From assembly GCA_950097015.1 (NCBI GenBank), contig CATNEN010000012.1:3224001-3288000 (forward strand): a stretch of 64,000 bases of DNA. The letters run 5' to 3'. Source of the DNA: Macrostomum hystrix (Eukaryota; Animalia; Platyhelminthes). The notes below the pieces were generated by a model. The model made no database searches. It was not told where the DNA came from and was given only the letters and a program-made list of their open reading frames with translations. How positions within the stretch are numbered: the stretch's first letter is position 1; each line of letters opens with the position of its first letter. Positions 1 to 64,000 of the stretch are shown in pieces. A program made the translations under genes and the position numbers.

Positions 1-535
1 TGACAAGAATCCCTATCTATCATCTGATAAGAATCCCTATCTATCTTCTGACAAGAATCCCTATCTATCTTCTGACAAGAATCCCTATCTATCTTCTGAT
101 AAGAATCCCTATCTATCTTCTGATAAGAATCCCTATCTATCTTCTGATAAGAATCCCTATCTATCTTCTGACAAGAATCCCTATCTATCTTCTGACAAGA
201 ATCCCTATCTATCTTCTGACAAGAATCCCTATCTATCTTCTGACAAGAATCCCTATCTATCTTCTGATAAGAATCCCTATCTATCTTCTGATAAGAATCC
301 CTATCTATCTTCTGACAAGAATCCCTATCTATCTTCTGACAAGAATCCCTATCTATCTTCTGACAAGAATCCCTATCTATCTTCTGACAAGAATCCCTAT
401 CTATCTTCTGATAAGAATCCCTATCTATCTTCTGATAAGAATCCCTATCTATCTTCTGACAAGAATCCCTATCTATCTTCTGACAAGAATCCCTATCTAT
501 CTTCTGACAAGAATCCCTATCTATCTTCTGACAAG
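1..535. repeat. 24-bp tandem array (TGACAAGAATCCCTATCTATCTTC), runs off the window start
   Basis: Direct reading; about 22 near-identical units. Confidence 0.97.
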
Positions 536-1568
536 CAACAAATCGAAAAGTTTCCTCCGATGGACTTTATCCTACTTCGAGCAGCAGCATACTGTATCGT
601 ACTGCTTTCCAGATATCTCAGAAGGGAAATGCTCCACTGTCCACAGAAGAGCTCGGTCATTCAGAGAAACGACAAAATCCGAGTTCTTATCTAGCCCTTT
701 TACTGAGATCAGTCAGGCGCGAGAGTCGAATGAGGGGCGGAGAGATTTTCTGGTTGAGAAAATGCTTCAGCTGCCTTTGGCCAACCCGCAGGTCCCCTGC
801 AGTCTCTCTGTCAGTCTCTCTTTTCGGAGAGTGCAAAGCTTAATCAGCCAAGGCCTTCTAACTACTTCGTTTTGCACCTGTGCCTGTGTGTGCTCGGGGG
901 CCAGCGGAATGAGCAGAATTGCATCCTCGCTGGCTGCGGGTCTAGTGTCATCAAAGCATCAGTTTTGCAAAAGAAGTTCAAGATAGAAGATTGAAGCGTG
1001 TAGAAGTTTTGGGAACCTGTCCGTATAGTTACTAAAGTGCTCGAATCGCCTGAGGGGTCATCAAGCTTCTAGAAGGCAGTTCAGGCTAGTTCGGACTCTG
1101 CCGGAATCTCTGCGAAATCTTATCAAAGAGTTGGCGCGGAGGGTTGGTTGGGAAGAAACCTTGGCTTATCGTCCGCTGAGCAGGCTGCTCTGAATCATTA
1201 CTCACTAATCTCTGTACCTGTTTCCCCTCCCAACAAAGGTCTCTCCGATATCTCGCCAACGTGAACCCAGTTTGAGTTCATCTCTTCATAGTTTAGTTAC
1301 TTGTATTTTTCTTTACTCGAACTGACCAAGCGGGAAGCGGAATGCCGGAGATTTCCTAGCAATAAAACTCGAGAGAACAAAATTTTGCCTCGCTCAAATT
1401 CAGCTAGGGGATGGCACACAGAAGCGGTCGTAAAAATGAGATTGAGTAGGTGAGGGTGACCTCAGATTGCTAAAACTGGAGAGTGAGCTCGAGGTCAAGT
1501 GTTCGGGAATCTCAAAACAACTGTTTTATAGGCCGCTTTGAAATCTTCTGGGATACGGTTGAATTGGA

Positions 1569-2100
1569 CCTAGGATCTACCTAGGATCTATCTATAATAT
1601 ACCTAGGATCTACCTAGGATCTATCTATAATATACCTAGGATCTACCTAGGATCTATCTATAATATACCTAGGATCTACCTAGGATCTATCTATAATATA
1701 CCTAGGATCTACCTAGGATCTATCTATAATATACCTAGGATCTACCTAGGATCTATCTATAATATACCTAGGATCTATCTAGAATCTATCTATAATCTAC
1801 CTAGGATCTATCTATAATATACCTAGGATCTACCTAGGATCTATCTATAATATACCTAGGATCTACCTAGGATCTATCTAGAATCTATCTATAATCTACC
1901 TAGGATCTATCTATAATATACCTAGGATCTACCTAGGATCTATCTAGGATCTATCTATAATCTACCTAGGATCTATCTATAATCTACCTAGGATCTACCT
2001 AGGATCTAGGATCTAAGATCTAGAATCTATCTAGAATCTATCTAGAATCTATCTAGAATCTATCTAGAATCTATCTATAATCTATCTATAATCTATCTAC
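1569..2100. repeat. Composite ~33-bp CTAGGATCTA/TCTATAATATAC array in TRIM9-like intron
   Basis: Direct reading. Confidence 0.95.
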
Positions 2101-2150
2101 CATCCGGAATTGACCAAGAACCCAGAGCATGCCACAGGTGTTCAGCTCAC

Positions 2151-3187
2151 CTTCTGAGCTTTGCAGGCTGCTGAAATCTGTTGCAGTCGGTGCCGATCGC
2201 CGCTTCCGCCGCACAACTCCGTCTCGGCGCAGAGGCCGCAGGCGAAGCTGCTTCGGCAGGCTGCGCAGAATGCTGCCGACTCGCCTGGATGCCGCTGACA
2301 ACTTTCAACATCGTCAGCATCTCCAGTATCAGCTTCCACATCCGAAAGGTGGCGCTCGGAATCCCTGACGCCGCCGGCAGCCGCAGCGCCTGACACCAGC
2401 CGTTCCAGAGCCGGATTGGCTGGCAGCTGCTGGCAGTGCGGTGGCGACACCGGCTTCCGGCAGGCGGGGCAGAGAAAGCCGCCGCTGTTGCCACCGCCGC
2501 CGCCACCACCACTGGAGCCTCCGAGACCGTTGGAATTGTTCACACCTAATAATGATTAGCAAACTTTACTGCTTTTCCTATTTCCAATGCCTGAGTACGG
2601 TATCTGTTTGCGTGTGTGCTCAGGAGTCAGCGAAATGGGCAGAATTGCCTCCTCGCTGGCTGCGGGTCTAGTGTCACCAAATGATGTGCCATTGCCCGCA
2701 GCCCTCCTGCAATTACTATTATATAAGGTCAAGTTGTCACAGGAGTCCAAACTAGCCTTCAGGCTTTGAGCTATTAAAACGGATCCTCACGTTTGTACAT
2801 AGTTTTTTTCATCGTCAGGCAGTGTACAGTGTACTCTGTACCTTTTGGGCTGCGCATCAAGTTAATGTGAAGTCCATGTTTATATGCACTAAACACAGCG
2901 AACTCAGGACCGATCGGCGGGGGGAGAGCAGACTTACCTGCAACCGCTGCGGCCACCAAACTGTCTGGCCGGGAGGCGGGCAGGGACACTCCTGAGTCAG
3001 TCTCGGACAGCACTGACACCTGATCGTCGGCCGGAGCCTGTTGAATGCCCGTCCAGCAGTCGCGGCAGAGCGAATGGCCGCATGGCAGCAGGAGAGGCCG
3101 GACAAACCAGGAACGACAGAGCGGACACTTGAGCTCCTGCTCCAGGCCCTTGCCAATCCCAGCCATTGCGGAGTGTGACCCAGCCAT
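2151..3187 (-). CDS. TRIM9/TRIM67-like E3 ligase, 5' part (RING plus one B-box); remaining exons not found in window
   Basis: Exons 3187-2938 (GTAAGT donor, phase 1) and 2545-2151 (AG acceptor, GTGAGC donor, phase 0) join in frame. Motifs LEQELKCPLC..PLLLPCGHSLC, SVLSETDSGV, CPAC..LPANPALE, a B-box and QQISAACKAQK match the TRIM9 family N-terminus. Confidence 0.85.
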
Positions 3188-3263
3188 CGGCGCTTGCTCC
3201 GTTCTCGCTCAGCTGTGATCCAAATAAAATAGTATGAAGCCTGTTCTAATTAGAAGAAGGACC

Positions 3264-3786
3264 ACTAGAAGAAGAATGACGGAACACTCGTTTCTTGGAA
3301 AATTTATAAAGGCAGATTTTCACGTAAAAATGCACTAGCGAAATAGGAACTTTTCACTTCTTTCCACATTAAAACGTCGATAAATTTTTATTGGAAGCGG
3401 ATTCTATAATTTAGCTTATTAATCTTAATTAAGATCTTCATTTTATTTTCATTGATTTATCCTGAAGCACAATAGCAACCAATTAGAGATAAAACTTGGC
3501 CTACTGATTTTTTAATGAAAAAATTATACATTATTAGAAAGTAATAGTAAAATTAAGTTAGCCACTAGATAGCTTGACTAACTATTGTGCGTCAAGATTA
3601 ATAAATGAAAATAAAATGAAGATCAGTTTTTCATTAATAGATATTTCTAAAATTGTACAAAAAAATAAAATAATAATAATAATCTACATTTTACTGTAAA
3701 AAGTGAAAAGTTCGTATATCGCTAATGCATTTTTCCGAGAAAACTGCCTTAATACATTTTCCAAGAAACGACATCCTTCTTCTAGT
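3264..3786. mobile_element. AT-rich foldback/MITE-like element upstream of the TRIM9-like start
   Basis: ~3264-3365 is the imperfect reverse complement of ~3690-3786 (ACTAGAAGAAG...CGTTTCTTGGAAAAT); internal inverted pair GATCTTCATTTTATTTTCATT / AATGAAAATAAAATGAAGATC. Confidence 0.7.
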
Positions 3787-4439
3787 TGTCTACTCTTATA
3801 TTCTTATTAGTGGTCTAAGTGTTCTAATATATATTATAAATACCACCATTCTAAATATAGCCATCTATTTGCGGGATTACTATTTCAGATACTAATTTTA
3901 GAAGTCCATGCCTTCGGTTGTCTATGGCCAAGACTGGGTTTTCGAAACAATATCGGTAACATAGATTGTGGCTAAGCCTACGAGTTCTGTCGAAACGTAG
4001 TTAAAACGGCTGACACGCGCCCTCTGCGGACAGTCTATGGCCAAAATTAGTGAGATTTTTCCATAGAGATTCTTGGCGGGCATGAGGCATTGTATATAAT
4101 GTAATGATACTATATTACTACCGAATGCTTGCAAAAGTTACTTACATTTTCTGTGAGCAATGTGAAGAGCGATGCAAAATTTTTTGTTGCGTTTTGATAA
4201 TGCAGCGAGTTTCTCTGAAAACAGTACTGACTCTGCGATATCTATCGATCATTTATCCTCTAAAAAAACAATGGCCCAATGGGAGCTCAGGAAGGCTTCC
4301 ATTGGTCAACGCGCGGATTTTTCAAATCAACTAAGCAAACATTCGCTATCCCGCGAAATGACTAGCAAGATTGCTAGTATGTTCTTCAAAATGGATTATC
4401 AGTTCCACAAAGAGGATAACCATTGAATAGCTGAAAGAT

Positions 4440-6250
4440 CTAGAATCTCAGCACAAGCAAAATCTAGAATCGCATGAACAAAAACTAGAATCGCAACAGG
4501 AAAAAAACCTAGAATCGCAACAGGAACAAAATCTAGAATCGCAGCAGAAACAAAATCTAGAATCGCAGCAGGAGCAAAATCTAGAATCGCAGCAGGAGCA
4601 AAATCTCGAATCGCAGAATCGCAGCAGGAACAAACAGAATCGCAGCAGGAACAAACCTAGAATCGCAGCAAGAACAAAATCTAGAATCGCAGCAGGAGCA
4701 AAATCTAGAATCGCAGCAGGAGCAAAATCTTGAATCGCAGCAGGAACAAAATCTCGAATCGCAGAATCGCAGCAGGAACAAACAGAATCGCAGCAGGAAC
4801 AAACCTAGAATCGCAGCAAGAACAAAATCTAGAATCGCAGCAGGAGCAAAATCTAGAATCGCAGAATCGCAGCAGGAACAAACAGAATCGCAGCAGGAAC
4901 AAACCTAGAATCGCAGCAAAAACAAAATCTAGAATCGCAGCAGGAGCAAAATCTAGAATCGCAGCAGGAGCAAAATCTTGAATCGCAGCAGGAACAAAAT
5001 CTCGAATCGCAGAATCGCAGCAGGAACAAACAGAATCGCAGCAGGAACAAACCTAGAATCGCAGCAAGAACAAAATCTAGAATCGCAGCAGGAGCAAAAT
5101 CTAGAATCGCAGCAGGAACAAAATCTCGAATAGCATGAACAGAATCGCAGCAGGAACAAACATAGAATCGCAGCAAGAACAAAATCTAGAATCGCGGCAG
5201 GAACAAAATCTAGAATCGCAGCAAGAACAAAATCTAGAATCGCAGCAAGAACAAAATCTAGAATCGCAGCAGGAACAAAATCTAGAATCGCAGCAGGAAC
5301 AAAATCTAGAATCGCAGCAAGAACAAAATCTAGAATCGCAGCAGGAACAAAATCTAGAATCGCAGCAGGAACAAAATCTAGAATCGCAGCAAGAACAAAA
5401 TCTAGAATCGCAGCAGGAACAAAATCTAGAATCGCAGCAAGAACAAAATCTAGAATCGCAGCAGGAACAAAATCTAGAATCGCAGCAGGAACAAAATCTA
5501 GAATCGCAGCAGGAACAAAATCTAGAATCGCAGCAAGAACAAAATCTAGAATCGCAGCAGGAGCAATCGCAGCAGGAGCAAAATCTCGAATGGCATGAAC
5601 AGAATCGCAGCAGGAACAAACATAGAATCGCAGCAAGAACAAAATCTAGAATCGCAGCAGGAACAAAATCTAGAATCGCAGCAGGAACAAAATCTAGAAT
5701 CGCAGCAGGAACAAAATCTAGAATCGCAGCAGGAACAAAATCTAGAATCGCAGCAAGAACAAAATCTAGAATCGCAGCAGGAACAAAATCTAGAATCGCA
5801 GCAGGAACAAAATCTAGAATCGCAGCAGGAACAAAATCTAGAATCGCAGCAAGAACAAAATCTAGAATCGCATGAACAAAATCTAGAATCGCAGCAGGAG
5901 CAAAATCTAGAATCGCAGCAGGAACAAAATCTAGAATCGCAGCAGGAACAAAATCTAGAATCGCAGCAGGAACAAAATCTAGAATCGCAGCAAGAACAAA
6001 ATCTAGAATCGCATGAACAAAATCTAGAATCGCAGCAGGAGCAAAATCTAGAATCGCAGCATGAACACAATCTAGAATCGAAGCAGGAACAAAATCTAGA
6101 ATCGCAGCAGGATCAAAACCTAGAATCGAAGCAGGAACAAAATCTAGAATAGCATGAACAGAATCGCAGCAGGAACAAACCTAGAATCGCAGCAGAATGC
6201 AACAAAGATGAGAATCGCAGCTGCAATCGAGGCTGGAATCGCAGCAGAAT
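4440..6250. repeat. 24-bp minisatellite CTAGAATCGCAGCAGGAACAAAAT
   Basis: Direct reading; source of the QQEQNLES and CCDSRF ORFs. Confidence 0.97.
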
Positions 6251-6897
6251 ACAAGCTGGAATCGCAGCAAGAACAGTACGTAGAATCGAAATGAGCCATC
6301 ACTATGGACTGGATGTTTCGTGCATAAAAATTAGCAGTTCTAATGTACCGGTCATACGAGTACAATAGCCCAATTGTACAAATCCATTTCGTGCACATCC
6401 TCAACAGTCAGGAGCTCAGATCGTGAGGGCCAAAATTTACGACCATGGGATAGAACAGATTGAATGCCAGGGCTGCGGTCTGCATGGGTGTCTGACCATG
6501 CAAAGTGGAATTGAAATTTATGGCTCCAGCTATTTAGCTAGGCCAGGGTGTGTAGAGAGATACCGTGTCAGAACTGGCTGCATTCCACAGCAGCTAGACC
6601 ATCCGCTGCGATATCAGATTTCGTGGATTCATTTTGAGTAGCGGATGAGAAATTCTATGGCTTATTGATTGCTGGTCTATGTGGATGCGTCACAGAAGTT
6701 TTCAGAGCTGCAACACAGCCTATGACTCTATAAATATAAAATGTACTAGAAAATATACTAAAAACGTATACATACCAACTTCTTAGAGTAACTTAAGCAT
6801 ATACAGGTTTATTAATATTAAGCTTTAGTTCAAATATGACAGATTTGAATAGGTCTGAATAAAACTTAATGTTACATGCAAACATCAACTATATATT

Positions 6898-7650
6898 CAA
6901 AATCTCACCTTGAGAAAACCACGGATTCCAAATCTCATCCTGAGTAATCTGTGGATTCCAAATCTCATCCTGAGTAATCTGTGGATTCCAAATCTCATCC
7001 TGAGTAATCTGTGGATTCCAAATCTCATCCTGAGTAATCTATGGATTCTAAATCTCATCCTGAGTAATCTATGCATTCCAAATCTCATCCTGAGGAAACT
7101 ATGGATTCAAAATCCCATCCTGAGGAAACTATGGATTCAAAATCTCATCCTGAAAATACCACGGATTCAAAGTCTCATCCTTAAATACCACGGATTCAAA
7201 ATCTCATCCTGAAGATACCACGGATTCCAAATCTCATCCTTAAATACCACGGATTCAAAATCTCATCCTGAAGATACCACGGATTCCAAATCTCATCCTG
7301 AAGATTCCACGGATTCCAAATCTCATCCTGAAGATACCACGGATTCCAAATCTCATCCTGAAGATACCACGGATTCCAAATCTCATCCTGAAGATTCCAC
7401 GGATTCCAAATCTCATCCTTAAATACCACGGATTCAAAATCTCATCCTGAAGATACCACGGATTCCAAATCTCATCCTGAAGATACCACGGATTCCAAAT
7501 CTCATGCTGAAGATACCACGGATTCCAAATCTCATCCTGAAGATTCCACGGATTCCAAATCTCACACCGAAGATACCACGGATTCCAAATCTCATCCTGA
7601 AGATACCACGGATTCCAAATCTCATCCTGAGGAAAGCATGGATTCAAAAT
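6898..7650. repeat. 30-bp minisatellite AATCTCATCCTGAAGATACCACGGATTCCA
   Basis: Direct reading. Confidence 0.96.
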
Positions 7651-8309
7651 CCTGAGGAAACTGAGGACACATAAGTTGCTGCAAGCTCTTAGCCTCCACA
7701 TAGCAGAAGTGCCGCATTTTCACATTATCGAAGTCGTGAGTTGAGTCATTTCCCGAGAGCTAAGATAATTAGAGCGTTAATCTTCACAGCCTGCTGCAGC
7801 AGCCAACGAAGAAGGCAGCAAACTCCTGGTTGCAGCTCAGCTGTCAATCTAAAGTTTTGCCTGGAGTCGCGACACCTGGTTAAGTGGCGATTACCTTGAG
7901 TCAATAGAGAAAGGGCCAGCGCCTTTTGCCCTTGCTTAATTGATACGTCAATTCACTCCTCCCACCTGGGATTATCTTGCGTGTTTGACTGCAGGCCTCG
8001 CTTTGCACCGCATGCTATCCGTGAGAAAAATCACACTCGAGTCTGGGACTGTGAGGTTTTATTGTGTTCTAAGTTGTGATTCTGAAATCCTCTTCCGTTT
8101 TGTCCGCTAAACTGTCATTCATGCGTCCTTCATTGTCTTGGTACATTCTGAGATTTAGTGTTTGTAGTTTTAATGCACCAAACGTTTTTTAAGAGGAGTC
8201 ATCCCATTGTATAGTCTTTCAGTGCGTATCCACATTATATCTAAGTCCTCGTGTCATGCACATTATCCAATACTCTTTTACTGTGTATAAATTCAGAAGT
8301 CTTTGCGTG

Positions 8310-11300
8310 TATCCTCATTGTCTAAGAGTCTTTGTGTGTCCTCATTGTCTAAGAGTCTTTGTGTGTCCTCATTGTCTAAGAGTCTTTGTGTGTCCTCATT
8401 GTCTAAGAGTCTTTGTGTGTCCTCATTGTCTAAGAGTCTTTGTGTGTCCTCATTGTCTAACAGTATTTGTGTGTCCTCATTGTCTAAGAGTCTTTGTGTG
8501 TCCTCATTGTCTAAGAGTCTTTGTGTGTCCTCATTGTCGAACAGTATTTGTGTGTCCTCATTGTCTAACAGTATTTGTGTGTCCTCATTGTCTAACAGTA
8601 TTTGTGTGTCCTCATTGTCTAATATCCATGAGTCCTTGCGTGAGTATCCACATTATCCACGAGTCCTTGCGTGAGTATCCACATTATCCACGTGTCGATT
8701 TGTGAGTATACACATTATCCATGAGTCCTTGTGGGAGTATACGCATTATCCATGAGTCCTTGCGTGAGTATCCACATTATCCACGTGTCCTTGTGTGAGT
8801 GTCCACATTATCCACGTGTCGATTTGTGAGTATACACATTATCCATGAGTCCTTGTGGGAGTATACACATTATCCATGAGTCCTTGCGTGAGTATCCACA
8901 TTATCCACGTGTCCTTGTGTGAGTGTCCACATTATCCACGTGTCGATTTGTGAGTATACACATTATCCATGAGTCCTTGTGGGAGTATACGCATTATCCA
9001 TGAGTCCTTGTGGGAGTATACGCATTATCCATGAGTCCTTGTGGGAGTATACGCATTATCCACGTGTCCTTGCGTGAGTATCCACATTATCCACTTGTCC
9101 TTGTGTGAGTATCCACATTATCCACGTGTCCTTGCGTGAGTATCCACATTATCCACGTGTCCTTGTGTGAGTATCCACATTATCCACGTGTCCTTGCGTG
9201 AGTATCCACATTATCCACGTGTCCTTGCGTGAGTATCCACATTATCCACGTGTCCTTGCGTGAGTATCCACATTATCCACGTGTCCTTGTGTGAGTATCC
9301 ACATTATCCACGTTTACTTGTGAGTATCTACATTATCCACGTGTCCTTGCGTGAGTATCCACATTATCCACGTGTCCTTGCGTGAGTATCCACATTATCC
9401 ACGTGTCCTTGTGTGAGTATCCACATTATCCACGTGTCCTTGCGTGAGTATCCACATTATCCACGTGTCCTTGCGTGAGTATCCACATTATCCACATGTC
9501 CTTGCGTGAGTGTCCACATTATCCACGAGTCGATTTGTGAGTATACACATTATCCATGAGTCCTTGTGAGAGTATACACATTATCCATGAGTCCTTGTGG
9601 GAGTATACACATTATCCATGAGTCCTTGTGGGAGTATACACATTATCCATTAGTCCTTGTGTGAGTGTCCACATTATCCACGTGTCCTTGCGTGAGTATC
9701 CACATTATCCACGTGTCCTTGCGTGAGTATCCACATTATCCACGTGTCCTTGCGTGAGTATCCACATTATCCACGTGTCCTTGTGTGAGTATCCACATTA
9801 TCCACGTTTACTTGTTAGTATCTACATTATCCACGTGTCCTTGCGTGAGTATCCACATTATCCACGTGTCCTTGCGTGAGTATCCACATTATCCACGTGT
9901 CCTTCTGTGAGTATCCACATTATCCACGTGTCCTTGCGTGAGTATCCACATTATCCACATGTCCTTGCGTGAGTGTCCACATTATCCACGAGTCGATTTG
10001 TGAGTATACACATTATCCATGAGTCCTTGTGAGAGTATACACATTATCCATGAGTCCTTGTGGGAGTATACACATTATCCATGAGTCCTTGTGGGAGTAT
10101 ACACATTATCCATTAGTCCTTGTGTGAGTGTCCACATTATCCACGTGTCCTTGCGTGAGTATCCACATTATCCACGTGTCCTTGCGTGAGTATCCACATT
10201 ATCCACGTGTCCTTGCGTGAGTATCCACATTATCCACGTGTCCTTGTGTGAGTATCCACATTATCCACGTTTACTTGTTAGTATCTACATTATCCACGTG
10301 TCCTTGCGTGAGTATCCACATTATCCACGTGTCCTTGCGTGAGTATCCACATTATCCACGTGTCCTTCTGTGAGTATCCACATTATCCACGTGTCCTTGC
10401 GTGAGTATCCACATTATCCACGTGTCCTTGCGTGAGTATCCACATTATCCACATGTCCTTGCGTGAGTGTCCACATTATCCACGAGTCGATTTGTGAGTA
10501 TACACATTATCCATGAGTCCTTGTGAGAGTATACACATTATCCATGAGTCCTTGTGGGAGTATACACATTATCCATGAGTCCTTGTGGGAGTATACACAT
10601 TATCCATTAGTCCTTGTGTGAGTGTCCACATTATCCACGTGTCCTTGCGTGAGTATCCACATTATCCACGTGTCCTTGCGTGAGTATCCACATTATCCAC
10701 GTGTCCTTGCGTGAGTATCCACATTATCCACGTGTCCTTGCGTGAGTATCCACATTATCCACGTGTCCTTGCGTGAGTATCCACATTATCCACGTGTCCT
10801 TGTGTGAGTGTCCACATTATCCACGAGTCGGTTTGTGAGTATACACATTATCCATGAGTCCTTGTGAGAGTATACACATTATCCATGAGTCCTTGTGGGA
10901 GTATACACATTATCCATGAGTCCTTGTGGGAGTATACACATTATCCATGAGTCCTTGTGGGAGTATCTACATTATCCACGTGTCCTTGCGTGAGTATCCA
11001 CATTATCCACGTGTCCTTGTGTGAGTATCCACATTATCCACGTGTCCTTGTGTGAGTATCCACATTATCCACGTGTCCTTGCGTGAGTATCCACATTATC
11101 CACGTGTCCTTGCGTGAGTATCCACATTATCCACATGTCCTTGCGTGAGTGTCCACATTATCCACGAGTCGATTTGTGAGTATACACATTATCCATGAGT
11201 CCTTGTGGGAGTATACACATTATCCATGAGTCCTTGTGGGAGTATACACATTATCCATGAGTCCTTGTGGGAGTATACACATTATCCATGAGTCTTTGTG

Positions 11301-13520
11301 GGAGTATCCACATTATCCACATGTCCTTGCGTGAGTGTCCACATTATCCACGAGTCGATTTGTGAGTATACACATTATCCATGAGTCCTTGTGGGAGTAT
11401 ACACATTATCCATGAGTCCTTGTGGGAGTATACACATTATCCATGAGTCTTTGTGGGAGTATACACATTATCCATGAGTCCTTGTGGGAGTATACACATT
11501 ATCCATGAGTCTTTGTGGGAGTATCCACATTATCCACATGTCCTTGCGTGAGTGTCCACATTATCCACGTGTCCTTGCGTGAGTATCCACATTATCCACG
11601 TGTCCTTGCGTGAGTATCCACATTATCCACGTGTCCTTGCGTGAGTATCCACATTATCCACGTGTCCTTGCGTGAGTATCCACATTATCCACGTGTCCTT
11701 GCGTGAGTATCCACATTATCCACGTGTCCTTGTGTGAGTGTCCACATTATCCACGAGTCGGTTTGTGAGTATACACATTATCCATGAGTCCTTGTGAGAG
11801 TATACACATTATCCATGAGTCCTTGTGGGAGTATACACATTATCCATGAGTCCTTGTGGGAGTATACACATTATCCATGAGTCCTTGTGGGAGTATCTAC
11901 ATTATCCACGTGTCCTTGCGTGAGTATCCACATTATCCACGTGTCCTTGCGTGAGTATCCACATTATCCACGTGTCCTTGTGTGAGTATCCACATTATCC
12001 ACGTGTCCTTGCGTGAGTATCCACATTATCCACGTGTCCTTGCGTGAGTATCCACATTATCCACATGTCCTTGCGTGAGTGTCCACATTATCCACGAGTC
12101 GATTTGTGAGTATACACATTATCCATGAGTCCTTGTGGGAGTATACACATTATCCATGAGTCCTTGTGGGAGTATACACATTATCCATGAGTCCTTGTGG
12201 GAGTATACACATTATCCATGAGTCTTTGTGGGAGTATCCACATTATCCACATGTCCTTGCGTGAGTGTCCACATTATCCACGAGTCGATTTGTGAGTATA
12301 CACATTATCCATGAGTCCTTGTGGGAGTATACACATTATCCATGAGTCCTTGTGGGAGTATACACATTATCCATGAGTCTTTGTGGGAGTATACACATTA
12401 TCCATGAGTCCTTGTGGGAGTATACACATTATCCATGAGTCTTTGTGGGAGTATCCACATTATCCACATGTCCTTGCGTGAGTGTCCACATTATCCACGA
12501 GTCGATTTGTGAGTATACACATTATCCATGAGTCCTTGTGGGAGTATACACATTATCCATGAGTCCTTGTGGGAGTATCCACATTATCCATGAGTCCTTG
12601 TGGGAGTATACACATTATCCATGAGTCCTTGTGGGAGTATCTACATTATCCACGTGTCCTTGTGTGAGTGTCCACATTATCCACGAGTCGATTTGTGAGT
12701 ATACACATTATCCATGAGTCCTTGTGAGAGTATACACATTATCCATGAGTCCTTGTGGGAGTATACACATTATCCATGAGTCCTTGTGGGAGTATACACA
12801 TTATCCATGAGTCCTTGTGGGAGTATACACATTATCCATTAGTCCTTGTGTGAGTGTCCACATTATCCACGTGTCGATTTGTGAGTATACACATTATCCA
12901 TGAATCCTTGTGTGAGTGTCCACATTATCCACGTGTCGATTTGTGAGTATACACATTATCCATGAGTCCTTGTGGGAGTATACACATTATCCACGTGTCC
13001 TTGTGTGAGTGTCCACATTATCCACGTGTCGATTTGTGAGTATACACATTATCCATGAGTCCTTGTGGGAGTATACACATTATCCATTAGTCCTTGTGTG
13101 AGTGTCCACATTATCCACGTGTGGATGTGTGAGTATACACATTATCCATGAGTCCTTGTGGGAGTATACGCATTATCCATGAGTCCTTGTGGGAGTATAC
13201 ACATTATCCACGTGTCCTTGTGTGAGTGTCCACATTATCCACGTGTCGATTTGTGAGTATACACATTATCCATGAGTCCTTGTGGGAGTATACACATTAT
13301 CCATGAGTCCTTGTGGGAGTATACACATTATCCATTAGTCCTTGTGGGAGTATACGCATTATCCATGAGTCCTTGTGTGAGCATCCACATTATCCATGAG
13401 TCCTTGTGTGAGTATCCACATTATCCACGTGTCGATATGTGAGTATACGCATTATCCATGAGTCATTGTGTGTGTTCACATTATCCATGAGTCCATGTGT
13501 GCGTATCCTCATTATCCAAG
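8310..13520. repeat. Satellite: 27-bp units (8310-8630) grading into a ~4.9-kb array of 31-bp units CACATTATCCACGTGTCCTTGCGTGAGTATC
   Basis: Direct reading; periods measured between recurring motifs. Confidence 0.97.
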
Positions 13521-14035
13521 AGCTCTTGTGTTTCCAGAAGTCTGCTATTTTTTACTTTTAAACTTGGCACTAAATGTTATGAGGCATTGCTTATTAGCTG
13601 ATTAATATTAATTGAACGTAGGACGCTTGAAGTGCTGTATTTAGTTAACTCATTCATAGCTGAACAACAGAAGTAAAGCAAGTAGTTATTTCGCATGAGA
13701 ACACTGGGATTTAGGATGTTGACAGCCAATGCGAAGACATACGCAAACAGGAGGGAAATACAAACGGCTTTATTAATCTTGGGTTCAGGTACTACAGACA
13801 TTAATATTAAAAGGCGTAGATAGACAAAGAAGCGACTTTCGATAAATATGAAAAAATTAATCCCAAATTGTGTAGTATGCAAAATCATACAAAAACTACA
13901 TTGTGTCGTCTCTTTCTAACCCCAGTTGAATTCCATATTCTTACTCAGAAAATAAGTTGATGCGCTACTGTCAGAAGTATGCTTAGCGCGCGAATCGTAA
14001 GCTTTTGCAATAGAGAAATTAAGATGCCGAATAAT

Positions 14036-17000
14036 TTATACCGGCTTGTAGTCCAGCTTGGTCTCCAGCTTTTTCGTGTCGGCAATTTTGCGCACAGCCT
14101 TCATAAAGTCCTCCTCAATGACATAGTCCCGCTCTGCCCGGATGGCGAACATGCCGGCCTCTGTGCAGACGTTGCGCAAATCGGCCCCATTAAAACCGTC
14201 GCTGAGTTTCACAACGGCCTCCCAGTCAACTTCGCCGTGCTTGGCGATGGGGCCGGAGTGAATCTTGAGGATGTCCAAACGGCCCAGTTCGTTAGGCAGG
14301 GGAATTTCAACTTTGCGGTCTAGCCGGCCCGGGCGAAGCAGGGCGGGGTCCAGAGTGTCTGGCCGGTTGGTGGCCATAATGATCTTCACGGCGCCCAGGG
14401 CGTCGAAACCGTCCATCTGGTTCAGCAGCTGCGGTGGATTGGAGAGCGGATGGAGGCGCGTTTGTGAGAGCGGATAGAGGGGCGGATGAAAGAGCGGATG
14501 GTGGGGTGGATGTGCGAGCGGCTGGTGGGGCGGATGGTGGAAGGATGGGAGAGCGGCTGGTGGGGCGGATGGTGGAAGGATGGGAGAGCGGCTGGTGGGG
14601 CGGATGGTGGAAGGATGGGAGAGCGGCTGGTAGGGCGGATGGTGGAAGGATGGGAGAGCGGCTGGTGGGGCGGATGGTGGAAGGATGGGAGAGCGGCTGG
14701 TGGGGCGGATGGTGGAAGGATGGGAGAGCGGCTGGTGGGGCGTATGAGAGAGCGGCTATTGGGCCGGATGGTAGAGCGGCTGGTGGGGCGGATGTGAGAG
14801 CGGATGGTGGGGCGGATGTGAGAGCGGATGGTGAGGGGATGTGAGAGCGGATGGTGGGGGGATGTGAGAGCGGATGGTTGGGCAGATGTGAGAGCGGATG
14901 GTCGGGCGAATGGGAGAGCGGATGGTGGGGATGTGAGAGCGGATGGTGGGGGGATGGGAGAGCGGCTGGTGGGGCGGATGTGAGAGCGGATGGTTGGGCA
15001 GATGTGAGAGCGGATGGTCGGGCGAATGGGAGAGCGGATGGTGGGGGGATGAGAGACAGGATGGTGGAGAGAGCTGATGAAAAACCGGTAAGATGGGCGG
15101 ATGAAAAAGCGGATTATCGTCGAACACATCAGGCCTCGTCGGTAATTAAAGAAAATAAATAAAGTGTAACTGCAAAAATAGGAGCCAACCTCCATAAGGG
15201 TTCGCTGGATCTCGCGGTCAGCCGAGGTGCCCTCGCTGAATCGCCGGCCACCGATAGCGTCAATCTCGTCCATGAAGATAATGCATGGCTCGTGTTCGCG
15301 AGCGTAGCCGAACATCTCGCGAATTAGGCGGGCGCTCTCGCCGATGTATTTGTCAACAATTGAGGAGGCCACAACTTTAAGGAATTTGGCGTCGATTGAC
15401 GAGGCAATAGCCCGGGCCAGAAGGGTCTTGCCTTGAGATTGGAGGTACGATTGGCGTTTTTAGCATACTACTAATTAGACGAAAACTAGAAGTAGTATAT
15501 TTCACATTGAATCCAAATTCAGAAATAAATTAGGCAGTTTAGTCCCCCCGGATCACAGCCAGTGCTCACCAGTTCCAGGCGGGCCGTAGAGCAGGCAGCC
15601 CTTCGGCGGCGAGATGCCGACTCGCTGGAATAGCTCGGGATTTATCAGCGGCAATTCGATCACTTCGCGCAGCTCGCGAATCTGATCGGATAGGCCGCCG
15701 ATGCTAGAGTAGGACACGTCGCCTGGATCCTCGGCGCTCATGTTGTACACTAAAGGATCTACTTCGCGTGGCAGACAGCGCATAATGGTCATAGTGGTCA
15801 TGTCCAGAGCCACCCTGGTGCCACTTTTCAGTTTGGCCTTGTCAATGCTGCGCCGGCAGCCAACCAGGTAGCGGGGCCCATTGGTGGCTTTCACTATGAA
15901 CTTCTCTTCGTGCAGCTGGCGCAGCACCTCGCCGACAATCTGGCCGACACTCTGCAGAGCTTTTAGCGCATCCTCGGACTTGTCAAACTCTTTAGTTAGG
16001 TCACGTAGCTTCTCGCGGGCTGGTGTGAGATTGTGAAATAGAGATACAACATGAGCACAGCATTTGCTTGCAAAACAATAGACTTTATTGAAACCAGCAA
16101 ACATTGCACTGATTGTTATCGGGTCCATGAGACTTGCCCGCAGGAGATTTGCCAGCCGAGGTTTGCCCGCAGAGATTTGCCCGCAGTGCATTCTGCCCGC
16201 AGGAGATTTTCCCGTCGAGATTTGCCAGCAGTGCATTCTCCCCGCAGAGATTTTCCCGCAATGCAGTTTTAATCTTGCAAAAATCGACTTATACTTATCG
16301 AAATTATTTACCTGCCAGATTTCAACCGTGTGAATCTGAAATTCTTACTGCCGCAAATGCATAAGATATTTCTTTGGCATTCCGCAGACACCTCAAATTT
16401 CCTTTCCGCTAAATTACTGTAGCCTGTTCTATAATATTTTGTAGCAGCAATTTTTTGCTGGTGCCTGGTGGTAGGGATGGTAAAATCCCGGCTAGTTTCC
16501 AATCCCAGGATTGTCGGGTTCGGGATATTCCTGTCCAACTCCCATAAAATCCCCAGCATTTTCAGTCCCAGCAAATGCCGAAAAATTGAAAATCCCGCTG
16601 AATGGTGGGCAATTTTAAGTCCTGGGATTGGAATTCCAGGTGCTTGCTCTCAAATCCCGGTCCCAGTATTGGAATCTCTAGGTGTTGGAGCGCTGTCTGT
16701 TTCAAAGTCACATGTCAGCCGCCTGGATTTTATCACCTCGATCTACTCAACCACCGAACGACAAATCCAGTAAATAAGCCATGGAGTCCTATATGGTGCA
16801 TGTCGGGGACCCCACGACATTTTATAATCTGGCCCTTACATAGAGTATGAGTATGCAGAGCATTTTCATCTTATGCATTTGCGGCAGTAAGAGTTTCAGA
16901 TTCACACGGTTGAAATCTGGCAGGTAAAAAAAATTGATAAGTATAAGTCGATTTTTGCAAGATTAAAACTGCATTGCGAGAAAATCTCTGTGTGCAAATC

Positions 17001-18899
17001 TCGACGGGAAAATCTCTGCAGGCAAATCTCGACGGGCAAATCTCGGCGGGCAGTTCACCTGTGGGCAAGTCTCGTGCTCCCATTGTTATCAATCTGTAGC
17101 AGATCCTAGGTTCACAATAGTTCTGGATACAAGCAATTTTGGCAACAAACAAAAAAGGCAGTAGCAACAATGGCAACATAAAAAATGTATGTATGAAATG
17201 GTGACAGTTTAGAAGTTCATGTAGTAAGAAATATTGCAAGGTTTATCAAGTAGAATACTTGACATTAAGTAGAACAAAGGAAAGCTAAAAGGAAATAATT
17301 TCATAAATACTTAAAACAAACCTAACGCTTTCACATTGTCATTTTAATAAAGCATAATTTATGTTACAATTTCTAAGTTTACAGTCTAATATCTTTGGTA
17401 AGATCATTTATTATACATGTAAAACATGAAAAACATTGCTTTGGTAAGTGCTGCCATTCTGCACATTTTGTCAATAATGTGGTCAGCAACCATTGTTTTC
17501 AGTGCTCCAGGAGTCCAGGGCATCTAGCCAGGATTGCTAACAATACATAAATAATCTAACCCTCCCTGTCCCTCCTGCCCCTTTTTTATCTCTTTCTTTC
17601 ATGTCATAAAAAGGCAACAGTGTTCTACTTACCAAAGCAAAGTATTATATGTTTTACATGATTAGTCAATTTTCCTGCCAAAGATTGCAAAATATTAGAC
17701 TGCAAACTTAAAAAAGCAAAAAAATTACAAGTGCAAAATAATTCATTCCCCATTCTTCCAAAGAATGTCTTCACCAAAGACATAATGACACACTGCAATA
17801 TCATTCAAAACCCCCGCAAGTGCAAGTATTTTGCCATAGACATCCATGCACTGCCACATTATTTGAAACTTGTGCAAGTTTAACTATTTACTTGTTAAAC
17901 TGTTGAAAGTATTTAATAATAATAATAATAAGGAAGTGCTTATTCCCACGGTCCCGTGCCAATAATTTCTGCTTATCCACATGGCAGCTTGTATGAATAG
18001 GTCTACAACTCTTTATATTTGCTGTGCCATTAATTTTTAATTTTATCCACACGGATCTGTGCCGATAATTCTCTGCCTGTCCACACGGCAGCTTGTTTTG
18101 CCAATGACTTTAAGAACTTAAGGCAATATTTTACAGGAACTGTGTAGCAATTTTCATGTGCTATATACAACTGGTCATACATGTTTTCCAGAACCTGCAG
18201 TTACCTGTAGTAGGGCCTCTTTTAATTACGAGCAATGCACATGTTAAATTTTGAATAATCATTAATTTTGTAAAGTATGTAACATTGCTAACAATCACAT
18301 GAAGAATTGCGCTGACATATGATGCACATACACAAATGATACTACTGACTTGTTACCGTACAAAAATAAGGTTTCAGAAACCTGACGAAAGCATGTTAAC
18401 TAGTTCCGCACTTTCCTCGGCGAATCTTTACAATTGTGTGTCCTTCGGACTTAGGCATTAAATTCTTGAGAGTTAAAACAGTGTCCCAATGCTTTTGCTG
18501 GACAATTTTCTTAGTTGTAGACCTATTCATACAAGCTGCCATGAGGATAAGCAGAAAATTATTGGCACGGATCCATGTGGATAAAATTGAAATTATAGGC
18601 ACGGGACTGTGGGAATAAGCTCTGCCTAATAATAAAGGTTTCACAAAATAATATAATTTGGTTTCAGGATGGAGGATTTTTAGCCTCAGTTTACCCAAAA
18701 AATAAGTAATAAATATTCAAGATACAATTATGAAACAATTTTTATAAAAGTGACCACTTGCCACTGCCGTTGCCTTACCATCTTTAAGTTTTGCCTCTAG
18801 TTCACGATGCTCCATCAATTTCTTTCGATAGTCTGACAACGTTTTCTCCCTAAGGGAAACTCCTACTTGAACTTCCTGGGGACCTGCAGCTTGAATCAT
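14036..18899 (-). CDS. PSMC6: 26S proteasome regulatory AAA-ATPase Rpt4 (subunit 10B), 4 exons, ~401 aa
   Basis: Exons 18899-18779, 16019-15570, 15431-15190, 14428-14036, all GT-AG and phase-compatible. [11 protein letters not shown], Walker A GPPGTGKT, Walker [31 protein letters not shown]-terminal [10 protein letters not shown]. Confidence 0.97.
14430..15080. repeat. G-rich (plus strand) degenerate tandem repeats filling Rpt4 intron 3
   Basis: Direct reading (GGGCGGATGGTGGAAGGATGGGAGAGCGGCT). Confidence 0.9.
16121..17081. mobile_element. Non-autonomous Mutator-like (MULE) element with ~245-bp TIRs in Rpt4 intron 1
   Basis: 16121-16368 is the reverse complement of 16868-17081; GGG..CCC termini; exact 9-bp TSD ATTGTTATC at 16112-16120 and 17082-17090. 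Confidence 0.88.
17939..18620. mobile_element. MITE-like element with ~70-110 bp inverted termini in Rpt4 intron 1
   Basis: GCTTATTCCCAC..GGCAGCTTGTATGAATAGGTCTACAACT at 17939-18011 is the reverse complement of 18512-18620; TSD ambiguous in a TAA-rich flank. Confidence 0.7.
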
Positions 18900-19467
18900 T
18901 TTAGCTGTCACTTATATCCAACTGTAAATATACTTTCTAGTGCTGAAATAGTTGAAAATCGGGTAGTTTCAAGATAGGCTTCAAAAATTATGGGAATTCA
19001 ACATGCAGCTAGCCTATTAAGACAAAAAATACTAAAGACAGTAGGATACCACAAAGACACGAGCAGAAAAATTTCTCGGTAACTATTAAATGCAACCCAG
19101 CTTGTTGAAGAAAATTCTGTTAATCAAATTTGAGTATGTGCGTGCGTGTGCGTAGCCGAAAAGTATATTTCTAGTAAAGTCGCGGTGCATTTCTCAGCAG
19201 ATTTTAAAATCTAGACAGCTTTATTTTTTTCGATATGTTAATCTGATTTATATTAAAAACAAAACTTTTCTAGACTTAAATTAAACGTTTTTATGATATA
19301 ATGGTGGAGTTAAAAGTATACTTGGTTTTACTTTTTTGTACATTTTCCGGTGTTCTTAATTTTTTAAAAGACGGGTAGAAAGCCTCCTTTGATATTGTAT
19401 CCAGCCCTAATAATACTATCTTGCGCTAGAAAATATTTTATAAGTAAGTTTTTTGTGTCATTTTGTG

Positions 19468-19500
19468 TTCCGGTTTCCGGTTTCGAAATGTTCCGGTTTA
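19468..19500 (-). promoter_or_regulatory. Cluster of CCGGAA(A) ETS-like motifs ~570 bp upstream of Rpt4 ATG
   Basis: TTCCGGTTTCCGGTTTCGAAATGTTCCGGTTT; function not demonstrated. Confidence 0.25.
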
Positions 19501-21565
19501 AAAATATTATATTCGAACTACGCGAAACAACAGCTTGGTTGTTGAGCTAAATTGTGGTTGACCTGCACATGTTGAACAAAAGTCCAGAACCATACTGAAT
19601 TATAACTATATTTATGACTATATACGCAATTCAATAATATGGATTTGAATGCATCTGAATCTAGGCATACTTTAGCTTTTTAAGGAAGTTAATTAGACAA
19701 ACGTTTAGACGCTGAATTTTGTAATTGCCAAATAACGTACATTCCAAAGCGCTAACAATTGTAACAGGCCTCCTTGTCAAAACATTTAAATAATCGAATT
19801 GTTTTATCTAATGCAATATACCAAAATATCTCAGAATATTATTCTGTTATCAAACTCGTGCCCAAAGTTGTTTAATCCGCGAAATATCATGCTAAGTTCA
19901 AATTCGTTCTAAAAATATCATTTAATATTAATTAGTGTGTTCGTTTTAATGCACAATAAATAGACGAGAATTTCGAACCAACCCTTGTCTGACTTTGGCA
20001 GCCTTGTCTCGACTTATAATCCTGTGAATTACAAGCGATTATTGAAGCATTGAACTGTATGTAGATAGTTCAAGAGTTAGTTATTCAGCCGTGACCCTCC
20101 AAATCATTGTTGGGGTTTAAAACCAGGACTCAGTGCCTTGTTATAAACCGCTCGAGCCGAGTGAGCATTGAACTGCTAAGATCAGGGACTAAGCAAGGAG
20201 AAACGCTACCGCAGTATAAATGCTAATTAACTTAGAGAAGTTGGCTGAATCATCCAACCCGCTACGGCGTGAGAGAAGCAATAAACTTAACTTAATTAGA
20301 CATTACAGTGTACTATAATCCTCAGACGATAAAAGTCACAGCAACTTTAGTGACACTAGTGGGATATTAAATAAGCACTATAGAACAACTTAGGTGGCAT
20401 CAGTATAGGATTAAATAATAGTGACCAGAAAGAGGAGAGGAAAGACCGGAACACAATTTAGCTGCTTCATTTTACATATTTCAGATATAATATTTGCGCT
20501 AATTACGCTCAAGCAACTTTAACATATTACTGCTCTTATTTAATAATCCGCATTTCAAATACGAATTGTATTCATGCGATACTGCGAATGCTAAATGCAT
20601 GCATCGATTAAAGAATAAAAGCACAATTTATTTTATTATTTCATAGTTAAAGAACAAAGAAGAAAACTTTAAGGATCTCATCAAAGTGCATGGGATTAGA
20701 TAAATCGAGATACTTCCGATTGTGCAAATGTGTTGTCTTTTAAATTTCTCAACGTGTTTGCAGTCTCTATATTACCCAACTCAATTGATTTCAGCATCAT
20801 ACTACCATACTATCAGTCACGGTTATAACTCTACAGAATCTCAATCGTGAAAACCGATAAATTTCTTCGTACATGTACTCTTAAATAGTTACTTTTCAAA
20901 ATCAAATTTGCCCGAGCCAATCAAATTCAGTCTTCAGGTCTCATGCAGAATGCTTATGCTTGGCAACATAAATTAACAGGCCGGCCAGAAACAAATGTGA
21001 CGAAGCTTTAGCTGGTAGCTCGTATAATGTGAATACTTCACCAATCAATCAACATATCATGTACATGCACAAGAAATCGCACGTACGCACAATAATTAAC
21101 ATTTTAACGCAAATTCACATTGAATTCTATCTACTCTATACGAATTCAAATGTATTGTGCATTCCCTTGGATATGTGTCATGTTTGACATTGATTGAGCA
21201 TGGTTTGAATTGGCTTTTAAACTGCAGCTTAAAATAGAACTTACGTATAAGCATTCGGAGCCTTATTTTAAGCATAAATTCATTGTAAATTACAATGTAC
21301 ATTTAATACCGCGTCAGATTGTACCAGCCTACAGGGGTGACTCACAGTTTCTTGTACAGACGTAGCTATAAATAACTCTGGTACCCATAGCTAGCTTGTT
21401 CGGGTTGGCACAATAAAATTAAAACATTTATGCGTTCATAGTGACAACGATTGTCAGCTATTGCGCAGTCGGGAGCCATTTAAGTCGCTGACTATACTCG
21501 TTAATCATTACTGCATACTATTAGTGCACTAGTGCTATTGTAAAGACCAAAATCTCGACAGAAAG

Positions 21566-22212
21566 ATGCATGAAAATCTCCCAGGTCCTCAGCAATTTTC
21601 AAGATCGCCTTCGCCCAGTGGAGTACTCAGAGCAGGCTTTGCGCAGCAGCAGCGTCTGGTATCTGATGTCGGTGAGCAACGCAGTGCAGGTAAATTTACC
21701 TAATTGGTAATTATAAATCTTTCTGTTTGTCTTCAACAGTATAGATGTCTTCAACGCTATTTTTCCTCTGAGAAAAGAACACGGGCTATTTCAAATACCC
21801 ACTGCCTACTGATCTCGATAGCTCCCAAACCGAATGACCAAACTTTGTTAAAGATGTCTTCAATTATCAATATAGTCCCGGCCAGATAAATTTCAACGGC
21901 CAAAGAAATAAGTTTATCTTGTCTATGGGCCAGTCCAATTGGGGAATAAGCAGCAAGCCTATAAGAGCTGATAATTCGATAAACAAATTGGCAGGAGAAG
22001 TTATTGCCATAGACAGCAATCCTGGTCAATCCGCAACGGTGGAAGCCGCATGGAAACGCTGCGGGCCAACTCTAGTCAACAAACTGGGCTTCCCACCAGA
22101 GCTGGCCAGACAGGCCATCCTGGAGTGCGTCATCTCGCAGGAGCCCCTAACAACTAGCCGGCTGGCCATCCGGACTCAAAAGCTCTGGGATTTGAGCATT
22201 CTTGACAATTAA
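21566..22212 (+). CDS. Small two-exon protein (~107 aa) with C-terminal UBA-like helix motif
   Basis: Exons 21566-21689 (GTAAAT donor, phase 1) and 22013-22212 join in frame; LGFPPELARQAILEC resembles the UBA MGF motif; AATAAA downstream. Confidence 0.6.
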
Positions 22213-22786
22213 AATCGTTTGAGTGACAACGACAGACATAATGAATAAATTGCTGTCGGCTTTTTAATGAAGACTGGCTGAACCTGAGTATACAATAATA
22301 TACAATAAACATATACACATTGCACATGATTTGAATTTAATTAATTTAATACCTTACTGGAGGGAGCTAGTGACCCAGACCAGGAGGTTTTGAGTTCGAT
22401 TCTCAGCCCCGGGTAACGATAAAAATATTTTCAGGGTCGCAGGCAGAGAGACAAACACAGGCGCGCGCTCACACAGGTGTGTACACCTGCCCTTGGCTTT
22501 TCAATTGTCAGGCAGTGTAAGCCCAAGGCATAGTGGGTAGAGGCTAGATCAAACAGGTGCAACAAACATAGAACACGACGCTGGAAAACCTAGATTCGAA
22601 AATTCGTATTGTAAATTAAGTTTGAGATATCTGCGTGTCTCAAACATTATAGGCCCAGCTATCTATCCAACAGTGAAACAATGAAACTAAAAATTATCAT
22701 TTCAGCATCCTTTTGAGCTCGGAGCACAGCCACAGCTATTGCGCGGCGCATCTGAAGGCTGCGTACGGCTGTTCAGTCCATGGACT

Positions 22787-22954
22787 GGGGGAATGCCAAC
22801 CTGAATTACCCCCAGCTAATGCTGATACCCATTTACCAACTGGGTGAACTGAAGCAATGCAGAGTTAATTGACTTGCTAAAGCAAGTCAGGAATCGAACC
22901 CTCGACCTTCTGAAGTCGGGAGTCAGACGCTTTAACGACTGAGCGCCAACCTCC
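22787..22954 (-). mobile_element. tRNA-derived SINE
   Basis: Minus strand: A-box-like TGGCGCTCAGTCG and B-box GGTTCGATTCC, followed by a non-tRNA core CTTCAGTTCACCCAG..TAAATGGGTA. Confidence 0.7.
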
Positions 22955-23594
22955 GTAAATCAGATAAAAAACTCACGAAATCACTGTTGAGTCACTCAGG
23001 CTTATGAGCTATGCATGCATGACTCACAACAAACCTATCCGGAAATTGTTCGTGAGAACCTCCGTAGATAAGGAATTGCGATTTGCTCATGTGCGAAAAC
23101 ACTTCCCTGTTTCGTAGGTGCCACAAATTCCTTTAGTCAGATGCCACGTGACGTTGCCAAAATGATCGCGGCACCTGCAGCTTGTGTGCTCAAGTCCTCA
23201 GACTAAGAGGAGAGGAAGGTGAGGAAGGTATATTTTGGGGATTCTTTTGTCGAAACTACCAAGAGAGAGAGAAAGAATCCCCACAGCTGCTGGTCGAGTA
23301 CAGTATGGGTTGTAATCCAGTCGGGTTGCTAGGGAAATTTGGGGGGGGCGGACACAGCAGGACCGCTAAGGCCTGGAAATGCCTGAAGCTCAGCCACATT
23401 TATTTAACGTCTCTCGGCTCGCTGCGTGCTGGGGAAAGCAAATGTTTGTAATTCAAGCGCGGCTTTCATTGGACAAACTAAAATCGATCGCAATCAAGTC
23501 GCCAATCTAGATCTGGGATCAGTGCTATAACCTTAGACGCGGGCGACTCTGAGAGTTATAGAGGCTGCAAATCCTAAAAGGTTCCAAATAAAAA

Positions 23595-25101
23595 ATGGCA
23601 AACGCAAGCAATTTTCTGCAGAAATTTCGCGACAAAGACACCCGCGCATTCAAGAACTTCACTGCCACCCAGTTCCTGGAGGTTTGGAGCCACTACGATT
23701 TGGACGGCAGTGGCTACATTGAAGGCGGGGAGCTGGACAGTTTCCTCCGCGAGTTCGTCAGCTCCATCATTCCCGGCAAGATTGGCGACGAGGTTGTGTC
23801 AGACAGCGCGTTGAACGACCTCAAGGAGGAGTTCATGCGAGCGTACGATGAGAACGAGGACAACAAAATTGAAATCGGCGAGCTGGCCCAGATGCTGCCG
23901 ACAGAAGAGAACTTTCTGCTGCTCTTCCGACGCAGCAACCCGCTGTCCAGCAGCGTCGAGTTCATCCGGGTCTGGCGCCAGTTCGACAAGGACAGCTCCG
24001 GGCACATCGACGCCGACGAGCTGGACAGCTTCCTGCGCCACATTTTGGGTGACAAGCACAGAGTCAGCGAGGACCAGATGCGGGAGTACCGTGACACCAT
24101 CCTGCGACTCTTTGACAAGTGGGTTGGGCTGCGACTGGCTGCATCAGTCTGGGAGGCAAAACTTACGAAGGCCAACCTCCTAGGCACAGTGAGGGTGTAC
24201 ACAACCTGAGCTCCGGGCCCACATTCCACTGTGGGGTATTTCAAATACCCAATGCCTACTTCACAATAGCTCCCAAATAGTATCTATAAACTGTATTTTT
24301 GTATCTCCTAAAATTTTAAGCCAATCGCCATGAAAATTCATCTCTCGGGCTAAAATTTTCCACTCTATTTAATGAAACAATTTTCAGAATCACAAAACAT
24401 CTGCATCGTAGAGATACTCAATGATTGAGCGTATCTTGTTGCAAAAACCACCAGTACACACATGCTTTTTCTGCTCACAAAATTTTATAATGTAACATGT
24501 CGATTGTTGACCATTTAGGATTAATTTAATAGCAGTTTTTTTCATTTTCAAACCAATATGGATTCACCATCAGTTCGTATCAGTTCATATCAGTGGATAT
24601 CAGTTCGTATGGACTTTCACGAAAATCGGTCATTCGGTTTGGGAGCTATCGTGAAGTAGGGGAAAATAGCGTGATCTTTCTACTGGTAATAAAGAATCGC
24701 AACAAAGACTGCCGCAATCCATCAGGAACGGCGACGGTCAGCTGCAGCTGAGCGAGCTGGCGCGCCTGCTGCCCGTCAAGGACAATTTCCTGGCCAAGCC
24801 GCTGTTGAAGAACGCCGCTCGCCTCACCGGCCTGGAGATCGACCGACTGTTCCGCAAATACGACGCTGACCGGAGCGGCCAGATCGAAGGCGACGAGCTG
24901 GCCGGCCTACTTAAGGACCTCCTGGAGATCACTGGCGAGGACTACGACGAGGCCAAGATGTTGTACTTTCGGGACGTCATCATGGAGCAATGCGATGTTG
25001 ACAAGGACGGCCGGATCGCCAGGGACGAGCTCAAGATGATTCTCATGCAGCACAAGAGAATGGCCGAGGAGCAGGCGGCCACTGAGGGCGGCTGCCAGTG
25101 A
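23595..25101 (+). CDS. Calbindin/calretinin/secretagogin-family hexa-EF-hand protein (~299 aa)
   Basis: Exons 23595-24118 (phase 2) and 24726-25101; EF loops DLDGSGYIEGGE, DENEDNKIEIGE, DKDSSGHIDADE, DKNGDGQLQLSE (across the junction), DADRSGQIEGDE, DVDKDGRIARDE; LPTEENFLL. Confidence 0.95.
24236..24660. mobile_element. MITE-like element in the calbindin intron (family also at ~21785, ~44244, ~57290-57570)
   Basis: Inverted termini CCTACTTCACAATAGCTCCCAAA / TTTGGGAGCTATCGTGAAGTAGG plus palindrome GGTATTTCAAATACC; internal sequence shared with the other copies. Confidence 0.8.
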
Positions 25102-25264
25102 GAACTGTGCTCACCCGGGGGTGGACTCAGGTTAATCTGAGCTTGTCGCAAGACCAGAACATTGCATGCCACGAGTGTCGCGTGCTCGATCCAAAAGTCC
25201 CAATCTCAATTCCAATTCAAATCCCAAAAATACAACTAGGCGAGGTTCAAATTAAACGAACTTC

Positions 25265-25720
25265 CCAACTAGCCATGAATTTCCCGATCAGCCAAAATTC
25301 CTAATTAGACAAATTTCTCTTATTGGCCAAATTTCCCAACTAGCCACGAATTTCCCAAGTAACCAAATTTCCCAATCAGCCAAAATTCCCGATTAGCCAA
25401 ATTTCCTAATTAGACAAACTTCTCTTATTACCCAAATTTCCCAATTAGCCAAATTGCCCAATTAGCCAAATTTCCCAATTAGCCAAATTTCCCAATTAGC
25501 CAAATTGCCCAATTAGCCAAATTTCCCAATTAGCCAAATTTCCCAATTAGCCAAATTGCCCAATTAGCCAAATTTCCCAATCAGCCAAATTTCCCAATTA
25601 GCCAAATTTCCCAATTAGCCAAATTTCCCAATTAGCCAAATTGCCCAATTAGCCAAATTGCCCAATTAGCCAAATTTCCCAATTAGCCAAATTGCCCAAT
25701 CAGCCAAATTTCCCAAGTAG
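25265..25720. repeat. 17-bp minisatellite AATTAGCCAAATTTCCC
   Basis: Direct reading. Confidence 0.95.
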
Positions 25721-26249
25721 TGTTTCGAATGAGTATTAGTAGGGGTGAAAATGGAAGTATGGGGTGGGTGTCGCGGCCCTCTGTCCAAGGACTGGGCCGC
25801 GTACACAGTCACGTACACAGGAAGTGCTGCACATTAACTTCGACTGTGCCACATCTGGCCCAGCTGGGTTAAATGTGATTTCTATTTATCAATAAAAACC
25901 ATGATCAAAACATTCAGACACTTAATTAACTACTATTTTGTTACACTTTGTTATAATTAAGCTATAGCATTATTTCTAATTTTTTTATAAAACATAACTA
26001 CTATATATTGGACTGTAAAATTAAGTACATGGTACCATGTGGTGCTGGGTTGCTGCATTCTATTTTGCAGAATACACATTTAGGTAATAACTCTTTTTTT
26101 CTGCCGTATTTTTTATTATTGCTTTTGTGTATTTCTTCCTTTACTTTTAGTTCACAGTCGTCGACCACTACTTAAAGTAATTTATAAGGTACATGAAAAT
26201 AATCTCAATATCTGAGACACAAAAATAAACAGGTAGAGATGAGAATACA

Positions 26250-26810
26250 GGGGAGAGATGAGATAGGGAAGAGGTGAGGCATGGGAGAGATGAGACAGTG
26301 GAGAGATGAGACAGTGGAGAGATGAGACAGTGGAGAGATGAGACAGGGGAGAGATGAGACAGGGGAGAGATGAGACAGGGAGAGATGAGACAGTGGAAAG
26401 ATGAGACCGGGGAGAGATGAGACAGGGAGAGATGAGACAGGGAGAGATGAGACAGGGAGAGATGAGACAGGGAGAGATGAGACAGGGAGAGATGAGACAG
26501 GGAGAGATGAGACAGGGAGAGATGAGACAGGGAGAGATGAGACAGGGAGAGATGAGACGGGAGAGATGAGGCATGGGAGAGATGAGACAGGGAGAGATGA
26601 GACAGGGAGAGATGAGACAGGGAGAGATGAGGCATGGGAGAGATGAGACAGGGAGAGATGAGGCATGGGAGAGATGAGACAGGGAGAGATGAGACAGGGA
26701 GAGATGAGACAGGGAGAGATGAGACAGGGAGAGATGAGACAGGGAGAGATGAGGCATGGGAGAGATGAGACAGGGGAGAGATGAGACAGGGAGAGATGAG
26801 AGAAGAGGGG
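26250..26810. repeat. Purine-rich ~15-bp GAGATGAGACAGGGA array
   Basis: Direct reading. Confidence 0.95.
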
Positions 26811-27419
26811 ACCAGAGGTCTAATAGACTCAGGAGATTTACGGTTCGGACCTGGCTGTCGGCCCTGTCGGCACCAGTTATTTACTAGTAGTAGTTCCAGC
26901 CTCATTGCCTGGCAATAAACAATGATTTCTTTGGGAAGAAGCAATCAGATTTTATTTTAGATTTTCACTTACTAGGAAACATGGTTATTTAGTCTCCTCC
27001 AGTTATTTCGCAAGCCTGGACCCGCCATTCATATTGTATGAACCTTTCTACTTTAAGTTGAACACATTAGAAAAATTTGAGTTAATTCAACTGAATACAC
27101 AAGGTAAATAGTTTACAACAATAAACTATTAAGCAAAGGAATTAAATGGAATTACAATGCCGCAAGCAGTAGCTCGTACCACAGAAGTACAACATTAAAG
27201 AAAACAAGCATGCCATTTCTTAATTACATTTGACAAGCGCTTCGCCTGTCATTAAATTGATATGTATGAGCTATATAGACAGCTAACAAATCTAAGTGCA
27301 CAGTATTGATTTCAAAAGCAGTTTTGCCGACGAAACTCAAAGAACACTAGCTCAAAATTGACCAGTCTTCCAAAGTCTATAGCTGTCCAGTCCGTGGACT
27401 GAAAGTTTCTACACAAGCT

Positions 27420-27530
27420 GATGCTGGTACCCATGCATTTTAAAGCTTGGGTGAAGTGTCTTGCTCAAGGGCGCAAAAAGTCTCCCTTGAACGGCGATTC
27501 GAACCCATGACCTTTCAGTCAGAGGTCCAA
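27420..27530 (-). mobile_element. Truncated tRNA-derived SINE with V-domain-like core
   Basis: Minus strand GGTTCGAATC B-box followed by CCCTTGAGCAAGACACTT. Confidence 0.55.
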
Positions 27531-27622
27531 AACAAAAAATCACTATACCGGCTACAAGCTTCGTTACGAACTAAAAAACAAGCATTAGGACTGTATGCAA
27601 CAGTCGACGCACGAAGCTCTAT

Positions 27623-27919
<297 letters not shown>

Positions 27920-30596
27920 CTACTGACTGTGCGGTCAGGTGTCTCTGCTGGGTCTTATAGATTTGCTGACAGCTGCTTTTAGGAGCACTATGTGGCTTTC
28001 TCTTGAAGATATTGAATTAAAATGTTGGAATTTTCTTTTCTAAAAGTTGGACAAAAATTATTCTATTGTTGGCAATCCCAAGGCGCGGTTGGCTTGACAA
28101 AAAAGTTTTTCTCCTGAGAGTAAATTTAGGGACGCTGATCAGTGGCTGCCACTGAGGGACAGAAAATGTATATCTAGATCTAGACTCTCGTAGAAGAGAA
28201 ATGCTTTTCCGCTGCGGGAGAGCTTGCAAAACGCCGGTGTGTGTGCTTGCTTTGAAAGCCTCTTAAAACTGCAAGATCGAGGCTTGGATTACGAGTGAGA
28301 GCTGCCGGGTACAGCTGGGGGAGAGGCTAGCAGGAGGATACACAGAGCAGTAGAGTTCAGTTTCTGCCATCGACTGTACTGCATGGGATCGGGAAGCGAG
28401 TAGCTGAGGGATAGAGGGGAGAAGAAGGGGATTGGGCCTAGAGAGCTGGGAGAATCCATTCCGATCCTTCTGTCCTCCTATCCGAGGCCAATCGATAAAT
28501 ACTGGCCTGGGCCGTACTTTTCGGTTTTCCACATCCCTTCATTTTCCTCCATGCAGTCTCCCTCTTATTTTACGGTTTTCCTAATTTTTGCTCCCCTCGT
28601 GATGCGGGAGAATCGCGGGCTGCAAAACAAGTTAATGGGGAACTACATCAATCACAAACTGGACTCGGGAATCCGGTGAAAACGGTCTCCCCAGAAACTC
28701 AATTTAGTTGGCTATAGCATATATAAATAGTGACCTGGGTTATTCGGATATGCGCTATAGTCCTTAAACCAACGCCTATAGCCCGGAGATATTAGCGCTC
28801 GCGTATATTATAAAAAAGTACATGTAATGAACAAATTCTATCCCAAAGTAGTTGTCCAGTCATATAGACATGAACAAACAACTTCCCGCCCAAGGACAAC
28901 TAGGAGTAGACCTAGTAGATCTAGTGGTCCTTGTTCCAGTCATGCCAGGAGCATTATTGAAGGAATAAAGAAAATCTAGACTGGGGCAAGAATACATGCG
29001 CAATAAATATAAAGCGCAAACTTGTGAGTACCCAGCTATTCCTTCGTCTTTCATTTTTTATTTAATTCTTCGTTATAGCTGGTTATATATTTTTTGTTGC
29101 ACCCAATTGAGATTATATAGACAAATACTTTTTCAAGTAAAAAAATTCCATAAGAAAATTACAGGGATCGATCCTAACAGTCTTTATACTGCGTTGTATA
29201 AAATAATGGGAGGAGAACACATGTGAGATGATAGACATAAAGATAGAGATATTATAGAGAATAAGATAAAGATTGATTTGAAGTACTTTGTAGTAATTGT
29301 TTTTTTACTTTGCTTAAGTAAATAGGCATGATCTAAGCTAACTTAACGGCTTGAAGGGTAGAAAATTTTGCATTACATTTAAACAAAGTTTGTGTGCGGT
29401 AAAAAATTAAAGCTTTAAAGGCAAAAATACATAGAACCCAATTGACAAAATATAAAACCTGAAGCCAATAAATATAATAACTCTCGTACACATGAACGAA
29501 ACAAGTATAAATAACTTGCGACCGATTTTAAAAGCTCATTACAGTTTCTTTTATTGAAATTGATTTCTACATATTGATAAATTTTAATATTGTCCTATAG
29601 CGTTTAAATAACACGCCAACGCGACAATGCAGTGGTAAGGTTAGATCGATCTCCCGACTTCCTAAATGAGCTGTCTGTAACTTATAATGCTTAAAATACG
29701 TACTTAAAACGTTTTGAAAGCAAGTAATAAAAACTGATTATTAATATTTGCATGTGTACTTTTAATTTTAATTAGGATCTAATAAAAATACTCCTCCAGT
29801 AAAAAAAACATTTTTATTTTGGCACTAAATATCAGATGACGTAGAACATTCTTCTGTTCCATAACCAATGTAATGTATGGATATCCCTGACATTTAGTAG
29901 TTAGAAAAATTAGAAAAAAATTGTCGCTTTGATCTTGTGAATTTGCAACCTAAAGCATTCCATTATTTGTGACTAAGAAAATCAATTTATTAACTTAACA
30001 TATTTCAACGTTTTATAGTGTATTTAATGGAGAAAACTTTCTCAGAAAAATAATTTCTACATTTCAAAACAAAATCGATATTTCTTAGTTAAAGCTTGGC
30101 TTAAACTTCAGATTGCAAAGCTATTGCTAAAAGTCAATTGAAAGAATCTAAATCCCCCGAGTAAAATATCATCATCTAAAAATGACTTCACCCTCAAAAT
30201 CCTTAAATAATTTTTATAACTTAAAATACCCTCTTTAATGCTAAAAATTCTCTCAAATATTACATTCTATTGTTTTTGTATGCTTTAACAATGTTACTCT
30301 AGTGACTCTTGTAAGTAAGCAGAGTCTAAACCTCATTTGCGTGCTAGGAACGAAAATTTTCAAATAGAGAATGCATAATTGTCTACTGCTAGCCGGGACT
30401 ACTACAAACATGCAATAGAAAATAAAAGTTTTTATATTGGAATAGGAAATTAGTTTTTTGTCAAAACGGTTCAGTCTTTGTCAGTCTTTAAATTAGTTGA
30501 CTTAATAAATAATTATATAGTTTAATGCAAGCAATCATTTTCAGCTATCGGTCGCCACACGAGCTCCAGTCGTTTAACATAAATTTGGGTCGAGAA

Positions 30597-33500
30597 ATGT
30601 CGGACTCGGAGCGGATCTGGAAGTACGGCCACCTGCAGCAGAGGCGGAGCAGCTCTAGAAAAGATCGATGCCAGCGTCGCTTTGTCCAACTGCTGGCCAA
30701 CTGCGTGCGAGTCTACGAGGACGACAGCCTGCGGCGACTGCGGCATCAGGTGCGTAATGGAAAGGTTATATTGCGACCGAGTGTACGCGCATTTTAACAG
30801 AAGGTACGGTAAACCCGAAAATTGCACTCAACGTGATCTTGAACTCTTGGCAACTCGATACATTTTATTATGGGGATATCGTCAGTTTTATAAATGCGTT
30901 TGCTTTGGCCGATCTGGCCAAGCAGCAAATTCGAGATAAATATAATTATATAATAAGTTCATAGATTCATCGTCTAGCCCGAAACCGTATTGTACAGGAG
31001 ATATTGGAGAGTGCGTTATTGTCATTTTCTCAAAGCATTCCATCCGAGCCAATTAGAAATCGAAAATCCCAGTAGAAATCACAATTCTCCCATACATAAT
31101 AAATTAACAATGCTCCAACTCGCATTCAGCCCGCACTGGACAGCGTGGACATTGTTGAGCACAGTGAAGTTGTGTTCGAACTTGCCAGGCGTCGGGACGC
31201 TGCCAGCAGTGTCGTCTCACTAATGTTCACCGCGGAGGACTCCAAACAGGCGGCCTGCTGGCTCAAGGAGCTGTACTGGCTGCGCTACAGAGCCCGCGGC
31301 GGTGGCATATTCGGCCGCAGCCTGTCGGATGTTATGCGGGCGCAGGTGAGCGGCAGATTGCTGAGCAGATGACTGTGAGTGCAGTCGCCCACTAACTGTA
31401 TCCCGTCATCACATATCATACTCACTGCTCACTACCCACCACCCACTCCCTGCTCACCCGCCACCCGCCATTCACTCCCTGCTCAACAACTATTCTTTCC
31501 TGCTCACCTCCATTCTTTCCTCCATTCACTCATTGCTCACCCCACCACCCACTGATTGCTCACCCCTCCACCTACTCACTGCTCACCCCACCACCCACTC
31601 ACTGCTCACCCCTCCACCTACTCACTGCTCACCCACCACCCAATCCCTACACACCGACATATGCCACCCACCGCCATGTGCCGAACCTGTCAGGTTGACG
31701 CAGGCGGCCTCACAGACGTGCCTCAAATAGTGTTCGACTGCGTCTCCTACCTGTCAACCGAGACCTGCTTGTGCACCGAGGGCATATTGCGCAAGTCCGG
31801 CCAGAAGAAGGTCGTGACGGCGCTGCGGCTGGAGTATCAGCGCGGCGAGTCACCCGACCTGACCTCGTATAGCCCGCACGATGCCGCCTCCTTGCTCAGA
31901 ATTTACCTGAGCGAGCTGCCTGAACCCGTGGTTCCGTACGTTGCTTATGCCAGCTTTCTCACTGCCGGCCAGAAGATCAACTTGGGCGATGCGAACTCGG
32001 AACTGGACAACCTGCAGGTGTGCGAGGCTCTTTATTCTTATCTACGAGTATGTTATTATCAGTAGCTTTTTTCTCACAACCTGTGCCAATGCAGGAAATG
32101 GTTCGAATCCTCCCAGTTGAGAATCGGAACCTGCTAAAACTTCTCTGCTGCATGTTCCATCTAGTGCAACAGAAGAGCGACCGCAACCTCATGGATGCTA
32201 CCGCCCTTGCCACGCTGTTCTCATCCAGTGTGCTCAGCGATGAGAACGACCGTCTGCTGGTGAGATATGCCACTTTTTGTTTCCCAGCGCATGTTGCTAC
32301 GTACATATCTTGCCATCCCTGTCTCTCCTCATCTTTCTCTTCCCACCTGTCTCTTCCCATCTGTCTCTTCCCACCTGTCTCTTCCCACCTGTCTCTTCCC
32401 ACCTGTCTCTTCCCACCTGTCTCTTCCCACCTGTCTCTTCCCAACTGTCTCTTCCCACCTGTCTCTTCCCACCTGTCTCTTCCCACCTGTCTCTTCCCAC
32501 CTGTATCTTCCCACCTGTCTCTTCCCAACTGTCTCTTCCCACCTGTCTCTTCCCACCTGTCTCTTCCCAACTGTCTCTTCCCACCTGTCTCTTCCCACCT
32601 GTCTCTTCCCACCTGTCTCTTCCCACCTGTCTCTTCCCACCTGTCTCTTCCCACCTGTATCTTCCCACCTGTCTCTTCCCACCTGTTTCTTCCCACCTGT
32701 CTCTTCCCACCTGTCTCTTCCCACCTGTCTACTCATCTATGCCTGACTCTCTATCTCATCTATGCCTGACTCTCTATCTCATCTATGCCTGTCTCTCTAT
32801 CTCATCTCTGCCTGACTCTCTATCTCATCTTTGCCTGATTCTCTATCTCATCTATGCCTGACTCTCTATCTCTTCTATGCCTGTGTCTCTCTATCTCATC
32901 TTTGCCTGATTCTCTATCTCATCTCTGCCTGACTCTATCTCATCTCTGCCTGACTCTCTATCTCATCTCTGCCTGACTCTCTATCTCATCTATGCCTGAC
33001 TCTCTATCTCATCTCTGCCTGACTCTCTATCTCATCTCTGCCTGACTCTCTATCTCATCTATGCCTGACTCTCTATCTCATCTATGCCTGACTCTCTATC
33101 TCATCTCTGCCTGACTCTCTATCTCATCTATGCCTGACTCTCTATCTCATCTCTGCCTGACTCTCTATCTCATCTCTGCCTGACTCTCTATCTCATCTCT
33201 GCCTGACTCTCTATCTCATCTATGCCTGACTCTCTATCTCTTCTATGCCTGTGTCTCTCTATCTCATCTTTGCCTGATTCTCTATCTCATCTATGCCTGA
33301 CTCTCTCTATCTCATCTCTGCCTGACTCTCTCTATCTCATCTATGCCTGACTCTCTCTATCTCATCTCTACCTGTCTCTATCTTGACTTATCCGCAGGGC
33401 GGTCCAAAGACGCAGAGTGGAGGCGAATGTCACCTATTCCGCTAACTGTCTGTCTCTTTCTTATCTCAGCTCAATCTTTATCTTATCTCTATCTGCCTGT

Positions 33501-36500
33501 CTCTCTAACTCATCTTTATGTCTCTCTCTCTGTCTCTCTGTCTCCTTCTTAATTTGTTTTTTAATTTATTTTGTCTCCTTCTGTCTGCCTTTTTGTTCAG
33601 TCACTCACGCATTGTCTTGAATTCTTATGCAACAAATTGAGTCCTCGCAGTAAGAGCCCGTTCATACGGCTGTGAGCCAATTCAGGCCGAGAGTCAAAAT
33701 ATATTTAAGTTTAACAGAGCGATAAGGAAGGGGGGTTGGCGGTACGATAACAAGAGTGCGCGACTGAGGGTAGGAGAGGAGGCTAGAACGTGAGCGGCGG
33801 ACCAATCAGAGAGGAGGAAAGAAAGAAAGGATAGAGAATGAGAGATCAGCCGCAGAGATAACGAGAGAGAAAGAACTAGATTGAACTGGACGATGTAAAC
33901 AAGAAAAGTGCAGAGAACCAAAGAGTGAATAGAGGACAGAAGGCAGAGACGAAAGTCGCGACACTCCCCCAAAAAATGTAACATTTTTTTAGAACAAGAG
34001 GTTAGAAATAACTTAGTTAGATTCTCCATAGATTTACATTCTGATCTGCAAAACAGGCAAATTAAAGCAGAGATCAGACTCTGAAGAGCTTCAAACAAAT
34101 AGAGTTGTGAATACACAAAACTAAAACTTTTACGAATTCTTGCAGACGTTGATTTTACACACAAGCCTCGACGCGTAGAGTAGAGCCACAACTCTCCCCC
34201 CGAAATTGAAGAATGTTTTAATCGAAACTTTCAAATTAAAAACTAATTTAACGAGAGAATTTCGCCCTATAAGGAAAAAACAATAATGCATTTAACGAAC
34301 AAATATCAATTGATGTCTACAATATTATACTCGTGCAGACTATTGCGAAACGAGGGAAGGCTAACGAGACAGACACCAACATAGGTTCTTCGATAAGTTA
34401 AATAAATTTTACGTTTTGAAACAACGAAGCATTTGTTGTAGAAAATGAAAAAAAAGATTTTTTTTCGAGCGTCCACAAACAAATAACGAAATGGAGAATA
34501 TGAAACTCCTGCCGGCACTGCCAACGTAATGTAATGAAAACGAGCGAATGAATCGTGCGGCAATCCTGAAGAACGAATGTGAGACTAGGAACCGGCGGTC
34601 ACCACACGGGACGAAACTGGGGCGAGAAAAGATGAGACGAGACGAGGCTAGACGAGACGAGTCCTGTGGCGATCCCGGCGAACGAATGAGAGACCAGGAA
34701 CCGGCGGTCGCCACATGGGACGAACTGAGGCGAGACGAGACGAGCTGAGACGAGACGAGTCCTGTGGCGATCCCGGCGAACGAATGAGAGACCAGGAACC
34801 GGCGGTCGCCACATGGGACGAACTGAGGCGAGACGAGACGAGCTGAGACGAGGCGAGTCCTGTGGCGATCCCGGCGAACGAATGAGAGACCAGGAACCGG
34901 CGGTCGCCACATGGGACGAACTGAGGCGAGACGAGACGAGCTGAGACGAGACGAGTCCTGTGGCGATCCCGGCGAACGGATGAGAGACCAGGAACCGGCG
35001 GTCGCCACATGGGACGAACTGAGGCGAGACGAGACGAGCTGAGACGAGGCGAGTCCTGTGGCGATCCCGGCGAACGAATGAGAGACCAGGAACCGGCGGT
35101 CGCCACATGGGACGAACTGAGGCGAGACGAGACGAGCTGAGACGAGACGAGTCCTGTGGCGATCCCGGCGAACGAATGAGAGACCAGGAACCGGCGGTCG
35201 CCACATGGGACGAACTGAGGCGAGACGAGACGAGCTGAGACGAGACGAGTCCTGTGGCGATCCCGGCGAACGAATGAGAGACCAGGAACCGGCGGTCGCC
35301 ACATGGGACGAACTGAGGCGAGACGAGACGAGACGAGACGAAGATCGTTTTATGCAAAATCAATACAGGCCGGCGGACGAGAACGACGCTGATGAGATGA
35401 AATCCAGAAGGAGCTGGCAGAAAATAATTCTACATTTGGGTTCGATTTCGTTCGGGCGCCATGTCTTGAATTCTTATGCAACAAATTGAGTCCTCGCAGT
35501 AAGAGCCCGTTCATACGGCTGTGAGCCAATTCAGGCCGAGAGTCAAAATATATTTAAGTTTAACAGAGCGATAAGGAAGGGGGGTTGGCGGTACGATAAC
35601 AAGAGTGCGCGACTGAGGGTAGGAGAGGAGGCTAGAACGTGAGCGGCGGACCAATCAGAGAGGAGGAAAGAAAGAAAGGATAGAGAATGAGAGATCAGCC
35701 GCAGAGATAACGAGAGAGAAAGAACTAGATTGAACTGGACGATGTAAACAAGAAAAGTGCAGAGAACCAAAGAGTGAATAGAGGACAGAAGGCAGAGACG
35801 AAAGTCGCGACACGCATTCACCCAGTCACTGACACATTCATCTAGTCACTGACACATTCATCTAGTCACTGACACATTCATCTAGTCACTGACACATTCA
35901 TCTAGTCACTCACACATTCATCTAGTCACTCACACATTCATCTAGTCACTCACACATTCATCTAGTCACTGACACATTCATCTAGTCACTCACACATTCA
36001 TCTAGTCACTCACACATTCATCTAGTCACTCACACATTCATCTAGTCACTGACACATTCATCTAGTCACTCACACATTCATCTAGTCACTCACACATTCA
36101 TCTAGTCACTGACACATTCATCTAGTCACTGACACATTCATCTAGTCACTCACACATTCATCTAGTCACTGACACATTCATCTAGTCACTCACACATTCA
36201 TCTAGTCACTCACACATTCATCTAGTCACTGACACATTCATCTAGTCACTCACACATTCATCTAGTCACTCACACATTCACCCAGTCACTCACACATTCA
36301 TCTAGTCACTGACACATTCATCTAGTCACTCACACATTCATCTAGTCACTCACACATTCATCTAGTCACTGACACATTCATCTAGTCACTCACACATTCA
36401 TCTAGTCACTCACACATTCATCTAGTCACTGACACATTCATCTAGTCACTCACACATTCATCTAGTCACTCACACATTCACCCAGTCACTCACACATTCA

Positions 36501-37332
36501 TCTAGTCACTGACACATTCATCTAGTCACTCACACATTCATCTAGTCACTCACACATTCATCTAGTCACTCACACATTCATCTAGTCACTCACACATTCA
36601 TGGCATGAGTGTGCAGTTAGGCTTCAGAGTCCATCAGCTCGGCTTCTCCATCGGCAGGTGAACGCGGAGATGGCGCTGGATCCGCAGCCGCGCGTGCTTG
36701 CCGTCAGCACCATCACGGCCCTGATTGAGCACTACGAGCGAGTGTTCGGTGACATCCGATTTGAGCTGCTGACGAGGAGGTCTGTCACTCCGCCTCTGAT
36801 GCAGACTCAGAAGGCACAGAAGAGTCTCCAGCAGCTGCCGCACGTGCCATTTCAAAACTCTGTTAACAGCCTGCCGGCGCTGAGCCCCACCTCAATCGCC
36901 GAGATGCAGCGGGCCCTGACCTCCATCACGCGGCTCTACCGCGAGAAGGCCGAGGAGGCGTTCAACTTGACTCGGGAGCTTGTGGCGCTGAAATGCCGGC
37001 TGGCCGCGTGTCCAGACTGTCAGCGGCATGTGCTGGAGGCCGCTAGCGAGAAGGCGCCACCCGGCTCAGTGGCGGCGGTCGCAGTCGCCTCAGCGACGGC
37101 CTCTGCTGCGGTCTCGGCTGAGACCGGCTGCGGGACTTGCGCCTTCTTCCGGTCAGAGACCGCCTGCATGCGGACGGTGATCAACGAAATGGGCGCCAAG
37201 TTGCGGACTCTGCAGTCAGAGAACGATGCCCTGTACAAGATGCTGCTGGCTTTCAACGGAAGCGGCGGCGGAGCTGCCGCGGCTGGCGCCACAGCTGCTG
37301 GCAACAGTAGCGGCAGTGACCAATCCCGATGA
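30597..37332 (+). CDS. PH-RhoGAP-coiled-coil protein, ARHGAP22/24/25 (FilGAP)-like, ~510 aa
   Basis: Exons 30597-30749, 31130-31345, 31694-32017, 32095-32259, 36658-37332, all GT-AG phase 0. PH end FTAEDSKQAACWLKEL then GGGIFGRSL; GAP motifs EGILRKSG, AASLLRIYLSELPEPVVP, NLMDATALA, LIEHYERVF. Confidence 0.9.
32330..33380. repeat. Pyrimidine-rich arrays (14-bp CCCACCTGTCTCTT, then 23-bp CTCTATCTCATCTATGCCTGACT) in RhoGAP intron 4
   Basis: Direct reading. Confidence 0.95.
33627..33670 (-). ncRNA. Flatworm spliced-leader-like sequence inside the 3' LTR
   Basis: GCCGTATGAACGGGCTCTTACTGCGAGGACTCAATTTGTTGCAT; 37/44 identical to the Macrostomum lignano SL as recalled from memory (CCGTAAAGACGGTCTCTTACTGCGAAGACTCAATTTATTGCATG), not database-checked. 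Confidence 0.75.
34585..35341. repeat. 98-bp GC-rich tandem array (~7.7 units) inside the LTR element
   Basis: GTCCTGTGGC recurs at 34661, 34759, 34857 and onward with period 98. Confidence 0.95.
35476..35519 (-). ncRNA. Flatworm spliced-leader-like sequence inside the 5' LTR
   Basis: Same sequence as the 3' LTR copy. Confidence 0.75.
35818..36600. repeat. 20-bp minisatellite TCTAGTCACTCACACATTCA in RhoGAP intron 4
   Basis: Direct reading. Confidence 0.97.
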
Positions 37333-38009
37333 GTAATTTGCTGTCAGACTGTAACTGTAACTGTCTTTAATTGTGACTGTCTGTAACTGTGACTGTCTGT
37401 AACTGTGACTGTCTGTAACTGTGAGACTAACTGTGAGACTGTAACTGTGACAGTCTGTAACTGCGGGACTGTATCTGTGAGACTGTAGTTATGGCTCAGT
37501 TAATTATAAGACTGGTTATACGAGTCTGAAATTTCGCTTACGTTCCAATCCTGTCTTCTGCGCTGTTAAGTAGCTCGTGGCTACAATATTCAATATTCTA
37601 GGAAGCATTTCTGACAAAAAAGCTTTTGCTGTCTACTGCACGCTTATGCTATTCGGGTGCTTTCGATTTTGAATCGAGCTAAAACCTGTAGTAATTGCTG
37701 TCCGATATGTTTTGTTGAACTTTTTCTTACTAGACAATGCTGATGTATATTCCAGATTTTCAATCACTATTTCAGATTCAAAGCTATTACGTAGTTAATC
37801 TGATTTTATTTCATTATTTGCTAATTCCGGCCAGATCTTTCTGTGAAACGAGTTTTGCTTTAATGTGTGTTTTTTGCTTATCTTAACTAAACATTTTGCA
37901 AACTCGCTGTCAATACACTGTTCAACCTGTAACTATAAGCTAATTTGTAGTTTTTGACAAATGCTATTTGAGCTTCAGGCCTCCTAATTACCACAGAAAT
38001 CTTAGAGCC

Positions 38010-38255
38010 CCCCAGATCATGCAGCTGACCTCCACTGACCTCCCAGATCTTTTAGACGACCTCCCAGATCATCCAGTTGACCTCCACTGACCTCCCAGAC
38101 CATACAATTGACCCCCCGTGACCTCCCAGATCATGCAGTTGACCACCGCTGACCTCCCAGATCATACAATTGACCCCCCTGACCTCCCAGATCATGCAGT
38201 TGACCCCCCTGACCTCCCAGATCATGCAGTTGACCACCACTGACCTCCCAGATCC
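38010..38255. repeat. Degenerate CCTCCCAGATCATGCAGTTGACC repeats
   Basis: Direct reading. Confidence 0.85.
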
Positions 38256-38309
38256 TGGAGTCACTGTCCACCTGTCAAATTTCAGTTTCGCGGCTCCAGC
38301 GCATGATTG

Positions 38310-41300
38310 ATGACTCAGAGACGCGGTGACCACAGACAGCATGCTAAGCGGCTGCTGCAACTGGAGTTTCCTGACACCAACGAGCGTATTCTGCGCGAGA
38401 CCCTCGAGGCGGTAAGTGGCGGAGTCGTATTAAAACTTCTCGTTTATTTATTTGTTTTTAAATCTGCTTTTCAAGAAGCAATAAATTTAAAAGTAAGATA
38501 GTCGAATGAAGAAATTTACCTCCGCAACTTATTTAAATATTTGATGCAAAACTGCCAGTCCGGAAATTCTGGGATCAAAGCTGGCACTGCCAGTCCGGAA
38601 ATTCTGGGATCAAAGCTGGCACTGCCAGTCTGGAAATTCTGGCATCATGGCTGGCACTGCCAGTCTGGAAATTCTGGGATCAAAGCTGGCGCTGAGCCAG
38701 TCTGGAAATTCTGGGATCAAAGCTGGCGCTGAGCCAGTCTGGAAATTCTGGGATCAAAGCTGCCAGACGTCATTCAGGGTCAACTTAGATCGACAATTTT
38801 TCCCTTACGAGAGGGAATGTGAGATTCAAATTTCGCTTCTAGCTTCGGTTCGTTTCAAATTTAGACAGTTCTAGTTAATACATTTTTCATGCTGAAGATT
38901 CATTTGTAAGCAGACATAATTAGGAAGTGCATCATGTTGGGTTTTGTACGCACAGTCAGGTGGGGCGGGAAGCAGGCAGGCAGGAAGGCTGAACTTGTCA
39001 AAGCCAGTTATTAGAAAGTTCTGCTTTAATTTCTCTTGACACACTTGGCTGGTATCTATCTATAAGGCCAGCTTCCGTAGAAAAAATTGTCTTTTAGCCT
39101 TGCCTCCTGCTAGCTGGGCTATAGTTGTGTAGTTTTATATTTAATGTGCTAAAATTTTTCACCGTGCAGAGCTGTGCGCATTTATATTTGATCTGCGCTA
39201 ATATAATTAAGCCAAATATAGTAACTAAGTCATACTTCAGTTGGCAATAGTAGTATTAAGTATAGTATGTATGACTGTAATGTTTTCTGACCCAGCAGCT
39301 ACTGTAGCTAGAATCGCAGCAGAAACTGGAGCTGTAGCTAGAATCGCAGCAGGAGCTGTAGCTAGAATCGCAGCAGAAACTGGAGCTGTAGCTAGAATCG
39401 CAGCAGGAGCTGTAGCTAGAATCGCAGCAGGAGATGTAGCTAGAATCGCAGCAGGAGCTGTAGCTAGAATCGCAGCAAGAGCTGTAGCTAGAATCGGAGC
39501 AGGAGCTGTAGCTTGAATCGCAGCAGACACTGAAGCTGTAGCTAGAATCGCAGCATCTAGAATCTCAGCATGAGCTGTAGCTAGAATCGCAGCAGCTAGA
39601 ATCGCAGCAGGAGCTGTAGCTGGAATCGCAGCAAGAGCTGTATTAGAATCACTGCAAGAGCTGTATTAGAATCTCAGCATGAGCTGTAGCTAGAATCGCA
39701 GCAGCTAGAATCGCAGCAGGAGCTGTAGCTGGAATCGCAGCAAGAGCTGTATTAGAATCGCAGCAGAAGCTGTATTAGAATCGCAGCAGGAGCTGTATTA
39801 GAATCGCAGCAGGAGCTGTATTAGAATCGCAGCAGGAGCTGTATTAGAATCGCAGCAAGAGCTGTATTAGAATCGCAGCAGGAGCTGTATTAGAATCGCA
39901 GCAGGAGCTGTATTAGAATCGCAGCAAGAGCTGTATTAGAATCGCAGCAGGAGCTGTATTAGAATCGCAGCAGGAGCTGTATTAGAATCGCAGCAAGAGC
40001 TGTATTAGAATCGCAGCAGGAGCTGTATTAGAATCGCAGCAGGAGCTGTAGCTAGAATCGCTGCAAGAGCTGTATTAGAATCGCAGCATGAGCTGTATTA
40101 GAATCGCAGCAAGAGCTGTATTAGAATCGCAGCAAGAGCTGTATTAGAATCGCTGCAAGAGCTGTATTAGAATCGCTGCAAGAGCTGTATTAGAATCGCT
40201 GCAAGAGCTGTAGCTAATATCGCAGCAAGAGCTGTAGCTGGAATCGCAGCAGGAGCTGTATTAGAATTGCAGCAAGAGCTGTAGCTGGAATCGCAGCAGG
40301 AGCTGTATTAGAATCGCAGCAAGAGCTGTATTAGAATCGCAGCAAGAGCTGTATTAGAATCGCAGCAAGAGCTGTAGCTAGAATCGCAGCATGAGCTGTA
40401 TTAGAATCGCAGCAGGAGCTGTATTAGAATCGCAGCAAGAGCTGTATTAGAATCGCAGCATGAGCTGTATTAGAATCGCAGCAGGAGCTGTATTAGAATC
40501 GCAGCAAGAGCTGTATTAGAATCGCAGCATGAGCTGTATTAGAATCGCAGCAAGAGCTGTATTAGAATCGCAGCAGGAGCTGTATTAGAATCGCAGCAAG
40601 AGCTGTATTAGAATCGCAGCAAGAGCTGTATTAGAATCGCAGCAAGAGCTGTATTAGAATCGCAGCAGGAGCTGTATTAGAATCGCAGCAGGAGCTGTAT
40701 TAGAATCGCAGCATGAGCTGTATTAGAATCGCAGCAGGAGCTGTATTAGAATCGCAGCAGGAGCTGTATTAGAATCGCAGCAGGAGCTGTATTAGAATCG
40801 CAGCAGGAGCTGTATTAGAATCGCAGCAAGAGCTGTATTAGAATCGCAGCAGGAGCTGTATTAAAATCGCAGCAGGAGCTGTAGCTAGAATCGCTGCAAG
40901 AGCTGTATTAGAATCGCAGCATGAGCTGTATTAGAATCGCAGCAAGAGCTGTATTAGAATCGCAGCAGGAGCTGTATTAGAATCGCAGCAGGAGCTGTAT
41001 TAGAATCGCTGCAAGAGCTGTATTAGAATCGCAGCATGAGCTGTATTAGAATCGCAGCAAGAGCTGTATTAGAATCGCAGCAAGAGCTGTATTAGAATCG
41101 CTGCAAGAGCTGTATTAGAATCGCTGCAAGAGCTGTATTAGAATCGCTGCAAGAGCTGTATTAGAATCGCAGCATGAGCTGTATTAGAATAGCAGCAAGA
41201 GCTGTATTAGAATCGCAGCAAGAGCTGTATTAGAATCGCTGCAAGAGCTGTATTAGAATCGCTGCAAGAGCTGTATTAGAATCGCTGCAAGAGCTGTATT

Positions 41301-44145
41301 AGAATCGCAGCATGAGCTGTATTAGAATCGCAGCAAGAGCTGTATTAGAATCGCAGCAGGAGCTGTATTAGAATCGCAGCAAGAGCTGTATTAGAATCGC
41401 TGCAAGAGCTGTATTAGAATCGCAGCATGAGCTGTATTAGAATAGCAGCAAGAGCTGTATTAGAATCGCAGCAAGAGCTGTATTAGAATCGCTGCAAGAG
41501 CTGTATTAGAATCGCTGCAAGAGCTGTATTAGAATCGCTGCAAGAGCTGTATTAGAATCGCAGCATGAGCTGTATTAGAATAGCAGCAAGAGCTGTATTA
41601 GAATCGCAGCAAGAGCTGTATTAGAATCGCTGCAAGAGCTGTATTAGAATCGCTGCAAGAGCTGTATTAGAATCGCTGCAAGAGCTGTAGCTAATATCGC
41701 AGCAAGAGCTGTAGCTGGAATCGCAGCAGGAGCTGTATTAGAATTGCAGCAAGAGCTGTAGCTGGAATCGCAGCAGGAGCTGTATTAGAATCGCAGCAAG
41801 AGCTGTATTAGAATCGCAGCAAGAGCTGTATTAGAATCGCAGCAAGAGCTGTAGCTAGAATCGCAGCATGAGCTGTATTAGAATCGCAGCAGGAGCTGTA
41901 TTAGAATCGCAGCAGGAGCTGTATTAGAATCGCAGCATGAGCTGTATTAGAATCGTAGCAAGAGCTGTGCTAGAATCGCAGCAGGAGCTGTGCTAGAATC
42001 GCAGCAGGAGCTGTATTAGAATCGCAGCAAGAGCTGTATTAGAATCGCAGCAAGAGCTGTGCTAGAATCGCAGCAGGAGCTGTATTAGAATCGCAGCAAG
42101 AGCTGTATTAGAATCGCAGCAAGAGCTGTATTAGAATCGCAGCAGGAGCTGTATTAGAATCGCAGCAAGAGCTGTATTAGAATCGCAGCAAGAGCTGTGC
42201 TAGAATCGCAGCAGGAGCTGTATTAGAATCGCAGCAAGAGCTGTATTAGAATCGCAGCAAGAGCTGTGCTAGAATCGCAGCAGGAGCTGTAGCTAGATTT
42301 ATTCTATAATATACATGCTCCTGTAATTGCAGCACGACTTCTCCCTGAGTGAATGCCGAGAGTCGCTGTCGCGGCTTCACGGCCTGAAAGACTCCAAAAA
42401 GCCGAAGCATCGCTTCAAATTTCGCTGGCCAAAAATTGGCGGCGGCGGCGGCGGCGGCTACGGAGGCGAGGTCCGTCGGAGCAGTTTGCTTTGTCCGCCA
42501 CCGGCCATAGCGGTCCCACTGAACAATGGCGCTAGCCGGAGCGTTCTCAGCGGATTCGGCGCCTGCGTCGGCGGCGACGGTGTCGGCATTGAGCAAAAGT
42601 CGGACATGGATTACCATTGTAAGATGTGATTGCTTAGCTCATTGCCATAGCTCATTGCCATAGCTCATTGCCATAGCTCATTGCCATCTCGCTCATTGCC
42701 ATAGCTCATTGCCATAGCTCATTGCCATCGCTCATTGCCATAGCTCATTGCCATAGCTCATTGCCATAGCTCATTGCCATAGCTCATTGCCATAGCTCAT
42801 TGCCATAGCTCATTGCCATAGCTCATTGCCATAGCTCATTGCCATAGCTCATTGCCATCGCTCATTGCCATAGCTCATTGCCATAGCTCATTGCCATAGC
42901 TCATTGCCATAGCTCATTGCCATAGCTCATTGCCATCGCTCATTGCCATCGCTCATTGCCATAGCTCATTGCCATCGCTCATTGCCATCGCTCATTGCCA
43001 TAGTTCATAGCTCTGAGACCGGGAAACCTGTATTGAAACCCGTGGCCCTCTTGACAGTGGCCGTCCAGCGTCAAAGCCTCGAGCGAGTGGCTACGGTCCG
43101 CACCAGCTCGGCGGGCAGCCTGACTCAAGCCCGGCGAGCCGTGAAGGATCGCCGCGAGCTGCTGCTGCTGCTGCTTGAGCATGGCGCTGAGAGTGGCGCC
43201 GCGCTATTTGAAGCTGCCAGGCAGACACTGCTCGGCGAATTTCGCCTCTTAAATCGCCAGTGGACGACGCAAAACTCTGGCCCGCAGCAGCATCAGCAGC
43301 AGCAGCTGGCTTTGGCAAGTCCGGCTGTTTCGCGGCGAAAACATAAATGCTGCAGCAATTCACACGGCGAGGCAAACGGTCCCTTGCAGCAGCAGCGGCA
43401 GCAGCAGCAGCAGATGTTCCGGCATCAGCGTGTATCGGCTTCTTTGTTTCCGATGGCTGCTGCTGGGGCACCAGGTGAGATGTGGCCACGAGACTGCTGC
43501 TTCATGTCATGTGGTTGTGTTTTTTTAGATTTTAAGCAGCAAGAATCATCTGAACTACAATGCCCGTTTCGAAACTAGACTGCTAGCATGAAAATGTGAT
43601 CCTTCTGTCTACCCCATAGCTAGAAAGGTCACGTGACGTATGTAAAACCCTTAGCTAGAAGAGTCACGTGATCTATGTGAAACCTTTAGCTAGAAGAGTC
43701 GCGTGATCTATGTGAAACCTTTAGCGGGAAGAGTCACATGATCTATGTGAAACCTTTAGCTAGAAGAGTCACGTGATCTATGTGAAACCTTTAGCTAGAA
43801 GAGTCACGTGATCTATGTGAAACCTTTAGCGGGAAGAGTCACGTGATTTATGTGAAACCTTTAGCGGGAAGAGTCACTTGGCCATTGTGAGACTCTCAGC
43901 TCATAATTTTTCAATCGCCACCCATTCCAGGTGTCGCCAAGCTGCCGCCGCCGCTGTACCGGCCGGCCTCCGTGCCTCAAGAGCCACCGCAGCCGCCCGC
44001 CAGGCCGTGGCAGTGCGAGCGATGCACTTTTGAGAATCATCCCGACATGGAGGAGTGCGAAATGTGCTCAGCCCTGCGACCGGGCACTCAGATGAGGCCC
44101 AGATCCGTCAGCATCTCCCTTGATCGGCCGCTGAGAAACAGCTAA
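38310..44145 (+). CDS. TAB2/TAB3-like adaptor (N-terminal CUE, C-terminal NZF zinc finger), ~357 aa
   Basis: Exons 38310-38411, 42333-42618, 43004-43474, 43931-44145, phase-compatible GT-AG. CUE LQLEFPDTNERILRETLEA|HDFSLSECRESL spans junction 1; NZF WQCERCTFENHPDMEECEMC. Start codon less certain. Confidence 0.85.
38550..38770. repeat. 35-bp repeat GCCAGTCTGGAAATTCTGGGATCAAAGCTGGCACT
   Basis: Direct reading. Confidence 0.9.
39290..42295. repeat. 23/24-bp minisatellite (GAGCTGTATTAGAATCGCAGCA) ~3 kb in TAB2-like intron 1
   Basis: Direct reading. Confidence 0.97.
42640..43003 (+). repeat. 13-bp array CTCATTGCCAT(A/C)G forming almost all of TAB2-like intron 2
   Basis: Direct reading. Confidence 0.96.
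43615..43880. repeat. 35-bp repeat with GTCACGTGAT core in TAB2-like intron 3
   Basis: Direct reading. Confidence 0.92.
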
Positions 44146-44243
44146 GGAACCTTTTTGGGGCCTGTTCCAGTTTTTTATGTTACCGCTGGCGCTTTCAATT
44201 TGTCAGTTATAGGATGGAATTTCTATTGACAGGAAAGACTTTG

Positions 44244-44640
44244 GTGTTTCAAATACCCACTGCCTACTTCACGATGGCTCCCAATCCGAGTGACGGATTT
44301 TCCTGAAAGTCCACCGTATGGATTAAAATTTTCCGTCCTTCACGATCAACCGTCCGACCTCAGCATCGTGGTGATTTTCAGCGGTTCTTATCGAAGACCA
44401 TTGTGAATCTCTTTGGGAAATCCATATTGGTTCAAAAGTGTAAAAATTAACAATATAATCAATACAATAGTCAACAATGCCGATGTTTTGTGATTCTGAA
44501 AGTTGTCTCATCGAATAGTGCGAAAAAAATAGTCTTTGTTCTGGATTTTCATGGCGATTGGTTGAATATTTTAGGAGATATGGAAAAGGGGAAATGTGGA
44601 TATCGTTTGACTGTTCCGAACCGCCCAAGCAGAATATTTT
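44244..44640. mobile_element. Copy of the GGTATTTCAAATACC MITE family downstream of the TAB2-like stop
   Basis: GGTGTTTCAAATACCCACTGCCTACTTCACGATGGCTCCC; internal part is the reverse complement of ~24290-24400. Confidence 0.7.
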
Positions 44641-45119
44641 TCATGGTTAAATTGAAACATCGCTTTAAAATTTATAAGTGAATTTTCTGGCGTTAAATCA
44701 AGCACAACTACTTTTGTGTGCCTTAACCATTTTTAATCGGCAAAGCCTTTTTTGTCTTCCATTGCCTACTGAACTGCAGTAGTGTCTTAGGTGTATTTTT
44801 ATCGAAACTTGCGAAATATTTTAACTTTTTGCACTGTTTTATTTGAATGTAAATAACCGAGCAGCTATTCTAAGAATGTTATTCTGCTGATAATTTTTAA
44901 TGAGGATATGCTCGCGTATTTTTCCAAGTACATTCTACTTCATTTTAAAAACAATCCATCCATGACACATCTCATTTTTAAGAAAATTTCTACTTCTAAC
45001 ACTAAGCTTGAATATATTTGTAACACTGCAGAGAAAATATATTGTTATACTTATTACACAAAAAAAGATATAATATGACTTTGATGTGTTAGCATATTTA
45101 TAATGCGCAGATATGATCT

Positions 45120-45700
45120 GACCAATGATTATCCTTTAGTGAGTAGGGTCACGTGATCAATGATTATCCTTTAGTGAGTAGGGTCACGTGATCAATGATT
45201 ATCCTTTAGTGAGTAGGGTCACGTGATCAATGATTATCCTTTAGTGAGTAGGGTCACGTGATCAATGATTATCCTTTAGTGAGTACGGTTACGTGATCAA
45301 TGATTATCCTTTAGTGAGTAGGGTCACGTGATCAATGATTATCCTTTAGTGAGTAGGGTCACGTGATCAATGATTATCCTTTAGTGAGTAGGGTCACGTG
45401 ATCAATGATTATCCTTTAGTGATTAGGGTCACGTGATCAATGATTATCCTTTAGTGAGTAGGGTCACGTGATCAATGATTATCCTTTAGTGAGTAGGGTT
45501 ACGTGATCAATGATTATCCTTTAGTGAGTAGGGTCACGTGATCAATGATTATCCTTTTATTAAGAAGGATCACGTGATCAGTGATTATCCTTTAGTGAGA
45601 AAAGTCACGTGTTCAATGATTATCCTTTAGTGAGAAAAGTCACGTGATCAATGATTATCCTTTAGTCGGAAGAGTCACCTGACCAATGATTATCCCTTAG
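45120..45700. repeat. 35-bp repeat TGATCAATGATTATCCTTTAGTGAGTAGGGTCACG
   Basis: Direct reading. Confidence 0.96.
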
Positions 45701-45980
45701 CTCATTTGCTAGCCACATGACCTTTAAATGCCCCTTAGCTCACTCATTTAGCTCAATATTGCACTCAAATGACCAATGTCATTTGGATGTGAACTGCCTG
45801 AATGTGAATTTGTCTAGGTAACGTATTTACCACAAGGTATTGTGTCTCCAATCTCTTTACTGACAGTAGCAAAGAAAGAAAAGAGAGTTTAATTTTGTTT
45901 GGACAAGTAAGTATTTGATTTTGAAAATGATACATGAAAGTGCATAAAGCCGGCACACTCCAACATCCATTCTCTAAAAG

Positions 45981-46424
45981 GCCGACCTGGTGACGCATCA
46001 CGGCGGGTGTCACTGCGGCGCGGTGACCTTCACTGTTCTCGCCCCAGCGGTGATCAAGGCCATCAAATGCTCCTGCTCCATCTGCAGCATGAAGGGCAAT
46101 GATCACTTCATCGTGCCAGCTAGCCAATTCACGCTGCTGACAGGCGCAAACTGCCTGACAACCTACACCTTCAACACGCACGCCGCCAAACACACTTTCT
46201 GCTCCAGGTGCGGAGTGCAAAGCTTCTATACTCCGCGCTCAAACCCTGATGGTTATGGAATCAACGTTCACTGCCTGAAGCCGGGCTCCGTCAGCCAGGT
46301 GGTCTGGGAGAACTTCAACGGGCGAGACTGGGAGCAGACAATGTCCCAATACGGAGAGGAACTCGCCAAGAGGTCAAAGATTGCCAGCGACCAACTTCCA
46401 TCAAATGAGAACTGCACCTACTAA
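45981..46424 (+). CDS. CENP-V / GFA-family zinc-binding protein; ATG absent from this exon
   Basis: HHGGCHCGAV, CSCSIC, HTFCSRCGVQSFYTPRSNPDGYGINVHCL; the open frame starts after the acceptor TCTCTAAAAG with an in-frame TAA at 45975. Confidence 0.92.
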   Translation, partial: ADLVTHHGGCHCGAVTFTVLAPAVIKAIKCSCSICSMKGNDHFIVPASQFTLLTGANCLTTYTFNTHAAKHTFCSRCGVQSFYTPRSNPDGYGINVHCLKPGSVSQVVWENFNGRDWEQTMSQYGEELAKRSKIASDQLPSNENCTY

Positions 46425-46429
46425 CCCCT

Positions 46430-47185
46430 AATAGACATCCGCCCCCATTTGACATCCATCCGCCCCCTATTTGACATCCATCAGCCCCCTAATTGACATC
46501 CATCAGCCCCCTATTTGACATCCATCCGCCCCCTATTTGACATCCATCCGCCCCCTATTTGACATCCCTCCAATTAGACATCCGCCCACAATTAGACATC
46601 CATCCGCCCCCAAAAAGACATCCGCCCCCAATAAGATATCCGCCCCCAATAAGACATCCGCCACCAATAAGAGATCGAACCCCATAAGACGTCCATCCGC
46701 CCCCCCCCAATAGACATCCGCCCCCAATAAGACATCCATCCGCCCCCTAATAGACCTCCGACCTCAATCAGACACCAACAAATCCTATTAGACATCCGCC
46801 CCCTAATAGACCTCCGACCCCAATCAGACACCAACAATTACCTATTAGACATCCGCCCCCTAATAGACCTCCGACCCCAATCAGACACCAACAAATCCTA
46901 TTAGACATCCGCCCCCTAATAGACCTCCGACCCCAATCAGACACCAACAAATACCTATTAGACATCCGCCCCCTAATAGACATCCGACCCCAATCAGACA
47001 CCAACAAATACCTAATAGACATCCGCCCCCTAATAGACCTCCCACCCCAATCAAACACCAACAAATACCTATTAGACATCCGCCCCCTAATAGACCTCCC
47101 ACCCCAATCAGACACCAACAAATACCTAATAGACATCCGCCCCCTAATTGACCTCCGACCCCAATCAGACACCAACAAATATGTT
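46430..47185. repeat. C-rich GACATCCGCCCC composite repeats
   Basis: Direct reading. Confidence 0.92.
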
Positions 47186-47469
47186 AGGTTAGACATAGGT
47201 TATACATCCGCCCCTTAGACTTTTTAAGTACTTTTAGAACTGCTTAGAGAATTTTTGAAGAGATCATTCACTGTTCGTTATGAGTGAAATGGTTTATAAT
47301 TATTATTAATTTTACACTAAACAGTGTGGATGCAATTTGATTCTTATTTGGAAAATATAAGTTGTAATTTTCTAGGTTCTTGTCATTTAATTTTTCTGAA
47401 CTTTGTGTCAGCAAGATAATATGCAGCTGAAAGTCTTCAAGAATCTTTATTGAACATATCTGGAACTAA

Positions 47470-47900
47470 CCCATATCTAACATCCATATCTAACACCCAT
47501 ATCTAACATCCACATCTAGCATCCATATCTAACATCCATATCTAACATCCATATCTAACATCCATATCTAACATCCATATCTAACATCCATATCTAACAT
47601 CCACATCTAGCATCCATATCTAAAATCCATATCTAACATCCATATCTAACATCCATATCTAACATCCATATCTAACATCCATATCTAACACCCAGATCTA
47701 ACATCCATATCTAACATCCATATCTAACATCCATATCTAACACCCAGATCTAACATCCATATCTAACATCCATATCTAACATCCATATCCAGCATATTAT
47801 CTAACATCCATATCTAACATCCAAATCTAACATTCATATCTAACATCCATATCTAACATCCATATCTAGCATCCATATCTAACATCCATATCTAGCATCA
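47470..47900. repeat. 13-bp CATCCATATCTAA array
   Basis: Direct reading. Confidence 0.95.
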
Positions 47901-48289
47901 ATAACATCAAGCTAGTCAACTAAGGCTGGGTGGCGATGCTGAGCAGTTTCCACGGAGATTAATCTTGGCAATATTATCATTCGTACTACTGAACTGAGTA
48001 GCTAAAACGGTCATTAATTTAAATTAGAATTCGAGCGCATTTGAGTCCGCACAAACAACTCTTGGTCTATGCGGGCTGCGCTGTGTGAAAAGTAGTCTAT
48101 GGCCGAGCTGGGGCAAAAGCACTAGGCTAGCTTATTGTAGTCTATCAAGGAAGCCAAGGAAGTCACTTGGCCCACATCCGAAGAATTTAATGAAGCATGC
48201 CGCGCAGCGCCTCCTCCCAGACCTTGCCAGTCGATTTGCAGTCGTGCAAGCACAGCTACCAGCGTGAACTGCTGCTGCTCTATCCCAGC

Positions 48290-48685
48290 ATGTCAATGTA
48301 CGGCCCAATTCCAGGAAACATCACTCAGATCTCGCGGGCTGAGAATCGCCGAGGTGTATCGGTAAAGTTCACCTGCGATCCAAAGATTGTCGAATTCCTG
48401 AAAAGCGTGGCCAGGATGCAGGCCCAGTTCAACGACCCCGTGTTCTTCGAATTGAAAATCCTTCGCCGGGTGAGTCAGCCGGGACAATCGGCCAAGCTGA
48501 ACATCTACACTGGCCGGGCGAATCTGGCCAGCCAGATAGACAGCGAACGCGACAACTTTGGCCGCGAATTGCAGATCAGCATGGACATGGACGAGCGCAT
48601 TTCCTCCGCCTGTGATTTCGAGCTCGCAGGGCAACAGTTCTTCAGCCTGACAGCCAGGAAGATTGAGGCCTATTATTCCACGTGA
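48290..48685 (+). CDS. Intronless hypothetical protein (~131 aa), no recognised domain
   Basis: Non-repetitive GC3-rich ORF like the other exons; CCCAG acceptor 1 nt before ATG. Confidence 0.6.
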   Translation: MSMYGPIPGNITQISRAENRRGVSVKFTCDPKIVEFLKSVARMQAQFNDPVFFELKILRRVSQPGQSAKLNIYTGRANLASQIDSERDNFGRELQISMDMDERISSACDFELAGQQFFSLTARKIEAYYST

Positions 48686-48969
48686 CAACAACCGCGGCTT
48701 TGTTTGTTGTTGAGGTGCATACTTGCCGTGGGTTGAGAGTTTTCTGTTCTGACTCTAGTTTTTGTCAATTGGTATATTGGCTGAAGGCAGTGGGACAAAC
48801 CGCTTTCACCTACAAATGCATTGGAGATCTACAGTGCTGCGAATTGAAGTTTACTGCCTTTTGGTTCTGTTCAACAATTAAAGCTTTGAAAAGTTTTCAT
48901 GACTAGATGATCTAGAAATCACTGCTATTTCTAATTTTTCCAACATCTAGCAAATGTGTCTAAAATTAT

Positions 48970-50305
48970 TGTCAAACAACAGTGTCTAACAACAGTGTCT
49001 AAAATCAGTGTCTAACATCAGTCTAACAGCAGTGTCTAACACCAGTGTCTAACATTAATTTCTAACATTAGTGTCTAAAATCAGTGTCTAACAGCTGTCT
49101 AACAGCTGTGTCTAACATCAGTGTCTAACAGCTGTGTCTAACATCAGTCTAACAGCAGTGTCTAACACCAGTGTCTAACATTAATTTCTAACATTAGTGT
49201 CTAAAATCAGTGTCTAACAGCTGTCTAACAGCTGTGTCTAACATCAGTGTCCAACAGCTGTCTAACAGCTGTGTCTAACATCAGTGTCTAACAGCTGTGT
49301 CTAACATCAGTGTCTAACATAAATTTCTAAAATTAGTGTCTAAAATCAGTGTCTAACAGCTGTGTCTAACATTAGTGTCTAAAATCAGTGTCTAACAGCT
49401 GTGTCTAACATCAGTGTCTAACAGCTGTGTCTAACAGCAGTGTCTAACATCAGTGTCTAACAGCTGTGTCTAACATCAGTCTAACAGCAGTGTCTAACAG
49501 CAGTGTCTAAAATCAGTGTCTAACAGCTGTCTAACAGCTGTGTCTAACACCAGTGTCTAACATTAATTTCTAACAGCAGTGTCTAACATCAGTGTCTAAC
49601 AGCAGTGTCTAACGTCAGTGTCTAACAGCAGTGTCTAACATCAGTGTCTAACATCAGTGTCTAACAACAGTGTCTAATATTAGTGTCTAATATTAATCTA
49701 ACACCAGTGCCTAACATTAATTTCTAACATTAGTGTCTAAAATCAGTGTCTAACAGCTGTCTAACAGCTGTGTCTAACACCAGTGTCTAACATTAATTTC
49801 TAACATTAGTGTCTAAAATCAGTGTCTAACAGCTGTCTAACAGCTGTGTCTAACACCAGTCTAACAGCTGTGTCTAACACCAGTGTCTAAAATCAGTGTC
49901 TAACAGCAGTGTCTAACATCTGTGTCTAACAGCAGTGTCTAACATTAATTTCTAACATCAGTGTCTAACAGCTGTGTCTAACATCAGTCTAACAGCAGTG
50001 TCTAACATCAGTGTCTAACAGCAGTGTCTAACATCAGTGTCTAACAGCAGTGTCTAACATCAGTGTCTAACAGCAGTGTCTAACAGCAGTGTCAAACAGC
50101 AGTGTCAAACATCAGTGTCTAACAGCAGTGTCTAACATCAGTGTCTAACAGCAGTGTCTAACAGCAGTGTCTAACATCAGTGTCTAACAGCAGTGTCTAA
50201 CATCAGTCTAACAGCAGTGTCTAACATCAGTGTCTAACAGCAGTGTCTAACATCAGTGTCTAACAGCAGTGTCTAACATCAGTGTCTAACAGCAGTGTCA
50301 GTGAC
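48970..50305. repeat. ~13-bp CAGTGTCTAACA(G/T) array
   Basis: Direct reading. Confidence 0.95.
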
Positions 50306-51025
50306 AGCAGTATGTGAGATCTAATACGAGTATGCTGATTTTTAGATTTCTTCACCCTAAAAAGACAATAGAACAATAGAAAAATTAGCAGTATGCATCT
50401 TAAGTATACAAATGAATTGTTAGTTTCTTAGCCTTTTATTGTCGATTGTGCATTTTATTGTGAATTTGTAACAATTCATTTCACCATACTAAATTGCATA
50501 CACACCTCAATAGAATGACGAGTCAGTAGTAATAACTGAGCCTTGCAAAAAATGAGAAATATTGAAAACAAACGATAAATAAGTTTGAACAGGGCATAGT
50601 CCAGTCTGCGTAGAAAAATATGAAGAATTAGTTAGTTCAAAGTTTCTAAGAGACACCTGAATACGAGTTAAGAGAAATAAAAATGCTAACAAGATGTTAC
50701 AAATCCCAGTCTGGTCTATAATCTAAGCTTTAGCTGGCAGGTAAAACCGTTTGGCACTTTAGACCAATGACACCACTGACAGACATGGAGGTAATTTTAC
50801 TGTACTTGACTGCATCAGCTCTTCTGACACTATTGCAAATTGTGCTGTAAATATTAAAATAACTAGCCGAATCTTTTCTACATGCCATGTCAACTATGGC
50901 TTTGTTTAGTAGACAATTCGAAGAGGTCCAGTTCCCACGTTGTCAATCAGACAGTCCTTTTTATCTACAGTGTCGCTTGACACATTGCTGCTGATTGTCA
51001 GTCAGTGTCGGCGTCATTTAAAGAT

Positions 51026-54000
51026 TTACGCAGGCCAGCCAGATGTCGCGACAGAGCCGAAATGTCGTGCAGGGCGCTTTTCAAATAGCGGCTCTCTTGA
51101 GTGCTTACTTTGAGTCTCCCAGCCGGACGACAGCGACTCAGAACTGTTAAGACACGGAGAGGAGGCGCAGATATGGAAGCACTTGTCGCCTTCGAACTCA
51201 CCTATCAATCTTGGAACTCATCTGTTAATCTTGGAACTCATCTGTCAATCTTGGAACTCATCTGTCAACCTTGGAACTCATCTGTCAATCTTGGAACTCA
51301 TCTGTTAATCTTGGAACTCATCTGTCAATCTTGGAACTCATCTGTTAATCTTGGAACTCATCTGTCAATCTTGGAACTCATCTGTCAATCTTGGAACTCA
51401 TCTGTCAATCTTGGAACTCATCTGTCAATCTTGGAACTCATCTGTCAACATTGGAACTCATCTGTCAATCTTGGAACTCATCTGTCAATCTTGGAACTCA
51501 TCTGTCAATCTTGGAACTCATCTGTCAATCTTGGAACTCATCTGTCAACATTGGAACTCATCTGTCAATCTTGGAACTCATCTGTTAATCTTGGAACTCA
51601 TCTGTCAATCTTGGAACTCATCTGTCAATCTTGGAACTCATCTGTTAATCTTGGAACTCATCTGTCAATCTTGGAACTCATCTATCAATCTTAGAACTCA
51701 TCTGTCAATCTTGGAACTCATCTGTCAATCTTGGAACAGAATGTTGGAAGATGTGAAAGACAAAAATAATGCTCTTTCATCAAGCACTTACGCTTCAGAG
51801 CCGATTATGTCCATGACTTGTCGCTGCAGAGAATGCACCCTCATCGACAGGTAGACAGCAAAAATGCAGCAAAGAATGAGCCTGATATGTTTTTTTTAAT
51901 ATTCATTTGATTAATTTTGAATCGCGCTATCAATGTGTTTCAGTCGGGGCCACGGATTGGAATCGTGGATTAAGGACAAACCACAAATAAAATGATGGGC
52001 TGGGGTTGGGAGGGGCAACCCACTAATAAACTGATGGACTGGGGTGGGGAGGGGCAACCCACTAATAAACTGATGGACTGGGGTGGGGAAGGGCAACCCA
52101 CTAATAAACTGATGGACTGGGGGTGGGGAGGGGCAACCCACTAATAAACTGTTGAACTGGGGTGGGGAAGGGCAACCCACTAATAAACTGATGGACTGGG
52201 GGTGGGGAGGGGCAACCCACTAATAAACTGATGGACTGGGGGTGGGGAGGGGCAACCCACTAATAAACTGATGGACTGGGGGTGGGGAGGGGCAACCCAC
52301 TAATAAACTGTTGAACTGGGGTGGGGAAGGGCAACCCACTAATAAACTGATGGACTGGGGTGGGGAGGGGCAACCCACTAATAAACTGATGGACTGGGGG
52401 TGGGGAGGGGCAACCCACTAATAAACTGATGGACTGGGGTGGGGAGGGGCAACCCACTAATAAACTGTTGGACTGGGGTGGGGAGGGGCAACCCACTAAT
52501 AAACTGTTGAACTGGGGTGGGGAGGGGCAACCCACTAATAAACTGTTGAACTGGGGTGGGGAGGGGCAACCCACTAATAAACTGTTGAACTGGGGTGGGG
52601 AGGGGCAACCCACTAATAAACTGATTGGACTGGGGTGGGGAGGGGCAACCCACTAATAAACTGTTGAACTGGGGTGGGGAGGGGCAACCCACTAATAAAC
52701 TGATGGACTGGGGGTGGGGAGGGGCAACCCACTAATAAACTGATGGACTGGGGTGGGGAGGGGCAACCCACTAATAAACTGTTGGACTGGGGTGGGGAGG
52801 GGCAACCCACTAATAAACTGTTGAACTGGGGTGGGGAAGGGCAACCCACTAATAAACTGTTGGACTGGGGTGGGGAGGGGCAACCCACTAATAAACTGAT
52901 GGACTGGGGTGGGGAGGGGCAACCCACTAATAAAATGATGGACTGGTGGTGGGGAGGGGCAACCCACTAATAAACTGATGGACTGGGGGTGGGGAGGGGC
53001 AACCCACTAATAAAATGATGGACTGGGGGTGGGGAGGGGCAACCCACTAATAAAATGATGGACTGGTGGTTGGGAGGGGCAACCCACTAATAAACAACAG
53101 TTTACAATTTATAATTTAGCTTACAGCACTAGTACAAGAGCCTCGCTAGCAGCAGCCCAGTCCGCAGACAATGTCATACGAAATCCAGACACCCGAACAT
53201 CGCTGTCGCATGTCGACCTTGGAGCTGAAAATTTCGGAATGAACGAGAATTTAATCGGAGTTGTGAATCGACTTTATAACTCACAAGAGCGAGAGCGTTA
53301 GAATTCTTCAATAGAACATTTACCCGGCGAAGGCAACGCGTCGCTATAATTGTTCTGAGAAATTGGCGGAATGTCCTGGCTACTGTTGTCCTCTTCCCTA
53401 GGACCATCTTCTCGCTGTTGCTGCTGCTGCAGCTGCTGCTGCTGATGTTGCAGATGCACAACTGGACTCGCTTCGAAGCCAGAATCAGTGGAATCATCTG
53501 TCAGGGCTTCCACTTGATCTGCAACCACCTGTTCATTGTCGAATTTAACAGGCTTTCAATCAACTTTAAATTTTATTTAGCCCTTTTTTAGCAAATGTTA
53601 TTTTCTTCGCAGGTCAACAAGGGTATCCAAAATGAGTACGGGCGGGATGAGACAGGGGAAAGATAAGATACGGGAGAGATGAGACACCAGAGAAATGAGA
53701 CACGGGAAAGATGAGACAACGGGAGAGATAATACAAGGGGAGAGATTAGACAGGCGAGAGATGAGATACGCGAGAGATGAGACAGAGATGAGACAGAGAG
53801 ATGAGACGGGAGAGATGAGAGACGGGAGATGAGACACGGGAGAGATGAGACAACGGGAGAGATGAGACAAGGCGAGAGATTAGACACGCGAGAGATTAGA
53901 CACGCGAGAGATAAGACACAGATGAGACAGAGAGATGAGACGGGAGAGATGAGAGACGGGAGATGAGACATGGGGGAGATAAGACCAGAGAGATGAGACC

Positions 54001-57000
54001 GGAGAGATGAGACGGGGAGAGATGAGACGTGGAGAGATGAGACAGGGTGAGACGAGACGGGGAGAGACGAGACGGGGAGAGATGAGACAGGGAGAGATGA
54101 GAGACGGGATAGATTAGACGGGGAGAGATAAAAACGGGAGAGATGAGAGACGGGAGAGATGAAAACGGGAGAGATGAGAGACGGGGAGAGATGAGACGTG
54201 GAGAGATGAGACGGGGTGAGACGAGACGGGGAGAGACGAGACGGGGATAGATGAGACAGGGAGAGATGAGAGACGGGATAGATTAGACGGGGAGAGATAA
54301 AAACGGGAGAGATGAGAGACGGGAGAGATGAAAACGGGAGAGATGAGAGACGGGGAGAGATGAGACAGGGAGAGATGAGAGACGGGGAGAGATGAGACGG
54401 GAGAGATGGTACAGGGGAGAGTTGGAGGCAGCAAAAGGGCCAGGTTAGCGAGCGCAATTAGGAGCATTTCGGCAGCGTCAGGCCAACGGTCCGGAGTTTT
54501 CTGACCCAGTAAAAAGCGATGAGAGAGGGAGAAGCAACTGTTTAGTAATTCAAAGAGGAAAGCGAGGCTGCTTTTCAGCTTCGAGCAGCTGTGACTCATT
54601 GTTTGCTTTCCACTCGGGTCAGACTGACGCCAATTATTGTCTGAGGTGACGCCCCCTCTACACTTCGGCACATTCAGCTCTGCCTGGCAGCTAAGCAAAC
54701 GCTTTTTCATTCGAGAAATTAGGTTCAAATATGAAATACTCACGACATCTGTTAATAAAAAAGTACAAAGAGTGCCGTGATAAAGACATTGCGGCTAGAA
54801 AAATGCACAATAGAGTGTGGTTTGCTTACATCAAGGAAGATAATATGATTGTTGAATAGAATCTGACAGAATCTAACAGAATCTAACAGAATCTAACAGC
54901 ATCTAACAGCATCTAACAGCATCTAACAGAATCTAACAGAATCTAACAGAATCTAACAGCATCTAACAGAATCTAACAGCATCTAACAGAATCTAACAGA
55001 ATCTAACAGAATCTAACAGCATCTAACAGCATCTAACAGAATCTAACAGCATCTAACAGAATCTAACAGCATCTAACAGCATCTAACAGAATCTAACAGA
55101 ATCTAACAGCATCTAACAGCATCTAACAGAATCTAACAGCATCTAACAGAATCTAACAGCATCTAACAGCATCTAACAGAATCTAACAGCATCTAACAGC
55201 ATCTAACAGAATCTAACAGCATCTAACAGAATCTAACAGAATCTAACAGAATCTAACTGCATCTAACAGAATCTAACAGCATCTAACAGAATCTAACAGA
55301 ATCTAACAGCATCTAACAGCATCTAACAGAATCTAACAGAATCTAACAGAATCTAACAGCATCTAACAGAATCTAACAGAATCTAACAGAATCTAACAGC
55401 ATCTAACAGAATCTAACAGCATCTAACAGAATCTAACAGAATCTAACAGCATCTAACAGCATCTAACAGAATCTAACAGCATCTAACAGAATCTAACAGA
55501 ATCTAACAGCATCTAACAGCATCTAACAGAATCTAACAGAATCTAACAGAATCTAACAGCATCTAACAGCATCTAACAGAATCTAACAGCATCTAACAGA
55601 ATCTAACAGAATCTAACAGAATCTAACAGAATCTAACAGAATCTAACAGCATCTAACAGCATCTAACAGCATCTAACAGCATCTAACAGCATCTAACAGA
55701 ATCTAACAGAATCTAGCAGCATCTAACAGAATCTAACAGAATCTAATAGCATCTAACAGCATCTAACAGCATCTAACAGCATCTATCAGGATCCCAGTCA
55801 CGTGACCTACCAGAGCATCTGACGCTGGCTGATCAGTCGCTGCGCCCCATGCGGACTGAAGCTGCAGCAGGAGGCGGTCCCTTGAGCCAATGTTGGAGAA
55901 TGTCACCTGGAGATTGTTCAGAAATGAAGATGTTAGAAGACTTAGAGTTTATCAGCTACTGGTGGCGTGATTCTCTTAAAAACATCATCGACAGCAATTT
56001 TCACTTACCGACTTTTGAGCAGTTGTAATCCTAATCCCAGTGGGAAATAGCGACAACACCTTCTCCTTGCAGATGGAGACAACATCGGAGAACTTTAGTT
56101 TCACCTGCAAGTTGAATTTTTCAGAATATTCTTGTTTGTTAGCTCAAGGGGAGAGATGAAACACGGGAGAGATGAGACAATGGGAGAGATAAGACAAGGG
56201 GAGAGATGAAACACGGGAGAGATGAGACAATGGGAGAGATAACACAAGGGGAGAGATGAGACAGGGAAGAGATAAGACAAGGGGAGAGATAAGACAAGGG
56301 GAGAGATGAGACAAGGGGAGAGATGAGACACGGGAGAGATGAGACAAGGGGAGAGATGAGACAAGGGGAGAGATCAGACACGGGAGAGATGAGACACGGG
56401 AGAGATAAGACAAGGGGAGAGATCAGACACGGGAGAGATGAGACACGGGAGAGATGAGACACGGGAGAGATGAGACAAGGGGAGAGATAAGACAAGGGGA
56501 GAGATGAGACAAGGGGAGAGATGAGACACGGGAGAGATGAGACAAGGGAGAGATGAGACACGGGAGAGATGAGACACGGGAGAGATGAGACACGGGAGAG
56601 ATGAGACAAGGGGAGAGATAAGACAAGGGGAGAGATGAGACAAGGGGAGAGATGAGACACGGGAGAGATGAGACAAGGGAGAGATGAGACACGGGAGAGA
56701 TGAGATACGGGAGAGATGAGACACGGGAGAGATGAGACACGGGAGAGATGAGACACGGGAGAGATGAGACAAGGGGAGAGATGAGACAACGAGAGAGATG
56801 AGACACGGGAGAGATGAGACAAGGGAGAGATGAGACACGGGAGAGATGAGATACGGGAGAGATGAGACACGGGAGAGATGAGACACGGGAGAGATGAGAC
56901 ACGGGAGAGATGAGACAAGGGGAGAGATGAGACAACGAGAGAGATGAGACACGGGAGAGATGAGACAAGGGAGAGATGAGACACGGGAGAGATGAGATAC

Positions 57001-57963
57001 GGGAGAGATGAGACACGGGAGAGATGAGACACGGGAGAGATGAGACACGGGAGAGATGAGACAAGGGGAGAGATGAGACAACGAGAGAGATGAGACACGG
57101 GAGAGATGAGACACGGGAGAGATGAGACACGGGAGAGATGAGACACGGGAGAGATGAGACACGGGAGAGATGAGACACGGGAGAGATGAGACACGGGAGA
57201 GATGTGACACGGGAGAGATGAGACAATGGAAGTGATAACACATGATGACGTAGGTGTTGGAATTGGCTTGGGAGGGGGGGGCATTTTTAGTAGCTTTGAT
57301 GGCCGCACCTTAAATTTAAATTAAAGCTATTGATAAAATTTTCACTTTGTCCAATATCAATCGATAGAAAACAGGTGCTATTTTGAATAGCCACATTTTT
57401 TCTGTATCTCGCAAAATATTGAACCAATCGCTGTGAAAATCCAGAGCTAAACTTTTCCGCTCTATCCGATGAAACAACTTCCAGAATCACGAAACATCGA
57501 CATCGTCGAGATATTCAACGACTCTCGTCGGGTTGTCTGGTGGCAAAAACCGGGTATTTGAAATACCTCCGTGTTCTTTCTACTGTTGAAGACACGCAAA
57601 CTCACCTCGGCAGCCAAGCTTGGTAGGGCCGGGCAGAAGCAGATGTACCGCCTAGTGATGATAATTGTGCCCCTGGCTGGTAGGTCCGACACGCGAAATG
57701 CAGGCATTGCTGCAAGGAGAAAAACGTTGCGGAAACATGTGCTTATTATTATTTAATAATCTAATTTAACACACGAGACAGAGCAAGGAAGACTCACTGG
57801 TTACTATGCTATCTCGCTGCGACAGCCTCAAGCGTCTGGTAAATTTGCCAATCTTACTGCTGATACTGCGCCTTCGACGACTCTCCGTTTGTGGAGTTGA
57901 CATTGTCGGCATAGACTCCGGCTGGGCAAGTTGCGGCTGCTGCATTGGATGCACCCGATTCAT
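51026..57963 (-). CDS. GRAM-domain protein with C-terminal TM helix (GRAMD2/3-like), 8 exons, ~324 aa
   Basis: Exons 57963-57798, 57709-57606, 56104-56009, 55906-55811, 53528-53324, 53224-53125, 51881-51792, 51143-51026, all GT-AG and phase-compatible. GRAM-like GTIIITRRYICF / FSDVVSICKEK..FPTGIRITT / FSNIGSRDR..W; TM LVLVLLILCCIFAVYLSM. Confidence 0.85.
51204..51735. repeat. 20-bp TTGGAACTCATCTGTCAATC array in GRAM intron 7
   Basis: Direct reading. Confidence 0.96.
51990..53095. repeat. 39-40-bp G-rich (plus strand) array in GRAM intron 6
   Basis: GGGGTGGGGAGGGGCAACCCACTAATAAACTGATGGACT units. Confidence 0.96.
53640..54410. repeat. GAGATGAGAC-family purine array in GRAM intron 4
   Basis: Direct reading. 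Confidence 0.93.
54860..55790. repeat. 10-bp ATCTAACAG(A/C) array in GRAM intron 4
   Basis: Direct reading. Confidence 0.97.
56145..57240. repeat. GAGATGAGAC-family purine array in GRAM intron 2
   Basis: Direct reading. Confidence 0.95.
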
Positions 57964-58434
57964 TCTGAAGAGCTGCTAGCTGTTTTTAATTACTAACGGC
58001 TGCGTGCTTTTATACCATTGGTTTCTGTCAGCCAATTCAGCACAGCCAGCTCAATATGAGAGCACGATGAGATTTCCTACGCGTCTCGTCTTAATAAATT
58101 TGACCTGTGCTTGCTGGGCTTTTATTAGCTATATTATTTAGCTCAGCGGAGTACAGAGAAACGTATTACTTGACAGGTTTTAGACTAAGTTCAACCTGTT
58201 TGTGTTTTTCACTCAGCTCTGTCTATTTTTTTGGGGTGGGGGCGGTGGCTGCGCACAATGCGTGTACGTCTGCGGCCATTTTGTTCAGCTGAGAATACCG
58301 ACAACTTTTAGGTTGCGTCACTTCGGTTTGCTCGCGTCACTGACTGCCTAGAAATTAATAGAAGCTCTCATTGCATAATTGCATTGTGGGCAACAATAAT
58401 ACTTTTCTGTCAACTGACAATGCTCAATACAACA

Positions 58435-59525
58435 TAAGTGAGATGAGGCGTGGAGATGAGACAAGAGGGATGAGACAGGGGGAGATGAGGCGTGGAGATG
58501 AGACAAGAGGGATGAGACAGGGGGAGATGAGGCGTGGAGATGAGACAAGAGGGATGAGACAGGGGGAGATGAGACAGGGGAGATGAGACAGGGGAGATGA
58601 GACAGGGGGAGATGAGGCGTGGAGATGAGACAAGAGGGATGAGACAGGGGGAGATGAGACAGGGGAGATGAGACAGGGGGAGATGAGACAGGGGAGATGA
58701 GACAAGAGGGATGAGTAAAGGGAAGATGAGACAAGAAAGATAAGACAGGGGAGATGAGACCGGGGGAGATAAGACAGGGGGAGATGAGACCGGGGGAGAT
58801 AAGACAGGGGGGATGAGACAGGGGGGATGAGACAAGAGGGATGAGTAAGGGGAAGATGAGACAAGAAAGATGAGACAGGGGAGATGAGACCGGGGGAGAT
58901 AAGACAGGGGGAGATGAGACCGGGGGAGATAAGACAGGGGGGATGAGACAGGGGGGATGAGACAAGAGGGATGAGTAAGGGGAAGATGAGACAAGAAAGA
59001 TGAGACAGGGGAGATGAGACCGGGGGAGATAAGACAGGGGGAGATGAGACCGGGGGAGATAAGACAGGGGGGATGAGACAAGAGGGATGAGTAAGGGGAA
59101 GATGAGACAAGAAAGATGAGACAGGGGGAGATGAGACCGGGGGAGATGAGACTGGGGGATGAGACAAGAGGGATGAGTAAGGGGAAGATGAGACAAAAAA
59201 GATGAGACAGGGGGAGATGAGACCGGGGGAGATAAGACAGGGGGAGATAAGACAGGGGGAGATGAGACAGCGGGAGATGAGACAGGAGGAGATGAGACAG
59301 GGGAGAGATGAAACAAGAAAGAGATAAGACAGAAAAGAGACAAAAGCAGATGCGACACAAGAGAGATAAGTCAAGAGCGATGATGAGACATTTAAGAGAT
59401 TAAGCAGGGTAGAGGTTAGATTGGGATGAGACAGTAGAAAGATTAGGGAGTACAAAGATGAGACAGTGGAGAGATTAAGCACGTGAGAGATGAGATACAG
59501 GGGAATACGACGAAAGAAAGATGAG
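58435..59525. repeat. GAGATGAGAC-family purine array upstream of the GRAM gene
   Basis: Direct reading. Confidence 0.95.
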
Positions 59526-60145
59526 ACGAAGAAGAGTAAGTGTTACAACGGACAAGGGACCGATTTAGGAGTATAGGGCTGGTCGTATCTAGCGCGTGGG
59601 TCGGAGGTTGCTGACCGCTGCACTAAAGGTTCACCTGAACGTACGAGACGCCATCCTATTGCATGTAAGCTCCTGTCCCAGAGTTTAGTGTGACACCAAA
59701 TTTTGACATCGCTACTTCTAAACTAATAAATATATTTAGCTTAGAATTCCCGCATTGCCGTGCATTGCTGCGCTTTACCTGGGGCCTTCGTATTCAGACT
59801 TTCAATAGAAATTTAATTCTACAGTCCAACTACCTACTAAAAGTAGGCGCTAAGGGTAAAATATTTATAGTAAACCATAAAAAGATTCTTTTAAAAGCTT
59901 TCTCGGTTTGCGAATCAAAATAGGTTTCAATTATCACACGAGGGGTTCGGTTAGTTCACGTATTTTTTATTACGAGTCGGTTTAGTGGCATTGCAGAACT
60001 TTGTATTTTTATCACCACTAAGAATTGCCACTCAGACTTGCTTAAAATTATTGCCACATTTTTTCTGTGCACCGACTACCTCATTTCCCCTCCACTTTCG
60101 TTGCACCTGCCGCCTTATTTTCTTCTCTACGTCGTTGCACCTAGA

Positions 60146-60975
60146 ATCCTAGAATCCTGGATATCTCGGTTTGGCCCACCATTGACGCTGGTGACCGATC
60201 AAGGCGCGCAGTTCCGCGCGGAGCTCATGCGAAACCTGGCGACACTGCTCGGAATACATCACATCCGCACTTCAGCCTACAATCCGAGGGCAAATGGCAT
60301 CGTCGAGCGAACCCACCGAACATTAAAGTCCGGGCTGAAAGCACGTGGCAAGAACTGACTGCAGCACCTACCCATCGTGCTTCTCGGAATGCGCATTTTT
60401 GCAGACGAGACAGGTGCATCGCCATTCTCCATCGTTACCGGTGAACAACCATTAGTCCCACCTGTAGTTGCCGACACCTCCTCTATCAAGGAACTTTCCA
60501 CAAGAATGCACCAACTTTTTTTTCCGTATCGCCAACCACGAACGCGCGAGGTAAGAATTCATCTGCCAGCAGACTTGGCTGCATGCACCCACGTCTGGTT
60601 GCGACTAGATCGAGTTCGACGTCCCCTAGAAGCACCCTACCAGGGACCCTATGCAGTGCTGGAGAGACACGAAACGACATTCACATTGGAAATCAACGGC
60701 AAGCCCTCTGTGGTGTCTATCGATCGAGTGAAACCAGCTACACTCCCAGCACCGGTACCAATTAGCAAAGCACCAGCAACTACTGTAACACCGGAAAACC
60801 CACCGGCAGCAAACATACGTGCTAAAACCGCTTCCCACGTTCGTTTTTCCACAGAACCATCCGTTAAACTGTTTTACGCAACTGAACCATTATTAACCTA
60901 ACTGAAAATCATTTTCTAACTGTTTCATAACAACAATCAAAACCTTTGCATAAACTCCGTTTTGGGTGGGGTAGT
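60146..60975 (+). mobile_element. 5'-truncated, inactivated Ty3/Gypsy integrase fragment followed by a PPT
   Basis: WISRFGPP..TDQGAQF..GIHHIRTSAYNPRANGIVERTHRTLK; in-frame TGA at the expected Trp (KN*LQHLPIVLLGMR); GPY/F motif PYQGPY; GGGTGGGGTAGTA after the stop, possibly followed by a 3' LTR from ~60980. Confidence 0.9.
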
Positions 60976-61664
60976 ATCTTGTAGCAGCAAATTCACTTCT
61001 TTCTTTTAACTCTTAATATTTAAGGATTCAAATGGTACTTTTATTTCCCCCTTACCACTAATTTGTCCATGACCCTTGTTATCGTTAGGTTCAGTCGCCC
61101 GGTTAAGACTTAAATGTAACCCCACGACAAAACTAAATAAACAAGCTCAAGCTTTTGCCGACTCTTGGATTCAACTAGCAACATTTGTAGCAAGTCAGCT
61201 ACAAAATTCAGCACATCATATTCTTCTCCCCCACTGCCACATCCACTATTGCCATAGACTCTCCTTTATTGTGTTGTGACGCAGCCCTCACCTCTGCCCT
61301 ATCATTTTGATCTCTTTCTCATTCCCTGCCCCGCCAGTCGGCTAGCGTGCCCCCCACCCCAGTTCATATCTATCGATCGCCCCAGCCTACCCCTAATTGT
61401 TGAATGTACATCTCACCCGCCTTGCGCGCTCTCTTACCCCACCCCCTGTTTGTTTTGTCGCTAAAGCCCGGAGTTCTGTGGTGCCAACCTAGCTATATAG
61501 TTGTGCCAGTTAATTAGACCCTGCTAACCTCGTCTGCCCACCTGTTACGAAACTGTCTATTTTAGTGAAAATACTAGCAAGTTTTGCCCCCCTTCGGGGA
61601 GCAGAAATACTTTTAATTCGTCTAGTATATACTTTTTAGCAGCTGAATTTACAGCTTTTTAAAG

Positions 61665-63380
61665 CTACAATGAACCCCCAGTTGACAATGATCCCCCAGT
61701 TGACAATGATCCCCCAGTTGACAATGAACCCCCAGTTGACAATGAACCCCCAGTTGACAACGATCCCCCAGTTGACAATGATCCCCCATTTGACAATGAT
61801 CCCCCAGTTGACAATGATCCCACAGTGGACAATGATCCCCCAGTTGACAAAGATCCCCCAGTTCCCAATGATCACCCAGTTGATGATGATCCCCCAGTTG
61901 ATGATGATCCCCCAGTTGAAAATGATCCCCCAGTTGACAATGATCCCACAGTTGACAATGATCCCCCAGTTGACAAAGATCCCCCAGTTCACAATGATCA
62001 CCCAGTTGATGATGATCCCCCAGTTGACAATGATCCCCCAGTTGACAATGATCCCCCAGTTGACAATGATCCCCCAGTTAACAAAGATCCCCCAGTTCAC
62101 AATGATCCCCCAGTTGATGAAGTCTCCCCATTGATGATGATCCCCAGTTAACAATGTTCCTCCATTTGACAATGTTCCCCCAGTTGACAACGATCCCCCA
62201 GTTGATGATGATCACCCAGTTGACAATGATCCCCCAGTTGACAATGATCCCCCAGTTGACAATGATCCCCCAGTTGACAATGATCCCTCAGTTGATGATG
62301 ATCCCCCAGTTGAAAATGATCCCCCAGTTGACAATGATCCCCCAGTTGACAATGATCCCCCAGTTGACAATGATCCCCCAGTTAACAAAGATCCCCCAGT
62401 TCACAATGATCCCCCAGTTGATGAAGTCTCCCCATTGATGATGATCCCCAGTTAACAATGTTCCTCCAGTTGACAATGTTCCCCCAGTTGACAATGATCC
62501 CCCAGTTGATGATGATCACCCAGTTGACAATGATCCCCCAGTTGACAATGATCCCCCCAGTTGACAATGATCCCCCAGTTGATGATGATCCCCCAGTTGA
62601 AAATGATCCCCCAGTTGACAATGATCCCCCAGTTGAGAATGATCCCCCAGTTGACAATGATCCCCCAGTTAACAAAGATCCCCCAGTTCACAATGATCCC
62701 CCAGTTGATGAAGTCTCCCCATTGATGATGATCCCTAGTTAACAATGTTCCTCCAGTTGACAATTTTCTCCCAGTTGACAATGATCCCCCAGTTGATGAT
62801 GATCACCCAGCACCCAGTTGACAATGATCCCCCAGTTGACAATGATCCCCCAGTTGACAATGAACCCCCAGTTGACAACGATCCCCCAGTTGACAATGAT
62901 CCCCCAGTTGACAATGATCCCCCAGTTGACAATGATCCCACAGTATACAATGATCCCCCAGTTGACAAAGATCCCCCAGTTCACAATGATCCCCCAGTTG
63001 ACAAAGATCCCCCAGTTCTCAATGATCCCCCAGTTGATGATGATCCCCAGTTGATGATGATTCCCCAGTTGACAATTATCCCCCAGTTGACCATTACCCC
63101 CCACTTGACAATGATCTCTCAGTTCACAATGATCCCCCAGTTGACAATGATCCCCCAGTTGACAATGAACCCCCAGTTGACAATGAACCCCCAGTTGACA
63201 AGATCCCCCAGTTGACAATGATCCCCCATTTGACAATGATCCCCCAGTTGACAATGATCCCCCAGTTGACAATGATCCCCCAGTTGACATTGATCCCCCA
63301 GTCGACAATTATCCCCCAGTTTATTATGATCCCCCAGTTCACCATGATCCCCATTTTGATGATGACTCCCCAGTTGACGT
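61665..63380. repeat. 18-bp GTTGACAATGATCCCCCA array
   Basis: Direct reading. Confidence 0.96.
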
Positions 63381-63399
63381 TGATTTTTCAAACGCTGGG

Positions 63400-64000
63400 T
63401 TAGCCAAGATTCAAACTCAGGTTTCGCCATGTTTTAAACCCTGGTGGGCTCTGATTCAAACTCTCGTTTTGCCATGATTCAGACTCTGGTTGGCTATGAT
63501 TCAAACTCTGGTTTAGCCAAGATTCAAACTCTGGTTGGCTATGATTCAGACGCTGGTTTAGCCATGATTCAGACGCTGGTTTAGCCATGATTGAAACTCT
63601 GGTTTAGCCATGATTCAGACTCTGGTTTAGCCATGATTCAGACGCTGGTTTAGCCATGATTCAGACGCTGGTTTAGCCATGATTGAAACTCTGGTTTAGC
63701 CATGATTCAGACTCTGGTTTAGCCATGATTTAAATTCTGGTTAAGCCATGATTCAGACTCTGGTTTAGCCATGATTCAGACTCTGGTTTAGCCATGATTC
63801 AAACTCTGGTTAAGCCATGATTCAGACTCTGGTTTAGCCATGATTCAGACTCTATTTTAGCCATGATTCAGACTATGGTTTAGCCATGATTCAGACTCCA
63901 GTTTTGCCATGATTCAGACTCTGGTTTAGCCATGATTCAGACTCTGGTTTAGCCATGATTCAGACTCTGGTTAAGCCATGATTCAGACTCTGGTTTAGCC
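63400..64000. repeat. 23-bp CTGGTTTAGCCATGATTCAGACT array, runs off the window end
   Basis: Direct reading. Confidence 0.96.

What the first reader, a model, noticed from the sequence alone, without database searches (positions are those of the whole stretch)
33613..35812. LTR retrotransposon whose LTR end is built from a spliced-leader-like sequence
Seen: a complete non-coding LTR element (351-bp TG..CA LTRs identical by eye, 5-bp TSD CGCAT, PBS, PPT). On the element strand the last 58 nt of each LTR are GCCGTATGAACGGGCTCTTACTGCGAGGACTCAATTTGTTGCAT+AAGAATTCAAGACA, about 32 nt downstream of a TATA-like TATATTTT and further downstream of a CCAAT (ATTGG) box. Knowledge: the first 44 nt match the Macrostomum SL exon as I recall it (37/44); flatworm mRNAs receive such leaders by trans-splicing. 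Inference: the element's own promoter would start transcription at a genome-encoded SL mimic, so its RNA looks like a trans-spliced host mRNA. That could aid capping, export, translation or escape from silencing. I do not know of a described SL-mimicking LTR family in flatworms.
Basis: partly seen in the sequence, partly recalled or inferred. Interest (0 to 1): 0.93.

Follow-up and report, generated by a model that had tools for sequence, protein, structure and literature searches.

The report
Spliced-leader copy inside a retrotransposon LTR
A very young, non-coding LTR retrotransposon in a Macrostomum flatworm genome carries a diverged copy of the worm's spliced leader at the end of both LTRs; it is most likely a fossil of an element RNA that was trans-spliced before being reverse-transcribed, and the idea that it mimics host mRNA is untested.

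Summary
Window 33613-35812 (minus strand) is an intact 2,200-bp non-coding LTR element. It has two 351-bp LTRs with 0 mismatches, TG..CA ends, a 5-bp CGCAT duplication, a PBS and a PPT. LTR positions 294-337 match nt 1-44 of the published Macrostomum spliced leader (SL) at 38/44. The best match elsewhere in the window scores 13 against 32.

Two genuine SL RNA genes fetched from public contigs show that the similarity covers only the exon. The LTR has no GT donor, no intron and no Sm site, so it is not an SL RNA gene. The host is a Macrostomum syntenic with M. lignano. The true SL is invariant in every source examined, so the LTR copy (7/45 changes, terminal AUG lost) is an old, diverged derivative in a recently active element.

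The best reading is that an element RNA was trans-spliced 14 nt upstream of its PBS and then reverse-transcribed, which placed the SL in both LTRs. A 2025 paper reports partial SLs next to LTR/LINE elements in parasitic flatworms and gives the same explanation.

The one AT-rich block, about 30 nt upstream, fits a TATA box or equally a poly(A) signal. Whether transcripts start at the SL copy is undecided. No other family member could be reached.

The parts
33613..35812 (-). Complete non-autonomous LTR retrotransposon, 2,200 bp
   Evidence: Identical LTRs, target-site duplication, PBS and PPT. No coding capacity.
35462..35812 (-). 5' LTR (351 bp, TG..CA)
   Evidence: 0 mismatches to the 3' LTR.
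33613..33963 (-). 3' LTR (351 bp, TG..CA)
33608..33612 (.). Target-site duplication CGCAT, left copy
   Evidence: The reconstructed empty site restores the 20-bp minisatellite register.
35813..35817 (.). Target-site duplication CGCAT, right copy
35476..35519 (-). SL-exon-derived segment in the 5' LTR (LTR positions 294-337 = SL nt 1-44, 38/44 identical)
33627..33670 (-). SL-exon-derived segment in the 3' LTR
35462..35475 (-). Last 14 nt of the 5' LTR (AAGAATTCAAGACA). Inferred remnant of the original U5 with the integrase end; the same 14 nt lie at 33613-33626.
   Evidence: There is no similarity to SL RNA beyond short AAGA and AAGACA matches.
35544..35554 (-). AT-rich block AATATATTTTG (LTR 259-269; same block at 33695-33705). 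TATA-like, and it holds the only poly(A)-signal-like hexamer, AATATA.
   Evidence: Its function is inferred, not shown.
35651..35655 (-). Inverted CCAAT box (ATTGG, LTR 158-162; same at 33802-33806)
   Evidence: Motif only.
35438..35461 (-). Primer binding site TGGCGCCCGAACGAAATCGAACCC
   Evidence: Directly abuts the 5' LTR. The tRNA it matches was not identified; there is no tRNA gene in the window.
33964..33976 (-). Polypurine tract TTTTTTGGGGGAG
   Evidence: Directly abuts the 3' LTR.
34634..35341 (-). Internal array of 7.2 copies of a 98-bp GC-rich repeat
   Evidence: TRF, 98% matches. ORFs through it have no homologues.

Best explanation
The SL-like segment is a retro-copied spliced-leader exon, inherited as part of the R/U5 end of the LTR. 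This origin is inferred.

Proposed sequence of events:
1. An ancestral element RNA was SL trans-spliced at an acceptor 14 nt upstream of its PBS.
2. Minus-strand strong-stop DNA, primed at the PBS, copied those 14 nt and then the SL up to its capped first nucleotide.
3. After strand transfer, reverse transcription placed this new R/U5 end in both LTRs, as it does for everything between the RNA 5' end and the PBS.
4. The altered LTR stayed competent and the lineage kept transposing. The SL copy accumulated 7 changes, including loss of the terminal AUG, while the host SL stayed invariant.

The present copy is a very recent insertion of a non-autonomous member, which must be mobilised in trans by an unseen autonomous partner. 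In this reading the segment now simply serves as leader/U5 sequence, and possibly as a short R if transcription starts at it. No benefit from resembling host mRNA is required.
For: Shown:
- The similarity begins at SL nt 1 and ends at nt 44 of the 45-nt exon. It does not extend into the promoter or intron of two genuine SL RNA genes, L005:615-724 and L007:1589-1697. That is the signature of an RNA-derived exon copy bounded by an RNA 5' end and a splice junction.
- Five trans-spliced mRNAs from a metatranscriptome show the SL ending in GCATG followed by unrelated sequence. The LTR shows the same pattern, with G45 replaced by A.
- The segment lies between U3 and the PBS-proximal 14 nt. That is exactly the region of an LTR that is copied from the 5' end of the genomic RNA (retroviral-type reverse transcription; established knowledge).
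- There is no GT[G/A]AG donor, no Sm site and no 3' hairpins, so it is not an SL RNA gene.
- The host SL is identical in M. lignano, M. cliftonense, M. hystrix, two environmental SL RNA genes and five mRNAs. The LTR copy differs at 7/45 positions although the two LTRs are identical. The capture is therefore much older than this insertion.

Precedent:
- PMC12582326 found 597 SL-like loci next to LTR/LINE elements in parasitic flatworms and proposed the same origin.
- An RNA of the LTR element Cer1 in C. elegans is SL1 trans-spliced.
Against: - Only one element is available, and its two LTRs are copies of each other by mechanism. No second family member could be fetched, so persistence in a family is inferred from divergence alone.
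- A trans-spliced RNA lacks the 5' R. The first strand transfer in the founding event must therefore have been non-homologous or end-to-end.
- No poly(A) remnant or microhomology is visible at the junction CACA|GCCG.
- Short AAGA and AAGACA matches after the exon, and a retained UCUUA:UAAGA pairing, could instead hint at an origin from unspliced SL RNA.
- The ancestral acceptor site cannot be seen.
- The host species' own SL was not read from this genome, only from relatives.
Confidence: 0.6

Rival explanations
1. Functional mimic. The LTR promoter starts transcription at or within 1-3 nt of SL nt 1. Element RNAs then look like trans-spliced host mRNAs and gain in stability, export, translation of a partner's gag-pol, or evasion of small-RNA silencing. 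The SL origin is the same as in the best explanation, but the segment is kept by selection.
For: - The TATA-like motif starts 33 nt before SL nt 1, and CACA (initiator-like) lies immediately before it.
- The AT-rich block is the only one in a CT-rich LTR.
- Three of the six substitutions in nt 1-44 fall in the 4-nt loop of the 5' CCGU/ACGG hairpin, and the stem is kept. The post-hoc hypergeometric P is 0.006.
- The segment has survived in a lineage that was active very recently.
Against: - No transcript data are available.
- The same AT block is equally well placed as a poly(A) signal, about 29 nt before the junction.
- There are 7/45 differences and the AUG is lost.
- There is no Sm site, so no route to a trimethylguanosine cap (established SL RNA biology).
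- The element is non-coding.
- The three loop changes may be one mutational event.
- The folds are no more stable than shuffles (z -1.6 for the 58-nt segment; z about 0 for the longer leader).
- Any sequence in R/U5 is retained for mechanical reasons.
Confidence: 0.17
2. Origin from the SL RNA itself, not from a trans-spliced element RNA. During strong-stop synthesis, reverse transcriptase switched from the element's U5 to a co-packaged unspliced SL RNA, or the LTR recombined with an SL RNA gene. The donor GT was later lost.
For: - After GCAT the LTR reads AAGAATTCAAGACA, while the genuine genes read GGTAAGACACC. AAGA and AAGACA therefore recur.
- The exon UCUUA still pairs with UAAGA, as the genuine exon pairs with its donor region.
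- Packaging of small host RNAs into retroviral particles is known (recalled, not tested here).
Against: - The matches are 4-6 nt, and the last four (GACA) are constrained by the TGTC..GACA terminal inverted repeat.
- No further intron similarity, no Sm site and no hairpins II/III are present.
- This route needs an extra 3-nt loss or 8-nt replacement at the donor. The trans-splicing model needs a single G-to-A change.
Confidence: 0.12
3. Ongoing use. Genomic RNAs are made by trans-splicing the authentic SL onto read-through transcripts just upstream of the PBS. The LTR-encoded SL copy in the 3' LTR serves as the R homology for first-strand transfer.
For: It would explain why an SL copy is tolerated or useful at exactly this place. 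An AG lies at LTR 339-340, just after the SL copy.
Against: - Each such cycle should refresh the LTR with the authentic SL, yet the copy differs at 7/45 positions.
- CATAAG does not fit the M. lignano trans-acceptor motif [T/C]TNCAG.
Confidence: 0.05
4. Chance resemblance or assembly artefact.
For: None found.
Against: - The alignment score is 32 against a background maximum of 13, with E = 5e-10 against a genuine gene.
- The target-site duplication and empty-site register are perfect.
Confidence: 0.01

Closest known systems
SL-like loci associated with LTR and LINE elements in parasitic flatworms (PMC12582326, Mol Biol Evol 2025)
   Same: Leader-only SL sequence with no other SL RNA feature, next to retrotransposons. 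The origin proposed there is the one favoured here: integration of trans-spliced retrotransposon transcripts.
   Different: Those loci were discarded as noise, described as partial leaders within 500 bp of repeats, and not dissected. Here a near-full-length leader (nt 1-44) is a defined structural part of both LTRs of an intact, just-inserted element. The host is a free-living macrostomid.
Relic spliced leaders of dinoflagellate retrogenes (Slamovits and Keeling 2008; reviewed in PMC6050394, PMC5585692)
   Same: A DNA-encoded SL marks reverse transcription of a trans-spliced RNA (one search list; mechanism from established literature).
   Different: Those are host mRNA retrocopies, usually dead ends for the SL. 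Here the SL has entered the replicating structure of a mobile element and is propagated with it.
TRIM / ta-TRIM non-autonomous LTR elements (PMC4558846)
   Same: Small non-coding LTR element with PBS, PPT and target-site duplication in a flatworm. In ta-TRIM, LTR-initiated transcripts interact with trans-splice acceptor sites.
   Different: This element is larger (2.2 kb, 351-bp LTRs) and has an internal 98-bp tandem array. ta-TRIM LTRs are not reported to contain the SL.
Cer1 (Ty3/gypsy) of C. elegans
   Same: An LTR element RNA that receives an SL by trans-splicing near its 5' end.
   Different: In Cer1 only the subgenomic spliced RNA is trans-spliced. The SL is not encoded in the LTR.
Genuine Macrostomum SL RNA gene (PMC8629364; L005:615-724, L007:1589-1697)
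   Same: Shares the 44-nt exon sequence at 86% identity.
   Different: The LTR has no GT donor, no intron, no Sm-like site, no hairpins II/III and no shared upstream sequence.
SL-gene-specific non-LTR retrotransposons of trypanosomatids (SLACS, CZAR, CRE1; recalled from memory, not tested)
   Same: An association between retroelements and spliced-leader sequence.
   Different: Those elements insert into SL RNA genes. They do not carry an SL copy as part of their own terminal repeats.

Membership tests
LTR retrotransposon (structural definition) | Two direct long terminal repeats ending TG..CA | tested here: met
   351 bp each, 0 mismatches.
LTR retrotransposon (structural definition) | Short target-site duplication | tested here: met
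   CGCAT on both sides; the empty-site register is restored.
LTR retrotransposon (structural definition) | PBS abutting the 5' LTR and PPT abutting the 3' LTR | tested here: met
   The tRNA was not identified.
Autonomous LTR retrotransposon | gag and pol coding capacity | tested here: not met
   No Pfam family in any ORF. No homologues.
TRIM (terminal-repeat retrotransposon in miniature) | Non-coding internal region | tested here: met
TRIM (terminal-repeat retrotransposon in miniature) | Miniature size (about 1 kb or less, LTRs about 100-250 bp; recalled definition) | tested here: not met
   2,200 bp with 351-bp LTRs. Better described as a TRIM-like non-autonomous LTR element.
SL RNA gene | Leader exon at the 5' end | tested here: met
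   38/44 identities to nt 1-44.
SL RNA gene | GT splice donor directly after the exon | tested here: not met
   The LTR reads GCATAAGA where the genes read GCATGGTAAGA. No GT[G/A]AG lies nearby.
SL RNA gene | Sm-like site flanked by hairpins in a transcript of about 109 nt | tested here: not met
   The alignment with L005 and L007 ends at the exon.
SL-tagged retrocopy (relic SL) | SL exon only, bounded by exon nt 1 and the splice junction, embedded in retro-copied DNA | tested here: met
SL-tagged retrocopy (relic SL) | Demonstrated trans-splicing of the source transcript | not testable with these tools
   No transcript data for this species were reachable.
Retrozyme (non-autonomous LTR element with hammerhead ribozymes) | Hammerhead ribozyme in the LTRs | tested here: not met
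   No Rfam match at gathering score or at E<=5 in 33400-36000, apart from two chance-level hits.

The most novel reading that the evidence does not exclude
An active LTR retrotransposon family in Macrostomum has adopted a genome-encoded spliced leader as the first nucleotides of its transcript. Its RNA, and that of an autonomous partner sharing the LTR, would pass as a trans-spliced host mRNA. The host could not target that leader with small RNAs without hitting roughly 30% of its own mRNAs.
Probability: 0.15. Interest if true: 0.85.

Novelty: new variant of a known kind. Interest (0 to 1): 0.5.

Why it matters
This locus shows, with base-level boundaries, that a spliced leader can enter the replicating part of an LTR retrotransposon and be carried along by a lineage that is still mobile. 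It gives a concrete mechanism for the many unexplained SL-like loci next to repeats in flatworm genomes, which confound SL RNA gene annotation and SL-based read trimming. It also offers a natural construct for asking what the SL sequence does when it is encoded rather than trans-spliced: the same leader without the Sm-dependent cap. Macrostomum is suited to that question because transgenesis is available (M. lignano) and 5'/3' end data exist (M. lignano and related species). If the mimic reading were true, it would be a new kind of transposon camouflage.

Tried and rejected
- Finding other family members through protein handles failed. The LTR U3 ORF, the ORF through the 98-bp array against 1.84 billion representatives and the ORF reading through SL plus PBS all found nothing.
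- The viral contig scan was empty.
- The metagenome and prokaryote-genome scans found only authentic SLs, in mRNAs and in two SL RNA genes, and no LTR copies.
- The M. lignano syntenic locus L008 holds no copy of the element.
- Rfam gave nothing: no SL family, hammerhead or other RNA. The retrozyme idea was rejected.
- A PBS-like motif in the 98-bp repeat scored 19, within the range of shuffled units (maximum 24). Dropped.
- Folding of the 98-nt unit and of the putative leader is no better than shuffles. No structural claim is made.
- The M. lignano LTR heat-stress paper mentions no SL in LTRs, and no supplements are held.
- The bacterial promoter/terminator scan is irrelevant to a eukaryote.
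- The 2015 M. lignano genome paper, requested as PMC4603488, is not held in the library.

Full report
**1. What is there**

Window 33613-35812 is a complete LTR element read on the minus strand.
- The two 351-bp repeats (33613-33963 and 35462-35812) are identical at every base. They start TG and end CA.
- They are flanked by CGCAT on both sides.
- Deleting the element and one CGCAT restores the 20-bp periodicity of the minisatellite that begins at the insertion point. The duplication is therefore a true target-site duplication, and the insertion occurred into the first unit of that array.
- On the element strand the 5' LTR is followed at once by TGGCGCCCGAACGAAATCGAACCC, a PBS. The 3' LTR is preceded at once by TTTTTTGGGGGAG, a PPT.
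- The 1,498-bp interior has no gag or pol. It holds an AT-rich stretch and 7.2 copies of a 98-bp GC-rich repeat.
- The long ORFs listed there are open frames through that repeat. They have no Pfam family and no homologue among 1.84 billion representatives.
- The element is thus a non-autonomous, TRIM-like LTR retrotransposon. Its identical LTRs indicate a very recent insertion.

**2. The spliced-leader similarity is real**

- The published SL of M. cliftonense is 45 nt. The M. hystrix SL (43 nt) and the M. lignano SL (35 nt) are identical to it over their lengths.
- LTR positions 294-337 on the element strand match SL nt 1-44 at 38 of 44 positions without gaps. The differences are A7T, A8G, G9A, T14G, A27G and A38G. 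In addition G45 is A, so the terminal ATG is lost.
- The local alignment score is 32. The best score anywhere else in the 64-kb window, on either strand, is 13. Pattern searches expect no chance match.

**3. Genuine SL RNA genes for comparison**

- A degenerate pattern scan of public metagenome contigs returned five contigs that begin with the authentic SL followed by unrelated coding sequence. These are trans-spliced mRNAs from one metatranscriptome.
- The same scan returned one contig, L005, with the SL in the interior.
- A scan of prokaryotic genome contigs returned L007, a contig binned to a Flavobacteriaceae MAG.
- L005:615-724 and L007:1589-1697 both show the 45-nt exon, then GTAAGACACCG, a hairpin, an ATTTTTAG Sm-like site and a terminal hairpin.
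- Both fold far better than shuffles, with z of -3.4 and -4.8. They fit the description of the 109-nt M. lignano SL RNA gene.
- They differ from each other in the intron by paired changes, but not at all in the exon.
- blastn of the whole element against L005 aligns only LTR 294-337 to exon nt 1-44 (E = 5e-10). Nothing aligns upstream or downstream, and the multiple alignment shows the same.
- The LTR has no GT after the exon, and no GT[G/A]AG donor anywhere near.
- The segment is therefore an exon-only copy and not an SL RNA gene.

**4. Host**

- The window carries host exons: proteasomal ATPase, a calbindin-32-like EF-hand protein and a RhoGAP domain.
- The best protein matches are M. lignano calbindin-32, at 89-92% identity.
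- The M. lignano scaffold NIVC01001066.1 (L008) has the same gene order. Exons are 77-86% identical at the nucleotide level and the non-coding DNA is unalignable.
- The source is therefore a Macrostomum that is not the Mlig_3_7 copy, either another species or a diverged subgenome.
- The SL exon is identical in three named species, two environmental genes and five mRNAs. The LTR copy is thus a diverged derivative and not the host's working SL. This is an inference, because the host's own SL RNA gene is not in the window.

**5. How it got there**

- In retroviral-type reverse transcription, everything between the RNA 5' end and the PBS is copied into the strong-stop DNA and ends up at the 3' end of both LTRs.
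- An element RNA that had been trans-spliced 14 nt upstream of its PBS would therefore yield LTRs of the form U3(-R)-SL-14 nt. That is what is seen.
- The upstream boundary is SL nt 1, the RNA cap end. The downstream boundary is the exon end, the splice junction, with one G-to-A change.
- The founding event needed a non-homologous or end-to-end first strand transfer, which is a weak point of this model.
- The 7/45 divergence, against zero divergence between the LTRs, implies that the altered LTR has been propagated for a long time and was active very recently.
- The same origin has been proposed in passing for 597 SL-like loci next to LTR/LINE elements in parasitic flatworms.
- Trans-splicing of an LTR-element RNA is documented for Cer1.

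**6. Does transcription start at the SL copy?**

- The LTR is CT-rich, with one AT-rich block, AATATATTTTG at LTR 259-269.
- Read as a TATA box, it predicts a start at about LTR 291-294, the CACA just before SL nt 1.
- Read as the poly(A) signal AATATA, which is the only such hexamer in the LTR, it predicts cleavage about 29 nt downstream at the same CACA. A TTTGTTG stretch inside the SL copy could then serve as the downstream element.
- Under the second reading R lies upstream, with the inverted CCAAT at LTR 158 at a typical distance from a TATA-less start, and the SL copy is U5.
- Sequence alone cannot decide between the two.

**7. The mimicry hypothesis**

For:
- the geometry described in section 6;
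- the clustering of three substitutions in the loop of a retained CCGU/ACGG hairpin (post-hoc P 0.006);
- survival of the segment in an active lineage.

Against:
- the copy is imperfect and has lost the AUG;
- there is no Sm site, so no route to a trimethylguanosine cap (established SL RNA biology);
- the element is non-coding;
- R/U5 sequence is retained for mechanical reasons anyway;
- the predicted structures are not better than shuffles.

I put this reading at about 0.15-0.2.

**8. An SL RNA origin**

The short AAGA and AAGACA matches to the donor region, and the retained UCUUA:UAAGA pairing, keep an origin from unspliced SL RNA alive at about 0.12.

**9. Limits**

- Only one element is available, and its two LTRs are not independent.
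- Every attempt to fetch relatives failed.
- No transcript data were reachable.
- The tRNA matching the PBS was not identified. The first 12 nt resemble the tRNA-Lys3 PBS of HIV-1 from memory only.

**10. Verdict**

- The SL origin is strongly supported.
- The interpretation as a host-mRNA mimic is possible but unsupported.
- The phenomenon is a well-resolved new variant of something already noted in flatworms and dinoflagellates.

Noticed in passing
window 1-64000: The window is dominated by dozens of minisatellite arrays with periods of 10-169 bp, some several kb long (for example 8623-13531, period 31, and 39302-42297, period 23). Most long ORFs in the window are open frames through such arrays.
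   Followed up: partly
window 15553-16236, 23595-25079, 27672-27886, 30593-32264: Host exons for a proteasomal ATPase, a calbindin-32-like protein, an InaF-motif protein and a PH/RhoGAP protein lie in the same order as on M. lignano scaffold NIVC01001066.1 (L008). Exon identity is 77-86% and intergenic DNA is unalignable. The element lies about 1.3 kb beyond the last aligned RhoGAP exon, antisense to that gene. It may sit in one of its introns; this was not resolved.
   Followed up: partly
L007:1589-1697 (JAGQZA010000190.1): A contig binned to a Flavobacteriaceae MAG (HKST-UBA79) carries a complete Macrostomum-type SL RNA gene. The contig is probably flatworm DNA mis-binned into a bacterial genome.
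   Followed up: partly
L005:615-724 and 1774-2919 (Ga0302322_100095745): A metagenome contig holds a genuine SL RNA gene about 1 kb upstream of an intronless Na/K-ATPase beta-chain ORF (Pfam E = 1e-49). It gives the SL RNA promoter and intron sequence of an environmental Macrostomum-like worm.
   Followed up: partly
L005 vs L007, SL RNA introns: The two genuine SL RNA genes have identical exons. In hairpins II and III they differ by changes that keep the pairing, which fits the three-hairpin model.
   Followed up: no
window 34634-35341: The element's internal 98-bp repeat (7.2 copies, 98% alike) contains a GC-rich inverted repeat and is open in all three frames on the element strand. Its fold is no better than shuffles, and its origin is unknown.
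   Followed up: partly
window 35350-35529 (minus strand): The A7T/A8G change creates an ATG inside the SL copy. It opens a 55-codon frame running through the PBS into the interior. No homologue was found, so it is probably meaningless.
   Followed up: yes
literature, PMC8629364: The sequence first published as the M. lignano SL RNA is reported there to map to the 5' end of a protein-coding gene, Mlig013257.g1. That is another genome-encoded SL copy in this genus and would be worth comparing with the LTR copy.
   Followed up: no
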